Below are positions 1 through 64,000 of a stretch of DNA of 64,000 nt, piece after piece. The position numbers and the translations under genes were made by a program. The notes under the pieces are model-generated. The model saw only the letters and a list, made by a program, of their open reading frames with translations. It was not told where the DNA came from and ran no database searches. The stretch comes from an uncultured Desulfobacter sp. (GTDB lineage: Bacteria > Desulfobacterota > Desulfobacteria > Desulfobacterales > Desulfobacteraceae). The stretch's first letter is position 1. Every line of letters begins with the position of its first letter. The stretch is taken from contig OY762069.1 in NCBI GenBank assembly GCA_963665095.1, forward strand, positions 3,488,001-3,552,000, read 5' to 3'.

Positions 1-109
1 GGAAGGGGTGATGAGACGGCAGGATTTGGGTTTTTAATGGAAACCGGCCGGGTGGTTGCCCGGCCGGAAATTGCTTCTGCTCAGGGGAACGAAAAACGGC
101 AGGGCTTTT

Positions 110-754
110 TCACGCGGCGCAGGTTTCAAACAGCTCCTTGACCAGTTGAGCCGCTGATGCGGCATCCGGGGCATATCCATCTGCACCGATCTGATTGGCA
201 AAGTCCTGATTTACAGGGGCGCCACCCACCAGGACTGTCACTTTATCTCTGATACCGGCTTCTTCCAGTGCTGCCATAATTTTAACCATTGTGGGCATGG
301 TGGTGGTCAGAAGGGTGGACAGGCAAAGCACATTGGCATTGTTCTCTATGAGTGCATTGATAAATGTCTCCGGGGCAATATCCACCCCGAGATCAATGGT
401 GTCATACCCGTTGCTGGCCAGCATCAGGGTGACCAGGTTTTTTCCGATGTCGTGCAGATCGCCCTGGACCGTGCCCAGGACCACCGTGCCTTTGCTGATG
501 TTATCCTGCCCCTTTAAATGGGGCTTGAGCATGTCGATGCAGCCTTTCATAGTGGTGGCTGCCATCATGACATCAGGCAGAAACATCTCTTCGTCTCTCA
601 TTTTTTCGCCGATGACATCCATGCCGGGGGTCAGGCCTTTATCCAAAATTTCTCTGGGATCACAGTTCTGGCCGATGGCCTCCTCTACAAGTTTATAAAC
701 AGTCGGCTGGTCCAGGTTAATAAATGCATTGGTAATTTGAGTATAGTCGCTCAT
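110..754 (-). CDS. Corrinoid (B12-binding) protein, MtaC/MttC-like
   Basis: B12-binding motif GDLHDIGKNLV, DLGVD and VLVGGAP; N-terminal cap domain with EMFLPDV. Confidence 0.9.
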   Translation of the reverse strand: MSDYTQITNAFINLDQPTVYKLVEEAIGQNCDPREILDKGLTPGMDVIGEKMRDEEMFLPDVMMAATTMKGCIDMLKPHLKGQDNISKGTVVLGTVQGDLHDIGKNLVTLMLASNGYDTIDLGVDIAPETFINALIENNANVLCLSTLLTTTMPTMVKIMAALEEAGIRDKVTVLVGGAPVNQDFANQIGADGYAPDAASAAQLVKELFETCAA

Positions 755-989
755 GGTTCTGTCCTTATTTTAATTGGTTAATCACGTGCTTGATGTTCTT
801 TTATATCTTAGTCAATCCGATCACAGGCAACTTCGGGCCAAAGTGCGGGATGAATCAGATAAATGGTGCGACTCTTTTTGTGTAACAGGATTTTCAGCAG
901 GTCTGGTTTTCAGCAGGTATGGCTATTGGCAGGCTTACAGAAAAAACGCTCTAACAAACAAGATATTACGCAACTACTTAAAATACAGT

Positions 990-2015
990 TCAATTGTTCT
1001 GACTGTTAAAATCTTCCAGTGCGTTAAAATAGGCATCCAGATTTTCTATGGCGACTCCCGGTGCCAGATCGCATCCTGTGGATAATATAAAGTTCGGATA
1101 GGGTTTCATATCCTCTAAAAGCGCCAGGGTCTCTTTCCGGATCATCTCAGGGGTTCCCTGGGTCAGCACTGTTGCCGGGTCGATGTTGCCAAAGACCAGA
1201 TATTCTGCGGGAACCTGGGGCAGGATGTCGTTCATATCCACGGCATTGCCGAAATGATACCCCTTTGCACCTGTCCCCACCATGGAGGCAACCTGTTTTT
1301 TCGCTCTTCCGCAGTTGTGCAGGATGATAAAGAACGTGTCGTCCTGGACCGCATCCACCAGTTTTTTAACGTATTGGGAGGAAAATTCCTCACACTGGCC
1401 CGGGGAGACCAGGCCGGCGGTGGGCTCGGCAAGGAAAATCCCGTTGGCACCGGCCTCTTTATAGGCCTTTGCATATTCAATGCTGAACTGGGTACATTTG
1501 TCCAGTACAACGTGGACGGTTTCCGGATCAGTTAAAAGAAAATTCATTAGGGGTGCAATCCCCATAAGCACCGTGGCCAGAGAGATGGGACCCAGCATTC
1601 CGCCGAAGGTTGGGCGGTCTGTGATCTGCTCCGCTGCAAGTTTGGCTGCATCGAGGAATACGGATGTGCGTCCGGAGTTGACGGATGGAACCTGCAGACT
1701 CAAAGCAGATTCTTTGTCTTTAGCTATCTCACTGGTGATATAAGGGATTGCCTCTTCGGGGAAAGCCACTTCGCAGCCAAAGGCCTGGGCCTCTATGGTC
1801 AGGTCCATGCTTGTCATGGCAGCGATCATTGCGGGCCATCTCTCAATAACCCCTTTCATTGTTGCACACTGCGCTTCAGGGTTCTTGACCACGTCGTTCA
1901 TTTTTTTCCCGTTTACTGCAAGATAGGGGAAAAACAGAACCGGCAGATTTTTAACATCCCGGGCTGCGATGATCTCTTCCGCCCATTTCTGCATATTTAC
2001 TTTCATGTTTTGCAT
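990..2015 (-). CDS. Uroporphyrinogen decarboxylase-family methyltransferase (MtaA/CmuA-like)
   Basis: EAQAFGC, ILHNCG (HxC Zn site), GNIDP and FILSTGCD; adjacent to the corrinoid protein. Confidence 0.85.
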   Translation of the reverse strand: MQNMKVNMQKWAEEIIAARDVKNLPVLFFPYLAVNGKKMNDVVKNPEAQCATMKGVIERWPAMIAAMTSMDLTIEAQAFGCEVAFPEEAIPYITSEIAKDKESALSLQVPSVNSGRTSVFLDAAKLAAEQITDRPTFGGMLGPISLATVLMGIAPLMNFLLTDPETVHVVLDKCTQFSIEYAKAYKEAGANGIFLAEPTAGLVSPGQCEEFSSQYVKKLVDAVQDDTFFIILHNCGRAKKQVASMVGTGAKGYHFGNAVDMNDILPQVPAEYLVFGNIDPATVLTQGTPEMIRKETLALLEDMKPYPNFILSTGCDLAPGVAIENLDAYFNALEDFNSQNN

Positions 2016-2408
2016 CCTTATTTACTCTATCCATCTTCAAGCGCTGTTTCAATGCAACCCCAAACAGCAGCACGACAACTACAGGTATCTATGCTTACCA
2101 TGGTAAAGTTTAAAAATTTTATCAGGTATTGTCAATCAGAAATTGCTGAACAATCATCTTAATTACAATGGGGGCGTTTTTATACCTTCATCAGACAGAT
2201 GTCAAGATTTATGATACATTTTAATTTATTTCAAATACGTAACTAACCATCGTTTGAAATCACTCACATACGAAGAAAGAGGTATACAGCAAAGCCCAGG
2301 ATATGTATGGTAGCGTTTAAAATTACGGGAACGGTCTGGATTTCATGGGGAACTACATTAAATCCAGACCTGGACAGTCAATAGAGAAGCGCGGTGGAAC
2401 AGTCACTC

Positions 2409-3707
2409 ATGGTTAAAAAAAAGGTATCTTCAGGTATTCCCGGGCTGGACAGCCTGCTTGACGGGCTGTTTATCGGAGACAATGTGGTCTGGTACGATGA
2501 CGCCGGCAGCCTGGCCCGTCCCTTCTGCATGAAATTCATCCGGGAGTCGCGGCAGCAGGGAAAACCCATTGTCTATGTATCCTTTGACCGATCCCCGAAA
2601 AACCTTATCCAGACACTGGGTCCGCTGGCGGAAAATCCCCTGCTGACCATCCTGGACTGTTTTACCAACGGCAAGGGTGACAAGGCCGAAGTGTTCAATA
2701 AATTTTATGAAAAAGACGGGGCCCAGTGGCCATACCAGGTGATCCGGGTGACGGAACCCTGGAAGCCGGATGCCGTGTTTGAGGCCATTGACGGCCTGCA
2801 CCGGAACCTTTCCGGGGATGTGCGGTTTGTCATGGAGAGCCTTACCGGCATGCAGGATCTGTGGGAAGGCGAGGATCAGATTTTGAAATTCTATTCCCAT
2901 TCCTGCCCCAGGCTCTATGAGATGGATACCATTGCCTACTGGATCATTGAAAAAAACGCCCATTCAGACCGGCTTAAGGCGCATATCAACCAGATTGCCC
3001 AGGTGGCGGTGGACCTTTCCATGAGTCAGGGCCGGTCCTGCATCAAGATCCTCAAGGCAGACAAGCGCCAGCCGCCGGGCCTGGGCATCTCGGTTTCTTA
3101 TTTCTGTGAAAATGGGCAGATCCTGCTCAAAGAAACAAGCGCAAAAGCTGACCCCATGGATTTAGGGCAGGCGGTCAAGAGTTTTCGCACGCACCAGGGC
3201 ATGTCCCAGAAAGAGCTGGCCCGCCTGGCAGGGGTCACACCCTCCACCATTTCGCAGATTGAGAGCAACCAGGTGTTTCCGTCCCTGCCGGCCCTTTACC
3301 GGATTGCCGATAACCTGTCTGTGGATGTGGCCTCGTTTTTCCGGCCCCGGATATCCGGGCCCAGGGATATCTTTTCCAGTGATGGCGCCGTGCGTATCAT
3401 CCGGCCGGACCTGGACAAAAACAGTATTGAGATCGCCCAGCTGACCCCCCAGGACCGGGACCTGCCCATGGCGGCATTTTTAATCACCCTGCTCCCGGGG
3501 AAACGGCTCAACACCCATTTCATGCACCACAAGGGACCGGAACTGGGCTACCTGGTTTCGGGCAGCCTGGAGCTGGTTCTGGCGAACAGGGAGCAGGCCA
3601 TGTCAGTGGGAGACACCATCTTCATCGGCAAGGAGTTTCCAAGCCTCTGGGTCAACCCCGGCACAGAGCCGGCCACCCTGTTCTGGATTAATATGGCCGC
3701 CGGTTAG
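2409..3707 (+). CDS. RAD55/KaiC-like domain fused to an XRE HTH and a cupin; transcriptional regulator
   Basis: N-terminal SSGIPGLDSLLDG; HTH MSQKELARLAGVTPSTISQIE; C-terminal cupin HKGPELGYLVSGSL. Confidence 0.8.
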   Translation: MVKKKVSSGIPGLDSLLDGLFIGDNVVWYDDAGSLARPFCMKFIRESRQQGKPIVYVSFDRSPKNLIQTLGPLAENPLLTILDCFTNGKGDKAEVFNKFYEKDGAQWPYQVIRVTEPWKPDAVFEAIDGLHRNLSGDVRFVMESLTGMQDLWEGEDQILKFYSHSCPRLYEMDTIAYWIIEKNAHSDRLKAHINQIAQVAVDLSMSQGRSCIKILKADKRQPPGLGISVSYFCENGQILLKETSAKADPMDLGQAVKSFRTHQGMSQKELARLAGVTPSTISQIESNQVFPSLPALYRIADNLSVDVASFFRPRISGPRDIFSSDGAVRIIRPDLDKNSIEIAQLTPQDRDLPMAAFLITLLPGKRLNTHFMHHKGPELGYLVSGSLELVLANREQAMSVGDTIFIGKEFPSLWVNPGTEPATLFWINMAAG

Positions 3708-3708
3708 G

Positions 3709-5367
3709 CTAAGAGTTCAGGATCTTTCTGGCGCTTTCATCGTTAACGTCTGCGACATGCGGGATACCTGTTTCCCTTGCTGTCTCCCGGTTTCCGGAAA
3801 AAATTTCATTCCTGGAAATTTTGTTCAAAGAGAACTTGCGGGCCCCTGCCATGAGCTGCTGCATACCGCAGCCAAGCTTGTCAGCCAGGGTATAGAAGGC
3901 AATGGCGCCATAGGGGATCTTGCTCATTTCATCCTTGCCCAGCTTGTCTGCAAGATCGTGATAGGACGCAAAGATTTCGTCTGCGGTCTTGCCCACTTCC
4001 AGCACGTTCTTGGGCAGTTCATTCCAGTTGCCGTTGACCTCGGCCCGGCGTTCCGGAAAAATGGCGCCTTCAATGTTGGCCCCGAGGAACCCCGGGATCA
4101 TGATGGCCCGGCCCATACAGACCAGTTTGGTATAAGGAGCGCCCAGGGCCAGGGCTTTGAAAATGTGGTCTTCCAGGGCAAAGCCACCGGCAAAGGACAT
4201 GTCCACTACGCTTTTGCCCTTGGCTGACAGAATGCTTGCATATTCATAGGCTTTTGAATGAAGGATTACCGAAGGAACCCCCCAGCTCTGCATCATGTTC
4301 CAGGGGCTCATGCCGGTGCCGCCGCCGGAACCGTCAATGGTGAGCAGATCCAGCTCCGCGTCCGTGGCAAACTTGATGGCCATGGCCAGCTCTTCCATGC
4401 CGTAGGAACCGGTTTTCAGGGTGATCCGCTCAAAACCGATGCTGCGCAGGTAGGCCACGCTGTTCATGAAGTCCTCCTGGACCTGGCCCACGGAGGAGAG
4501 GTTGGTGGCCCCCAGGCGGCTGTGACGGGCAAAGGATTTAATGGCGCCCAGCTCAAAGCCCTCACGGACATCTGCTTTGGTGGGATCCGGGTCCACCACA
4601 TATCCGCGGTTTTTCAGGAAAGTGGCATATTCCAGGGAGCGCACCTGAATTTCGCCGCCGATATTTTTGGCGCCCTGCCCCCATTTCAGCTCGATGATAC
4701 ATTTGTCGCCATACTTGTCCACCACGTATTCAGCTACGCCGTTGCGGGTGTCTTCCACGTTGAGCTGGACAATGATGGCGCCGAAGCCGTTATAGTAGCG
4801 CAGGTAGGTCTCTATGCGGCGGTCCAGTTCAGGCGCACTCTTGATCTTTCCCTGTTTGGTTTCGCTGTTCGAGATCTTGGAATCGAGGTCCACCCCCACC
4901 ACATTTTCACCGATGACCACGGGGATGCCCACAAGTGCGCCGCCAATGGCAAATGAATTCCAGTATTTCTGTGCGATAAAGGTGGATCCTAACGCACCGG
5001 TCATTAGAGGCATTTTTACTTTGGTTTTCTGTTTTTTGCCGAATTCGGTTTCCAGAGACACATTGGGGAAGATACAGTCATCCGCGCTGGAGGTGAGCCC
5101 GTTGGTGATGCCGTAGGCCCCATAGGCATATCCCTGGACCCTCAGGCTGTTGTAAGAGACCCCCACATGAGTGGTGTTGTTGGCCCCGGCCGTTACCAGG
5201 CCAAAGCTTCGGGGATACAGTAATTTTCTGCCCACCATACTGGACAGCCAGGTTTCGCATTTTCCCACACAATCCGCCCGACACAGGGTACACAAGCTTG
5301 ATTCACACGAATCCCCTCTGTTTTTGGTTCCCAATACATCATTGCCCTTTGAAAATCTCATCTCCAT
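3709..5367 (-). CDS. FMN-binding glutamate synthase-related protein
   Basis: IELKWGQGAK, TIDGSGGGTGMSP and FKALALGA; Cys-rich N-terminus; RBS GAGGAG before ATG 5367. Confidence 0.85.
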   Translation of the reverse strand: MEMRFSKGNDVLGTKNRGDSCESSLCTLCRADCVGKCETWLSSMVGRKLLYPRSFGLVTAGANNTTHVGVSYNSLRVQGYAYGAYGITNGLTSSADDCIFPNVSLETEFGKKQKTKVKMPLMTGALGSTFIAQKYWNSFAIGGALVGIPVVIGENVVGVDLDSKISNSETKQGKIKSAPELDRRIETYLRYYNGFGAIIVQLNVEDTRNGVAEYVVDKYGDKCIIELKWGQGAKNIGGEIQVRSLEYATFLKNRGYVVDPDPTKADVREGFELGAIKSFARHSRLGATNLSSVGQVQEDFMNSVAYLRSIGFERITLKTGSYGMEELAMAIKFATDAELDLLTIDGSGGGTGMSPWNMMQSWGVPSVILHSKAYEYASILSAKGKSVVDMSFAGGFALEDHIFKALALGAPYTKLVCMGRAIMIPGFLGANIEGAIFPERRAEVNGNWNELPKNVLEVGKTADEIFASYHDLADKLGKDEMSKIPYGAIAFYTLADKLGCGMQQLMAGARKFSLNKISRNEIFSGNRETARETGIPHVADVNDESARKILNS

Positions 5368-5456
5368 GATCTGCAACTCCTCTCCCAATTATCGTTCTCA
5401 ATTTATGAATCACCTGCCAAAGACACAGGCCGTAAAAAGCAATAGAACTGAACTTA

Positions 5457-5483
5457 TACTAAAATAAATCTACTAAAATAAAT
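5457..5483. promoter_or_regulatory. 13-bp direct repeat TACTAAAATAAAT x2, candidate operator
   Basis: Copies at 5457-5469 and 5471-5483 in a divergent intergenic region. Confidence 0.4.
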
Positions 5484-5546
5484 TATTGAGTGATTTATTA
5501 ACAAATATTTTTATTGTCAATATAGTAATCAAAAATATATTCATTT

Positions 5547-5604
5547 AAAATAATTGGGGTCAGAGTAAAATTAAATTTAATTTTACTCTGACCCCAATTA
5601 TTTT
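5547..5604. repeat. Perfect 58-bp palindrome (REP/REPIN-like, GGGGTCAGA core)
   Basis: AAAATAATTGGGGTCAGAGTAAAATTAAA immediately followed by its exact reverse complement; second copy at 49629. Confidence 0.9.
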
Positions 5605-5649
5605 GGGGACTTTCAAGAATGTGTGATCCAGGGTATAAAGGGCGGTATT

Positions 5650-6084
5650 ATGAATGACACAAAACATATCATCAGCATGCATTCTGCGGATACGGACCGG
5701 GCTGTTCACCATTTTGAGGCCCGGGTTTATTATGAAGATACTGATCATTCCGGCGTGGTTTATCATGCCAATTATCTGAAGTATTTTGAGCGGGCCAGGG
5801 AGGATATCTTTGGGGTGCACACCCTGGCCCGGATGTGGCACGACCAGGGAGTGGGGTTTGCCGTGTATAAGGCGGATATCGGGTATCATGACGGGGCTGA
5901 ATTCGGGGATCTTTTAGATATCCGCACCACCTGGGAAAAGCAGGGGCCTTACCGGGTGGTGTTCCTGCACAGTGCCTGGCGGCCCGGCAAAGACCGGCCG
6001 GCTGTTACCTGTACGTTGGAGCTGGTTTGTCTGGGGCCTGGGAAGAAGCTGATGCCCATACCAGACATGGAATTCTTAACATAA
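5650..6084 (+). CDS. YbgC/FadM-family acyl-CoA thioesterase
   Basis: RVYYEDTDHSGVVYHANYLKYFERAR signature. Confidence 0.9.
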   Translation: MNDTKHIISMHSADTDRAVHHFEARVYYEDTDHSGVVYHANYLKYFERAREDIFGVHTLARMWHDQGVGFAVYKADIGYHDGAEFGDLLDIRTTWEKQGPYRVVFLHSAWRPGKDRPAVTCTLELVCLGPGKKLMPIPDMEFLT

Positions 6085-6249
6085 CCTCTATTTTACATCT
6101 TTTTTACAATCGTTTTACTGCGGTTTGACACATGGATTTTCCGGCCGGGTTATGCTTGGGCCATAAGTTAAAAACGCCGGATGTGAAAGATGCCGGCAGG
6201 GCTTGCGCTCAAGTAAAAAAACCGATACTTCAATGAAAGGAAAAACGCC

Positions 6250-7602
6250 ATGAACGCCACTTTAAACCAAAAGATAAAATCAGCCGCAATTTTTATTCTG
6301 GCCAGCCTTCTGATCACACAGAGTGCCGGGGCGGCCCCAGCGAAGGAGCGCGTCACCTGCCGGGTGGAAACAGACCGGTCCGTGCTTCCTGCCAATGATC
6401 CCCAGAACGTTATTCTGAAAGTGACCCTGGATGCTCCCCGAGTGCCTGAAAATACCAGCCGGCCCCGGGTTAATATCGCCCTGGTCATGGACCGGTCCGG
6501 CTCCATGACAGGAAATAAAATCGACATGGCCAAGGCAGCAGCTTTAGAGGCCCTGTCCAGGCTGGGGAAAGATGATGTTTTTTCCCTTATCGCATATGAT
6601 ACAGCGGTTAAAACCCTGGTTCCCGCCCGGAAGGTATGGAACACCAGCGACATTGTCCATGCCATCAGAAGCATTGAGGCCGGCGGCAACACCGCGCTTT
6701 TCGGCGGCGTCAGCCAGGGGGCGGCCGAAGTCCGAAAACACATTGAAGATGACTATATCCACCGGATCGTACTGCTCTCCGACGGTATTGCGAATGTCGG
6801 CCCGGGAAGCCCCCGGGATCTGGGTCGCCTGGGTGCCGGGTTATTTAAGGAGAATATCTCCGTGACAACTGTAGGTGTGGGCACGGACTATAATGAGGAT
6901 CTCATGGCCCAGCTGGCACAGAAGAGCGACGGCAACACCTATTTTGCCCAGTCAGGGTCAGACCTTCCCCGAATTTTTGCCGCGGAACTTGGCAATGTAC
7001 TCAATGTTGTGGCAAAACAGGTGGTGGTGACCATCACCCTGCCCCAGGGCGTGGAGCCGATTGAGATTATTGGTCGGGAAGGCCGGATCCGGGGCAACCG
7101 CATTGAACTCTCCATGAACCAGCTATACGGGGGCCAGGAAAAATTCGCTCTGATTAATGTCCGCCTGCCCGCATACAAAGATGGCCGTTCCGTGGAAGTG
7201 GCAACGGCTGATGTCTCCTATCAGGATCCCTTTTCCATGGAGAACCGATCCTCCCGGGCAAAGGCCATGGCAAGTTTCAGCAGGGACAAAGGCCGGGTGG
7301 AGGCCTCTACCAATGAAACCGTTGTCAAGGATTACCAGCTCAACCTCAATGCCCTGGCCCAGGAGAAGGCCATTGAACTGTCAGACAAGGGCAAAACAAA
7401 GGAAGCGGCCCGCCAGTTAAGGCAGTCAGCATCCGCTCTTAAGGCCTATGCCGGAAAATATGATGACCAGGAGCTGCTGAAAAAGGCGGAAGAGGCAGAA
7501 GTCCAGGCAGACACCATTGAAACCGAAGGCATGAGCAAAAAGAGCCGCAAGGTGCTGCGCACCAAATCCTATCAGATGAAAAACCAGCAGATACAGCAAT
7601 AG
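6250..7602 (+). CDS. Exported VWA-domain protein
   Basis: Signal peptide; MIDAS motif DRSGSM; LLSDGIANVG. Confidence 0.85.
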   Translation: MNATLNQKIKSAAIFILASLLITQSAGAAPAKERVTCRVETDRSVLPANDPQNVILKVTLDAPRVPENTSRPRVNIALVMDRSGSMTGNKIDMAKAAALEALSRLGKDDVFSLIAYDTAVKTLVPARKVWNTSDIVHAIRSIEAGGNTALFGGVSQGAAEVRKHIEDDYIHRIVLLSDGIANVGPGSPRDLGRLGAGLFKENISVTTVGVGTDYNEDLMAQLAQKSDGNTYFAQSGSDLPRIFAAELGNVLNVVAKQVVVTITLPQGVEPIEIIGREGRIRGNRIELSMNQLYGGQEKFALINVRLPAYKDGRSVEVATADVSYQDPFSMENRSSRAKAMASFSRDKGRVEASTNETVVKDYQLNLNALAQEKAIELSDKGKTKEAARQLRQSASALKAYAGKYDDQELLKKAEEAEVQADTIETEGMSKKSRKVLRTKSYQMKNQQIQQ

Positions 7603-7608
7603 GAAGCC

Positions 7609-9312
7609 ATGACCAGCCGCCGCGCCATCATCATATTCTGGACCCTGCTTTTAGTACCGGCACTGGTACTGGCAGGGTCCGCCTTCCGGCTGCTGATGCT
7701 TGAGCAGGACAGAATCCGCATGACCCATATCACCACGCTGGAAGACCAGGCCCGGCAGGTGGCCCTGAGTATTGATCAGGCTGTTTCCAGTATTGAGAGC
7801 AATCTGACCCGCTCCCTTCTAGATATCAATGCCTCAGCTTTACATCCAGGAATCCTTGAAAAACGTCTGCTGGTCTGGGAGTCATCCAATCCACTGATAC
7901 GCAACGTGTTTATTTTCCATCCCCGCCGCGGCCTGATCTATCCTGAACGTTCCCGGGCCGCCACCAGTGAGGAGCGGCAGTTTATCAGCCGGTTTAATCC
8001 TCTGATGAGCGGCAGGCTGACCTTTGACTTCAACCGGCCTGCAGACAGGGAGACCGCGCCTTCAGCCCCGGCCCCGACCAAAATCAACAGTCTGTATGCC
8101 CTATCCCGGCAGTCGGTTCCCCTTGCTGCAAAATCGACGGATATGCCAGCCGATGTGAACGGGCTGGTTGACGCAAAGGGTGGCGGGACAGCGCCGGCCG
8201 GGTGGATACCCTGGTTCAGTGACAATCAGCTATATATCCTGGGGTGGGTACAACCTTTGCCCGGGGAACTCATTTTTGGCGTGGAACTGGAGATGATGAC
8301 CCTTTTGTCCCGACTGGTGGCAGACATACCGGAAAACGAGCGGCCGGGTACGGCACTTGTGGTGGCAGACGGTGACGGCACCCCTATCCTCCATACCGGG
8401 CCGCTGGAATTTGCCGGAGAAATGCGCACAAAGGATGCGGCATTGCGTGTGGATATTTCCCCCCGCCTGCCCCACTGGTCTGTATGTGTGTTTATGGATA
8501 AGTCGGCGTTTTCCGGTGCCAGGTCTTTTCTGGTGGTGTCACTGATTTTAGTGGGGATTCTGATCACCGCCATTGTCTGTGCAGGCATTTTGATCACCCG
8601 GCTCACCCTTGCCCAGATGAAAGATGCCCGTCAGAAAACCTCTTTTGTGGCAGCCGTGTCCCATGAATTGAAAACCCCTTTAACCAGCATCCGCATGTAT
8701 GCGGAACTGCTGTTATCAAGACGGGTGTCAAACCCTGAAAAGCAGCAGAACTATCTTGAGGTGATGGTGGCTGAAAGCGAGCGGCTCACCCGCCTGATCA
8801 ACAATATCCTGGATTTCGGCAAACTGGAGCAGGGAAGAAAACAATACCGGATCAGCCGGTTTGATATGGCTGAGATACTTCTGGAATCCATCCATACCAG
8901 CCAGCTCAGGCTGAATAAAGCGGGATTTGAGGTGATCACCCGGATACCTGACCAGAAGTTTCCTGTGAAAACGGATCGGGATGCCATGGCCCAGGTGTTC
9001 CTCAACCTGTTTGATAATGCCATTAAATATGCGGTGAGCGGCAGATTTATTAAAATTATTTTAGACCGGACACCGGATCATGTAGTGATAAAAATCCAGG
9101 ATGACGGCCCCGGGATAGCACCGGCAGTCAGGGAAAAAATCTTTGACAAATTTTTCAGGGCAGACAATTCACTGACCACGGCCCAGCCGGGATCGGGCTT
9201 AGGGTTGAGCATTACCCGGCAGATGCTGGAAGATTTAGACGGCAGCATTGACGTGGACTCATCCGTCAATCAGGGCGCAGGCTTTATAATAAGGATACCC
9301 ATCCATGAATAA
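7609..9312 (+). CDS. Membrane sensor histidine kinase
   Basis: Two TM segments; H-box SHELKTPL, N-box NLFDNAIKY, G-boxes DDGPGI and GSGLGL. Confidence 0.95.
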   Translation: MTSRRAIIIFWTLLLVPALVLAGSAFRLLMLEQDRIRMTHITTLEDQARQVALSIDQAVSSIESNLTRSLLDINASALHPGILEKRLLVWESSNPLIRNVFIFHPRRGLIYPERSRAATSEERQFISRFNPLMSGRLTFDFNRPADRETAPSAPAPTKINSLYALSRQSVPLAAKSTDMPADVNGLVDAKGGGTAPAGWIPWFSDNQLYILGWVQPLPGELIFGVELEMMTLLSRLVADIPENERPGTALVVADGDGTPILHTGPLEFAGEMRTKDAALRVDISPRLPHWSVCVFMDKSAFSGARSFLVVSLILVGILITAIVCAGILITRLTLAQMKDARQKTSFVAAVSHELKTPLTSIRMYAELLLSRRVSNPEKQQNYLEVMVAESERLTRLINNILDFGKLEQGRKQYRISRFDMAEILLESIHTSQLRLNKAGFEVITRIPDQKFPVKTDRDAMAQVFLNLFDNAIKYAVSGRFIKIILDRTPDHVVIKIQDDGPGIAPAVREKIFDKFFRADNSLTTAQPGSGLGLSITRQMLEDLDGSIDVDSSVNQGAGFIIRIPIHE

Positions 9313-10024
9313 TACAACCATACTGGTGGCAGAGGACGATATCCATATCCGGACCGGACTGACCGACACCCTGGAAAGCGAGGGGTATTCGGTGATTGAG
9401 GCGGGTGACGGCAATGAGGCGCTTGATGCCTTTGACAGGACAACACCGGACCTGGTGCTCCTGGATGTCATGATGCCGGGCAAAAGTGGTTATGATGTAT
9501 GCCAGACCATCCGGACCAAAGATGCGCAAGTGCCGGTGATCATGCTCACGGCCAAGGGAGAGGAGATCGACAAAGTGGTGGGGCTGAAACTGGGCGCAGA
9601 TGACTATATTACCAAACCCTTTGGCATCCACGAACTTCTGGCAAGGATTGATGCGGTACTGCGGCGGTCCAGGCTTGGCAGAGAAACGGCAGAATCCAAA
9701 AATGAAAATAAGAGGAAAACCCCGTTCACATTTGCCGGTTTTACCGTGGATCCCAAACGGTTCAAGCTCTTAAAAAAAGACAAAAGCAATGATCTGTCAA
9801 AAAGAGAAATTGACCTTTTGCTGCTTTTTGCCAGCCACCCGGGGGAGGTGCTGGACAGGGACACTATCCTGAACACTGTCTGGGGAATGGAATACGGCGG
9901 CACCACCCGGACCCTGGACCAGCACATAGCCATGTTGCGGAAAAAAATTGAGAAAAACCCGGCTACCCCCGCGGTCATCACAACCGTCCACGGCGTTGGA
10001 TACCGGTACGAACATAAGGATTAA
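9305..10024 (+). CDS. OmpR-family response regulator
   Basis: REC domain LLDVMMPG, GADDYITKPF and winged helix TVHGVGY. Confidence 0.95.
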   Translation: MNNTTILVAEDDIHIRTGLTDTLESEGYSVIEAGDGNEALDAFDRTTPDLVLLDVMMPGKSGYDVCQTIRTKDAQVPVIMLTAKGEEIDKVVGLKLGADDYITKPFGIHELLARIDAVLRRSRLGRETAESKNENKRKTPFTFAGFTVDPKRFKLLKKDKSNDLSKREIDLLLLFASHPGEVLDRDTILNTVWGMEYGGTTRTLDQHIAMLRKKIEKNPATPAVITTVHGVGYRYEHKD

Positions 10025-10027
10025 GGT

Positions 10028-10375
10028 TTAAACCGGTTCCTTTTCCAGGATGCTTAATCCCACAATTTTATGTCCAGGGTGACGCCCCTGCTCCGGGTCG
10101 GAGATGTGACGGATTTCCACCCGAACCGCCTCTGTTTCCCGGCGTCCTCCCCAGTGAAGCAGCGCTGAAAGAGTCTGTCCGGCTTCAAGGTGCTTCAGAA
10201 GTCTGGAGTCCTGCCTTGCAAGAATGCCTAAACCAGACTCGGACCAGTCCCGCAAAGGGAACTGATAGGCAAGCATATTCCCCTGGGGTTGAAACTCAAC
10301 AATAGCATTCTGGGTATCCTCATTTCGAATCTGGTTACGAAGCTCATTGCCCTCTGATTTATTTTCTTTTTCCAT
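10028..10375 (-). CDS. Small PilZ-like hypothetical protein
   Basis: RNQIR...DWSESGLG resembles the PilZ RxxxR and DxSxxG motifs. Confidence 0.55.
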   Translation of the reverse strand: MEKENKSEGNELRNQIRNEDTQNAIVEFQPQGNMLAYQFPLRDWSESGLGILARQDSRLLKHLEAGQTLSALLHWGGRRETEAVRVEIRHISDPEQGRHPGHKIVGLSILEKEPV

Positions 10376-10808
10376 GACCTGCCTGATTTTTTTAAGTAAA
10401 AAACGAACCGGTTTGTATTCTAAGACTATTTAGATAGTAAAATCAACAAATTGTTCTAGAAACCGGCTCAAAATATTCTTTTGTTTCAACCCTCCGCGTT
10501 GAATCAGGAAAATAAACCCTCCGTTCGGAAAGGCATATATGCTCACAATACTTATTTTTCTCCAGGTTATTACTAATCAATTCAGATCAAAACCACGCTT
10601 TGTATCTATTATTTTTATAAGCTTCCACTTATATATTTAATTTACCTATATCAATATTGACATCAGCTATCCTGAATCTATATAGTAATCGAATTATCGA
10701 ATAATCCTTTGAGGAAATTCGCAGGAGCGGTTTTCCACGAAATTACTAAGGGGTTGGATTAATTGATTATAGTGCCAGTAGTTTTTAAACAGCATCAAGG
10801 AGGTGCCC

Positions 10809-11765
10809 GTGAAAGACGAACACATGTTGCCTGAAACGCAACAAAAAAAATCAGGAGTTACCCGCCGTAGCTTCCTGAAGACTGTTGCCGGTGCGGCGGC
10901 CGGCATCGGTGTATCACAGGTGGTGAATCCTGCGCTTGTAAAGGCCCTCGAAAAAGGGCTGAAACGGCATCCGGTTCTCTGGATTCAGGGACAGGGATGC
11001 ACAGGCTGCTCTGTGAGCCTGCTCAACAGCGTTGATCCCAAAATCGCAGATGTCCTTCTCAAGGTGATCAGTCTCCAGTACCATCCCACGGTCATGGCCA
11101 GTGAAGGTGAAACCGCCATGGAAAATCTGTTTGCCGTTGCCAAAGAATACCAGGGGAGATTCTCACTTGTCGTAGAGGGCGCCATTCCCACGGCAGCCGA
11201 CGGCAAGTACTGCGTTGTTGGGGATTACAACCACAAAGAGTACACCATGGTTGACCTGGTCAAGGAGATCGCTCCCATGGCAGGCTCCTGTCTTGCTGTC
11301 GGCACCTGTGCCGCATACGGCGGCATTCCGGCTGCCAAAGGCAATGTTACCGGAGCCACCGGCTGTAAGGATTTTTTCGCAGATAACGGTATCAAAACGC
11401 CTCTTGTCAATATTCCGGGTTGCCCGCCCCATCCGGACTGGATTGTCCTTTCCGTTGTGCATCTTCTGGAAAAGGGCATTCCTGAACTCGATGACTACGG
11501 CCGTCCCACGCTGTTTTTCGGTGAGAACATCCATGACAACTGCCCACGGCTTGAAATGTATGAAAATGACGAGCTGGCCAAAACCCTGTCCGACCCCAAG
11601 GGCTGCCGCATGGATATCGGCTGCAAGGGACCGTCCACCTATGCGGACTGCTACAAGAGAAAATGGAACAGCGGCCTGAACTGGTGCGTGGATAATGCCG
11701 TGTGTATCGGTTGCGTTGAACCCGGATTCCCGGATGAATCATCACCCTTTTACGAACCCGCATAA
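10809..11765 (+). CDS. hysB: [NiFeSe] hydrogenase small subunit, Tat-exported
   Basis: Tat motif TRRSFLK; CTGC, GTCAAYGG, PGCPPHP, IHDNC, GCKGP and CIGC; RBS AAGGAGG favours GTG 10809 (alternative 10803). Confidence 0.92.
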   Translation: MKDEHMLPETQQKKSGVTRRSFLKTVAGAAAGIGVSQVVNPALVKALEKGLKRHPVLWIQGQGCTGCSVSLLNSVDPKIADVLLKVISLQYHPTVMASEGETAMENLFAVAKEYQGRFSLVVEGAIPTAADGKYCVVGDYNHKEYTMVDLVKEIAPMAGSCLAVGTCAAYGGIPAAKGNVTGATGCKDFFADNGIKTPLVNIPGCPPHPDWIVLSVVHLLEKGIPELDDYGRPTLFFGENIHDNCPRLEMYENDELAKTLSDPKGCRMDIGCKGPSTYADCYKRKWNSGLNWCVDNAVCIGCVEPGFPDESSPFYEPA

Positions 11766-11794
11766 TTCACCGGAACTGATTAGGAGGAATACTT

Positions 11795-13306
11795 ATGTCA
11801 GGCAGTAAACCAGCTACCGAGCCCGTCGGCAGCTCCAAAAAACTTAAGGTCAGTATTGATCCGGTCACCAGGATCGAAGGCCATCTCAAGGCAGAGGTGG
11901 AAGTTAAGAACGGCGTTGTTGTAGACGCCCATTTATCCGGCGGCATGTACCGGGGGTTTGAACAGATCCTGGTGGGCCGTGATCCCAGGGATGCGGTTCA
12001 GATCACCCAGAGAATCTGCGGGGTGTGCCCCACAGCCCATGCCACGGCATCGTCCCTGGCACTGGATGACGCCTTTGGTGTCACCCTTACAGACAACGGA
12101 CGGATTGCCAGGAACCTGATTCTGGGTGCCAACTTCATCCAGTCTCATATCCTTCATTTTTACCATCTGGCGGCCCTGGATTATGTCAAAGGTCCGGACA
12201 CCGCCCCCTTTATTCCCAGATATAAAAATCATGATCTGCGCCTGCCCAAAGATATCAATGATGTGGGCGTGGGCCAGTACCTTGAAGCCCTTGAGATGCG
12301 TAAAATCTGCCATGAGATGGTGGCGCTTCTCGGCGGCAAAATGCCCCATGTCCAGGGTATTGTGGTGGGCGGCACCACGGAGATTCCCACCCGGGAAGCC
12401 CTGAACGCCTATGCGGAGCGGTTCAAGAAAGTCCGTAAATTCGTCATGGAAAAATATATCCCTGTGATCTACACCCTGGCAGGCCCTTACGGCGATCTGC
12501 TTAAAACCGGTGTGGGTCATAAGAACCTGGTCTCCTGGGGCGTTTTCCCCATAGACAACAAGGGAAACACGCTGTTGAAACCAGGTGTCTACACCGACGG
12601 AAAAGACTATACAGTGGATCCGGCCCAGATTAAGGAATATGTTAAATACTCCTGGTTTGAAGACGGCACCACAGGGCTGAACCCCACCGTGGGTAAAACC
12701 CGTCCCCAGCCGGGGAAAGCCGGTGCCTACTCTTTTATCAAGGCCCCGAGATACAATGACAAACCCCATGAAGGCGGTCCCCTTGCCAGAATGTGGGCCA
12801 CCAACCCGGAACTGTCCAAAGCCGGCCAGGACGCATTGGGCGTTAAAAAACTGCGCGACATCGGTGATGCCTGCTTCTCCATTCTGGGCCGTCATCTGGC
12901 AAGGGCTGAAGAGACCGGTCTGGTTTGCGCGGCTGTGGAACAGTGGCTGGCCGAAGCCACCCCGGGCAAAGAGACCTTTGTACCGGCAGACATTCCTGAA
13001 AACGCAGAAGGCCTTGGCATGACAGAGGCCCCACGAGGTGCGCTGCTGCACTATGTGGACATCAAGGACTCGGTTATTTCCAATTACCAGATCACCTCAG
13101 CCACCATCTGGAACGCCAACCCCAGGGATGACATGGGCCAAAGAGGCCCCATTGAAGAGGCCCTGATCGGCGTGCCCGTACCTGATGTGGACAATCCGGT
13201 GAATGTCGGGCGCCTGATACGCGCCTACGACCCCTGACTGGGCTGCGCCGTCCACGTGCTGGACGCAGATACCGGCAAGGAAATTAAAGTGGAACTTCCC
13301 CTGTAA
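11795..13306 (+). CDS. hysA: [NiFeSe] hydrogenase large subunit; selenocysteine at TGA 13235-13237
   Basis: RIEGH and RICGVC; reading through TGA gives DP-U-LGCAVH-VLDADTGKEIKVELPL with TAA at 13304-13306. Confidence 0.95.
13243..13268 (+). promoter_or_regulatory. Candidate bacterial SECIS hairpin
   Basis: CTGC-GCC-GTCCA-CGTGC-TGGAC-GCAG stem-loop starting 6 nt after the in-frame UGA. Confidence 0.7.
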
Positions 13307-13336
13307 CGGATTCCCTTTATAAAAAATCACAATACC

Positions 13337-13372
13337 ATGGGGAGGCAGGAATTCCAGCCTCCCCATTTTTTT
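13337..13372 (+). terminator. Intrinsic terminator after hysA
   Basis: ATGGGGAGGC...GCCTCCCCAT followed by a T-tract. Confidence 0.8.
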
Positions 13373-13456
13373 AACCATTACTTCACGACTTGAAAACCGT
13401 TGAGATTCCGGTTAAAAATAAGGCGTTGAAAGCGTTTAACAAAACAGGTCTAATAT

Positions 13457-13939
13457 ATGAAAAAATTACTGGTTCTGGGTGTGGGCAATATCTTAATGCA
13501 GGATGAGGGCATCGGCGTCCATGCCATCAACGCCTTCTGGGAAGAGTTGGATGACTGGAAAGAGGCGGATGTGGATTTCATTGACGGCGGCACCTTTACC
13601 CAGGATATCTTCTACCTGTTTGAAGAGTACGAAAACATCCTGGTCCTGGATATTGTCCGGGCGGGCCAGGAGCCCGGCACCATCTTCACCCTGGAAGAGG
13701 ACCAGCTTCGAAAAGATGAAAAGCAGATGCTCTCTTTGCATGACATCGACCTTCTGGACTCCCTGGGCATGGCTGAAATGCGCGGTCACAGGCCCTATCT
13801 TCGGGTGGTGGGCATTGAGCCGGATACCATTGACTGGGGAACGGAACTTACCCCACCTTTAGCTGAAGCTTTTACCGGTTATTTAAAGGTGATCCGCAAA
13901 CATATCAAACAGATACTTACTACATCCGGAACATCCTGA
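13457..13939 (+). CDS. Hydrogenase maturation endopeptidase (HyaD/HybD family)
   Basis: LGVGNILMQDEGIG, IDGGT and SLHD; directly downstream of hysA. Confidence 0.92.
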   Translation: MKKLLVLGVGNILMQDEGIGVHAINAFWEELDDWKEADVDFIDGGTFTQDIFYLFEEYENILVLDIVRAGQEPGTIFTLEEDQLRKDEKQMLSLHDIDLLDSLGMAEMRGHRPYLRVVGIEPDTIDWGTELTPPLAEAFTGYLKVIRKHIKQILTTSGTS

Positions 13940-14065
13940 TCTCATTGTTTTTTTTCACTGCGCGGCTTGGCAAAAATTCCGGATCTTTCATAGTGATAAA
14001 TGCATGCAGATTTTATGATCTGTATGCATCCTTTCTTACCCCTTTAGTTTTAAGGAGGCCTTCGT

Positions 14066-14470
14066 ATGGTTACATTAAAAATCGCAAAGAAACTGCTTGA
14101 TGCCGCCGAGAAAAAGGCAACGGAAATCAAGGTGCCCATGGTGATCACCATCATGGATGCCGGTGCCCGCCTTGTGGCCCAGCACCGCATGGACGGAGCG
14201 CTTTTAGCAAGCCTTGAGATCTCCAAACAAAAAGCATACACCGCCATTGCGCTGCAGGGGCCCACCCATGCCTTTGCCGAGGCAGCCGCCCCGGGCGGCT
14301 CCCTTTACGGATTGATCACAACCGACCAGAGCCGTCTGGTTGTATTTGGCGGTGGATTTCCCCTGAAAGATAAAAAGGGAAATATCGTTGGATCAATTGG
14401 CGTGAGCGGTGGCTCCGTTGAAGAGGACATGACCTGTGCTGAAGCAGGCGTCGCAGCGTTTAAAGGTTGA
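14066..14470 (+). CDS. GlcG/HbpS-family heme-binding protein
   Basis: RMDGA, KAYTA, FGGGFPL and IGVSGG..EED. Confidence 0.88.
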   Translation: MVTLKIAKKLLDAAEKKATEIKVPMVITIMDAGARLVAQHRMDGALLASLEISKQKAYTAIALQGPTHAFAEAAAPGGSLYGLITTDQSRLVVFGGGFPLKDKKGNIVGSIGVSGGSVEEDMTCAEAGVAAFKG

Positions 14471-14473
14471 TTA

Positions 14474-14770
14474 TTACTGATTTCCGCCATCCTGGAGGCC
14501 GCAAGCCTTGCCAGGATGGTTTTTTTTGTTGTTTGCCCACAGGGATTTACGATAGTCAGAAGGACGGACTCCGTACTCCTTAAAAAAAGAAGCGGCAAAA
14601 TGGCTTGAACTGCAAAATCCCGATTCATACGCGATCCACGTCAGATCCACCGGGTTTTCTTCCATGAGCATCCGGGCATAGGACAGCCACTCTTTTCGCA
14701 GGTATTCAAATACCGTGTATCCAAACACCGCTTTGAACCCTTTATTCAGCTGGGTGTGGCTCAGGCCGGA
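14474..14770 (-). pseudogene. C-terminal fragment of an AraC-family regulator
   Basis: GLSHTQLNKGFKAVFGYTVFEYLR...IAYESGFCSSSHFAASFFKEYGVRPSDYR, with no N-terminal domain. Confidence 0.7.
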
Positions 14771-14911
14771 TTTGACCGGATAGATTCAAAGATGGTCCAT
14801 CTGCCCAGCGGTGGTTAAATAAACATAGAGATGCCACAATTTTGGGATTAATCCGGCCTGACCGGTTGACATTTAAATCCATCGGGTATATTTACGCACC
14901 ATTCATTATTG

Positions 14912-14924
14912 ACCGACGGTCGGT
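14912..14924. promoter_or_regulatory. Candidate TetR autoregulatory operator ACCGAC-G-GTCGGT
   Basis: 6-1-6 palindrome overlapping a TTGACC hexamer upstream of the TetR gene. Confidence 0.6.
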
Positions 14925-14964
14925 TTATAGATTGCCATTACTATCCAATGGAGCTGCAATTGAA

Positions 14965-15588
14965 ATGGTTAGAGTTGTAAAAAAACCAGATGAACGGCGC
15001 AGGGAAATTATTCAAGCTGCCAGAACACTTTTCGAGACCCAGGCATATCACAAGACAACCATGCAGGAAATCATGAAGACCCTCAATATCGCCAAGGGGA
15101 CCATCTACCACTACTTTTCTTCCAAGGATGATCTGTTGGAAGCGGTTGTTGAAGACCTTATTGACGAAGAGCTTGAACGAAAAAAGAACCTGCTGGACAG
15201 CAAGGCATGCCGGAATCTCAACGCTTTGGAAAAAATAAAAATTATGGTGACAACAGATACCATGGCAGAAAAAAATGAACAGATTCTGGAAAACATTCAT
15301 GCCCAGGAAAACACGCGCATGCATTCAAGACAGCTTGGCCGTTACCTGGTAAAACTAGCGCCTCTTTTTGCAGAGGTAATTGAGCAGGGGTGCCATGAGG
15401 GTGTATTCAAAACCGGCCATCCTTTGGAGTGTGCCGAATTCATGCTGGCCGGGGTCCAGTTTTTAACGGATGTGGGATTTTACCCCTGGGAGAATGACCA
15501 GCTTGCACGTCGGGCCAGTGCCTTTCCCGCCTTAATTGAATCACAGCTTAACGCCCCCAAAGGCGCGTTTGGCTTTCTCATCGGATAA
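14965..15588 (+). CDS. TetR/AcrR-family regulator
   Basis: N-terminal HTH TTMQEIMKTLNIAKGTIYHYFSSKDDLL. Confidence 0.9.
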   Translation: MVRVVKKPDERRREIIQAARTLFETQAYHKTTMQEIMKTLNIAKGTIYHYFSSKDDLLEAVVEDLIDEELERKKNLLDSKACRNLNALEKIKIMVTTDTMAEKNEQILENIHAQENTRMHSRQLGRYLVKLAPLFAEVIEQGCHEGVFKTGHPLECAEFMLAGVQFLTDVGFYPWENDQLARRASAFPALIESQLNAPKGAFGFLIG

Positions 15589-15812
15589 AAGAACCGCTTT
15601 TAAACAGGAGCATATAATTAAGATGGTCTCCCAGAAAAACTATTTTCCAGGAATTAATTTTCCCCTGGTCCTTTTAACCACATCAATTTTCTGGATTCCC
15701 GGGGCATGTATGAGCTTTAATCATGCAGAACCTGGTTTGTTTTTTTCCACAACCCACCTTGTTTCCGATGAAACAAGATAATTTAAACTAGTTATTCAGG
15801 AATTATCACATC

Positions 15813-16772
15813 ATGAAATCTATTTATTACTGGCTGCCGGCTCTTTTTTTATTCATTTCGGTGACGGTGAATGCACAAGAACAGGAAAAGGAAAATTACG
15901 GATTCTCCGGGAGGATTCAGGCGGGCGCTCTTTTCTTTCAAACGGACAGCCAGCTGATCGCAACAGACAACAACCTTGTAAACCATGACCTTAAAGATTC
16001 TGCAGAGACCTATGATAATAGCATGTTCTTTGCCACGGGACAGGTGCAGTACCAGTTTAAAAGCGGGACCACCCTGTATGTGGGTAATCCTCTGGAGGTG
16101 GGACAGGATGTCACCCTTGCCGCAGGCGTTACGCACCCCATGGACACCACGACCCTGGACGTGGCTGTGACCTGGCTGCCCTTTGGTGAGGTCTGGAAGA
16201 ATCCCTATTTAACCGGAAAGAAAAGGCAGAAAAGCGATTTAGATTCCTATGGACTGCGCTTGAAACTGACCCAGATTCTGGGCAGCCCGTGGGAGGCGGA
16301 GTATAAGCTTTGCAGTATCAATGTCGAAGAAGATGACATAGGAGACCTGGAAGCCGATCTGCAACGGGACGGACGGGTCCACGAACTGGGAATCAAATAC
16401 ACCATTCCGGTGGGATCAGGCACCAGTATCCGCCCGGATCTCGGTCTTAGTTTCGGAGACATCAAAGGTAAAAGCAACCGCTATCACGGGGTCAGTGCCG
16501 GAGTATTGTGCCGGAAACAGGCTTTTCCCTGGATTTTTATCGGCCGGATCGGCGGTTCTTTTAAGCAGTATGACAGCACCCATCCGATTTTTAATGAAAC
16601 AAGAAATGAATGGGGCTTGAATGTATTCGGCCAGGTGATGAGACTCAACCTGTTTGGAGTAGAGCCCCTTTTTGCAAGCCTGATGGCGGGCTATGGACAC
16701 TCAGATGCCAATATTGATTTCTTTGACAGCCACTCTACAATCGCCATGATCAGTTCAGGGGTTAATTTCTAA
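15813..16772 (+). CDS. Outer-membrane beta-barrel protein (DUF2860-like)
   Basis: Signal peptide, EVWKNPYLTG, amphipathic strands, C-terminal Phe. Confidence 0.65.
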   Translation: MKSIYYWLPALFLFISVTVNAQEQEKENYGFSGRIQAGALFFQTDSQLIATDNNLVNHDLKDSAETYDNSMFFATGQVQYQFKSGTTLYVGNPLEVGQDVTLAAGVTHPMDTTTLDVAVTWLPFGEVWKNPYLTGKKRQKSDLDSYGLRLKLTQILGSPWEAEYKLCSINVEEDDIGDLEADLQRDGRVHELGIKYTIPVGSGTSIRPDLGLSFGDIKGKSNRYHGVSAGVLCRKQAFPWIFIGRIGGSFKQYDSTHPIFNETRNEWGLNVFGQVMRLNLFGVEPLFASLMAGYGHSDANIDFFDSHSTIAMISSGVNF

Positions 16773-17155
16773 TGAATCAGTTCAATGGGAAACTGCGTCA
16801 GCATTTTGTCCATTGTGGCCAAAGGCATTTCTTCGAGTTTGGACTGGGCAGCCAGCATACGGTCAAACGGGTCTTTGTGGGGCACGTCCCACATCCCTGC
16901 CATCTGGGCATGTTCAGGTTTTATCGCCATGGAATGAAATCCTGCTTTGACAATCCACTTAGGGACATCGGCAGCCACAGCCTGGGCTTCCGGTAATTTG
17001 CCGATCCTGTATTTCGTTGCAATTTCCCAGACTGACGCGGCACTCACAAAGATCGTTGTATCCATATTTTGAATCTGTTTGCGCAGGCTGTCTGACAGAT
17101 GCGGGTCATCAAACAGCCACCAAAGGAAAATATGTGTATCAAGCAATATCACCAT
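16769..17155 (-). CDS. vapC: PIN-domain toxin
   Basis: LLDTH, SVWEI and HKDPFDRML. Confidence 0.92.
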   Translation of the reverse strand: MVILLDTHIFLWWLFDDPHLSDSLRKQIQNMDTTIFVSAASVWEIATKYRIGKLPEAQAVAADVPKWIVKAGFHSMAIKPEHAQMAGMWDVPHKDPFDRMLAAQSKLEEMPLATMDKMLTQFPIELIH

Positions 17156-17377
17156 TTATTCCCAGGCTTGAAGTTCATCATCCGGTAAAGGGTCAAAAAA
17201 GGCGTCTGTCACTCGGCCGTTGGCGATGCCGGGCTTTCTGTGCGCCTGTTTTTTCAGTGGGACCAGTCTGGCATAGGGTTTTCCCGCTTTGGAAATAATA
17301 ATTTCCTCACCGGCATGAACCCGCAGCAGCAACTTTGAAAAATGAGTTTTTGCTTCATGAATATTTATTGATTCCAT
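17156..17377 (-). CDS. Phd/YefM-family antitoxin
   Basis: NIHEAKTHFSKLL...EEIIISKAGKPYARLVP; directly upstream of vapC. Confidence 0.9.
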   Translation of the reverse strand: MESINIHEAKTHFSKLLLRVHAGEEIIISKAGKPYARLVPLKKQAHRKPGIANGRVTDAFFDPLPDDELQAWE

Positions 17378-17482
17378 TCTGTCAGCCCCCACCATAGGTT
17401 AGTCCATTTGCCTTAGTCTACCTCTTTAACGAGAATCATGTCAAGATATAGAGGCTTTTACTCGTTTCGAAGCTCAACCGTG

Positions 17483-18496
17483 TCAGCAGATCCGGGGCAG
17501 CTGCTCCCCGACCAGCATATCCACAATGCGGGTGCCGCCGATAAGGGTTTCGAGTATTACCCGGCCGGGATCCTGGTCTGTGACCTCTCCTACGATCACG
17601 GCCTCTTTGCCGAACTCATCTTTGTGGATGGTTTCAAGGACCTTTTGGGCATGGGCTTCGGGGACAATGGCGATGAGTTTTCCTTCATTGGCAAGATATA
17701 AGGGATCAAAGCCTAAAAGTTCGCAGATGCCCTGGACCGGACCGCGGACCGGCAGCTTTTCTTCAAAGAGCTTGATGCCCACTTTTGACTGAACGGCAAT
17801 TTCGTTCAATGTCGTACCAAGTCCACCGCGAGTGGGATCGCGCAGGACATGGACCGGGCATCCCAGGTCCAGAATAGCCTGAACCATATGGTTTAACGGG
17901 GCGGAGTCGCTTTTTACATCAGAGTCGAATTTCAATCCTTCCCGTTCGCTTAAGATGGTAACCCCGTGGTCGGCAATGGTGCCGGAGACAATCACTTTGT
18001 CTCCGGGCTGGGCACAGTCGCCGGAGACATTTACGCCTTCCCGAATTAGTCCGATCCCGGACGTATTAATGAAGATCTTGTCTACCTTGCCTTTGGGCAC
18101 TACTTTGGTATCGCCGGTGACGATCTGAACCCCTGCTTTTCTGGCCGCATCGGCCATGGAGTGAAGAATGCGTTTAAGATCTGCTGTCTTCATGCCCTCT
18201 TCAATGATCAGTCCCACGGAGAGGTACAAAGGTTTGGCCCCGCACATGGAGACATCGTTGACCGTGCCGTTAACCGCCAGCTCCCCGATATCCCCGCCGG
18301 GGAAAAAGATGGGATCCACGGTATAGGAGTCAGTTGAAAAGGCAAGTTTTCCCGCAGGCACATCAAATACGGCTCCGTCATCCTGCCTGGCCAGGTGGGC
18401 ATTTTCAAACAGGGGCAGAATCATTTCCGCAAACATGGCGTGGGAGGCTTTGCCCCCGGCGCCTTGGTCCAGAAGAACTGTATCATTATCGCTCAT
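17483..18496 (-). CDS. hypE: Hydrogenase maturation protein HypE
   Basis: GAGG, NGTVND, VTGDTKVV, RDPTRGG and C-terminal PRIC. Confidence 0.97.
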   Translation of the reverse strand: MSDNDTVLLDQGAGGKASHAMFAEMILPLFENAHLARQDDGAVFDVPAGKLAFSTDSYTVDPIFFPGGDIGELAVNGTVNDVSMCGAKPLYLSVGLIIEEGMKTADLKRILHSMADAARKAGVQIVTGDTKVVPKGKVDKIFINTSGIGLIREGVNVSGDCAQPGDKVIVSGTIADHGVTILSEREGLKFDSDVKSDSAPLNHMVQAILDLGCPVHVLRDPTRGGLGTTLNEIAVQSKVGIKLFEEKLPVRGPVQGICELLGFDPLYLANEGKLIAIVPEAHAQKVLETIHKDEFGKEAVIVGEVTDQDPGRVILETLIGGTRIVDMLVGEQLPRIC

Positions 18497-18584
18497 GTTA
18501 TTATCCTTGATTTTCCGGGATCCCAAAGCACCGGCCGAATCCGGCGCGGCAGTTACCTGATCCAGGATCAATTGTCCTTGTATC

Positions 18585-19673
18585 TTACCGGCTGTATTTA
18601 TAAAAGGCAGCACACGACCCTTCGCTTGACACCATGCAGGGCCCCACCGGATGCATGGGGGTGCAGGCCTTTTTATATAGTTTGCACTCATCCGGCCGTT
18701 TCAGACCCATTAAAATCTGTCCACAGGCGCATCCGGGCGGCTCTTTTGTTTCAGGGACGGACATCTTAAATTTTCCGGCGGCATCAAATTGACTGAACTC
18801 CTTTTTCAGGACCATACCGGAATCAGGAATGGGGCCAATCCCCCGCCACAGGGCATCTCCCTTTTCAAACGCCTGTTCCATGACGGCCCGGGCTTTGGGG
18901 TTTCCGGCATCTGCCACAGCCCTTGGATAGGCGTTAACCAGTTCGGGCCGGCTTCCTTCATTCATCTCCACCAGCATGAGGACGGACTGAAGGATATCTA
19001 CCGGTTCAAACCCTGTGACCACTGACGGGATCTGATACTTTTCAAAGGTATCATAGAAAGCATCCAGCCCGGTGATCACGGATACGTGTCCCGGCAGAAT
19101 AAATCCGTCAATTTTCACCCCATCGGTTTCCATGAGTGCGGCTAAGGCCGGCGGGGTCAGTTTGTTGGCGCTATAGATGCTGAAATTTTCCACCCCCTGG
19201 GCTTTCGCCGTAAGAACAGCGCCGGCAATGGTGGGAATGGTGGTTTCAAACCCCACGGCGCAGAAGACCACCTCTTTATCCGGGTTCTCTTTGGCCACGG
19301 CAAGGGCATCAAAAATAGAGTAAACCATGCGAACATCGGCACCTTTGGCCTTTTCTGCGGCCAGGCTGGATCCGGAGCCCGGCACCTTCATCAGATCTCC
19401 GAAGGTGGTCAGAATCACCTCGGGTCTTCGTGCCAGCATGACATAGGCATCAATGTCCTTCTGGGCGGTGACGCACACAGGACACCCCGGCCCTGAGAGC
19501 AGTGTGATGGTATCCGGCAGCACAGACCTGATGCCGTAACGAAAGATAGCCATGGTATGGGTGCCGCACACCTCCATCAGACGCAAGGGTTTGCGGCTTT
19601 TTTCACGAATCTGGGTCACCAGGGCCTTGGCAAGTTCCGGGTCCCTGAATTCCTTGCTGTATGTCAAGCTCAT
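18585..19673 (-). CDS. hypD: Hydrogenase maturation protein HypD
   Basis: MEVCGTH, GPGCPVC, GFETT, PGHVS and CMVSSEGSC. Confidence 0.97.
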   Translation of the reverse strand: MSLTYSKEFRDPELAKALVTQIREKSRKPLRLMEVCGTHTMAIFRYGIRSVLPDTITLLSGPGCPVCVTAQKDIDAYVMLARRPEVILTTFGDLMKVPGSGSSLAAEKAKGADVRMVYSIFDALAVAKENPDKEVVFCAVGFETTIPTIAGAVLTAKAQGVENFSIYSANKLTPPALAALMETDGVKIDGFILPGHVSVITGLDAFYDTFEKYQIPSVVTGFEPVDILQSVLMLVEMNEGSRPELVNAYPRAVADAGNPKARAVMEQAFEKGDALWRGIGPIPDSGMVLKKEFSQFDAAGKFKMSVPETKEPPGCACGQILMGLKRPDECKLYKKACTPMHPVGPCMVSSEGSCAAFYKYSR

Positions 19674-19701
19674 GGGCTGCCTTTATCTGCTTTATTATAT
19701 G

Positions 19702-22146
19702 TCAATGGATCCCGCCGGGTTCCGATTTAATCTTTGACCCCGGCCGAACCTGCTCCAGGGCTGCTGCGGCCATGACCTGGCCAAGGGCAATGCCTGCATC
19801 CCCGCAGGGGACAATGGTGTGGGTATACACCTTAAACCCTTTTGTTTCAAGCAAGCGGGAAATTAAAGAAAAAATGGTATCATTATTAAACACCCCGCCG
19901 GAAAGCACCACCCGGTCAAGGCCGGTCTGCTGCCGGACCTGGTCGGCTGCCGCCACCATCATCTCCGACAGGGTCAGATGAAACCGGGCCGAAATCAGGC
20001 CCGTGGAGACACCGTCTCTGATATCGGCCACCATCTGCTGCACACAGGGTGATAGATCCATGATCAGACACGGGGGCAACGTCGAATCCATTTCCGAATG
20101 CTGACCCGGAGCAGAATTCTGACCCGAACTCTGACCCGAACTCTGACCTGTCCGGATCTCAAAGGAATAGGCTGCCTGATCTTCCTGCTGTGGATCTGCC
20201 GCCGCCTCAAGGGCCATGGCCGCCTGGCTGTCGTAGGTGATGGTCCGGCAGATCATCAGAAGCGCGGCCACGGCATCAAAGAGCCGGCCCGTGCTGGAGG
20301 TCAAAGGAGAGTTCACCTGCCGGTCTATCATCTGGATCAAAAATGAAAGTTTTTTTTCATCCAGGCTCCGGATAAAGGGGATGGGAAGGGTTACTGTTTC
20401 CGGGCCGAACACCTTATATAACAGGGAGACCGCCATGCGCCAGGGTTCCAGAACTGCTGCATCCCCGCCGGGCATGGGCAGGTAATCCAGCCGGGCACAG
20501 CGGTCAAACCCCTCATAGGTACAGGCCAGAATCTCTCCCCCCCAGATATGGCCGTCCGTGCCAAGGCCGGTGCCGTCCAAGGTCAGGGCAAGGACCTTTC
20601 CATCCAGATGATTTTCCGCCATGCAGGAGAGCGCATGGGCATGGTGGTGCTGGACCCCTGCCAGGGGCAGGCCCTCTTTTTCCAGCATCCGGGCGTATTG
20701 GGTGGAAAAATATCCCGGGTGAAGATCGCCTGCCACACAGTCCGGCCGGATATCCATAATTTTTTGCATGTGCCCGATGGTCTCTTTGTAAAATCCCTGC
20801 ACCTGAAGGGATTCCAGATCCCCGATGTGGGGACTTAAAAACGCATATCTGCCCTTTGTCAGGCAGATGGTGGATTTCATCCCCGCCCCGCATCCAAGGA
20901 TATTGGGAAGGCCTTCCCCTGCCAGGGGGCCTAAATCCACAGGCAGCGGGGCATATCCCCTGGACCGCCTTAAAAAACGGACCTTTCCCTTTTGAATCCT
21001 GGCAATGGAATCATCTGCCCGGAAAAAGATCTCCCGGTTGTGGAGCAGAAAATAGTCGGCAATATGGGAGAAGGCATCCAGGGCATCGTCATTATCAATG
21101 GAGAGGGGTTCGCCGGAGCGGTTTCCCGAGGTCATGACCAGAATACCGGGCCCCTTGTCTAACAGAAGATAGTGCAGCGGGGTGTAGGGCAGCATGATCC
21201 CCAGACACAGGTTGTCCAAGGATAGGTTGGCCGCAAGGCCCGCCCCCTGAATCCGGGCCGAATCCTTTTTATTTAGTAGTACAATGGGCCGGTGATAGGA
21301 GCGTAGAAGCGCTTTTTCATCTTCATCCATATCCACATGGTCGAACAGCGGCGAATCCCAGGGCGCCATCAGGGCAAAGGGTTTATGGGGGCGCTTTTTT
21401 CTTTGGCGCAAAAGTCCCACCGCATGGGCATTGGCCGCATCCACAGCCAGATGAAACCCGCCAAGACCCTTGACTGCCACAATTTTCCCCTGGGCCAGGA
21501 ACTGTGCCGCAAGCGAGATGGCCTTTGCCGGATCCCCGCCATCCACGGGGTTCCCGCAGCTGTCCGTGAGAAACACCTTGGGTCCGCAAACCGGGCAGGC
21601 ATTGGGCTGGGCATGAAACCTTCGGTCATAGGGATCTTCATATTCCCTTTGGCAGTCCGGGCACATGGGAAAGGATTTCATGGAGGTTTTGGGCCGGTCG
21701 TAGGGGATGTCCTCGATGATGGTGTATCTGGGCCCGCAATTGGTGCAGTTGATAAAGGGATATTCAAACCGGCGGTCGCCCGGGTCCTGCATCTCTTTAA
21801 GACAGTCCGGACAGACCCCCACATCCGGGGAGATCAGGGTGGATCGGGTCTCAGCGCCCTGGCTTTTAATAATTTTAAAATCTGTAAAATCCCCGGGAGT
21901 GGTCTCCTGCGCCACAATATTTGAAATCTGCGACAGGACAGGTTTTTTTTTAAGGATATCTGAAAGAAAGGCATCCAGGTCACAAGTGCTGCCCTGGACA
22001 AAAAGCGTCACGCCGGAAGCGGTATTGGCCACATGGCCGCAAAGATGATGGACCCTGGCAAGGCCGAATAAAAAGGGGCGGAATCCAACACCCTGAACCA
22101 CCCCTGAAATCTCTACCTTTTTTGCCGAAAGGCCGGAATCACCCAT
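19702..22146 (-). CDS. hypF: Carbamoyltransferase HypF
   Basis: GVVQGVGFRPF, zinc-finger CxxC pairs, KGLGGFHL, QHHHAH and GGVFNN. Confidence 0.97.
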   Translation of the reverse strand: MGDSGLSAKKVEISGVVQGVGFRPFLFGLARVHHLCGHVANTASGVTLFVQGSTCDLDAFLSDILKKKPVLSQISNIVAQETTPGDFTDFKIIKSQGAETRSTLISPDVGVCPDCLKEMQDPGDRRFEYPFINCTNCGPRYTIIEDIPYDRPKTSMKSFPMCPDCQREYEDPYDRRFHAQPNACPVCGPKVFLTDSCGNPVDGGDPAKAISLAAQFLAQGKIVAVKGLGGFHLAVDAANAHAVGLLRQRKKRPHKPFALMAPWDSPLFDHVDMDEDEKALLRSYHRPIVLLNKKDSARIQGAGLAANLSLDNLCLGIMLPYTPLHYLLLDKGPGILVMTSGNRSGEPLSIDNDDALDAFSHIADYFLLHNREIFFRADDSIARIQKGKVRFLRRSRGYAPLPVDLGPLAGEGLPNILGCGAGMKSTICLTKGRYAFLSPHIGDLESLQVQGFYKETIGHMQKIMDIRPDCVAGDLHPGYFSTQYARMLEKEGLPLAGVQHHHAHALSCMAENHLDGKVLALTLDGTGLGTDGHIWGGEILACTYEGFDRCARLDYLPMPGGDAAVLEPWRMAVSLLYKVFGPETVTLPIPFIRSLDEKKLSFLIQMIDRQVNSPLTSSTGRLFDAVAALLMICRTITYDSQAAMALEAAADPQQEDQAAYSFEIRTGQSSGQSSGQNSAPGQHSEMDSTLPPCLIMDLSPCVQQMVADIRDGVSTGLISARFHLTLSEMMVAAADQVRQQTGLDRVVLSGGVFNNDTIFSLISRLLETKGFKVYTHTIVPCGDAGIALGQVMAAAALEQVRPGSKIKSEPGGIH

Positions 22147-22156
22147 ACAGACAAAG

Positions 22157-22387
22157 TCAGGCCGGGCCGCCGCCCAGCTCAAGAATTTTGCGCATGTCTG
22201 CAATGGTCTGAAGTGCTGCTTCCTCATCCACTTTGGATATGGCAAATCCGGCATGAACAATGACATAATCACCGATACCGGCATCTTCGAGCAGCATCAG
22301 GCTTGCCTCTCGGACCACTCCGTCCACTTCCACCTTTGCCACTGCATTGTTGATTTCAATTATTTTTGAAGGTACGGCCAAACACAT
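22157..22387 (-). CDS. hypC: Hydrogenase chaperone HypC
   Basis: MCLAVP N-terminus; VIVHAGFA. Confidence 0.97.
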   Translation of the reverse strand: MCLAVPSKIIEINNAVAKVEVDGVVREASLMLLEDAGIGDYVIVHAGFAISKVDEEAALQTIADMRKILELGGGPA

Positions 22388-22703
22388 AAGTCTTAACTTT
22401 CCATCCAGTCAGTTTAAATTTTCTGATACATATTTCACAGTATACCACAAGCACCTCTGTGAACAACCCCGAATTCGTGTCCTTCCCAATTACAAACCGG
22501 GAATCAGTCCGTCATCATTTTTTTATTTGATTCCTTTCAAGAAAGCCATGACATTGGTACTATCAGTGACAGCAGCCATGATAAAAAAGTCAGCAGTCCC
22601 GAACTGATATAAGAGGAATAACACTTGAGACAGGCTGCCCGATGAAACATTTGCGCCGGGATACCGGTAAAAAAGCCATGCCAGAAAAAGGACAGAAGCA
22701 CCC

Positions 22704-23588
22704 ATGAAAATCTATCTTGACTGTATACCATGTTTTATCCGGCAGGCGCTTGAGGCTGTCACAATGGTCACCAGTGACACCAAACAGCAGGAAACCGTCA
22801 TCAGGAAAGTTCTGGCCCTGGCCGCAGACATGGATATGGCACAGACACCGCCGGTAATGGCCCAGCAGATTCACCGCATGGTCCGGGAACTGGCACAGGA
22901 TAATGATCCCTATCGCGACGTCAAAAGGCAGTTTACGCAGCTGGCCTTGCAGCTTCTTCCCGGGATGGAAAAAGCTGTCCGGGAGGCTGACGATCCGTTG
23001 GGCGCAGCCGTACGCCTGGCCATTGCCGGAAATATTATTGATTTCGGCGTCACCGCAAATATAGCTGAAGATCAAGTGGAAAAAGAGTTAAACAACGCCT
23101 TGGCCTGCGATATTGACGAGCATCAGCTTGATCTGTTCAGAAAAGAGATAAATAAGGCGGATACCATTCTTTATCTGACTGACAATGCCGGAGAAATTGT
23201 TTTTGACCGCCTTCTCATTGAACAGATCGATCCGAAAAAAGTGACAGTGGCTGTGAAGGGGTTCCCCATCATAAACGATGCCACGCGTGAGGATGCGCAT
23301 TTGGCCGGGCTGGACACCATGGTCAGATTAATTGATAACGGCACCGACATCCCGGGAACCGACCTGAAGAACGGATCTGAGGCGCTTAAAGAGCTGTTTG
23401 ACCGGGCAGACCTGGTTATCTCCAAGGGCCAGGGAAACTATGAGACGCTCAGCGACATGAATAAAAACATCTTTTTCATTTTAAAAGCCAAGTGTACCGT
23501 TATCGCAAAGGATATAGGATGCTGTGTGGGAAGCATGATCCTGACCGGAAGTCATTCATACAAAAACGTTACGGCCCGGACAATCTGA
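22704..23588 (+). CDS. DUF89/ARMT1-like damage-control phosphatase
   Basis: CIPC, GNIIDFG, DNAGEIVFD and KGQGNYETL. Confidence 0.88.
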   Translation: MKIYLDCIPCFIRQALEAVTMVTSDTKQQETVIRKVLALAADMDMAQTPPVMAQQIHRMVRELAQDNDPYRDVKRQFTQLALQLLPGMEKAVREADDPLGAAVRLAIAGNIIDFGVTANIAEDQVEKELNNALACDIDEHQLDLFRKEINKADTILYLTDNAGEIVFDRLLIEQIDPKKVTVAVKGFPIINDATREDAHLAGLDTMVRLIDNGTDIPGTDLKNGSEALKELFDRADLVISKGQGNYETLSDMNKNIFFILKAKCTVIAKDIGCCVGSMILTGSHSYKNVTARTI

Positions 23589-23701
23589 GGCCCAGCCGCC
23601 TTCCCCGACATCGAAACGCCTGATGACACCCTGGGGCCAGGGGTGAACACGGCTTGACAAAAACAACACCGGGGACTTGGCATCCCCAATGGAGAATCAG
23701 G

Positions 23702-25111
23702 ATGATTTACCGAATGTTAAAAACAGCACTCCTTTTTCTCCTGCTGCCCCATCTGGCGCTTCTGTCTTTCCATGCGGCCCTTCTGGTTACAAACCAGGCC
23801 GGCCCTTCCCTGGAAACAATTCTATACGGGGGCATGGTCCTTATCTGCCTGTTCTCCTTTATCCATGGTGTCTGGAAGGATCGTAAAAAAGGCCCGTCTG
23901 CTGTAACGCATCGCTTCATTATTTTGCCCCTGGTACTGGCAGGTACCCTGGTCTGGCTGGGGCAGGACGGCCCGTTGCCAGAAAACGACTATCAGGATAC
24001 GGATGTCGTCTGTGCTTCTGATTCCGGATACCTGCTGTTAAAACAATTGAGCGACATGGATGCCCAGACTATTCTGGCACCTGTCCCGGAAGGGCTGGAC
24101 GCTTTAAAGAATGATCCGGTTCAGTTCGAAGCCACCTGGAAAAAAATGAAGCCGTACAGACAGATTGTTGATGAGCTGTCAAAAACGGAAACCATTTGCG
24201 ATCTCTCACCGAACGCCCCCATTGACGGAAAAATTGTCTATCTGAATATCACTCATCTAAAAACCTTAACCCGGATTTATAACCAACATTTCTTATCCGG
24301 TGTCCAATTTGACGCCCGCGGACCCGAAGATGAATTTATCCGGCTGTTCACCCTCTGGACAACGGCGTTTAAAACCGCACGAATCTTTCTGCACAAAATA
24401 ATGTTTGCCTCTTTTCTGGAATCCCAGATTCAGACGGCGTTTCAGGCTGTCTCTTCGGGCAGATGTAATGGAAAGACCCGTGAACAGCTTGAAAATATGA
24501 CAAGGCAGTTCAATGCTTCCGCAATATCTTTGAAACTGCCGGCAATCACCGAATACCTGATCCTGAAAAACACCCTGCTTAACGTCAGCCCGGCACATCT
24601 GCTGGACTGGCAGGTGGTTTCCCCGGATCCTGTGGAAGCAGGGCATGACCAGAACCCCGGCCTTTCAAGGTGGGTCTGGTATTTCTGCTTTAAGCCCAAT
24701 CTGACAGTGACCGGAATAAAGCCATATTTTGATCACCTGATCAAAGGTTACGCCCACCCCCCGACAGATTTAAGCCGGGCAAAAGATTACATGGACAGAT
24801 ATTTAACTCGTCTTCCGGTCAAAAATCTGGTGGGATGGGTGTTAAATGCCATAGCTGCGCCTGATTTTTCCCGTTTCAGTTCACGGGTTGAATCGGTAAA
24901 AATCAAAAATGATCTTTTAACGGCAGCCATATGCCTGACCCTGAAAAAAGACCCGGAGGTAATTGATCTATATACGCAACACGCCCTGCGCTTTAAAGAA
25001 AAAAGAGGTCAGATGATCCATCCGGGGGCAGACGGTCAGTATGACACCAAAGATGATATCATCCTGGATTGCCAGCAGCCAGGCCCGATCCGCAACAAAA
25101 CAGGAAAGTAG
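23702..25111 (+). CDS. Hypothetical membrane-anchored protein
   Basis: Long ORF with three N-terminal hydrophobic segments; C-terminal GADGQYDTKDDI. Confidence 0.65.
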   Translation: MIYRMLKTALLFLLLPHLALLSFHAALLVTNQAGPSLETILYGGMVLICLFSFIHGVWKDRKKGPSAVTHRFIILPLVLAGTLVWLGQDGPLPENDYQDTDVVCASDSGYLLLKQLSDMDAQTILAPVPEGLDALKNDPVQFEATWKKMKPYRQIVDELSKTETICDLSPNAPIDGKIVYLNITHLKTLTRIYNQHFLSGVQFDARGPEDEFIRLFTLWTTAFKTARIFLHKIMFASFLESQIQTAFQAVSSGRCNGKTREQLENMTRQFNASAISLKLPAITEYLILKNTLLNVSPAHLLDWQVVSPDPVEAGHDQNPGLSRWVWYFCFKPNLTVTGIKPYFDHLIKGYAHPPTDLSRAKDYMDRYLTRLPVKNLVGWVLNAIAAPDFSRFSSRVESVKIKNDLLTAAICLTLKKDPEVIDLYTQHALRFKEKRGQMIHPGADGQYDTKDDIILDCQQPGPIRNKTGK

Positions 25112-25419
25112 TTTAAGAGCTTACAGCAGATCCAATCCCATGGCCCTTAAAAGTTTAATCCTTCTCTCTTTCCCTGCATTTAGAACGTGGTAAAGATCTT
25201 TTCATAAATTCCTTGGGGAGGTGGCGTTTTGGGCAGCATGCGGTATTTATCAATTTTCTGTACGGGTTTGGTGCCGGTAATGGCGGATGCAATACTATCC
25301 GGATGCGGGCCGGGGGCATATGTCCTGGACTGCAATCCCTTTGCGCCGGTCAATCCTATAACGGTTGTATCAAGGGTGAACATCCTGTGTTATGCCGTGG
25401 TCTTTTTCTGGTTCCGTAT

Positions 25420-26365
25420 GTTCGAGGCGGTCCCGGTGGCCCGGGGCCTGACCTACAAGGAGGCCGGGGCCAGGCTCTATATTTCCGAACGAACGGTCAA
25501 GTACCACATGGGAGAGATTGTGGAGCGCCTGCAGCTTGCCAACAAGCACCAGGAATCGACAACAACACGCCGGTCTTTTCTGAAGACCGCCGCTGCCTCG
25601 ACACTGCTGATGGCCAGCGGCAGCACCGGTTTAATCTCCGGGTGTGACCGCGATAAACCTTTTGTCGTAAGCGCTTATTCGAAAATCCTGCTCCATGATT
25701 TCCGCCTCTTTGACGGTATTCAGGGCCAATTGAGCAACAACCTGGTGATTCCGATAGCTGGTGACCGGATCGAGGGCATCGAACAGGCGGGAAGCCTTGA
25801 ACAGTACAGGGATTATCACCGTATCGACTTGAAGGGAATGACGCTCCTGCCGGGGCTCATCGACAATCATGTCCATATCACGGTTCCCTTTATGTACAAC
25901 GTAAACCTGCAGGCGGCCTGGCAGATGAACGAGCAGGTCGGGCGCAACTTTAAAAATTGCATCCTCAACGGTGTGACCACCGTCCGGGATGTGGGCGGCT
26001 TTCCCGGAAAAATCAACCGCTTTCGCGAGATGTGTGACCGCGGCGAAATCCCGGGACCCCGCGTTGTCAGCTCTCTCTCGCCTATTGCCGCACGGGATGG
26101 CAACCTGCTCGGGGCTCCCGAAGCGGCAGAGCAGATGTCATCCAGGCTGACGGCTTTTCTGGAGAACGAAAACCGGACCTTGGAAGGCGAAGCCTATGAG
26201 AACCTGCAGGGCCACCCGGTCTATGAACGAAAAATGTTTCCCAACGTTCTGGCCAATCTCAGGAAGCTTTACGATTCCGGCGCCAAAATCGGCGTCGGAA
26301 CGGATATCCGGGCCATGGACAGGTTGCGGTTCGTTATGAAAGGCGGTGTCGTATACCCTGTCTGA
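25420..26365 (+). pseudogene. Chimeric remnant: LuxR HTH fragment joined to a Tat-signal amidohydrolase with internal deletions
   Basis: GLTYKEAGARLYISERTVKYH (LuxR), TRRSFLK (Tat), LLPGLIDNHVH, GVTTVRDVG, GTD and VMKGG; too short for an intact enzyme. Confidence 0.65.
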
Positions 26366-26473
26366 AACAGTCACAGCAGAAAAGGGGTCAGATCTTGAAA
26401 TATCACTTTTTTTTCTTATTAATGACTTTGCTGACAGTAATTCGAGGGCCGCTTTACCTAATTTCAACATCAA

Positions 26474-26580
26474 ATATGACTTAAATTTTTAAGCCGTATT
26501 CAAGGCGTGCTACTGGGAGCATATTCGAAGTATGTGCCCAGTGACGCAACGCAGAAGACGGCTTAAAAGGCAAGTCATAT
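26474..26580. repeat. 107-bp imperfect palindrome, divergent ERIC-like element
   Basis: ATATGACTT...AAGTCATAT termini; internal CAAGGCG and GCAACGCAG as in the 46.9 and 60.6 kb elements. Confidence 0.65.
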
Positions 26581-26618
26581 GAATGGTTTTATTTTGATTG
26601 CGAGCCTGACCCAAAGGC

Positions 26619-26995
26619 TCAGGCATTGATAATTTTTATATCATATTTAGATATCATTTATCCCGGGTAATCAATGTCAGCTTTTCAATCATGGACTGGG
26701 CAACCAGCATTCGGTCAAAGGGATCTTGGTGAATATCAGGCAGTTTCCCGGCAAGTTGAGCATGTTCAAATCTCATGGGTAACTGGGTGAAACGATGGCG
26801 TCTGATCTCTTCAAGAAGGTTGTCCGGGGCTTCAAGTTTACCCAGGGCCATTTTTATGCTGATTTCCCAGACCGAGGCGGCACTTACAAATACTATATTT
26901 TTGGCGTCAACAATAGCGGTTACAGCCGATGGTGAAAGTGTTGGATTGTTTTCCAGTGCCCAGATAAGTACATGGGTATCAAGAAGAATATTCAT
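26619..26995 (-). pseudogene. vapC: PIN-domain toxin with a late frameshift
   Basis: LLDTH, SVWEI and HQDPFDRML; stops at TRDK but continues in another frame as MISKYDIKIINA to 26619. Confidence 0.75.
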
Positions 26996-27252
26996 TGTTG
27001 ATCCGGGAAAATAGTGGAATTGTAAAAATTGTCTGCGATCCTTTCGTCAATCTGGTTAAAATCATCAGATACTTTTACTTTACCTTCCCAATTCCCGCCT
27101 AATTTGCGTGGTGTGTGATCCTGTTTGTAAGCAGACAAAACAGCAATGGGTTTTCCTGCTTTTCCGATAATAACAGGTTCATCCGTTTCCTGGACCATTT
27201 TTATTAAATAGGACAAGTTGGCCTTTGCTTCTGAAATAGTTTTAATATGCAT
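26992..27252 (-). CDS. Phd/YefM-family antitoxin
   Basis: TISEAKANLSYLI...VIIGKAGKPIAVL; RBS AAGGAGG; ATGA overlap with vapC. Confidence 0.88.
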   Translation of the reverse strand: MHIKTISEAKANLSYLIKMVQETDEPVIIGKAGKPIAVLSAYKQDHTPRKLGGNWEGKVKVSDDFNQIDERIADNFYNSTIFPDQQ

Positions 27253-27485
27253 CAGCTGCCTCCTTTGGAAAAGATACAAATAAAAGTTAGTCTGGTCTGG
27301 TCTGGTCTGATTGTCAAGCGCATAATGGCTTGGCATGGATTGGGTTGAGACGCATAATTGTGCCGGGTTTTATAATTCTGCTGTATGTCCGGCAACCACA
27401 TAAACAGGATCAGACATGCGGATTTTGGCAAATGTCTGTCGTCCACCGGCCATGGGTAGCCCCGCAGAGACCGGGTTGAAATAGA

Positions 27486-27533
27486 TAGTGTTTGGACGAA
27501 AAGTCACCCATCTGCGGCGTTGCAGAAAAATTT
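27486..27533 (+). repeat. Truncated ERIC-like element
   Basis: TAGTGTTTGGACGAAAAGTCACCCATCTGCGGCGTTGC matches the ends of the 46.9 and 60.6 kb copies. Confidence 0.8.
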
Positions 27534-27534
27534 G

Positions 27535-27640
27535 GGTGGAATCTCGATCATGGCCTTGTTGATCAGCACGGCCACAGGGTTGAGATCGGAGGCATAACTC
27601 TCCAATCCCAGGCGCTGGGACTCCAGGGGAAGGGCAACTT
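27535..27640 (-). pseudogene. Fragment of a DUF1156-type adenine DNA methyltransferase
   Basis: Minus strand reads [33 protein letters not shown]. Confidence 0.7.
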
Positions 27641-27643
27641 CAA

Positions 27644-27985
27644 TCAGCTTTTTTCCAGTTCCCGGTCAACCGGCTCAAAACCAAGCTCCTTTTCAACGGA
27701 CATGACAACGGCTCTGGCCCTGGCAGCGGCGGCCTGGGTATTCAGGGGCGGGTATATGCCTGTCACGTCTGCAGTCTGTGTGTCCGCATCCCCGGCCATG
27801 GTGCTGACAAGTCCTTTGGGCACAATCAGTATCCCGCTGATCACCACCGGCGGCAGGGGGGAGATCCGGGCCTCCAGATCAAGCGCTTCAAGGCGTTTCT
27901 GCAAACGGCCCTGGAGCAGGTCCGCCCACTTCCCGGCCACAATATTCCACAGGTGGCACACTTCGGTCTGGCCGATGCGGTGGTA
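27644..27985 (-). pseudogene. Collapsed fragments of a SNF2-family helicase (motif VI plus C-terminal region before DUF3883)
   Basis: HRIGQTEVCHLWNIVAG joined to ADLLQGRLQKRLEAL...PPVVISG...[20 protein letters not shown]. Confidence 0.7.
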
Positions 27986-28098
27986 CTATTGAACTGACCG
28001 GTATAAAAAGAGTCCCTGTTGCAGATCAAACTCAACCCAGGGAGTTGAGGCCTGTCAAAGGGTAAATCCCGGGGGCTGTATCGCCCCCGAAGATCCAA

Positions 28099-28548
28099 CT
28101 ATTTTTTTTCGAGCCCGGCCAGATAGGCCTCAAATGCCTGTTTCCCTTCAGTTTCCCAAAATGCCTGGTAGTGGGTTTGGTCCGGCCCGGAAAGGTGGGT
28201 TGCGTCCGCTGTCGCCTCCTTGTCGCCGGCACGGTCATGCCACTTTGTTCGATGGCTGAAACAGCTCAACCTGTCATTTTTCTCCTTTAATCCGTGGGGC
28301 CTGTGGCCAAAGCCTCCGAACACCAGCCGGGCAAGGATAATGATCCCCACAGCCTGCCAGTAGGTGATTTCAGGTAGATCGAATATGGGTGTAAGCGTGG
28401 CAGCCCAAAGGTATTTCACGGCCATGCCGAAAATCAGGGTGAACAAGGTGGCCAATGCCAGCCCCGTACAAACCCAGAAAATGATCCTGTGAAAATTTCC
28501 GGCCATTCGTCTGCCGTTTGATTGATTATCGTTGGTTTTCATGTTCAA
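28099..28548 (-). CDS. Membrane protein downstream of the ECF sigma factor
   Basis: TM segments and LPEITYWQAVG..ILARLVFGG; 4-nt overlap with the sigma gene. Confidence 0.75.
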   Translation of the reverse strand: MNMKTNDNQSNGRRMAGNFHRIIFWVCTGLALATLFTLIFGMAVKYLWAATLTPIFDLPEITYWQAVGIIILARLVFGGFGHRPHGLKEKNDRLSCFSHRTKWHDRAGDKEATADATHLSGPDQTHYQAFWETEGKQAFEAYLAGLEKK

Positions 28549-29099
28549 TACTCCATAGACTTATGTTTATTTTTTTTAACTTCACCAAGCAGTTTTTTCA
28601 TTGCCCGGGATTTTTTGGACAGTAAGGTGTTAATGGGGATCTTCCATCTTGAAGAGAGCTCTTTGAATGTCCGGCCTTCAATTTCCGTTGCGATGACAAG
28701 GGCCCGCTCCTCTTGGGAAAGGCGGTTCAGATGTTCATAAAGCTCTTCAATCGTTTCTTTTCTTTGGATGTCGGGGCTGCCGCCGGCCTCTTTTAAAATA
28801 TCGGCAAAGCAGATCTCTTCGGTTCTGTTCACAGGTGCATCAAGGGAGACGGTGTTTCGTTTCAACCTGAAATAATCAACGATCTCGTTGCGCAGGGATC
28901 TGTATACGTATGCAGACAGATTTTCCACAGGGGCTGAAATATCCGCACGGGAGAACAGGTTGGCCGCCACTTCCTGGACAAAATCCTCCGCATCCTGGGC
29001 AGCCAGGTCGTCCACCTTTTTACGGACAAAGCCGACCATCCTCTTATACTCCGAGGCAAAGAATTCGGTCAGACGATTTCGTTGTGTTTGAATAGTCAT
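28545..29099 (-). CDS. ECF RNA polymerase sigma factor
   Basis: AEDFVQEV, RNEIVDYFR and region 4 EGRTFKELS...INTLLSKKSRA. Confidence 0.9.
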   Translation of the reverse strand: MTIQTQRNRLTEFFASEYKRMVGFVRKKVDDLAAQDAEDFVQEVAANLFSRADISAPVENLSAYVYRSLRNEIVDYFRLKRNTVSLDAPVNRTEEICFADILKEAGGSPDIQRKETIEELYEHLNRLSQEERALVIATEIEGRTFKELSSRWKIPINTLLSKKSRAMKKLLGEVKKNKHKSMEY

Positions 29100-29101
29100 C
29101 T

Positions 29102-29746
29102 TTAAGCGTTTTTAATTAACAGCGAAAACCAGAAATAGGGAAACGGGTTCTTAAAGGTAATCTCCTTTTCTCCAATCCCCATACTCATCAGCATCGAAAT
29201 GATTTCCACTTTAGTATATGCTGCCCGCACGGATTCAAACAAGCCGTTGCCCAACGGTAAATAATAGAGCCATGAAACCCGTTTCAAGTCATGAATAAAA
29301 AGGGTGCCGGTCTGGTTTAATCGACCCATCAGGTGGCGCAGGGCAAGTTCTGGATTGGCCCAGTGATGCAGGGAAAACGTAGAGTAAATAAAGTCGAACC
29401 GCCCTAACGATTCCACAACTTCCCGGTCCTCAATGCTCCCCTGAATAAATCGGACGTTATCTCCGACCCCTTTTTCCTGTAAATACGCTTCAGCAAAGTA
29501 AATCATTTCGGGGGATGGTTCCAGGGCTGTGATTTGGGCTAAAGGTTTTTTTTCTGCAATCTTTGCCGTAAGAAACCCCGGCCCTGGACCTATTTCCAGA
29601 AAATGCCCCTCTGGATTCAGTTGGTGAAAATCCTTTAAAAAAGCCTTGAACTGGGTGCCTGCTCCCTTTTCATGGCGGGCCAGATACTCGGCAGCGTTTT
29701 GGTCTTCTGAAAACGTCTCATCCTTATGCGGAACTCGCATGGTCAT
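29102..29746 (-). CDS. Class I SAM-dependent methyltransferase
   Basis: LEIGPGPG and FDFIYSTFSLHHW. Confidence 0.88.
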   Translation of the reverse strand: MTMRVPHKDETFSEDQNAAEYLARHEKGAGTQFKAFLKDFHQLNPEGHFLEIGPGPGFLTAKIAEKKPLAQITALEPSPEMIYFAEAYLQEKGVGDNVRFIQGSIEDREVVESLGRFDFIYSTFSLHHWANPELALRHLMGRLNQTGTLFIHDLKRVSWLYYLPLGNGLFESVRAAYTKVEIISMLMSMGIGEKEITFKNPFPYFWFSLLIKNA

Positions 29747-30078
29747 ATTATATATACTCCTGTAAAAATATTCTTATTAAGTGTCAAAAATCCGTTCGCG
29801 TTTAAACCGGTTCTATGTGTCTTAACGAATATTTTTCAGAATTTATTGCATTGTTGAAAAAAAAAGATCTGCTGTTGATTTTCAGAGAGGAAATATTATA
29901 ACGCACTGCCATGATAAAAGTTATCTCAAAATATTTATTTTGAGATGGCTCCTAATACGAATCAAGCAATGTCATAAACCGCAGTAAAGAGATGACGGTT
30001 ACATCACTGCTGACAGCGAATTCATCATCCCCCTGGACTTGTTAGGCACGAAGTGAAGCTTTAGCGCTCAACAGGCTC

Positions 30079-30565
30079 GGAAGCAACCATCTGAAACTAT
30101 GGCGTGAAGATGGGGATTGAAATTCAGAAAGTGGCCGTATGTCTGAACAGCAATACTGGCACCGGGAACAGCATCTCAATCCGGGACCGTAGATTTAAGG
30201 TACACTGTAATAACATTCCATGCGCATTTAGAAAGTTTTGCCAGTAAAGTGCGGTCATAGAAAAAATAAATCCGTAACCGTTTAGGGATGCTGAAAACCC
30301 ATTGTCGGTAGGAAACATCCTTTAAAACATTGGTCAGCAGCCATTCTCCATATTCGACAACCCTTTTCTGATGACAGGAGGGGCAAAAATGCCGGCGCTT
30401 GCAAGAAAATGCCAGGAGGTACTCATGGCCACATTCTTCACAACGGCCCCGGCACCCCCCCTATGAAGATCACCACAGTCGAGATATCTGTAAATCACAG
30501 TCATGACGTATGTTCGCCAATAGCCATATCGGGATTTATACATATCATCCCACACCCGTTCCAAC
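30079..30565 (-). mobile_element. IS91-family (HUH rolling-circle) transposase remnant
   Basis: YLDCGDLH, then after a frameshift CEECGHEYLLAFSCKRRHFCPSCHQKR, QWVFSIPKRLR, an internal stop, and QTYGHFLNFNPHLHAIVSDGCF. Confidence 0.85.
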
Positions 30566-30765
30566 TCTTTGGACATCCGGATGCCTATTTCCCCGGGAGA
30601 GCGGGTCCCCGCCCCCATGATGATCCGTTGGACCTGCCGGATAAAACCACCAGGGAAAAATAAGCATCAATCACCTTGACAAGCCTTGTCTCATCAAGTA
30701 ATCCTGAAAAAAATTGCAATTGAAATTGCAACCCGGCAGGTGCCCATGTTGACAGACAAAATTTT

Positions 30766-30818
30766 GCCAGGAAGGCTGAATAGATGGATTTATCTATAAG
30801 GCTTTCCCGGCTTTTTTT
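30766..30818 (+). terminator. Leader terminator/attenuator upstream of aspA
   Basis: GCCAGGAAGGCT...GGCTTTCCCGGC plus T7, about 40 nt before the ATG; TTGACA at 30676. Confidence 0.65.
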
Positions 30819-30857
30819 GTTTAGAGGGGTAATGCACAGTTTTTACAGGATATAACC

Positions 30858-32294
30858 ATGAACAGCCAGAACGAGTTGATGCGCCGTGAACATGATGCTT
30901 TAGGAGAGATGGAAATCCCGGCCAATGCCTACTACGGCATCCATACCATGCGGGCAAAGCAGAATTTCCCTTTTTCAACCGCCACCATTCCTGCCCCGTT
31001 TATCCGGGCGTTGGGACAGGTGAAGCAGGCCTGTGCCCGGACCAGCATTGATATAGGCTTTCTTGATCCGGAACCGGGAGAGGCCATCATCAAGGCCTGT
31101 GAAGAACTTGAAACCGGACAGTTGTCTGCGCACATTGTGGTGGACCCCTTCCAGGGCGGGGCCGGTACCTCCACCAATATGAACGTCAATGAGGTCCTTG
31201 CCAATCGCGCCGAAGAGATCCTGGGCGGCAGTCCCGGCCAGTACCGGCTGGTTCACCCCATCCATCACGTCAATAAGTTTCAGTCCACCAATGATGTCTA
31301 TCCCACGGCCCTGAAAGTGGCGGCCCTGGGGCTATTAGTGACCCTTGAAAATGAAGTGGCGGTCCTCCAGCAGGTACTCCAGGAAAAGGAAGGGGAGCTG
31401 CGCAACATTGTGAAGGTGAGCCGTACGGAACTGGTGGATGCCGTTCCCATGACCCTGGGCATGACCTTTGGGGCCTTTGCCGAGGCTGTGGCCCGTGACC
31501 GCTGGCGCATTTTTAAAAGCCGGGAGCGGATCAAGCGGGTGAACCTTGGCGGCACCGCCATTGGCACAGGCCTGGGTGCGCCCAGGGATTATGTGCTGAA
31601 GGTAACGGAAAATTTGCGCCATATCTGCGGGCTGCCTGTATCCCGGGCCGAAAACCTCATGGACGCCACCCAGAATATGGACCCCTTTGTGGAGGTGTCG
31701 GGCATGCTGAAAGCGTATGCCGCCAACCTGCTGAAGATTTCATCGGATCTGCGCCTGCTTGCCAGCGGGCCTGACACAGGCATTGGTGAAATTACCCTTG
31801 AACCGCTACAGGCAGGATCCTCAATCATGGCCGGCAAGATCAATCCGGTCATGCCCGAAGCAGTCACCCAGGTGGCGCTGAAGGTGATGGGCAATGACCA
31901 GACCATCGGCCTGGCCGCAGGCATGGGACAGCTGGAGCTTAACCACCTGATGCCGCTTCTGGCACATACCTTCCTGGAGTCTTTAATGCTGCTCATCAAC
32001 GCCACCAGAGGGCTTGCCACACGCTGCATCCCCGGCATCAAAGCCAACACGGTGCAATGCCTTTCCCATGTGATGCAGAGCACAGCCCTTGCAACGGTGC
32101 TGGTGCCGGTGCTGGGTTATGACCGGGTGGAAGAGATTGTCCGGGCGGCAAAGGCATCTGGCCGCTCCATCCGGGAAGAGATTATCCATCAGGATATTGC
32201 TTCCGAAGAGATTGTTGACACACTGCTGTCACCCAAACGGCTCTGCAAGTTAGGCTTTATTCCCGATGAGTTCGATGGGGTAAACAGAAAATGA
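30858..32294 (+). CDS. aspA: Aspartate ammonia-lyase
   Basis: YYGIHTMRA, QGGAGTSTNMNVNEV, QSTND and GSSIMAGKINPVMPE. Confidence 0.9.
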   Translation: MNSQNELMRREHDALGEMEIPANAYYGIHTMRAKQNFPFSTATIPAPFIRALGQVKQACARTSIDIGFLDPEPGEAIIKACEELETGQLSAHIVVDPFQGGAGTSTNMNVNEVLANRAEEILGGSPGQYRLVHPIHHVNKFQSTNDVYPTALKVAALGLLVTLENEVAVLQQVLQEKEGELRNIVKVSRTELVDAVPMTLGMTFGAFAEAVARDRWRIFKSRERIKRVNLGGTAIGTGLGAPRDYVLKVTENLRHICGLPVSRAENLMDATQNMDPFVEVSGMLKAYAANLLKISSDLRLLASGPDTGIGEITLEPLQAGSSIMAGKINPVMPEAVTQVALKVMGNDQTIGLAAGMGQLELNHLMPLLAHTFLESLMLLINATRGLATRCIPGIKANTVQCLSHVMQSTALATVLVPVLGYDRVEEIVRAAKASGRSIREEIIHQDIASEEIVDTLLSPKRLCKLGFIPDEFDGVNRK

Positions 32295-32341
32295 AGTTCA
32301 TGACAGGATTGAAAAAGGATTTCCCCTAAGGAGAATTGCTT

Positions 32342-33547
32342 ATGTCCAGTAAGGCCCCCCGCGGTGTTCGTCTCGTTATTGCGCTGGTTGGCAGGCGCAA
32401 TGCGGGAAAATCGTCTCTTATCAATGCCATTTCCGGACAACAGATTGCCATTGTTTCCGACCACCCGGGTACCACCACGGACCCTGTGGCCAAGCAGTAC
32501 GAGCTTCTGCCTCTGGGGCCGGTCACCTTTTATGATACAGCCGGGCTGGATGACGAGGGAGAACTTGGCGACCTGCGTGTCAAAGCCACCCGCAGGATTC
32601 TGTGGCGGTCGGATGTGGCTGTGGTGGTGGTTTCAGAGCACGGCATCACCGATTATGAAAAAAAGATCATTGATGAAATCCGCGAACTGGAAATCCCCTT
32701 TATCATGGTGTTCAACAAGAGTGATTTAAAAACACCTTCTGGCGAAGAGCTTGCCTTTTGCAAGGATAATTCACTGCCGTATATTGTCACTTCCGCCCTG
32801 GACGGGGTGAATGTCACGGCGGTGAAAGAGGCGATCATCGACATTGCCCCGCCCGAAATCAAGCGTGAGCCGGTCCTGGCCGGCGATTTGATCAGTGAGG
32901 GCGACTGGGTGGTCTGCGTGGTACCCATTGACCTGGCCGCCCCCAAGGGACGGCTGATCCTGCCCCAGGTCCAGGTGCTGCGTGAAATCCTGGACTGCGA
33001 TGCCCTGGGGATCATGGTTAAGGAGAGGGAGATTGACGAGGCCCTTTCGGGTCTGAGCCGGAAGCCCGCACTGGTGATCACCGATTCCCAGGTGGTGATG
33101 AGCGTGGCAGGAGACGTGCCTGAAGATATCCCGCTCACCACCTTTTCCATCCTGTTTGCCCGGTACAAGGGGGATATCGGCCAGCTCATCGCCGGGGCCG
33201 CCGCCATTGATGATCTTAAGGACGGGGACCGGGTCCTCATTGCCGAAGCCTGCTCCCACCATCCGGTGGCTGACGACATCGGCCGGGTTAAAATCCCGCG
33301 CTGGATCAACCAGTACACAGGCAAGGATTTGCATTTTGATGTCTATTCCGGCCACGATTTCCCCGACGACCTGGAGAGGTACAGGCTGGCGATCCATTGC
33401 GGGGGGTGTATGATCAACCGCGTGGAAATGCTGCGCCGGATCAAGGAGTGCCGCCGCCGGGGGGTGGCCATTACCAATTTCGGCCTGGCCATCTCCAAGG
33501 TCCAGGGGGTGTTTGACAGGGTGATAAAACCGTTTGGGAGGATGTGA
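32342..33547 (+). CDS. hydF: [FeFe]-hydrogenase H-cluster maturation GTPase HydF
   Basis: GRRNAGKSS, DTAG, NKSD, APKGRLILPQ, EACSHH...HCGGCM. Confidence 0.96.
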   Translation: MSSKAPRGVRLVIALVGRRNAGKSSLINAISGQQIAIVSDHPGTTTDPVAKQYELLPLGPVTFYDTAGLDDEGELGDLRVKATRRILWRSDVAVVVVSEHGITDYEKKIIDEIRELEIPFIMVFNKSDLKTPSGEELAFCKDNSLPYIVTSALDGVNVTAVKEAIIDIAPPEIKREPVLAGDLISEGDWVVCVVPIDLAAPKGRLILPQVQVLREILDCDALGIMVKEREIDEALSGLSRKPALVITDSQVVMSVAGDVPEDIPLTTFSILFARYKGDIGQLIAGAAAIDDLKDGDRVLIAEACSHHPVADDIGRVKIPRWINQYTGKDLHFDVYSGHDFPDDLERYRLAIHCGGCMINRVEMLRRIKECRRRGVAITNFGLAISKVQGVFDRVIKPFGRM

Positions 33548-35214
33548 TGCCTCCTGGAAAAAGCGGTACTGTTTTTGCCGGCAAGATTTTAGACCCGCCA
33601 CCTTCGGCCCGCCGAAAAATTTTCTGCCCGGGCAATACCCTGATTGTCTGCGCAAGACTGGCCTGCGGGCATGTGGAGGAGGCCTGGAGTTCCGGCCGGA
33701 TGATGCGCAACATGGATCTGCTGCTCCAGGGGGAGCTGGATGAACAGAGTCGTCCCTGTTTTGCCCTTCGGGCCAACGGTCTGTGCAATGCCGGGCATAA
33801 GCTGGCTGCAGTGCGGGCACTGGAAAACCTGGCCGGGATAACGCCGCCCAGAAATGCCTGTCTGGCCCGCAGCCTGGTCCAGGCCCTTCGATGTATTCAG
33901 GAGCATCTGCTCCATTTCTATCAGTTTCACCTCTCCAACTGGACCTGTCTGGCACCGGCCCTGCGGGCGGATCCCTGTAAAACAGCCCGGCTGGCCGAGA
34001 ATTCTGGCCGGGCAACCGGATATTTCAGGCAGTGCCAGCAGCGACTGCAGCCCCTGGTCCAAGGCAAAGGGATCAACGGGTTGGGTCTGCGGGATCATGA
34101 GGATTACTGCGGATCAAATGAGTTCCATCTTCTGGTCTTCAGCCACAGCCTGGAATCCCTCCAGACACAGGCGCTGCTCAACAGGGCGTTAGGGTTGATG
34201 GGCTATGAAAACGGGCGGTGTAAAGCCTATCATATGGGTGGCCTTCCGGAAGATCTGAACCTGGGCGGAAAGGTTCTGCAGCACCTGCGCGATCTTCTTT
34301 TGCAATGCCGGGATTTTGTCTGTTCCGTTTTCCTTAAAGACCTTGAACAGGTGGCCCGAACCTATGGCCATTGGAAAGATCTGGCCAAAGGAAATACCTT
34401 TCTGGCCCTGGGCGATTTTGGCCGCCCCCGTGACAGCGAAGGTCAGCTCTTTCCGGCCGGTATTATCTGTCTGGAAGGGGTGACCCCAAAAATTGATCCG
34501 GTGCAGACCGGCCGGATCCGGGAAGATAAGAACCCGCAATGGAACCGCCTGGACCAGGGACACTACCGTCTGGATTTTGGGGATCATGGCCCTGGATTTC
34601 ACTGGGGTAAAGGTGATTTTCACTGGCTTACAGCCCCCCGCCACGGCAGCCACCCTTGCGAGGCCGGGCCCCTGGCCCGGGTGGCCGGCGCCTTTGCCCA
34701 TGGCCAGAAGGCGGTACACCAGGCGGTCAATGACTCTCTTGCCGCCAGCGGGCTTGAACCCGAAGATCTGAACTCCGCTTTGGGCCGCCTGCTGGCCCGG
34801 GGCATTGAATCTTCGGTGCTGGCCCAGACCACCCTGGCATGGCTTGAGGAGTTGGAGACCTCTCTATCCCCGGGAGAGAGCAGGATGGGCGAAGAGGTCC
34901 GCCTGCCTGCCGCAGGTATTGGCATCGGTCATGTGGAGGTGCCAAGGGGGGCTCTGACCCACACCATCCAGGTGGAAAAAAACAGAATCATCCGCCATGA
35001 CTATCTTATTCCCTCGTTGTGGAATTTTTCCCCGCGGGATTCAAACCAGGTGCGCGGCCCTCTGGAACAGGCGCTTTTGGGAACGCCGGTGACTGATCCG
35101 GATCACCCCCTGGAAATTTTACGCATTGTACATGCATTTGATCCCTGCAACCCCTGTCATGTGGTGGTGGAGGACATGGATTCCGGGAAGACGACTGTGG
35201 TGGATGGGGAATAG
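33547..35214 (+). CDS. Degenerate [NiFe]-hydrogenase large-subunit homologue
   Basis: AWSSG, RANGLC (for RxCGxC), HLLHFY, EAGPLAR, EVPRGALTH, WNFSPRD, GPLEQALLGTP and FDPCNPC; TGATG coupling to hydF. Confidence 0.85.
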   Translation: MPPGKSGTVFAGKILDPPPSARRKIFCPGNTLIVCARLACGHVEEAWSSGRMMRNMDLLLQGELDEQSRPCFALRANGLCNAGHKLAAVRALENLAGITPPRNACLARSLVQALRCIQEHLLHFYQFHLSNWTCLAPALRADPCKTARLAENSGRATGYFRQCQQRLQPLVQGKGINGLGLRDHEDYCGSNEFHLLVFSHSLESLQTQALLNRALGLMGYENGRCKAYHMGGLPEDLNLGGKVLQHLRDLLLQCRDFVCSVFLKDLEQVARTYGHWKDLAKGNTFLALGDFGRPRDSEGQLFPAGIICLEGVTPKIDPVQTGRIREDKNPQWNRLDQGHYRLDFGDHGPGFHWGKGDFHWLTAPRHGSHPCEAGPLARVAGAFAHGQKAVHQAVNDSLAASGLEPEDLNSALGRLLARGIESSVLAQTTLAWLEELETSLSPGESRMGEEVRLPAAGIGIGHVEVPRGALTHTIQVEKNRIIRHDYLIPSLWNFSPRDSNQVRGPLEQALLGTPVTDPDHPLEILRIVHAFDPCNPCHVVVEDMDSGKTTVVDGE

Positions 35215-35241
35215 GGCCGGATAAAAAACTGGAAATAACAC

Positions 35242-36255
35242 ATGATGAAACGAAAAAACATATTAGACGCACTGAAAGATAAAGCCGGGCAGGAGGATCT
35301 CTTTGCAGCGGCAGACCAGGTGCGTAAAACCAACCTGGGCGACACAGCCCAGCTGCGCGGCGTGGTCCATTTTTCAAATTACTGCCGGTGCAACGACCTT
35401 TACTGTGGTCTGCTCAAGGATAATCCCGGGTGCAAACGGTTCCGCATGGGTGAAGATGACATTGTGGACACAGCCCTGGCCATTGCCGGCGCCGGCCTGA
35501 AAACCGTGGTCCTGCAGTCGGGTGAGGACCTTTATTACACAAGGGAAATGCTTTGTTCGGTTATTGAGCGGATACTTTCAAAGGCGGATGTGGCCATTAC
35601 CCTGAGTCTTGGGCAGCGGCCCAGAAAGGATTTTCAGGCGTTCCGGGCCGCCGGTGCCCAGCGCTATCTCATGAAGCATGAGACCATGAACCCGGACCTT
35701 TATTCAAGGATGCGTTCGGGCCTGACACTGTCTGACCGGCTGAAGACCATTGATGACCTGCGGGAACTTGGGTTCCAGGTGGGCGTGGGCAATATTGTGG
35801 GCCTGCCCGGCCAGACGATTGCGGACCTGTGCGAGGATATCCTGTTTTTCCAGGATTTCCAGCCGGATATGATCAATATCGGCCCTTTCATCCCCCATGC
35901 CCAGACCCCGCTCAAAGATGAACCGGCCGGGGATATAGAGCTGATGCTCCGGGTGTTTGCCCTGACACGAATTGTCACCGGCAACACCCACATGGCTGCG
36001 GCCAACACTGTGGCCACCCTGGACCCTGAACAGGGCCAGTACCGGGCACTGACCCAGGGCGGCGCCAATGTTATCATGCCCAACTGCAATCCGTTTCAAA
36101 AAAGTAAAACAGACAAAATAGAATATGAGTTTCAGATTACCACCCATAAACGGTATGTGTCCGTGGATGAGGCAAGAAATGTGCTTAAACGGGCAAAGCG
36201 AACTATAGACAAGGGGAAAGGACACTCCCTTAAAATAAAAGGAGACGCGTTTTGA
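35242..36255 (+). CDS. HydE-like radical SAM enzyme with a non-canonical cluster motif
   Basis: SNYCRCNDLYCG, VVLQSGED, RYLMKHET, VGLPGQT, IGPFIPHAQTPL and GANVIMPN. Confidence 0.88.
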   Translation: MMKRKNILDALKDKAGQEDLFAAADQVRKTNLGDTAQLRGVVHFSNYCRCNDLYCGLLKDNPGCKRFRMGEDDIVDTALAIAGAGLKTVVLQSGEDLYYTREMLCSVIERILSKADVAITLSLGQRPRKDFQAFRAAGAQRYLMKHETMNPDLYSRMRSGLTLSDRLKTIDDLRELGFQVGVGNIVGLPGQTIADLCEDILFFQDFQPDMINIGPFIPHAQTPLKDEPAGDIELMLRVFALTRIVTGNTHMAAANTVATLDPEQGQYRALTQGGANVIMPNCNPFQKSKTDKIEYEFQITTHKRYVSVDEARNVLKRAKRTIDKGKGHSLKIKGDAF

Positions 36256-37007
36256 TTAAAGTCGCCATATACGGCAAGGGAGGCATTGGTAAATCCACAG
36301 TGACATCAAGCATTTCTGCTGCCTTAGGCGTTCAGGGATACAATGTCATGCAGATCGGCTGCGATCCCAAGACCGATTCCACCATCAATCTTCTGGGCGG
36401 TAAGGCCCTGACTCCCATCCTTCAGTATCTCCAGGAACAGGGACGTCCTGATACCCTGGACGATATTTCCAGGCGCGGGTTTGCCAATACTGTCTGCATG
36501 GAGGTGGGCGGTCCCACCCCGGGGGTGGGCTGCTTTGGCCGGGGCATGCTGACAGCCTTTGAACTCCTGGACGAGATGGGGGCCTATGATACCTGCCGGC
36601 CGGATGTTGTGTTTTACGATATCATGGCTGATGTGGTGTGTGGCGGCATTGCCGTGCCCATGCGCGAGGGGTTTGCCGACAAGGTCTGCATTGTCACTTC
36701 CGGCGAAAAGATGGCGCTTTTGGCAGCAAAAAACATTATAACGGCCCTGCGCAATTTTGCCGACCGCAACTACGCCGAACTTGGCGGGCTGATCCTCAAC
36801 TGCCGGGACATGCCTGACGAAGTGGCGCGGGTGGACGCCTTTGCAAAGGAGATGCAGACCGAAGTGATCGGGGTGATCCCCCGGGACAGGGCCATCCATG
36901 CGTTTGAGGAGGATGGCAAAACCATTGTGGAGGGGGATCAGACCCTGCCCACCTCGGTCTGTTTTTTTGATTTGGCTAAAACCATTATCGGGTTTAAAAG
37001 TGAATAA
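36252..37007 (+). CDS. Nitrogenase iron-protein-like reductase (NifH/NflH family)
   Basis: YGKGGIGKST, GCDPK, GGPTPGVGCFGRG and DVVCGG; TTGA overlap with the hydE-like gene. Confidence 0.92.
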   Translation: MIKVAIYGKGGIGKSTVTSSISAALGVQGYNVMQIGCDPKTDSTINLLGGKALTPILQYLQEQGRPDTLDDISRRGFANTVCMEVGGPTPGVGCFGRGMLTAFELLDEMGAYDTCRPDVVFYDIMADVVCGGIAVPMREGFADKVCIVTSGEKMALLAAKNIITALRNFADRNYAELGGLILNCRDMPDEVARVDAFAKEMQTEVIGVIPRDRAIHAFEEDGKTIVEGDQTLPTSVCFFDLAKTIIGFKSE

Positions 37008-37017
37008 GGATATTTGT

Positions 37018-38316
37018 ATGGATCTGGATCAAGCCCGCATCAGGGTTGAACATTTACGCAAGAAGCCGGATTTTCCCTTTGCGCCTCTGGAAGGGGTTGG
37101 CCCGAACCTGGCCGGCTGGGGGGTGATCGAGACCTCCCTGATTCTGCCCGAGTCTGTGGCAGTGATGGTGGGGCCCTCGGCCTGCCTGCGCCATTCAGCC
37201 TTTATGGCCCATGCCAGGGGTTTTACCGAACGCTTTTATATGCTGTGCGTGCCGGAACTGGACATGTCCATGGGTAATCATCTGTCCCGGGTGGAGGCCG
37301 CCATCAAGGATATTGCGGACCGGCGCAGTGAAAAGGTCCTTTTCCTGATTGTGGGGTGTCCGGACTATATCCTGGGCACGGATTTCACAGGCGTGATCAA
37401 ACGCCTGGAGGCATCCACGGGCAAAAAAATAATTCTGGGGGCCATGGCGCCCATTACCATCGGGATGAAAGAGTCACCCTTTACCTCGGCCTATACCTCG
37501 TTTTTTGAGTTTTTAAAGGATGAGCCCCGGGTGCCGGATGACGGGGTGGTCAACCTTTTAGGAACTTTTATGCCGCTGTCGGATGACGGGGAGTTTTATC
37601 AGGTGCTGTCGGCCGCCGGCATGGATACGGTGCTGCAGATTCCCTTGTGCCGGGATCTGAAGCAGTTTTCAGGCATGGCCCATGGCCGGGCCTCGGTGGT
37701 CCTGCACCCCCTGGCCAATGGCCTGAGCGGCAAAATGGAGAAGGAGATGGGCATTCCCGCCTGTTTTGCCCCCACCTCCTACGGGTTTTCCGTGATCCGG
37801 GACCTTTACGGAAAAATCAGCGAGGCTGTGGGAAAACCTTTGGATATTGAATCCCATGAACAGTCGGCACGCAAGGCGGCGGAACCGTTGCTTGAAAATT
37901 TACGCGGCAAATCTGCGGCCGTGGGCTGCAGCATTAACGGAAGCCCCTTTGAACTGGCCCTGTTCCTGGTTCAACATGGTGTGAATGTGGAGACCATTTT
38001 TGCCCGGGGCGCCATCAAACCTTACGAATGGGACCTCATCGAACAGTTGCGCGGGGCAAAACCGGATATCCAGGTATACAATGCCTCCCATCCGGCCTTG
38101 TGCGGGCAGACAACCCCTTTTAACCAGGTGGAGATCGCCTATGGCGTTGACGCGGGCATTTTCTGTGTCAATGCGGCCAATGTGCCGCTGTCACGCTACC
38201 AGGAGCAGAAATACGGGTTTGAAGCCACGGTCTGGATGCTGGAACATAGCTGCGAGGCCCTGGCCAATCCGGTGGACAACTATGACTGGATCTACCGGCA
38301 CAATTTTTTGATATAA
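37018..38316 (+). CDS. Nitrogenase component-1-like subunit (alpha-type, group IV)
   Basis: GPSACLRH, VGCPDYILGTD, VVNLLG and PFELALFLVQHG; follows the nifH-like gene. Confidence 0.82.
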   Translation: MDLDQARIRVEHLRKKPDFPFAPLEGVGPNLAGWGVIETSLILPESVAVMVGPSACLRHSAFMAHARGFTERFYMLCVPELDMSMGNHLSRVEAAIKDIADRRSEKVLFLIVGCPDYILGTDFTGVIKRLEASTGKKIILGAMAPITIGMKESPFTSAYTSFFEFLKDEPRVPDDGVVNLLGTFMPLSDDGEFYQVLSAAGMDTVLQIPLCRDLKQFSGMAHGRASVVLHPLANGLSGKMEKEMGIPACFAPTSYGFSVIRDLYGKISEAVGKPLDIESHEQSARKAAEPLLENLRGKSAAVGCSINGSPFELALFLVQHGVNVETIFARGAIKPYEWDLIEQLRGAKPDIQVYNASHPALCGQTTPFNQVEIAYGVDAGIFCVNAANVPLSRYQEQKYGFEATVWMLEHSCEALANPVDNYDWIYRHNFLI

Positions 38317-38325
38317 GGATCATTT

Positions 38326-39543
38326 ATGAAAGAATATCATCATCTCCTCCCCCTGGCCACGGGCTATTTCGGGGTCAGTTCGGCGCTCTATGATTTCGGT
38401 GGGTTAGTGGTCATCTACGGGCCTGCGGGCGGTGCATGGCATATCAATATCGAGGATGAACCGCGCTGGTACCGGGGGCCTGCCACGGTTGTCGGGGCAG
38501 GGCTTCTGGAAATGGATGTCATCCTGGGCAATGACGACAAATTCATCAACAATATCGTGAAGACCGCCAAAGGGTTGAACAGCCCGTTTGTGGCCCTGTC
38601 AGGCACCCCGATCTCGGAAATTATCGGGACAGACCTTAAAGGGTTTGCCCGGACCGTGGCAGCCCGGACCGATATCCCGGTGTTCATGGTGCCCACGGCC
38701 GGCTCCGAACCCTATCCCGAGGGCGCATCCAAAGCGCTTCTGGCCCTGGCAGACACCTTTATGGACCCGGATGCCCCTAAACGCCCCAAAGGGGTCAATG
38801 TGCTTGGGGCCATTCATCTTTCCACGGGCAAGGAAGGCCATCTTGATCCTCTGTTCAAAGCGGTTCAGGATGACGGGTTTGAACTGGTAAGTGTCCTTTC
38901 AGCCCCGGTTTCCGGACAGGAAGATCCCCTGGAGGGCGTGCGCATGGCACCGGGAGCCCGGATCAATGCCGTGGTCTCCACCAGCGGGATCGCCCTAGCT
39001 GAAAAAATGTTTGCAGAATATAAAATCCCCTTTGTGGCGGGCATGCCTGTGGGGCTGTCCGGCCGTGACGCCTTTCTGGCCATGCTGCACAGGGAAAGCC
39101 CTGATTTTCAGGTACCAAAGAAAGAAAAAACACCCTATAAACACGCCCTGATCATTGGCGAGCCGGTTCTTGGATATGGGATCCGGCATTGTCTGCGCTA
39201 CGACTTTGGCATCCCAAAGGGGGACGTGGTCTCAGTGACTCCCAGCGATCCACTTTTCAAGGCGTCCCAGGGCCGGGCAGGCCTTTTGGCCGAACGTGGA
39301 CCGGCTGACCTGGACACAGATGACGAACAAGCGATAGCCCAACTCATGAACAACCGGGAAGTGGACCTGGTGGTGGCAGACCCCTGTTACCAGCCCCTGC
39401 TCAAGAATAAGGCCGCTTTCATCCCTGTACCCCATGTGGCCATGAGCGCCCGCATCCATTGGGACATGGACTACGAATACGTTATGGACAACGGTTACGC
39501 CTATCTGGCGTCCTATTTGTCAGGCAATGGCCCCTGTTTATAA
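38326..39543 (+). CDS. Nitrogenase component-1-like subunit (beta-type, group IV)
   Basis: DEPRW, GTPISEIIGTD, VNVLG, GMPVG, LIIGE and VVADP. Confidence 0.8.
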   Translation: MKEYHHLLPLATGYFGVSSALYDFGGLVVIYGPAGGAWHINIEDEPRWYRGPATVVGAGLLEMDVILGNDDKFINNIVKTAKGLNSPFVALSGTPISEIIGTDLKGFARTVAARTDIPVFMVPTAGSEPYPEGASKALLALADTFMDPDAPKRPKGVNVLGAIHLSTGKEGHLDPLFKAVQDDGFELVSVLSAPVSGQEDPLEGVRMAPGARINAVVSTSGIALAEKMFAEYKIPFVAGMPVGLSGRDAFLAMLHRESPDFQVPKKEKTPYKHALIIGEPVLGYGIRHCLRYDFGIPKGDVVSVTPSDPLFKASQGRAGLLAERGPADLDTDDEQAIAQLMNNREVDLVVADPCYQPLLKNKAAFIPVPHVAMSARIHWDMDYEYVMDNGYAYLASYLSGNGPCL

Positions 39544-39645
39544 GCAATTCCCCGGGTGCAGCCTGCTGCATAAACTTAAATTTAATTTTCTTATTATGGT
39601 AGACAGGGTTGACTTCAAGGTATAAAAAGCCCCTTCAGCTGCTCA

Positions 39646-41508
39646 TCAACTGCGGCAGACTTTCGGCAAAGGAACGGCCAGGCTTAAATATTTGCCGTTT
39701 TCCTCAAACATCAATTTTTTATCTGTCATCATTTTCAAAAAAGGTGTTACTTTTTCCCGGGTCAATTCCTGAAAATGAAGAAGAATTTTTTCCAGTGACC
39801 GGTGCTGGCCGCAATAGAGATAGACTTCCCTGGAAAGCCCTTCCAGGCGGTGAGTTAAGGGCTCTTTTAAGAGCCGCTTCTGGCGGATAATCATAAACTC
39901 TTTTCCATCCCGATAACTTAGAATCGGCGTATCACCACCGGTTTGATGAATCCGGGTATATGTTTTTTCCCAGTCATGAACTTTTTGTCTCACCGGCCGC
40001 CACAGTTTTTTCTGGTATCCCATGTCACCGCGGTACCTCTGGATCAGAAAGGTCATGCTGCGGTGAATATGTTCCGGAAAAATTTTTGCATAATTGGGAT
40101 GGTTAAAAAGGGCCTTGACCCCAAAGTGCTCTGGATCATTGTATACACAGCTTCCATGGCCCATCCAGAAATGCACCAGTTTGGGAGGACGGAAAACCGC
40201 TGCAAACTCAATGTTTCGGAGGGTTTCATTCATGTCTTCAATATCACTGCCGGGAAAATGAAGTATCAGGTTGGCATTATTGGCAATACCTAAGCCTTCA
40301 CAGTGCTTCATGATTTCCAGATTCTGAATGGCGGTGGTTCCCTTGTTTAATTTTTTCAACAGACGGGAGCTTAAGGATTCGATACCGATCTGTACTTCGC
40401 TGACGCCGGCACAGCTCATTTTTTCCAGTACCCGTTTTGGGGTGGTGGCCCTGAGTTCACAGAAAAGTTTGAGGTCTTTTTTTAATCCGGACAGTTGATC
40501 AAACATCTCCAATGCGGTTTTTACCGGTATGAGGTTGTCCATGAACGTCACGGAAAGTGTGCGATATTTTGAAGTCAGATAATCTATTTCTCTGCTTACC
40601 TGTTCCGGGCCTTTGCACCGGTATCCCTGCCAGTTACGGTTAAGATTGCAAAAAGCACAACCTGAATGTCCTGAGTTGGAAGCCTGCCACCGGCATCCCC
40701 GGGAGGCCTCGGCCGGGAGCGCAGGGAAAAAACTTTTATCCGGCGCTCCTGTTTTCAGTAAATAAAAATAGTCGTCATAATCGGGAGCAGGCAGATTTTT
40801 GAGGTCTGGCATCTGGCCAAAGGTTACCGGGGCTTTACTTCTGCAGGAATGACGCGTAACAAGGCCGGGAATGCGGGAGATAGTATCAGTGTCAGCTGAA
40901 TTGCCAAGATGATGCACAAGGCTGCACAGGGGTCGTTCTCCTTCACCGTTAATGACAAAATCAATTTCCGGGAAAGCCTCAAAAAGGCCCTTAATGGTAT
41001 CTCCGGCAAACATGGAGCCGCCAATGACAATGGGGAGGGTTGGAAAGTTCTTTTTTATGGAACGGATAAAGTACAAAGAGGAGCAGAGCTGGCAAAAGCA
41101 GATTGAAAAGCCTGCCAGGCCCCAGCGATCCCAGTTGATACTGCGGATAAAGTCATCCGCAGTCTCTGCTGCCTGATGTGTGAGGACGTTGAAGTCGGCC
41201 CTGGATGACAGGGGCAGGCCCCTTGCTTCCTTGTGGAACAGCGCCTGGATGCGGTGGAATCGTTCCGGATATAAGAGCGCCGCATAAACGGATTCTGCCA
41301 GCCAGTTTTTTTTAGAAATTTCACGATAAAGGGGATAGCCGATGGCTGTTGCTAATTTCAAATAGAAATGGTGAGCCGCCACCTCAAGATCGGGAATCTC
41401 CCGGTTCAGGTATGCTTTCAGCGCACCAAGCTGAATGGATGGCCGGCTGAAAAGCGGCCAGGGGGCGGATATAAGCGCAATACGTGCTATTTGATTTTTA
41501 GAAATCAT
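39646..41508 (-). CDS. B12-binding-domain radical SAM enzyme (RiPP maturation methyltransferase family)
   Basis: PSIQLGALKAYL, NGEGE, PDYDDYF, SRGCRW-x9-CAFCNLN and QIGIESLS...LNKG. Confidence 0.82.
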   Translation of the reverse strand: MISKNQIARIALISAPWPLFSRPSIQLGALKAYLNREIPDLEVAAHHFYLKLATAIGYPLYREISKKNWLAESVYAALLYPERFHRIQALFHKEARGLPLSSRADFNVLTHQAAETADDFIRSINWDRWGLAGFSICFCQLCSSLYFIRSIKKNFPTLPIVIGGSMFAGDTIKGLFEAFPEIDFVINGEGERPLCSLVHHLGNSADTDTISRIPGLVTRHSCRSKAPVTFGQMPDLKNLPAPDYDDYFYLLKTGAPDKSFFPALPAEASRGCRWQASNSGHSGCAFCNLNRNWQGYRCKGPEQVSREIDYLTSKYRTLSVTFMDNLIPVKTALEMFDQLSGLKKDLKLFCELRATTPKRVLEKMSCAGVSEVQIGIESLSSRLLKKLNKGTTAIQNLEIMKHCEGLGIANNANLILHFPGSDIEDMNETLRNIEFAAVFRPPKLVHFWMGHGSCVYNDPEHFGVKALFNHPNYAKIFPEHIHRSMTFLIQRYRGDMGYQKKLWRPVRQKVHDWEKTYTRIHQTGGDTPILSYRDGKEFMIIRQKRLLKEPLTHRLEGLSREVYLYCGQHRSLEKILLHFQELTREKVTPFLKMMTDKKLMFEENGKYLSLAVPLPKVCRS

Positions 41509-41923
41509 CTCAAAAAGGCCTCGAAAGGATTAATTGCACAGAAGGATCATTACCCAAAGGACATTTCCGGCACACCCGCCTGTCGTCAATAGATCTTCAC
41601 GAAGATATCGGACCCCGTAAACCTGATGATTCGGATCCGAAAATATCTACCGTCATAATGATAAACTGACACTTTAAGGAAATTCATACCACCATTGGAA
41701 ATGATTCTCAAAGATTATCATTCAATTTAATACATACTCAGGCTGAATCATCATAGTTTAAGTATGCTTGCATCAATCTGAACACCCCGACGCATCTTTC
41801 CTGATGATTTTCAAAAACTGCTTGAAAAAAGCAACCATTCATGAAAGGGAGAAGGTGCAACGCCAAAGCACGGAACATATACAGCAACGTTAACATTTTC
41901 ATGAATCAGAAAGGGAGGAGACG

Positions 41924-43651
41924 ATGTTTACCCTAAGCCTTGACCCGTCATTACTGAACAACTGGAAGCTGCCCCTGATCACTGACTACATCAAAAAATG
42001 GGCACAGATCACCCCTGACAACCCCGCGCTGATTGGTGCAGAAAGCGGCGAATCCTTTTCGTTCCGGGAATTTGATGAAAAGATCACCCTGTATGCCCTG
42101 GGTCTTAAGCAGATGGGAATCGGTAAGGGCGATGTGGTGGCAGTGCAGTGGCTCTCTTTTCCGGAATTTCATTTCCTGACCTATGCCTGTGCAACGGTGG
42201 GCGCGATAATCTCTCCCATGGATATACGGCTCACCGCAAAAGAGATCGTACGGGACATGAACCGGGTTTCCCCCAAAGCATTTTTCTGCCTTGGCAATAC
42301 ACCGCTTAAAGATTTCCGGGAAGTTTCCCGGGCAGCCAGGCAGGGTGTGGCCTCGCTCAACTATATTGTCCAGCATACGCCCGGCACCCCGGTTGAAGCA
42401 TGTGACGAGGAGGTGTACGCCTTCAGGGATCTCTTCTCCCTTGAAAAACTTGAAGCCCTGGCTTTGGACAAAGATCTCACCGGCAGCCTTGAAAAAGAGT
42501 ACCGGGCTTTAGACACCCGCGATCCCCATATCATCATCTTTACCACCGGGACCACAGGGTTGCCTAAACCCGCCTTGATCTGTCATGAAAACACCATTGT
42601 CAACAACGCGGTGTTTGCCCGGGAAGTGGGCCTGTACGGTCCGGCCAACCGGTTCCTCAACTCCATGCCCATCAGTCATGTGGCAGGGACCTGCCAGGGC
42701 CCCATGACCGTGTGGATGACAGGCGGCACCATTGTGACAGTGAACGTGTTTGTGCCCCAGCTGATACTGAAATATTTTGAGACCTATCGTCCCACCTGGT
42801 GGGGCGGGGTGCCCACCATGTTCCAGATGATCTGGAGCCTGCCCGAGTATCAGGAGCAGAAGTATGATCTGTCCAGCCTTCTGTTTGTCCTGTACGGCGG
42901 CAGTGCCGTGGACACTGCCTTTCTAAAAGAGATGCAGAAAATGGCCCCCTCCTTTGGCACAGCCCTTGGCATGACAGAATGTGCCGGCTATTTTACAGCC
43001 ACCCCTAGAAGTATCCCCTTGGAGGAGATGGCAGGACAGGTGGGCCAGATTTTCCCGGAGCTTGCCCCTGTGACCATTCGGAAACCCATGAATGAAGACG
43101 GCACGGCCGGTGAGGCCCTTGATCCCGGCGAAGTGGGCGAAATCTGCGTCCACGGCCCCATCGTATTCCTAGGATATTACGGCGATCCCGAAGCAACCGC
43201 AGCCACGATTTCCAAAGAGGGCATTCTTTACACCGGCGACATGGGCTATTTCCACGATTTCGGTGCCTACCGGGGACTGAAGTTTGCCGGAAGAAGAAAG
43301 TTTGTTATTAAGCCCAAAGGGTATCTGGTGTTTCCCGACGAGGTGACGGACTTTATCACCACCCATCCGGATGTGGCCCAGGCCACAGTGGTGGGCGTGC
43401 CGCATAAAATTAATGTTGACGGGGTATTTGCCTTTGTAAAGGCCAAACCGGGGGCAGCGGTTGACAGCGCAGCCGTACTTGCACACTGCAAGGATCTTGC
43501 AGCGTATAAACGCCCCATCCACGTTGAGATGTGGCCGGAAGACAAGCCCTTTCACGTCAACCGGGTGGGTAAAATTGATGTACCGGGCATGATCAAAGAG
43601 GCTGAAATGGTGGTGGAAACCCTGCGATCCAAAGGCAAGTGGGACGAATAA
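41924..43651 (+). CDS. Class I adenylate-forming enzyme (acyl-CoA ligase)
   Basis: FTTGTTGLPK, GMTE, YTGDMG and C-terminal GKID. Confidence 0.9.
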   Translation: MFTLSLDPSLLNNWKLPLITDYIKKWAQITPDNPALIGAESGESFSFREFDEKITLYALGLKQMGIGKGDVVAVQWLSFPEFHFLTYACATVGAIISPMDIRLTAKEIVRDMNRVSPKAFFCLGNTPLKDFREVSRAARQGVASLNYIVQHTPGTPVEACDEEVYAFRDLFSLEKLEALALDKDLTGSLEKEYRALDTRDPHIIIFTTGTTGLPKPALICHENTIVNNAVFAREVGLYGPANRFLNSMPISHVAGTCQGPMTVWMTGGTIVTVNVFVPQLILKYFETYRPTWWGGVPTMFQMIWSLPEYQEQKYDLSSLLFVLYGGSAVDTAFLKEMQKMAPSFGTALGMTECAGYFTATPRSIPLEEMAGQVGQIFPELAPVTIRKPMNEDGTAGEALDPGEVGEICVHGPIVFLGYYGDPEATAATISKEGILYTGDMGYFHDFGAYRGLKFAGRRKFVIKPKGYLVFPDEVTDFITTHPDVAQATVVGVPHKINVDGVFAFVKAKPGAAVDSAAVLAHCKDLAAYKRPIHVEMWPEDKPFHVNRVGKIDVPGMIKEAEMVVETLRSKGKWDE

Positions 43652-43949
43652 AAACACTCCCTGCGCAGATATAAAAAATATATAACCGGGGCCGATCCTG
43701 CATGCCATGTTTTGGCCCCCGCAAGTTCTGCCCTGCATATGCAGGGAAAAAAGTGATATAATATGGTTCTTTTCAGGGCCAGAACAGGGAACAAGACAGT
43801 TTACCCGTTCTCCTGCCGGTCCTATCCCGGCCATTTTCTTTAATTGACTTCTTTAAAAATTAACACGTGGCCGGATTTTATGCTACAATTACGAATCCAG
43901 CAGCAAATATATCCTTAAAGATTGTATCACCATATTTTAAAGGAACGGC

Positions 43950-45119
43950 ATGAAAACTGGTTCATTGTTGAATTTAAGAAAATTTCTGGTGCCGGAAATT
44001 GTATACGGCCAGGGAGCAAGACAGTTATGCGGCCGCCATGCATTAAACCTCGGGGCTTCCAGGGTGTGTATCGTCACAGATCCTGGTGTGAAGGCCACCA
44101 GCTGGTATGCGGATGTGGAAATAAGCCTCAGGGATACGGGCCTTCCTTTTGCTGTGTTTGACCAGATCACACCAAACCCCAAGGCATATGAGGTGGCGCA
44201 AGGTGCTCGGTTGTGCAGAGAAGAGCGCTGCGACCTCATTATTGCCATTGGCGGGGGCAGCCCCATGGATTGCGCCAAGGGGATAGGGGTCCTCATGGGC
44301 AATTCAGGGAATATTCTCGATTATGAAGGGGTGGACATGGTACCCAATCCCGGTCCGCCACTGATTTTTATTCCAACAACGGCAGGCAGCTCCGCAGACG
44401 TGTCCCAGTTTGCCATTATCACAGATATGATTCGCAACATTAAAATTGCCATTATCAGTAAAATGGTAATCCCCGATATCGCCCTGATAGATCCTGAAAC
44501 CACTCTGACTATGTCCCCGGAGCTGACCGCAGATACAGGTATGGACACGCTATGCCACGCTTTTGAGGCCTTTGTGTCCACGGCGTCATCGCCTATAACA
44601 GATCTGGCTGCGATATCGGCTGTTGAACTGACCTGGCAATATCTGAAAAAGGCATATGACCAGCCGGATAACCTGGTTTACAGGGAGAAGATGATGACGG
44701 CAAGCCTTATGGCAGGTCTCGCATTTTCCAATGCCAGCCTGGGCCTGGTCCATGCCATGGCCCACAGCCTTGGCGGTGCCATGGATCTGCCCCATGGAGA
44801 GTGCAACGCCATTTTGCTTGAGAAGGTTGTTCGCTTCAATTATGATGCGGTACCGGATCGTTACGACAGGCTGGCTGCCGCCATGGGACTCGATATCTTT
44901 AATATTCTGCCGGGGGAGAGAGGCAATGCCCTTGCCAACCACATTGCCGGACTCAGGACAGGACTGGGCATCACCCAAACGCTTGAGGAACTGGGCGTAA
45001 AACAAACCGACCTCTCCCGGCTGGCCCGGTTTGCGTTCCAGGACCCGTGCCTTTCCACCAATCCCCGCCCGGCAGATGAAACAAATATTGAAAACCTTTA
45101 TGCACAGGCTCTTCATTGA
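43950..45119 (+). CDS. ercA: Iron-containing alcohol dehydrogenase, ErcA-like
   Basis: LRKFLVPEIV, GGGSPMDCAK, PTTAGS, HAMAH and HGECN; followed by a hybrid kinase. Confidence 0.78.
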   Translation: MKTGSLLNLRKFLVPEIVYGQGARQLCGRHALNLGASRVCIVTDPGVKATSWYADVEISLRDTGLPFAVFDQITPNPKAYEVAQGARLCREERCDLIIAIGGGSPMDCAKGIGVLMGNSGNILDYEGVDMVPNPGPPLIFIPTTAGSSADVSQFAIITDMIRNIKIAIISKMVIPDIALIDPETTLTMSPELTADTGMDTLCHAFEAFVSTASSPITDLAAISAVELTWQYLKKAYDQPDNLVYREKMMTASLMAGLAFSNASLGLVHAMAHSLGGAMDLPHGECNAILLEKVVRFNYDAVPDRYDRLAAAMGLDIFNILPGERGNALANHIAGLRTGLGITQTLEELGVKQTDLSRLARFAFQDPCLSTNPRPADETNIENLYAQALH

Positions 45120-45148
45120 GTTGAACAAGGAGGCACCCGGTTCAAAAA

Positions 45149-46801
45149 ATGAACGATTCCCAATCCAGTCAGTTTCATGCATCCGCCAGGGAAAAATTCC
45201 TGGCATTAAGCCTTGAATCCACCCGGAAAAGCTATTATCCCCAGTTACAAAAACAACTTGACAACCTGAAGCGGAACGAAGCCCGGCTGAACCTGCTCAT
45301 TGACAACCTGCCGGCATATATTGCCTATGTAAATGACAAAGAAGAGCTGGTACTGGTCAACCGGAAGTTTGAAAAACTTATGGGCAAAAGCCGGGATGAG
45401 ATGATCGGGCAAAAACTTGCGACCATTACCGGAAAACAAAACTATACCCGGGTCAAGGCCCAAATCACACAGGTTTTATCCGGAGAGACCAGCAGATTTG
45501 AATTTTATCCGGAAACCGGACAAGCCCGGGGACGGTGCCTTGAGGTCAATTTTATACCGGAAATGGAAAATTCCGGGGAAATCAGCGGGTTTTACATTAT
45601 GACCATTGATGTGACTAAAACCAAGGAAGCTGAAAAAGAAAAACTGCGCCTGGAGGCCAGCCTTCACCAGGCCCAGAAAATGGAGGCCATTGGTACGCTT
45701 TCAGGGGGGATTGCCCATGATTTTAACAATATTCTGTCAGGTATATTCGGCTACTCCCAGCTCATTGATCTCCAGATCTCCGATCCGGAGAAAGTGGGCC
45801 GGCATAACCGTAAAATCATTGAAGGTGCCAGGCGGGCCACAGATCTGATCCAGCAGATACTCACCTTCAGCCGGAGAACGGAATTCAATAAACAACCCCT
45901 GCATTTCTCTGTTATTTTAAAAGAGGCATTAAAACTGCTGCGATCCACCATTCCCACCACCATTCAGATTAAGGAGCAGATTGACTCCAGGGCAGTGGTT
46001 ATGGCTGATGCCACCCAGATTCACCAGGTTATCATGAACCTTTGTACCAATGCCTATCATGCCATGACAGATAAAGGCGGGATTTTAACGGTGACACTGA
46101 ATGAAGTGATGCTGACAGAGACACAGACACACAGGCAGGATCAAAGCGGCCCTTTTATCTGCCTTGAAATCCGTGACACCGGTCCCGGCATCGCGCCTGA
46201 AATAAGAAATAAAATATTTGATCCCTATTTCACGACAAAAGACGTAGAAAAGGGGACAGGCCTCGGACTTGCCATTGTTGACGGAATTGTAAAAAAACAT
46301 GAAGGGTTTATTGAACTATTCACGGATCCGGATGAGGGCACCTGTTTCAGTATTTTTTTCCCTGTATACAAGGCCGATGAACAAAAGCGGTACGACTCCG
46401 GAGCACAAGAACTTAAGTCTTTGCCCAAAGGTAAAGGGCGGATTATGCTGGTGGATGATGAGCCCGGGATCAGGGAAACCTTTTCCGGCATTCTTACCTT
46501 TCAGGGATATACGGTCTCAGCATTTGAGGGCGGAGAACCTGCATTTAAGGCGTTTGCCGGAGATCCTGCTGCATATGACCTGGTGATCACGGACATGACC
46601 ATGCCTGAAATGACAGGTCTGCAGCTGGCAAAAGAGCTTCTGGCAATCAGAAAGGAGATTCCCGTTATTATCTGTACAGGATACCACGAAAATTTTTCAA
46701 AGGCTGAGGCATTACAGAACGGCATTGCCCGGTATCTGCAAAAGCCTGTTATTTCATCTGAATTACTGGACAACATCCAGCAGTTGCTGAACAAGGGGTG
46801 A
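45149..46801 (+). CDS. PAS hybrid sensor kinase (ErcS-like)
   Basis: N-terminal RKSYYPQL, PAS domain, AHDFNN, GTGLGL and REC domain ITDMTMP. Confidence 0.9.
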   Translation: MNDSQSSQFHASAREKFLALSLESTRKSYYPQLQKQLDNLKRNEARLNLLIDNLPAYIAYVNDKEELVLVNRKFEKLMGKSRDEMIGQKLATITGKQNYTRVKAQITQVLSGETSRFEFYPETGQARGRCLEVNFIPEMENSGEISGFYIMTIDVTKTKEAEKEKLRLEASLHQAQKMEAIGTLSGGIAHDFNNILSGIFGYSQLIDLQISDPEKVGRHNRKIIEGARRATDLIQQILTFSRRTEFNKQPLHFSVILKEALKLLRSTIPTTIQIKEQIDSRAVVMADATQIHQVIMNLCTNAYHAMTDKGGILTVTLNEVMLTETQTHRQDQSGPFICLEIRDTGPGIAPEIRNKIFDPYFTTKDVEKGTGLGLAIVDGIVKKHEGFIELFTDPDEGTCFSIFFPVYKADEQKRYDSGAQELKSLPKGKGRIMLVDDEPGIRETFSGILTFQGYTVSAFEGGEPAFKAFAGDPAAYDLVITDMTMPEMTGLQLAKELLAIRKEIPVIICTGYHENFSKAEALQNGIARYLQKPVISSELLDNIQQLLNKG

Positions 46802-46841
46802 CGGCGGAAGAATCGAGAGATTTCAGATTCCCCCGTGTTTG

Positions 46842-46993
46842 GTGTTTGGACGGCTCGACGAGGGGCGTATGCCCACAAAGTTGCCCAGATGCAAGGCGCA
46901 AGCAAAGCTGCAACCGCAAGCGTACTCCAGTACGTGAGGATTGCAGCTTTGTGCAGCAACGCCGCAGGTGGGTGACTTTTCGTTCAAACACTA
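46842..46993 (-). repeat. ERIC-like palindromic miniature element
   Basis: GTGTTTGGACG...CGTTCAAACAC termini; reverse complement aligns with 60598-60726. Confidence 0.85.
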
Positions 46994-48010
46994 GTTCGTC
47001 AAACTTCCCATAAGGCCCAGAGTTCGGATCAGCTGGCTGACATAACTCATTTCATTGTCATACCAGGAGACCACCCTGACCTCATAAATTCGGGTGCCGC
47101 AGCGCTGGGCAAGGGTCTGGGTGGAGTCAAAAAGAGACCCGTAGCTCATGCCGATGGTATCGCTTGAAACCAGCTCTTCGTCGGAATAGCCAAAGGATTC
47201 GTCCGAGGCAGCCTTCATGGCTTCATTGATCCCTTCCACAGATACGGTTTCAGTATCATCCTTCAAGGTGGCATCCAGAATGGTGATGGAGCCGGAAGGA
47301 ACCGGCACGCGCTGCGCAGACCCGATGAGCTTTCCGTCGAGTTCGGGAATAACAAGGCCGATGGCCTTGGCCGCACCGGTTGAATTGGGCACGATGTTAA
47401 CGGCACCGGCCCTTGCACGGCGAAAATCACCCTTACGATGCGGACCGTCAAGGATCATTTGATCCCCGGTATAGGCATGAATGGTGGTCATGAAGCCGGT
47501 TCTTAGCTCACGATACTCATTTAACGCCTTTGCCATGGGCGCAAGGCAGTTGGTGGTGCAGGAGGCTCCGGAGACAATGAGATCGTCGCTGGTCAGGTTC
47601 TGATGATTCACACCGTACACAATGGTGGGAAGATCATTACCGGCCGGCGCTGAAATAAGGACCTTTTTGGCACCCGCATCAATATGCGCCTGGCTTTTGG
47701 CCTTTGAACAGAAAAATCCCGTGCACTCCAGAACAATGTCCACCCCGATGGTTCCCCAGGGAAGATTTTTGGGGTCCGGGTCTTTATAAACCGGAACTTT
47801 TTTGCCATCGATGATCAAAGCATTCTCATCACATTCCACGGTGTGCCCTGAGTAACGCCCCTGCACACTGTCATACTTCAGAAGATGGGCAAGCATTTTG
47901 GGATCTGTCAGATCGTTAATTGCCACAATGTCATAACGATCGTCTCCAAAAATTTTTCGGAATGTAAGCCGTCCTATCCTTCCGAAACCATTAATCGCAA
48001 CTTTAAGCAT
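46991..48010 (-). CDS. gap: Type I glyceraldehyde-3-phosphate dehydrogenase
   Basis: [19 protein letters not shown] and WYDNE. Confidence 0.98.
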
Positions 48011-48335
48011 GATACTTCCTCCCAAATTTATAGTTAGGTGAGATGATCAGGGGTGATAGGGACGGATAAGATAATAGAAAAACGCTTTTTCAAAAATGGT
48101 GTGACAGGATAGGTGGCAGATTCGCGAATCCGTTGTCTACCTTCTTTGATCTAAATAACCAGACTAAAGGCAAGCTCACCCCCTTTCCAACGTCCATTGC
48201 CTTATGCCCGGTTACGCGTTATGAAAACCGGTAAGAAAAATGTTGGCACAAACCCCTTGAATAATCAAGAGAAAATGTTTTCCAAACAATCTTTAATTGA
48301 GATCCGTGATCCGTTCTGGTATAGGAAGTTTCATC

Positions 48336-49634
48336 ATGGCATATATTAATAAACAGATGCTCACGGCTGTGGTGGCGGATGAGGACGGAAATATCTTTGA
48401 GCTGGACGGGTATGCGGCAGCCGGCATGTCCGGGGACGATTTATACATTCTGACCAGATCCGGCACCTGCCCCATGCCCCACGGCAGCGAGCTGATGATG
48501 CTGCCCCACCGTACCCCTGTTGTATTCAACCTGATCACCGATAAATTTGAATCCATTGCAACCAACCCGTATCAGCCGGGCCAGCGCATTTTACCGGTGG
48601 GCGTGTTCAACTCCCCGGGGTATGTGAACCAGCACTTCTGCGCTTATGATGATGATGGCATTCATACACCCTTGCCGCTTTTTTCATACGGGGCAGTGGG
48701 GTTCGGAAAAAATGACTTCAGGTCAGCCGCGTTGCAGGTGGATGATGAACCCCGCCAGGATCTGCGGCTGATGCCTATCGCCGGGGTTCAGAAAGGGGTG
48801 GATAAGTTCAGGAAAAAATATCCGGATAACCGTCTCATGCGCCACCTTGAGACCTGCGCCCTGGTATATGGGTGTCCGGCCGGAAAAAATTTTTTCCTGG
48901 GCCGGTTTGAAGCCCCGCTTCCCACCTCTGTGGTGTGCAATGCCCGTTGTCTTGGGTGCATCTCCCTGCAGACAGACAACAATCTTTGTGCCTGCCAGGA
49001 CCGGATCAGTTTCATCCCCTCACCTGAAGAAATTGCAGGCGTTGCTCTGGAACACATTCTAAAAGTAGACAAGGCTGTGGTCAGCTTTGGCCAGGGATGT
49101 GAAGGCGAGCCCTTAACCTCGGGACAGGCCCTTGAGCAGGCCATTATTCTAATCAGGAAAAAAACGGATCAGGGCACCATCAATCTCAACTCCAACGCCA
49201 GCCTGCCGGATTGGGTGGAGCGGCTGTGCAGGGCAGGCCTTGACAGTATGCGGGTCAGCATGAACTCTGTGCGGAAAACCTGTTACACTGCCTATTTCAG
49301 ACCCAAATCCTATAAATTTGAAGATGTGGTGGAAAGCATCAGACGGGCCAAAGACCATGGCCGGTTTGTGGCCGTCAACTACCTGAACTGCCCGGGATTT
49401 ACCGACTCAGTCAGAGAAAAAGAGGCCCTGTTTGAGTTTATCCGGAAAACCGGCACGAACATGATCCAGTGGCGCAACCTCAACTTTGACCCCCGAAGCT
49501 ATTGCCGGATCATGGAAGATGCGGAACCAGGGGGTGGCCCAACAGGCATGGCGACCCTGATTCAGGACCTGAGCAAAGAATTTCCCCGCCTCATCCACGG
49601 CTACTTTAACCCACCCAAAAAAAACCATAAATAA
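48336..49634 (+). CDS. Radical SAM protein of unknown function
   Basis: CNARCLGC and SFGQGCEGEP. Confidence 0.88.
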   Translation: MAYINKQMLTAVVADEDGNIFELDGYAAAGMSGDDLYILTRSGTCPMPHGSELMMLPHRTPVVFNLITDKFESIATNPYQPGQRILPVGVFNSPGYVNQHFCAYDDDGIHTPLPLFSYGAVGFGKNDFRSAALQVDDEPRQDLRLMPIAGVQKGVDKFRKKYPDNRLMRHLETCALVYGCPAGKNFFLGRFEAPLPTSVVCNARCLGCISLQTDNNLCACQDRISFIPSPEEIAGVALEHILKVDKAVVSFGQGCEGEPLTSGQALEQAIILIRKKTDQGTINLNSNASLPDWVERLCRAGLDSMRVSMNSVRKTCYTAYFRPKSYKFEDVVESIRRAKDHGRFVAVNYLNCPGFTDSVREKEALFEFIRKTGTNMIQWRNLNFDPRSYCRIMEDAEPGGGPTGMATLIQDLSKEFPRLIHGYFNPPKKNHK

Positions 49635-49692
49635 TTGGGGTCAGAGTAAAATTAAATTTGCAAATTTAATTTTACTCTGACCCCAATTATTT
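49629..49692. repeat. Perfect 64-bp palindrome (REP/REPIN-like)
   Basis: AAATAATTGGGGTCAGAGTAAAATTAAATTTG plus its exact reverse complement. Confidence 0.9.
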
Positions 49693-49787
49693 TGAAAAAA
49701 AATAACATTGAAAAAGCCGGCCTGATTTGTTTTAATCGGTGGTTTGGATATATTTGATGGTATTTTAACCTTTTAGGGGAGACGGGC

Positions 49788-50471
49788 ATGCACCCTGATA
49801 TCAGCGGCACCATTATCATAGCAGGTAATTACGGCAGTGGAAAAAGTGAGACCGCCGTGAATCTGGCTGCTGTATCCCGGCAGGCAGGAAAGTCGGTGAA
49901 GATTACCGATCTTGATCTGGTCAACCCCTACTTCAGGTCCAGGGAAGCCAAAAAACCTCTGGAAGATTTAGGGGTGGAAGTGGTGCTGCCCGATGCCAAG
50001 TACATGCATGCGGATCTGCCTATTCTGACACCGGCTGTGGCCGGAATGATTAAAAATCCGGCAGAACTGACCATCCTGGATGCCGGCGGTGATGATGTGG
50101 GCGTGACGGTTCTGGCAGCCCTGGCCGATGTGTTTGAAAAGCATGTGGTCAGAATGTTCCAGGTCATCAATCCCCTTCGCCCCTTTACCGGCACAGTGGA
50201 TGGCTGTCTGAAAATAAAATCAGAGATTGAGGCGACTTCCAAGCTGCCTGTGGCAGGCCTTATTTCCAATGCCAACCTGCTGGACGACACTACGCCGGAT
50301 ATTATTTATGACGGCTTTGACCTGGTAACCCGGGTGTCTGAAGCCACTGGTATAAAAATTGAGTTTATAACCGCGTCAACCAAGCTTGTGCCCCAACTGG
50401 ACCCTGGACGAATCACCTGTCCCATCCTGCCCATCGACCGGAAACTGGCACCCCCCTGGAAACGCAATTAA
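49788..50471 (+). CDS. P-loop ATPase associated with the 2-oxoacid oxidoreductase operon
   Basis: GNYGSGKSE and DLDLVNPYFRSRE. Confidence 0.8.
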   Translation: MHPDISGTIIIAGNYGSGKSETAVNLAAVSRQAGKSVKITDLDLVNPYFRSREAKKPLEDLGVEVVLPDAKYMHADLPILTPAVAGMIKNPAELTILDAGGDDVGVTVLAALADVFEKHVVRMFQVINPLRPFTGTVDGCLKIKSEIEATSKLPVAGLISNANLLDDTTPDIIYDGFDLVTRVSEATGIKIEFITASTKLVPQLDPGRITCPILPIDRKLAPPWKRN

Positions 50472-50498
50472 CCCAAGGAGTAAGGAGTAAAAGTAACA

Positions 50499-50723
50499 AT
50501 GGCCTTTAAACACATTATTGATGCCGAGCGGTGCAAAGGGTGTGGGCTTTGTGTGCATTTCTGCCCCAAGGACGTGCTTGAGATCACCGACAAGGTCAAT
50601 GCAAAAGGGCATTTTCCCGTTCACCAGGCAAGACCTGATGATTGCATTTACTGCGCCATCTGCTGCACCATGTGCCCGGATGTGGCGATCAGTATAGTGG
50701 AAGTGGAAGAACAGACCAATTAA
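50499..50723 (+). CDS. 2x[4Fe-4S] ferredoxin-like delta subunit
   Basis: CKGCGLCVHFCP and CIYCAICCTMCP. Confidence 0.92.
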   Translation: MAFKHIIDAERCKGCGLCVHFCPKDVLEITDKVNAKGHFPVHQARPDDCIYCAICCTMCPDVAISIVEVEEQTN

Positions 50724-50743
50724 ATTTTAAGGACAAAGAGACA

Positions 50744-51814
50744 ATGGCTAAAGTCTTAATGAAAGGCAATGAAGCAATCGGCGAAGCCGCCATCAGGGCC
50801 GGCTGTACAAACTATTTTGCGTATCCCATCACACCCCAGTCGGAAGTCGCCGAATATTTAAGTAAACGCCTGCCTGAAGTGGGCGGCGTTTTCCTCCAGG
50901 GCGAAAGTGAAGTCGCCGTTGGTTATATGCTTTTCGGGGCCTCGGGTGCCGGTGAGCGGGTCATGACCACTTCTTCTTCTCCCGGCATCAGCCTGATGAG
51001 TGAGGCAATCTCCTATATAGCCGCAGCCCAGTGCCCGGTGGTATTTGTAAATATCATGAGAGGCGGGCCGGGCCTGGGCGGTATTCTTCCCTCCCAGGGC
51101 GACTATTTCCAGGCCACCAAGGGCGGCGGCCATGGTGACTACCACCTGCTGGTGCTGGCACCGGACGGGGTGCAGGAGGCCGTGGAGATGACCATGCAGG
51201 CCTTCAGCCTGGCGGAGAAATACAGAAACCCGGTCATGGTAATGGGCGACGGCATGATCGGCCAGATGATGGAGCCGGTGGAGTTCCCTGATGATTTAAA
51301 AACCGAACCCACCAACAAAGATGACTGGGCCACCAACGGCATGTCCACCAGAAAAAGCAAAAAGCAAAACCTGGTGAAATCCCTGTTCCTGGACCCTGCT
51401 GAACTCAATGAGAACAATATGATTCTCAAGGCCAAATACGAACAGATGAAAAAAGAAGAGGTCCAGTATGAACTGTACAACGGGGATGCTGACTACCAGG
51501 TACTCATCGCCAGCTACGGCACCATGAGCCGGGTCTGCCGCACCGCCATTGAGATGCTGAAAGAAGAAGGCATTGAAGTGGCCATGTTCCGGCCGAAAAC
51601 ATTATTCCCCTTCCCGGAAAAAGAGATTCATGATGCAGCAGTCAAAGAGAGCTGCAAGGCGGTCATCAGCATTGAGATGAGCATGGGCCAGATGGTGGAG
51701 GATGTCCAGCGCAGTGTCATGGGCAAAAAGCCGGTGGAATTTTACGGGGAGTGTGGTGGAGAGATCCCTGCCCCTGAAAAAATCATCGAAATCGTTAAAG
51801 AGCTGATCGGGTAA
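50744..51814 (+). CDS. vorB: 2-oxoacid:ferredoxin oxidoreductase alpha subunit (VorB-type)
   Basis: YPITPQSE, TSSSPGISL and ATKGGGHGDY. Confidence 0.88.
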   Translation: MAKVLMKGNEAIGEAAIRAGCTNYFAYPITPQSEVAEYLSKRLPEVGGVFLQGESEVAVGYMLFGASGAGERVMTTSSSPGISLMSEAISYIAAAQCPVVFVNIMRGGPGLGGILPSQGDYFQATKGGGHGDYHLLVLAPDGVQEAVEMTMQAFSLAEKYRNPVMVMGDGMIGQMMEPVEFPDDLKTEPTNKDDWATNGMSTRKSKKQNLVKSLFLDPAELNENNMILKAKYEQMKKEEVQYELYNGDADYQVLIASYGTMSRVCRTAIEMLKEEGIEVAMFRPKTLFPFPEKEIHDAAVKESCKAVISIEMSMGQMVEDVQRSVMGKKPVEFYGECGGEIPAPEKIIEIVKELIG

Positions 51815-51837
51815 CCTTTCCGGTCAAGGAGAAGATA

Positions 51838-52581
51838 ATGGGAAAAACATTTTCTAAGCCCCAAGCGTTAACAGACAATTATACCCACTATTGTCCCGGC
51901 TGCACCCACGGTATTGTTCACCGCCTGGTGGCCGAGGCCATTGACGAGCTGGGCATCAGGGAAAGAACAGTGGGCATCGCCCCTGTGGGATGCGCTGTCA
52001 TGGCCTATAACTATTTTGACTGCGACTTCCAGGAAGCGGCCCACGGCAGAGCCCCTGCCATGGCAACCGGCATCAAACGGGTTCGCCCGGATCTGATTGT
52101 CTTCACTTACCAGGGAGACGGCGACCTGGCCAGTATCGGCATGGGTGAAATCATCCATGCTGCCAACCGGGGTGAAAAATTCACGGTCATATTTATTAAT
52201 AACGCCATTTACGGCATGACCGGCGGCCAGATGGCACCCACCACCATGCCGGGCCAGCGTGCCACCACAGCCCCTGCCGGCCGTGACACAGCGCTCACCG
52301 GCATGCCCATCCGCATGGCCAATATCATGAAAGAGATTGTGACCCCGGGCTATGTCACCCGCCAGTCCGTACTCAAACCCCAGATGGTGAACAAATGTAA
52401 AAAGGCCATCAAAAAAGCGTTTGAGTACCAGATCAGCAACACCTGTTTCAGCTTTGTGGAGGTGGTCTCCACCTGTCCCACAAACTGGGGCATGACACCG
52501 CTCAATGCCTTGAAATGGGCTGAAGAGACCCTGTTGCCTTACTATGAACTGGGCGATTATAAAACCCCTGAAGACGCCTAA
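51838..52581 (+). CDS. 2-oxoacid:ferredoxin oxidoreductase beta (TPP-binding) subunit
   Basis: YCPGCTHG, QGDGD and NNAIYGMTGGQ. Confidence 0.92.
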   Translation: MGKTFSKPQALTDNYTHYCPGCTHGIVHRLVAEAIDELGIRERTVGIAPVGCAVMAYNYFDCDFQEAAHGRAPAMATGIKRVRPDLIVFTYQGDGDLASIGMGEIIHAANRGEKFTVIFINNAIYGMTGGQMAPTTMPGQRATTAPAGRDTALTGMPIRMANIMKEIVTPGYVTRQSVLKPQMVNKCKKAIKKAFEYQISNTCFSFVEVVSTCPTNWGMTPLNALKWAEETLLPYYELGDYKTPEDA

Positions 52582-52598
52582 ACTATTGGGAGACACCC

Positions 52599-53135
52599 AT
52601 GCAGACAGAAATTAAATTTGCAGGATTCGGCGGCCAGGGCATTCTTCTGAGTGCCAAGCTGCTGGCCTATGCCGCCATGAAGCAGGGATCCCAGGTCGCC
52701 TGGATTCCCTCTTACGGCCCTGAAATGCGGGGCGGCACCGCCTATTGCACCGTTGTGATCAGTGACAAGCTCATTGGATCACCCATCATAAAAAGCCCCT
52801 CCCACCTTGTGGCCATGAACCGGCCCTCACTGGAAAAATTTGACAGCACCGTCAAACCCGGAGGCATTGTGTTCATTAACTCGTCACTGATCCCTGTCAG
52901 AAGCCAGCGTAAAGATGTTGAGGAACTGGTAATACCGGTCAATGATATTGCCATTGAGGCAGGATCTGTCCGGGCAGCCAACATCGTGGCCCTGGCAGCA
53001 TTTGCAGCCAAAAGCAAGCTGGTGGATCTGGAACTTTTGAAAAAATGTGTCAAGGAAGAGTTTGCCGACAAGGCAAAGATCATTCCGTTGAACATGGATG
53101 CCTTTGACAGAGGCGTGGCTGCGGCTACGGCCTGA
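52599..53135 (+). CDS. 2-oxoacid:ferredoxin oxidoreductase gamma subunit
   Basis: AGFGGQG and SYGPEMRGG. Confidence 0.92.
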   Translation: MQTEIKFAGFGGQGILLSAKLLAYAAMKQGSQVAWIPSYGPEMRGGTAYCTVVISDKLIGSPIIKSPSHLVAMNRPSLEKFDSTVKPGGIVFINSSLIPVRSQRKDVEELVIPVNDIAIEAGSVRAANIVALAAFAAKSKLVDLELLKKCVKEEFADKAKIIPLNMDAFDRGVAAATA

Positions 53136-53158
53136 TACAAAAAGAGAGAATGTCACAG

Positions 53159-53209
53159 ACAGGCGGGAAAAGGAAATTAACGAGTCCTTTTTCTGCCTGT
53201 ACTGTTTTT
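53159..53209 (+). terminator. Intrinsic terminator after the vor operon
   Basis: ACAGGCGGGAAAAGGA...TCCTTTTCTGCCTGT followed by a T-rich tail. Confidence 0.65.
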
Positions 53210-53265
53210 ATCCTGAGTGTGCAAAAAACCGTTGTAAATTTTATTTTTACAAAACCAAAAATAAT

Positions 53266-54575
53266 CAGTAGTGTCCGGTTAGGTTTTTGCTTGCTCAGTA
53301 ATTTTTTGATCTTTGACAATATTGTCTCTGTTTGAACCGTGAAAAGCATCATTGTTGCTCTCAATCAGATCATTCAAGATGGCTGTTCGTAACTGCCGAA
53401 CCCTTTTAATAGTAACCTTTTCATTAAACTCGTTTCGACAGTAGATTGCAAGCAACAGATACGTGATGAGGCCGCTAAGGATTTGCACCATAAGGCCATA
53501 TTCGCTGCGGGCAATGAGGTGGTAAACTTTCAGGTGTCCTTTCCACCATTTGAAAAAATCTTCAATGGTCCACCGGAGCTTATATATGGTTGCTATTTGC
53601 TCTGCCGTTAAATCATGCCTGTCAGTTGCTACATAGTATTTCACGCCGGCAATTTTATAGCCAACAACCCGGACGGGAGTTTTTGTCTGGTTCAGGTTCG
53701 GAGTGCCAAGGAAGACCAGAGCATCATAGAAAATGTAGCTGCCATAGTTGACCTCGTGAGTCTCAATTACCGTTCTGGTTGTTTTGGCTTTTATACGGCA
53801 AACAAAATGCTTGCCTTGTGCCTGTAGCAAGTCAAAATCGTGATGTGATTGATAGCCACGGTCCATAACACCTGTTTGCCCCTCGGTAAGTATCTTTGGG
53901 ACAAAAGGGCGCTCCCCGCCGTTGCCTTCTGTCAGGAATATTTTGTTTGGAATGCCGTGATTTATGTCAAATCCGCAATGCGCTTTGGCTTTTTTACTTC
54001 CTTTCCTGTAGTTTGCCCAATGCATTGAAAGGACGGCATTTATAAGGCTGCCGTCAATGGAAACCAGATCGCCCAACTCGGCATGCTCCTTTGGCAGGCA
54101 CCCAACAGCCTGTTTATAAAGATCTTCGAAGACAAATTGCAGTTGTTCAAGCCCTCGGTGGTTGACTGCTTCACAAAAGCTGCTGCGGCTGATACCGCCT
54201 TCCGGAGCAATATGTTCTTTGGCAAAAATATTTTCCTTGAGATCTTGGACTAAATGCCGGGCTGATTTGTGTTCCTGCAGATGAAAATAAATCAGGGCAT
54301 TTATCTGGTCTTCGAATGTCATTTTTAAAGGTCGGTCTCCTCGAGATTGCAATTCTGGTGCTTGTGGAAGCGACCTTATCAGAGGGTTACGGAACTTGTC
54401 AAAATTCAGGGACGATATTATGGCTTTGGTAATTGAAATGCGCGTCATTTGGGCTCCTTGATAAAATTTTTCAAGGCGCGCAAAAATTTTTACGCACATT
54501 TGTCAACATAAAAATGACGTTTTTTGAATAATTTTAGATATTTTTTATATGCAACAACCTAACCGGACACTACTG
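53266..54575 (-). mobile_element. Complete IS4-family insertion sequence
   Basis: Perfect 20-bp IRs CAGTAGTGTCCGGTTAGGTT (53266-53285 and 54556-54575); 9-bp target duplication AAAAATAAT on both sides. Confidence 0.95.
53279..54448 (-). CDS. IS4-family DDE transposase
   Basis: SIDGS, MDRGY and YKLRWTIEDFFKWWK (YREK signature). Confidence 0.95.
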   Translation of the reverse strand: MTRISITKAIISSLNFDKFRNPLIRSLPQAPELQSRGDRPLKMTFEDQINALIYFHLQEHKSARHLVQDLKENIFAKEHIAPEGGISRSSFCEAVNHRGLEQLQFVFEDLYKQAVGCLPKEHAELGDLVSIDGSLINAVLSMHWANYRKGSKKAKAHCGFDINHGIPNKIFLTEGNGGERPFVPKILTEGQTGVMDRGYQSHHDFDLLQAQGKHFVCRIKAKTTRTVIETHEVNYGSYIFYDALVFLGTPNLNQTKTPVRVVGYKIAGVKYYVATDRHDLTAEQIATIYKLRWTIEDFFKWWKGHLKVYHLIARSEYGLMVQILSGLITYLLLAIYCRNEFNEKVTIKRVRQLRTAILNDLIESNNDAFHGSNRDNIVKDQKITEQAKT

Positions 54576-54643
54576 AAAAATAATGATACTTTAGGGGTCA
54601 GGCAGATATTCAATCCAATTAATTTTCTTTGTGTGATTCAAGC

Positions 54644-54952
54644 ATGATTAAACATAAATTTGCAAAATTAAATGATACACAGATTCAGGACATCAAAGCC
54701 CTGGAGCAAAGCCTGGGAGAGGATATTCAAATCTTTGCCATAGAAAAACAGCCTGTGTTTGTTGTGGAGGCAAAGACAGCACCTAACTGCTGGGAGCGAA
54801 TAAAAGAGATCTATCCCGGGGTGGGCTTTCAGTCTTATTATTCAACCAAAGACGAAGCCCTGGCTGCCAAAGCCACCCTGAAACACCTGCTGCTTGGCAG
54901 ACTGAAAGGGCAGTTTCAGAAATACCCGATCAGAATCCGGGAAACCAGCTGA
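54644..54952 (+). CDS. Hypothetical protein
   Basis: Plausible ORF between the IS and the TonB locus. Confidence 0.55.
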   Translation: MIKHKFAKLNDTQIQDIKALEQSLGEDIQIFAIEKQPVFVVEAKTAPNCWERIKEIYPGVGFQSYYSTKDEALAAKATLKHLLLGRLKGQFQKYPIRIRETS

Positions 54953-55214
54953 TATCGGCCTTTCCTCAAAACAAATGTCAACAGGATTTCGGATGTCCAG
55001 AACACCCAGGTACCCTGGTCAATGAGATCTGAAAAATTGTTTTGCCATGCATATAAAAAATTACAATTTCCTACCTGATACCTGCATTTAAAATCAGTTT
55101 CTTTTCTCCTTGACAATAAAACCAATCCTATGTTTTAAAGGGCACAATGCGTCAGGAAGGCGCACGCAGCGAAGCGTTAAAAAAAGCAGTTAGCAATATA
55201 TAAATTAATTTAAA

Positions 55215-55271
55215 GCCAAGAAGGTTAAGATATCGAAATTTTCGATACCGGTATCCTTTTTGGCTTTTTTT
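55215..55271 (+). terminator. Leader terminator/attenuator upstream of the TonB operon
   Basis: GCCAAGAAGG...CCTTTTTGGC plus T7; TTGACA at about 55110. Confidence 0.65.
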
Positions 55272-55330
55272 GTTTCTATCAAATTTGATGCTGATGAAAA
55301 TGTTAGCCTCTAAAAATATAGGAGAAGAGA

Positions 55331-56101
55331 ATGAATAAAGGCAGGATAGCAATGATAGCCTGGGTGGTTCTGGTAATAATATGGGCTCCGCAAATCCAGG
55401 CTGCCAATGTAAAAAAAGAGATAGAAGACCCTGTTCATAAGGCAGTGGGAATTGAGCAGAGAACCCAGACAGACGAGGTAAAGTGGCGCAACGAAAAAGA
55501 AAGCAAAATAGCAGAGTTCGAAGCCCTGGAAAAAGAGCTGGCCATGGTGGAAAAGGAGCGGGATCTGGAAGCCGCCCGGAACAAGGCCCTTGTTTCAAAG
55601 GTCAACCACACCAGAAAACAGCTGGCCGACATTGCTGAAATCGAGGGTCAGATATCTCCCTTTCTTTGCGATTTATTGAATAAAATTAAAGAGCTCAACG
55701 CCCATGATCTGCCGTTTTTACAGGCAGAGCGTGAGAAAAGACTTCAGGCACTTGAGGAGCTGAACACCAATCCGGAAGTGCCGATGAGTGAAAAGTTCAG
55801 AAAACTGATGGAGGCCCTTCTTGTGGAAACCGAATACGGCACCACCATTGAAGTCTACCAGCAGACGGTGCCGCTTGCCGGGGAAGATACCCTGGTCAAC
55901 ATCTTCAGACTGGGCCGGCTGCGACTTTTCTACCAGACCCTGGACAAACAGCAGTGCGGGTTCTTCAACCCTGCCGAGAAATCATGGCAACCGTTGGAAG
56001 ATATCTATCTGAAAACCATTCAGGCAGCCATAGATATGGGTTCCAAGCGCAAGCCCGTTGAGATTTTAACCCTGCCCATCGGAAGGATCGTGGTCCAATG
56101 A
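55331..56101 (+). CDS. DUF3450-family TonB-system protein
   Basis: Signal peptide, coiled coil, DLPFLQAER, EKFRKLMEALLVETEYG and FRLGRL. Confidence 0.85.
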   Translation: MNKGRIAMIAWVVLVIIWAPQIQAANVKKEIEDPVHKAVGIEQRTQTDEVKWRNEKESKIAEFEALEKELAMVEKERDLEAARNKALVSKVNHTRKQLADIAEIEGQISPFLCDLLNKIKELNAHDLPFLQAEREKRLQALEELNTNPEVPMSEKFRKLMEALLVETEYGTTIEVYQQTVPLAGEDTLVNIFRLGRLRLFYQTLDKQQCGFFNPAEKSWQPLEDIYLKTIQAAIDMGSKRKPVEILTLPIGRIVVQ

Positions 56102-57537
56102 AATGTAACCTTACATATATTTTGACAGCTCTTTTGCTCACTTTCTCTCTGCTCTTTTGTCAATCATTATGGGCAAAGGACATGCGTGAAATCCGCATTG
56201 AAACCGAAAAGATTGAAGCATCCATGAAACAAAAGGCGGCAGCGGAACTGTCTGCCGCCCAGGAAGCTGCCAGGGAAAGCCGCCGGCAGATTATGTCAGA
56301 CAGATCCCGGCTGGATCAGGCCATTGCCGAATTAAAAAAGAAAATTGTTGCCACTGATACGGAACTTAAAGCCCTTAAAACAGATAATGAAAACCTGACC
56401 GCAGAAGAGAGTCAGCTGTCCAAGGAGCTGGATGAGGCACAGGGCACCGTCAAAGAGCTCTCCGGTGCCATCCGCATGAACGCCAAGGACATCCGCTCTC
56501 TTCTGGACAACAGTTTTCTTACCGGGGTGTATCACCCGGACACCCGGTTTCTGACCACCATTGCAGATAACTCCGTCATTCCCGGCATGGATGAGATAAA
56601 AGCCATGGCTGCCCTGCTTTTTGACCAGATTGACCAGGGCGGGGCTGTCACCCTTGAAACCGGTGAAATCGTGAACCGCGAAGGAAAGGCCCAGGATAGC
56701 CAGATACTGGTCATTGGGGCGTTTACGGCGGCATACCGGCTGGCAGGGGAGACCGGATTCCTGAATTTTTCCCATGGAGAAAGGAAACTCTACGCGCTTT
56801 CCAAGCTGCCCTCCCTGCCCATGCAGGAAAAGCTTACCGGATATATGGATGGGAAAAACGATGCCGTACCCATGGATATCTCCCGGGGGGCTGCTTTAAG
56901 CCAGCTGATCCACGAATTAAGTCTGATGGACCAGGTTCCCAAGGGCGGCCCCATTGTATGGCCCATCCTGGCCATCCTGGCCCTGGGCGCACTGATCACC
57001 CTGGAGCGGGTCTTCTTTCTTCTGCGCCGGAAAATCAGGCTGGAAACCGTGTGCGGTAAAATCGAAAGCCAGGCTGCGGCCCAAAGCTGGGATGAATGCA
57101 CCGCCACCTGCGACAAGTACAAAAGAAACCCGGTGATCCGGGTGATCCGCTCCGGTATTGAGAGCCGGACACTTCCCAGGGAAGACATGGAAAACGCCGT
57201 GCAGGAAGCCATTCTTAGAGAGATCCCCCCCATGGAGCGCTTCCTGTCCACCATGGGGATGCTGGCGGCCATTGCCCCGCTGCTCGGGCTTCTTGGCACC
57301 GTTACCGGCATGATCGACACCTTCCATGTCATCACCATGCATGGCACTGGTGACCCGCGCATGATGTCCGGCGGCATTTCCGAGGCCCTGGTCACCACCA
57401 TGCTGGGTCTTTCCGTAGCCATTCCAATTATGCTCTCCCACACCCTTCTGAGCCGTGCGGTTGAGAACAGTGTGGGCATGATGGAGGAGAAGGCCGTGGC
57501 CCTGATCAATATCGTCCAGAAGTTCAAGGGGGCGTGA
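56098..57537 (+). CDS. Extended MotA/TolQ/ExbB protein (TtpC-like)
   Basis: Periplasmic coiled coil plus APLLGLLGTVTGMI and GISEALVTT. Confidence 0.9.
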   Translation: MKCNLTYILTALLLTFSLLFCQSLWAKDMREIRIETEKIEASMKQKAAAELSAAQEAARESRRQIMSDRSRLDQAIAELKKKIVATDTELKALKTDNENLTAEESQLSKELDEAQGTVKELSGAIRMNAKDIRSLLDNSFLTGVYHPDTRFLTTIADNSVIPGMDEIKAMAALLFDQIDQGGAVTLETGEIVNREGKAQDSQILVIGAFTAAYRLAGETGFLNFSHGERKLYALSKLPSLPMQEKLTGYMDGKNDAVPMDISRGAALSQLIHELSLMDQVPKGGPIVWPILAILALGALITLERVFFLLRRKIRLETVCGKIESQAAAQSWDECTATCDKYKRNPVIRVIRSGIESRTLPREDMENAVQEAILREIPPMERFLSTMGMLAAIAPLLGLLGTVTGMIDTFHVITMHGTGDPRMMSGGISEALVTTMLGLSVAIPIMLSHTLLSRAVENSVGMMEEKAVALINIVQKFKGA

Positions 57538-58148
57538 TGCCGCTTTTCATTCATGAAAACCTGGATCTGATGACCGATCTGATCCGGGCCGGCGGTGTGG
57601 TCATGGTGCCCCTGGTGGTTTTAAGTCTTGTCATGTGGCTGCTGATTATTGAACGTACCTTTTTCTTCAGACGGCTCTACAGAAAAAACATGAACGCCAG
57701 AACTGCGCTGGATCTAATACGGGAAAACACCCTGCCCGACCCCAAAAACTACCGTGGTGCGGTCAGTCTCCTGGTAACGGAATTCATCCAGAACCGGTCC
57801 GGCGAAAACAGGCTGGACCGCCATCTTCTGGATGCAGCCGTGGCCCGGATCAACCGGAGACTCACCCGCTCCCTGGCCGTCATCGGCGTCCTGGCCGCCA
57901 TGGCCCCGCTCATGGGACTTCTGGGCACGGTCACCGGCATGATCACCACCTTTGACGTCCTGGCCATATTCGGCACAGGCAACGCCAAAGCCATGGCCGG
58001 AGGCATTTCCGAGTCTCTTATCACCACCCAGACAGGTCTTATTGTGGCCATTCCCGGACTTTATATGAAAGGATTTCTGGACCGGCGGGCCGAACACTTA
58101 AGCCAGCGGGTCCAGCGGGTGGGCTTATATCTGAAACGGCATATGTAA
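57534..58148 (+). CDS. exbB: ExbB proton-channel protein
   Basis: APLMGLLGTVTGMI and GISESLITT. Confidence 0.9.
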   Translation: MMPLFIHENLDLMTDLIRAGGVVMVPLVVLSLVMWLLIIERTFFFRRLYRKNMNARTALDLIRENTLPDPKNYRGAVSLLVTEFIQNRSGENRLDRHLLDAAVARINRRLTRSLAVIGVLAAMAPLMGLLGTVTGMITTFDVLAIFGTGNAKAMAGGISESLITTQTGLIVAIPGLYMKGFLDRRAEHLSQRVQRVGLYLKRHM

Positions 58149-58160
58149 GGGAACACAACC

Positions 58161-58580
58161 ATGCTCAACGTTGCTGCAAGCAGAAAAAATAAAAAAGGGG
58201 CGGTTGAACTCAACATTGCCCCCCTCATTGATATGGTATTCATCCTGCTGATCTTTTTTCTGGTTACCACAAGTTTTGTAAAAGAGACCGGCATTGATGT
58301 GACAAGGCCCACGGCATCCACTGCCACCACCAAACCCAAGGCCACCATCCTCATTGCCGTGGACAGCCAGAACCGGGTCTTCATGGACCACCGGGAGATC
58401 GATATCCGGGCGGTCCGGGCCAACACAGAACGGGCCCTGGCGGAAAACCCTGACGGGGCCGTGGTGGTGGTGGCGGACCAGACTTCCGACACCGGCATTG
58501 CCATCCAGGTCATGGACGGCTGCCGCCTGGCCGGTGCCCCCAATGTATCGTTAGCGGCGGCGCTCCCGGAGGGACAATGA
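58161..58580 (+). CDS. exbD: ExbD
   Basis: NIAPLIDMVFILLIFFLVTT. Confidence 0.95.
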   Translation: MLNVAASRKNKKGAVELNIAPLIDMVFILLIFFLVTTSFVKETGIDVTRPTASTATTKPKATILIAVDSQNRVFMDHREIDIRAVRANTERALAENPDGAVVVVADQTSDTGIAIQVMDGCRLAGAPNVSLAAALPEGQ

Positions 58581-59260
58581 AAGCCGCGGCAAGGCAGATG
58601 CCTTTGAACAGCGGATGGTGGCCGTGGGCCTGTGCCCTGGTGGGCACCCTGGCCTTAAATCTGCTGCTTTTTGCCGCCATTCCCAACCTGATGAAACCCC
58701 ATGAGGAGCTGCCCCAGCTGGGCCCCATGATCCAGCAGATCCAGCTCACCCGGCTGCGCCGGGCAAAAGTTGAACCGGAAAAGAAAAAAGAGCCGCCCCC
58801 GGCAAAGGCCCAGCCCAAAAAGCAGGTGGTTCAGCCCAAAATGAACCGGCAGATCAGCCGGCCCTTGTCCCTGCCCTTTGAGGTAAATCCCCGCCTGCCC
58901 CAGGGAGACACAACCCTGGCCCTGCCGGAGGTGATGTCCAGCTCCCTGGACAACCTCTCCCTTGCCACGGTGTTTAACCCGGGCGATCTGGACCGTCCTC
59001 TGACGGTAATCTCCCGGATTCCACCGGTCTACCCCTTCCGGGCCAAGGCCCGGGCCATTGAAGGATGGGTCTCTGTGGAGTTCACAGTAAATGAACAGGG
59101 CCGGGTGGAGGACATTAAAATTCTTGATGCCGAACCCAAAGAGATTTTTAACGACAGCGTGATCCAGTGTCTTGCCACCTGGCGCTTCAACCCCGGGCGC
59201 ATTAACGGGGAAGTGGTTAAGACCCGGGCCATGACACGAATCCGTTTCCAATTAAATTGA
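58577..59260 (+). CDS. tonB: Energy transducer TonB
   Basis: TM anchor, Pro/Lys linker, PVYP...IEGWVSVEF and WRFNP. Confidence 0.92.
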   Translation: MKAAARQMPLNSGWWPWACALVGTLALNLLLFAAIPNLMKPHEELPQLGPMIQQIQLTRLRRAKVEPEKKKEPPPAKAQPKKQVVQPKMNRQISRPLSLPFEVNPRLPQGDTTLALPEVMSSSLDNLSLATVFNPGDLDRPLTVISRIPPVYPFRAKARAIEGWVSVEFTVNEQGRVEDIKILDAEPKEIFNDSVIQCLATWRFNPGRINGEVVKTRAMTRIRFQLN

Positions 59261-59268
59261 GGTGTTTC

Positions 59269-60600
59269 ATGAATACGCATATAAAAATCCTGCTCGTCGC
59301 TCTGGCCGTTGCCCTGGGGACCATCTCCCCCATGAAAATGGCCCGGGCTGGGGATGACCGGAAGATTCCCGTATCTGTCCAGCGTCTGCTCATTGATATC
59401 AGAAACGCTATGGACAAAAAAGAGTATGCCGCTGCGATAACGCTCATCCAGGCGGACCAGGCAAAATCTAAAAGCAGTGCTCCCTGCAGCCACCCCATTG
59501 TCTGTCTGGCCCTGGGCAACTGCTGCCTGATCCAAAAGGATCTGGACCGGGCGGAAGCGGCCTATCTCACCGCCCTGGAACTGGACAGCAATTATCTGGA
59601 GGCCCAGGTCAATCTGGCCAAAGTTTATACAGACAGCAACCGGCATGAACCGGCGGCACAAGCCTTTCTTGCCGCTTACAAACTGTCGGATCCCAAAATC
59701 CCCGACTACCTGTACTACGCCTGTGTCATGGCGCTCTCCTGCGGAAAGACCCAAACAGCCATCAGCCGGTTTGAAACCCTTTTTTCCGCCCATCCGGACT
59801 GTGTTACCCGGCAGTGGCGGGAAAACTATGCCGGCGCCCTTGTGACTGCCCAGCAGTGGAAAAAGGCGGTTCCTGTAGTCCGGGCACTGGCGGATGAGAC
59901 CACCGGAGAAACAAAAATCAGGTGGCAGGAGACCCTGCTGCAAATCTACCTGACCCTTAATGACACAGACAAGGCCCTGGCTCTGGCCACAACCCTGTCC
60001 AGGCAGAACCCGGCCGAAGCCCGGTGGTGGAAGGGGCTGGTCCACATCCGTCTGAACCGGGGTGAGTATACCCAGGCCCTGGAGGATCTGATTATCTACG
60101 GATTTCTATCTCCTTTGACCCAACAGGAAAAAAAGCTGTTTGCAGATTTGAGCCTGCAGCTGAACCTGCCGGCCCGGGCCGCCCGCATGTATGAAACCAT
60201 GCTGGGGGAAACCAATGAAACAGGAGAATCCGTGAACCGGAAAAAGCAGATGGTGGACCGGCTGGTCACTGCCTACCGGCAGATGGGCCAGGGAGACAAG
60301 GCACTGGCCATGCTCAACCGGTTTGACCCCGGGGCCTGCAATCCCGAACTGCTGCTGCTGAAAGGGGATATATTGTACGAAACCAAAAATTATAAGGCAG
60401 CTGACGAGGCATTCAGGGCAGCTGCCAAAAACAACTGTTCTAAAAAGGGACAGGCCTGGCTCATGGCCGGGTATGCGGCCTGGCAGTACAACGATATTGT
60501 TGCCAGCCGTGATGCGTTTGAACAGGCTGCGCAATTTAAGCGGCAGCGTAAAGATGCGCTGGCTGCCATTGCGCAGCTGAAAAGAAACACCCAAATGTAG
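59269..60600 (+). CDS. Exported TPR protein of the TonB2-type locus
   Basis: Signal peptide, helical TPR-like repeats, position after tonB. Confidence 0.8.
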   Translation: MNTHIKILLVALAVALGTISPMKMARAGDDRKIPVSVQRLLIDIRNAMDKKEYAAAITLIQADQAKSKSSAPCSHPIVCLALGNCCLIQKDLDRAEAAYLTALELDSNYLEAQVNLAKVYTDSNRHEPAAQAFLAAYKLSDPKIPDYLYYACVMALSCGKTQTAISRFETLFSAHPDCVTRQWRENYAGALVTAQQWKKAVPVVRALADETTGETKIRWQETLLQIYLTLNDTDKALALATTLSRQNPAEARWWKGLVHIRLNRGEYTQALEDLIIYGFLSPLTQQEKKLFADLSLQLNLPARAARMYETMLGETNETGESVNRKKQMVDRLVTAYRQMGQGDKALAMLNRFDPGACNPELLLLKGDILYETKNYKAADEAFRAAAKNNCSKKGQAWLMAGYAAWQYNDIVASRDAFEQAAQFKRQRKDALAAIAQLKRNTQM

Positions 60601-60726
60601 TGTTTGGGTGGATACTTACCCATCTGCGGCGTTGCTGCACAAATCTGAAAGCCTCACGTACTTAAGTACGCTTAAGGTTTCAGCTTTGCTTGCGCCTTGC
60701 ATATGGGCAAGTCTCCACCCAAACAC
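60598..60726 (+). repeat. ERIC-like palindromic miniature element
   Basis: GTGTTTGGGTGGA...TCCACCCAAACAC termini; central CGTACTTAAGTACG. Confidence 0.85.
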
Positions 60727-60900
60727 AGAGCATGCCTGGATATTTGGTTAAATAGATTTTTCCTATTTTCAGGTGGAAAGCCGTATATCCGGGAGGATGT
60801 TGGGTAAATCGAATTATTAAACCTGCTGCCTGATAGCGGTAGCGATGCCCGGCGGTAGGCCGGAAAAACTAAGAAAAGAGAAAAAGGAAGGAGAATTTAG

Positions 60901-63054
60901 ATGAAGCACTTGCTGAGAGGCTGCACTTTTGCAGCGACCCTGATGTTGTTCCTTTTTTGTATGAGCCCTTTGCAGGCGGATGAAAAAAAGGCCGATACAG
61001 ACGAGAATAATGGAAAAGTTCAGAAAATTGAAGAGATGGTGGTGGAAGACGAGGCCCGGGCTCCCGGCATTAAAACCACCCCGACACAAACCATCATTGA
61101 AATTGAAGACTCCACTTTTATCGGTGATCCCATCAATGTCCTGGACACGATCAAAACCAATGCCATGGTGGATTTCAGGGGCGCGTCAGACCTGGATCCC
61201 GGTGTGGACAGCGTCTACCTGAACGGGTTTGGTTCCACACGGTTTGTCACAGCCATGGACGGGGTTGCCATCCAGAAAACCGGCGGCCGGAAATCAACCA
61301 ACGTTGTGGACTGGGCCCAGCTGCCCTCTTTTATGCTGGAGTCTGTTGAAATTCTTCCCGGCCCGCATTCCGCCCTGTACGATGCCAAAAGTATAGGCGG
61401 TGTGATTAACATGCGGACCAAGGCGCCGGAAGAGAAACAGACAGAAGTACCGGAACTCACCTACACCACCGGATACCGTTCATATAACACCTTTACCAAT
61501 ACGGCTGTCATTCAGGGCGGATCCCAGAAATTCACCTACGACATTGCCTACCAGAATTATATGACAGACGGATATCTGCGCAACAATGAGACTGAGACCA
61601 ATACCGGGTATGGACGCATAGGCCTGATTCTGCCCGGGGACGGGTATGTCACATTTTCCGTATCTGTGTCAAACATTGACAGAAATTCTCCAGTGAACAA
61701 TCCCGGATCCACAAAGACCGGCGGAAACGACTATGACTCCGACTATCCCACGGTAACGGACAGCACCTGGGATGCCTGGCAGGAACCCACATGGAACAGT
61801 GATGCCACAACCCACCGTCTCAACTATGCCCAGACCATAGGAATCAACCGGATCACCTTTGGGGCCTATACCGGCCATGAAACCCGGGACCGGGCCTATT
61901 GGAGCCTGGTGGACAGTTCTGATCCGTCCCAGGGTATTACCCGGACCACCATGGAAACAGACTGGTGGCAGCGGGGCGGCAAACTTATGGACGAAATCAA
62001 GTGGTCCGCTGGAGAAACAACTATCGGGGCTGATTTCACCCAGCTGTTTGACGAAGGCGTGGATGATACCAAAACCGAAAGAATCCGTAAAAGAGGCGCC
62101 TTTGTACAACACAAGCTGGACATTATTCCCCATATTGATATGACCCTGGGGCTGCGGTACGAAGATGTCACCAACCGGACCAGTAACTATTCCAACGGCA
62201 ATTACCACAATTCATATTACGACAAGTATGTGGAACGTAATTTTGACGAAATTATCCCCAAATCACTGACCACCTGGCACATGGAGCATTTAGGCTCCCT
62301 CTTCCGGGATACCAGTCTTTCTGCCGGTATCAGCAAAATCTGGCATGCGCCGGATTATCACGGTGACTACAATCCCCAGGGCCGGCCCGCCGGTATCACC
62401 CTGGAGCCGGAACATGGCGTGGGGTATGACCTGATCCTGAACCGCCGCCTGTGGGGCAACATCAATCTGAAAGCAGGCTATGCATTTTATGATATCAAAG
62501 ACTACATCGCCACCAACAGCAGTTATGCCCAGTATTCGGGTGGCAGCACCGGAGCTCTGAGATACAGTGATTATAAAGTCAACCTGGAAGAGGTCTACCG
62601 CCACGGCACCACTCTGGAACTGGCCGGCAACATGACCACGGATCTTTCCTTTTACCTGAGCTGGGCCTGGCAGAAGTTCGAAAACCAGGGGGATGAACCT
62701 GCCGGTGAGACTGAACTGGACCAGCGGGCAGAGAATCAGATCGGGGCGGGCCTGCGCTATGCCATCAACGAGAAACTCAGCCTGATGCTGGATTACACCT
62801 ACCAGAGTGATGAGACCACCGAGGTCTCCGAAGAGATTGCCGACGATGTCTGGGAATTCCATGAGGTTGAAATACCCGCCCACCACGTGGTGGACTTTGG
62901 TGTTCAGTACAAATGCTTTGAAAAAGCCTGGTATCTGAAAGACGGTACACTGAATGTATATGTAAAAAACCTGCTGGATGAAGACTACTATGACGCTTCC
63001 GGATACCCGGCCACAGACCGGACCTACGGATTTACCTTCAGTGTAAGAATTTAA
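60901..63054 (+). CDS. TonB-dependent receptor
   Basis: Signal peptide, TonB box EEMVV, plug VEILPGPHSALY..GGVIN and C-terminal VKNLLDEDY. Confidence 0.93.
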   Translation: MKHLLRGCTFAATLMLFLFCMSPLQADEKKADTDENNGKVQKIEEMVVEDEARAPGIKTTPTQTIIEIEDSTFIGDPINVLDTIKTNAMVDFRGASDLDPGVDSVYLNGFGSTRFVTAMDGVAIQKTGGRKSTNVVDWAQLPSFMLESVEILPGPHSALYDAKSIGGVINMRTKAPEEKQTEVPELTYTTGYRSYNTFTNTAVIQGGSQKFTYDIAYQNYMTDGYLRNNETETNTGYGRIGLILPGDGYVTFSVSVSNIDRNSPVNNPGSTKTGGNDYDSDYPTVTDSTWDAWQEPTWNSDATTHRLNYAQTIGINRITFGAYTGHETRDRAYWSLVDSSDPSQGITRTTMETDWWQRGGKLMDEIKWSAGETTIGADFTQLFDEGVDDTKTERIRKRGAFVQHKLDIIPHIDMTLGLRYEDVTNRTSNYSNGNYHNSYYDKYVERNFDEIIPKSLTTWHMEHLGSLFRDTSLSAGISKIWHAPDYHGDYNPQGRPAGITLEPEHGVGYDLILNRRLWGNINLKAGYAFYDIKDYIATNSSYAQYSGGSTGALRYSDYKVNLEEVYRHGTTLELAGNMTTDLSFYLSWAWQKFENQGDEPAGETELDQRAENQIGAGLRYAINEKLSLMLDYTYQSDETTEVSEEIADDVWEFHEVEIPAHHVVDFGVQYKCFEKAWYLKDGTLNVYVKNLLDEDYYDASGYPATDRTYGFTFSVRI

Positions 63055-63070
63055 CTATAGGATATTTTTT

Positions 63071-63985
63071 ATGGAAACGCATACAGCTTCCCCGACCTTC
63101 TGGGAAGACCAGTGGCTGGATATCATTGAACACACCCGGGCGGAACATCCCCACAAGCATGATCCGGCCGGGAAACCCGCCATGGAGAGATGGGACAACA
63201 TGGCCCGGGATTTTGCCCAGAGAACCAGCGGTGAAAAAGCAGCAGCCCGTCGGGATGTCACCCTGAAGCAACTGGTGGACAAAGGGATACTGACCCCTGA
63301 GACCCGAATCCTGGACATTGGGGCAGGCCCGGGTTCCTGGGCCCTGCCCCTGGCCGGCATCTGTGCCCATGTCACGGCCCTTGAACCCTCCGGCGGCATG
63401 ATCGAGATCATGTCCCAGCGGATTGAGAAGGAAAAGGCCGACAACATCACCATTATCCAGAAAACCTGGCAGGAGACGGATCTTTCCGAACAGGGGTGGG
63501 AAAAGGCATTTGACCTGGTCTTTGCCTCCATGACCCCCGGCATTGACGGTCCCGAAGCCATCAGGAAACTGATGGCCGCCTCCTGTCATCACTGCTATAT
63601 GAGCGCATTTTCCGGTCCCGGCATGAATCAGCAGTTTGCACCGCTGTGGGAAAAATTCTTTGACCGGCCCATGCCGCAACGGCACATGGATATTATCTAT
63701 CCGTTCAACCTGGTTTACGCCATGGGGTATCGCCCGGATATCACCTTTTCCTGGTGGAACAAAGAGATCAACTGGGACAGGGATCATACCATCCGCCACA
63801 TCACCCGGTTTTTCCAGCCGCACATGGAGATCACTGAAGCGGCAGAAAAAATCATTGCCGACTATGTGGACACCCGGTGTATTGACGGAGAATATGTGCC
63901 GGCGGCTCCGGTCTGCAGAGGCGCCATGACCTGGTCCATCCTTGAAGACCGCAGGACCATACAGGGAGGCGGGAATGGCATATAG
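63071..63985 (+). CDS. Class I SAM-dependent methyltransferase
   Basis: ILDIGAGPG, ALEPSGGM and FDLVFASM. Confidence 0.88.
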   Translation: METHTASPTFWEDQWLDIIEHTRAEHPHKHDPAGKPAMERWDNMARDFAQRTSGEKAAARRDVTLKQLVDKGILTPETRILDIGAGPGSWALPLAGICAHVTALEPSGGMIEIMSQRIEKEKADNITIIQKTWQETDLSEQGWEKAFDLVFASMTPGIDGPEAIRKLMAASCHHCYMSAFSGPGMNQQFAPLWEKFFDRPMPQRHMDIIYPFNLVYAMGYRPDITFSWWNKEINWDRDHTIRHITRFFQPHMEITEAAEKIIADYVDTRCIDGEYVPAAPVCRGAMTWSILEDRRTIQGGGNGI

Positions 63986-64000
63986 TCAAACCACATTTAG
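63975..64000 (+). CDS. Start of the next operon gene (truncated by the window)
   Basis: GGAGG RBS then ATG overlapping the methyltransferase end. Confidence 0.4.

Follow-up and report, generated by a model that had tools for sequence, protein, structure and literature searches.

Described assembly systems and the operon

The canonical HydEFG system is characterized by a radical SAM HydE with a CxxxCxxC motif and a site composed of Met224 and Met291 plus Thr/Arg/Arg, which we take to be R54, T134 and R155, by the GTPase HydF with a CxH...HCxxC motif, by HydG, and by a HydA target. To our knowledge, HydG is regarded as the sole biological source of H-cluster CO and cyanide. M224 and M291 hold Fe(I) units and HydE cuts the cysteine C-S bond, according to passages of PMC11826987 and PMC10114646, and AspA is described in part of PMC11736057 as the ammonia source for the dithiomethylamine bridge. 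In the maturation of [NiFe]-hydrogenases, HypCDEF load Fe(CN)2CO on the apo large subunit (passages of PMC11565642). Nitrogenase-like reductases, i.e., MarHDK, IsrHDK, DPOR/COR, and CfbCD, are treated in the review PMC13474568, which makes no mention of HydE, HydF, or HydG and defines the P-cluster by six cysteines in its section 2.4; MarHDK cleaves C-S bonds, as stated in part of PMC12552129.

Parts of these systems meet in one operon of the window, i.e., the whole 64,000-nucleotide stretch of DNA analysed here, with the order aspA-hydF-HyL*-hydE*-nflH-nflD-nflK (Table 1); the large-subunit-like gene, hydE*, and nflHDK together are called the cassette below. An ORF check and family scans confirmed the earlier note's description of seven intact, co-directional genes, spanning 30858..39543. 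The tight packing it described also held, with a TGATG overlap at hydF/HyL*, a TTGA overlap at hydE*/nflH, and measured gaps of 9-44 nt elsewhere (aspA/hydF, 44 nt; HyL*/hydE*, 27 nt; nflH/nflD, 10 nt; nflD/nflK, 9 nt). The single leader proposed before aspA stood in part, as some of the non-coding stretch there (about 30080-30570) is taken up by a repetitive remnant resembling a transposase. No Rfam match was found within 24000-46000, the hairpin just 5' of aspA included, and a promoter/terminator scan returned 16 and 20 sites where shuffled sequence gave 9.1 and 15.3, without a diagnostic signal. Across the operon genes, dN/dS was mostly 0.06-0.26, well below the value near 1 that the earlier note had named in its refuting case; the genes are under selection, and pseudogene status was rejected. 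No description of a HydG-free cassette was found in the literature searched, a set that most subscription papers lay outside.

Table 1. Features of the operon and its upstream neighbourhood in the window
Feature	Positions	Strand	Evidence and remarks
[NiFeSe] hydrogenase including small subunit	10803-13237		together with its protease and hypE-D-F-C set, 8.5-20 kb upstream of operon
hypE, hypD, hypF, hypC of the neighbouring [NiFeSe] hydrogenase	17483..22387	-	all four above NCBIfam cut-offs
Long hairpin followed by T run	30754..30822	+	terminator- or attenuator-like; z -3.58, 0/200 shuffles equally stable
aspA, aspartate ammonia-lyase	30858..32294	+	NF008909, 606 bits vs cut-off 510; GSSIMAGKIN motif
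hydF, H-cluster scaffold GTPase	32339..33547	+	TIGR03918, 557 bits vs cut-off 326
HyL*, altered [NiFe]-hydrogenase large subunit	33547..35214	+	PF00374, 335; below cut-offs of all 8 NCBIfam large-subunit models matched
hydE*, HydE barrel with CxxxDxxC	35242..36255	+	TIGR03956, 261.7 vs cut-off 254.6
nflH, NifH-like ATP-dependent reductase	36252..37007	+	PF00142; below NifH, CfbC, BchL, BchX cut-offs
nflD, nitrogenase-like component 1 alpha-type subunit	37018..38316	+	PF00148 only; far under every named model
nflK, beta-type subunit without P-cluster Cys	38326..39543	+	PF00148 only; far under every named model

Ordinary and altered proteins of the operon

As in canonical HydEFG systems, the operon encodes an ordinary HydF and AspA, and the TM1266-aspA-hydF frame is found in relatives as well. 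HydF retains both its P-loop and the CxH-x46-HCxxC motif and is encoded by a single gene genome-wide; hydF and aspA are under purifying selection by dN/dS, and AspA is likely the ammonia donor for the dithiomethylamine bridge. The genome encodes a glycine-cleavage H-protein and two group A HydA proteins, above cut-off and with intact L1-L3 motifs, as potential targets. Unlike the canonical system, the operon has no hydG, and none was found above cut-off in the genome (best matches, a PylB-like protein and HydE* at 33-48 bits), nor any hydG remnant by tblastn of the genome. The earlier note's refuting scenario, in which hydF and hydE serve a hydA/hydG pair elsewhere in the genome, was thus not borne out for hydG.

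It had also reported ligand changes in the large-subunit, HydE, and D/K homologues, and residue alignments revealed that these are real and mostly family-wide. In HydE*, Asp replaces the second cluster Cys in 35/36 rows, a Cys kept in 13/13 ordinary HydE, so that the radical SAM motif is broken; the equivalents of the Fe-holding Met224 and Met291, present in 36/36, and the Thr/Arg/Arg site are retained. Other fixed changes are His in place of Glu58 and a new C-terminal lid. PylB (119 bits) and BioB (79 bits) were rejected as identities. hydE* is the only hydE in the source genome and the sole hydE in 18/27 carriers, and it lies directly 5' of nflH in every locus read.

HyL* has the fold of group 1 large subunits (TM 0.78). 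Its residues C80, H84, R467, and P489 were found in 55/55, C534 in 54/55, and C537 in 52/55, and they cover the Fe-bridging Cys as well as the Arg and Pro-Ser of the pocket that we take to hold Fe(CN)2CO; in fold and pocket residues, HyL* agrees with a [NiFe] large subunit. It departs from the definition of two CxxC motifs plus an N-terminal catalytic Glu: the Glu is absent, its region reading CxGN, and the first Ni Cys is replaced, with an N-terminal motif of HCLC family-wide and NGLC in the window copy, although the C-terminal DPCxxC is retained. Unlike in Hyp maturation, no small subunit, protease, or hypAB was seen in the cassette, and the partners are [FeFe] maturases. A cognate small subunit next to HyL* was found neither in the window operon nor in 25 other genome loci; the earlier note was wrong in claiming none for the window, where the [NiFeSe] hydrogenase encodes one. 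HyL* as an active [NiFe] hydrogenase was rejected, and from its residues it is predicted to be a carrier of the Fe(CN)2CO unit, itself no hydrogenase. The hypD beside the [NiFeSe] hydrogenase is the only one in the source genome, and we infer that this hypE/D/F/C set is the Fe(CN)2CO source for the operon there. Full-length HyL* was found in carriers only. Counting against the assembly route proposed below are its absence from its slot in metagenome loci L026 and L028, its faster evolution (dN/dS 0.23-0.56), a frameshift in G400, and the family Cys78 missing from the window copy.

NflHDK resembles the described nitrogenase-like reductases in its H-D-K architecture, NifH-type Cys and P-loop, and component 1 fold. 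That HydF and the NifH-like protein keep their Cys ligands, as claimed earlier, was evident in HydF and in NflH, with C94 and C130 in 36/36 rows. NflD has the nitrogenase fold at 11-18% identity to solved chains, its best solved sequence match being MarD (E 3e-19), and it formed its own clade in a quick tree (SH-aLRT 100). Of the six P-cluster Cys distributed across D and K in nitrogenase and MarHDK, NflD has two interface Cys (C56 in 72/73 and C114 in 73/73), and NflK has no conserved Cys before residue 289 (32 rows); so few evident interface Cys for a metal site in NflDK count against the assembly route proposed below. The three Cys in N and Asp in B of DPOR/COR are likewise not matched, as NflK reads ATGYFG at the position of the relatives' Asp and the BchN/BchL models gave 37 bits versus 420; unlike CfbCD, with its single homodimeric D subunit, D and K are distinct, and the CfbC score was 267 bits versus 402. 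NflHDK thus falls in the broad nitrogen-fixation-like (NFL) superfamily, i.e., among relatives of NifH, NifD, and NifK that are not true nitrogenases, and differs from its described members in its hydrogenase context and in the lack of nifB/marB in the cassette. A true nitrogenase was rejected; a separate nif cluster lies at C1:4.84-4.85 Mb. The nflH gene is split in the hydG-bearing genome G402 within a C homopolymer, which may be a sequencing error and was left out of the evidence.

Distribution of the cassette and in-place loss of hydG

A single-protein scan of the genome collection gave one locus, and profile searches gave the remaining loci. The cassette was present in 27 genomes, so that its gene order is not unique to the source strain, whereas uniqueness was part of what the earlier note had named as refuting; hydA was found in 27/27, hydF in 26/27, and hydG in 4/27. 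Cultured carriers include Pseudodesulfovibrio, Desulfobaculum, and Humidesulfovibrio species. In the family of G151 (251 genomes), 24 genomes have the cassette, with hydA in 24/24 carriers versus 122/227 others; among hydF-bearing genomes of this family, hydG was found in 4/23 carriers versus 88/99 non-carriers, counts that are non-independent owing to kinship. In the source organism's own family (121 genomes), 20 have hydA, and each of the 3 carriers combines two hydA genes with the absence of hydG. Where the cassette contig approximates the whole genome, hydG was absent in 7/9 carriers.

The loss occurred in place: in 12/18 hyd regions from carriers, aspA comes next after a TM1266-like gene and the slot between holds no intact hydG, whereas hydG lies between them in control loci L085, L090, and L093. 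Stubs of hydG remain in L097 and L104, two of these 12 deletions, and ordinary hydE is also gone in 7 of the 12. For metagenome loci L026, L028, and L030, the absence of hydG covers the operon slot only. The hydF of carriers is ordinary, above cut-off, and often still inside the hydA operon, and HydA motifs are standard. Elsewhere, aspA-hydF is joined to the cassette in 7/25 other genomes, hydA adjoins it in 4/25 as well as in L026 and L028, hypC lies 3' of nflK in 15/25 loci, and a full hypD in 11/25, and in many genomes hypE, too, belongs to the hyp genes linked with the cassette; a second hypD is present in 13/27 carriers, and no altered motif was seen by eye in 6 aligned copies of cassette HypD. 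The cassette is patchy (0/19 same-genus genomes, 0/150 other genomes in an order-wide sample), and the pattern of cassette and hydG loss spans two families as well as distant metagenome loci. No recurring substrate transporter or catabolic gene was found around it in the loci mapped.

Several observations count against a HydG-independent route. Full hydG is retained in 4/27 carriers; hydF occurs without hydG in 11 non-carriers of the G151 family, 2 of them with hydG cut at a contig end; hydG-less G185 and G195 have hydA, an ABC importer, hydE, aspA, and hydF, with no Nfl within the 20 kb read; and hydA can persist without maturases, since 13/20 hydA-bearing genomes of the source's own family have no hydF.

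A candidate HydG-independent route to the H-cluster

The 27 carriers, the locus comparison, and dN/dS support the view that this is a conserved, selected, and undescribed metallocofactor system, as first suggested. The earlier note had HydF and HydE building a cofactor for the nitrogenase-like reductase; the presence of hydA in every carrier and the deletion of hydG from its slot point the other way, and the nitrogenase-like module probably helps to assemble the H-cluster of HydA. Judging from gene content, conservation, residue patterns, the association with hydA, and the hydG deletions, we consider it probable, by a fair margin, that the operon lets the H-cluster be assembled independently of HydG, with Fe-CO/CN from the Hyp proteins as the likely feed and NflHDK as the likely reductant.

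The exact division of labour is more tentative. HypF/E/C/D would make Fe(II)(CN)2CO as for [NiFe] enzymes, and HypCD would load it on HyL* as a nickel-free and unprocessed scaffold; there is precedent for a Ni-free large subunit carrying Fe(CN)2CO from HypCD (part of PMC11565642). In the weakest step of the scheme, NflHDK would use ATP to deliver low-potential electrons that take Fe(II) to Fe(I), and would probably also cleave a C-S bond reductively to release the bridging sulfur, which ordinary HydE achieves by radical chemistry. Two Fe(I) units would then sit on the two methionines of HydE* and be dimerised there, before HydF would add the amine bridge with ammonia from AspA and the glycine-cleavage H-protein and load HydA. 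The Hyp unit has 2 CN and 1 CO per Fe, the H-cluster precursor 1 CN and 2 CO, and this mismatch counts against the route, as CN/CO exchange would be needed.

It is unlikely that the cassette instead serves salvage or repair, either reusing ready-made Fe-CO/CN units taken from damaged hydrogenases or from the environment, or restoring damaged H-clusters to activity. The carriers with intact hydG, the existence of hydEF operons that have an ABC importer and no hydG, and an ATP-driven reductase, which would fit repair, all speak for it, but the window operon has no importer, the dedicated second hypD suggests synthesis, and repair by itself would not permit losing both hydG and ordinary hydE. We regard as slightly less likely still the reading in which NflDK reduces a small substrate by means of a non-standard organometallic cofactor made by HydF, HydE*, and HyL*, with HydA incidental: the position of HydE* before nflH is like that of nifB or marB in other systems, and NflDK lacks standard cluster ligands, yet this leaves the universal hydA and the hydG deletion unexplained, and it sits poorly with an ordinary HydF often still in the hydA operon and with the lack of a recurring substrate gene near the cassette.

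A chemically altered diiron site for HydA, with a different CO/CN ratio or bridge, appears very unlikely; the Hyp stoichiometry is unlike that of the HydG synthon and the HydE* changes are fixed (Asp for Cys, His for Glu, and the new lid), but HydA motifs, HydF, and AspA are all standard. Least probable, with only a slim chance, is coincidence, in which an unused HydA lets hydG decay and the cassette, a mobile block, does something unrelated. Its patchiness and the frequency of hydA without maturases in the source's own family, also reported for heliobacteria (part of PMC9147875), fit this; the intact motifs of hydF, aspA, and hydA, the selection on hydF and aspA, their joining to the cassette, and the recurrence of the pattern do not.

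Under the HydG-independent reading, a broader picture may be drawn tentatively, of a second, radical-SAM-free H-cluster route in which Hyp would make Fe-CO/CN, a dead [NiFe] large subunit would carry it, a nitrogenase-like enzyme would remodel it by reducing Fe(II) to Fe(I), cleaving the C-S bond, and carrying out CN/CO exchange, and a HydE barrel working without radicals would then dimerise the unit for HydF. The assembly lines of three families of metalloenzymes would thereby converge. Since cultured carriers exist, the question is open to direct testing. If true, the route would overturn HydG as the sole CO/cyanide source, assign a role to a so far uncharacterised clade of nitrogenase-like enzymes, and connect [NiFe] with [FeFe] hydrogenases at the level of biosynthesis; it could provide a tyrosine-free maturation of [FeFe]-hydrogenases, and genomes called non-functional for [FeFe]-hydrogenase on a missing hydG may have been misjudged.

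The operon and its genome

As the earlier note had proposed, the seven genes form a co-directional operon and all are intact in the window. Of the six junctions, the second and fourth are overlaps, TGATG and TTGA; the others are gaps of 44, 27, 10 and 9 nt in that order. In family scans, AspA, HydF and the HydE-like protein passed curated cut-offs, and the large-subunit-like, H, D and K proteins matched Pfam families, with no named NCBIfam family over cut-off. The claim that a small subunit is absent from the window did not hold, one being present with the [NiFeSe] hydrogenase listed in the table. The genome (one contig, 97% complete) was then checked for hydG and hydA, as that note had advised. 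Two group A [FeFe]-hydrogenases (HydA) with intact L1, L2 and L3 motifs were found; HydG was not (best matches 48 and 33 bits vs a cut-off of 312), nor was any hydG remnant detected by tblastn with two HydG queries from other genomes. The operon holds the sole hydE and sole hydF of this genome, which also encodes a glycine-cleavage H-protein. Away from the operon it carries a true nif cluster along with three further sets of nitrogenase-like genes.

Coordinates of the operon and other features (C1, contig of the window's genome, G000; L062, locus fetched from genome G161)
Feature	Location	Observation
[NiFeSe] hydrogenase with small subunit, protease, hypE-D-F-C	window 10803-22387	8.5-20 kb upstream of operon; in-frame TGA at end of large-subunit gene
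LuxR-type fragment, Tat-like signal and shortened amidohydrolase in one ORF	window 25229-26365 (+)	resembles a gene that has been rearranged or has decayed
Repeated stretch with a short transposase-like ORF	window 30080-30570	copies elsewhere in genome at 75-91% identity; looks like an insertion-sequence remnant
Long hairpin and T run	window 30754-30822	just upstream of aspA; z -3.58
Seven-gene operon	window 30858-39543	
Stand-alone B12/radical SAM gene	window 39646-41508 (-)	over RiPP C-methyltransferase cut-off TIGR03975; converges on nflK
Further nflHDK set	C1:203560-211708	ABC and TonB-type transport genes; ~8 kb from 618-residue hydA
Nfl set	C1:254.6-258.1 kb	
Nfl set	C1:6139.8-6143.1 kb	
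PylB-like radical SAM gene	C1:896257-900638	amid apparent pyrrolysine cluster (names by eye)
Hairpin and T run	L062:5745-5880	before aspA; z -4.92; sequence unrelated to window's

The hairpins before aspA are possibly an attenuator or terminator; nothing matched in Rfam. A second, weaker HydF-like gene (~350-367 bits, open frames of ~505 residues) was seen in several genomes, including G425, G507, G456, G380, G276, G470 and G341.

Conservation of the cassette

Five of the genes, encoding an altered [NiFe] large-subunit-like protein (HyL*), a HydE-like protein with CxxxDxxC (HydE*) and nitrogenase-like proteins (NflHDK), recur as a cassette in 27 genomes (carriers), the window's genome included. 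Contrary to a gene order unique to this strain, hyL*-hydE*-nflH-nflD-nflK was kept in 25/25 other carriers with the locus fetched (the 26th is split across small contigs), with frameshifts in two, and the complete seven-gene order was found again in 7. Nor was dN/dS near 1: by Nei-Gojobori counting over seven genome pairs, it was 0.06-0.26 for six operon genes and 0.23-0.56 for the faster evolving HyL*. Nearly all of the 79 NflD homologues are at 43-83% identity and the 55 clusters of the HyL* subfamily at 39-64%, with source names including Pseudodesulfovibrio, Maridesulfovibrio, Desulfobaculum, Thermodesulfobium and Lebetimonas.

Distribution is patchy: 24/251 genomes in the family of genome G151, 2/120 in the family of the window's genome, 0/19 in its genus and 0/150 in an order-wide sample. 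Full-length HyL* (633-860 bits) occurred in 21 of the 251 genomes, every one a carrier, and ordinary large subunits there scored at most 440 bits, with a profile built from HyL*-type proteins. In a quick tree of 73 rows, 15 of them from cassettes, cassette NflD formed a single clade (SH-aLRT 100) nested in a wider family of 1151 representatives, fused D-K proteins among them; its nearest outside relatives are fused NflD-NflK proteins of 770-900 residues (P0212-P0250). Altogether, the cassette is real, conserved and selected, and it is undescribed within the literature searched: no account was found in the openly accessible articles, nor is it described in the accessible parts of PMC9147875, PMC9447857 and bioRxiv 10.64898/2026.08.20.746119.

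Association with HydA and loss of HydG

Across the 251 genomes sampled, hydA was present in 24/24 carriers vs 122/227 non-carriers and, among hydF-bearing genomes, hydG in 4/23 carriers vs 88/99 non-carriers, counts given no p-value weight as related genomes are not independent. In the window genome's family, hydA is rare (20/121), yet each of the 3 carriers has it in two copies and lacks hydG. Gene order adds direction to this pattern. Control operons (L085, L090, L093) read TM1266-hydG-aspA-hydE-hydF; in 12/18 hyd regions fetched from carriers, aspA comes next after a TM1266-like gene and intact hydG is missing, and 7 of these 12 have lost ordinary hydE too. In locus L097, hydG is a 129-codon N-terminal stub, and in L104 it has an internal deletion, the final 41 codons being 90% identical to the intact L085 gene. 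HydE* is the sole hydE in 18/27 carriers. Many surveyed genomes are drafts; hydG is missing from 7/9 near-single-contig carriers. The metagenome locus L026 reads hydA-hydA-small subunit-TM1266-aspA-hydF-hydE*-nflHDK, then hypF.

Maturation genes for [NiFe]-hydrogenases (hyp) often lie close by: hypC follows nflK in 15/25 cassette loci, with full hypD in 11/25; hypD is present in 27/27 carriers, with a second copy in 13, and the window's genome has one hyp set, 8.5 kb upstream of the operon.

Other observations count against H-cluster assembly without HydG. Four carriers retain full hydG, and 11 genomes have hydF with neither hydG nor cassette (two with hydG cut at a contig end). G185 and G195 likewise have hydF with neither hydG nor cassette; in place of these, their operons include an ABC importer, possibly for import of a ready-made iron unit; their loci (L125, L124) read hydA, sulfonate-type ABC importer, hydE, aspA-like gene, hydF, with neither hydG nor nitrogenase-like genes within 20 kb. 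In the window genome's family, hydF is wholly missing from 13/20 hydA-bearing genomes. In L026 and L028 the cassette lacks HyL* at the usual place, and HyL* evolves faster than the other six genes.

Residue patterns and a proposed route

Alignments agreed with the earlier note on ligand states: the NflH cysteines are kept (both, 36/36 rows), and HyL*, HydE* and NflD/NflK are altered, NflD retaining two interface Cys and NflK none. HyL* has the predicted fold of a group 1 large subunit (pLDDT 89.8, TM 0.78). C80, H84, R467, P489 and Ser/Thr490 are kept in 55/55, C534 in 54/55 and C537 in 52/55; CxGN stands in the region of the catalytic Glu, and HCLC is the first motif, NGLC in the window copy. 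Judged by motif, HyL* is not a functional hydrogenase. The radical SAM motif of HydE* has Asp in place of its second Cys in 35/36 rows (one truncated), and His replaces Glu58 in 34/36 (two truncated), vs Cys in 13/13 and Glu in 12/13 ordinary HydE; Met224 and Met291 equivalents are present in 36/36, and the C-terminal lid differs. According to PMC11826987 and PMC10114646, Glu58 acts in cysteine breakdown (computed mechanism) and the Fe(I)(CO)2CN units that are to dimerise are held by the methionines.

The system would work like the HydEFG line but falls outside it, with HydG missing and the HydE motif altered. NflHDK belongs to the nitrogen-fixation-like (NFL) superfamily in the broad sense and is not nitrogenase, Mar, DPOR or Cfb; a 2026 review of NFL systems (PMC13474568) nowhere mentions HydE, HydF or HydG. 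Acetogens with hydE and hydF and no clear hydG are reported, the cause left open there (PMC9431212).

The operon most likely makes a diiron precursor without HydG. From the observed gene content, residue patterns and co-occurrence, we infer five chemical steps. Hyp proteins would produce Fe(CN)2CO, and HyL* would hold it, as a nickel-free large subunit carries Fe(CN)2CO delivered by HypCD (PMC11565642). NflHDK would deliver electrons at the expense of ATP, to reduce Fe(II) to Fe(I) and probably also to cleave a C-S bond; HydE* would then dimerise the units. HydF would finish the bridge using AspA ammonia, a source given in PMC11736057, and load HydA. One gap is the ligand ratio, 2 CN : 1 CO from Hyp vs 1 CN : 2 CO needed. 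The full three-family route is put forward tentatively, with the odds somewhat against it; that the operon acts in HydG-free H-cluster assembly we consider quite probable.
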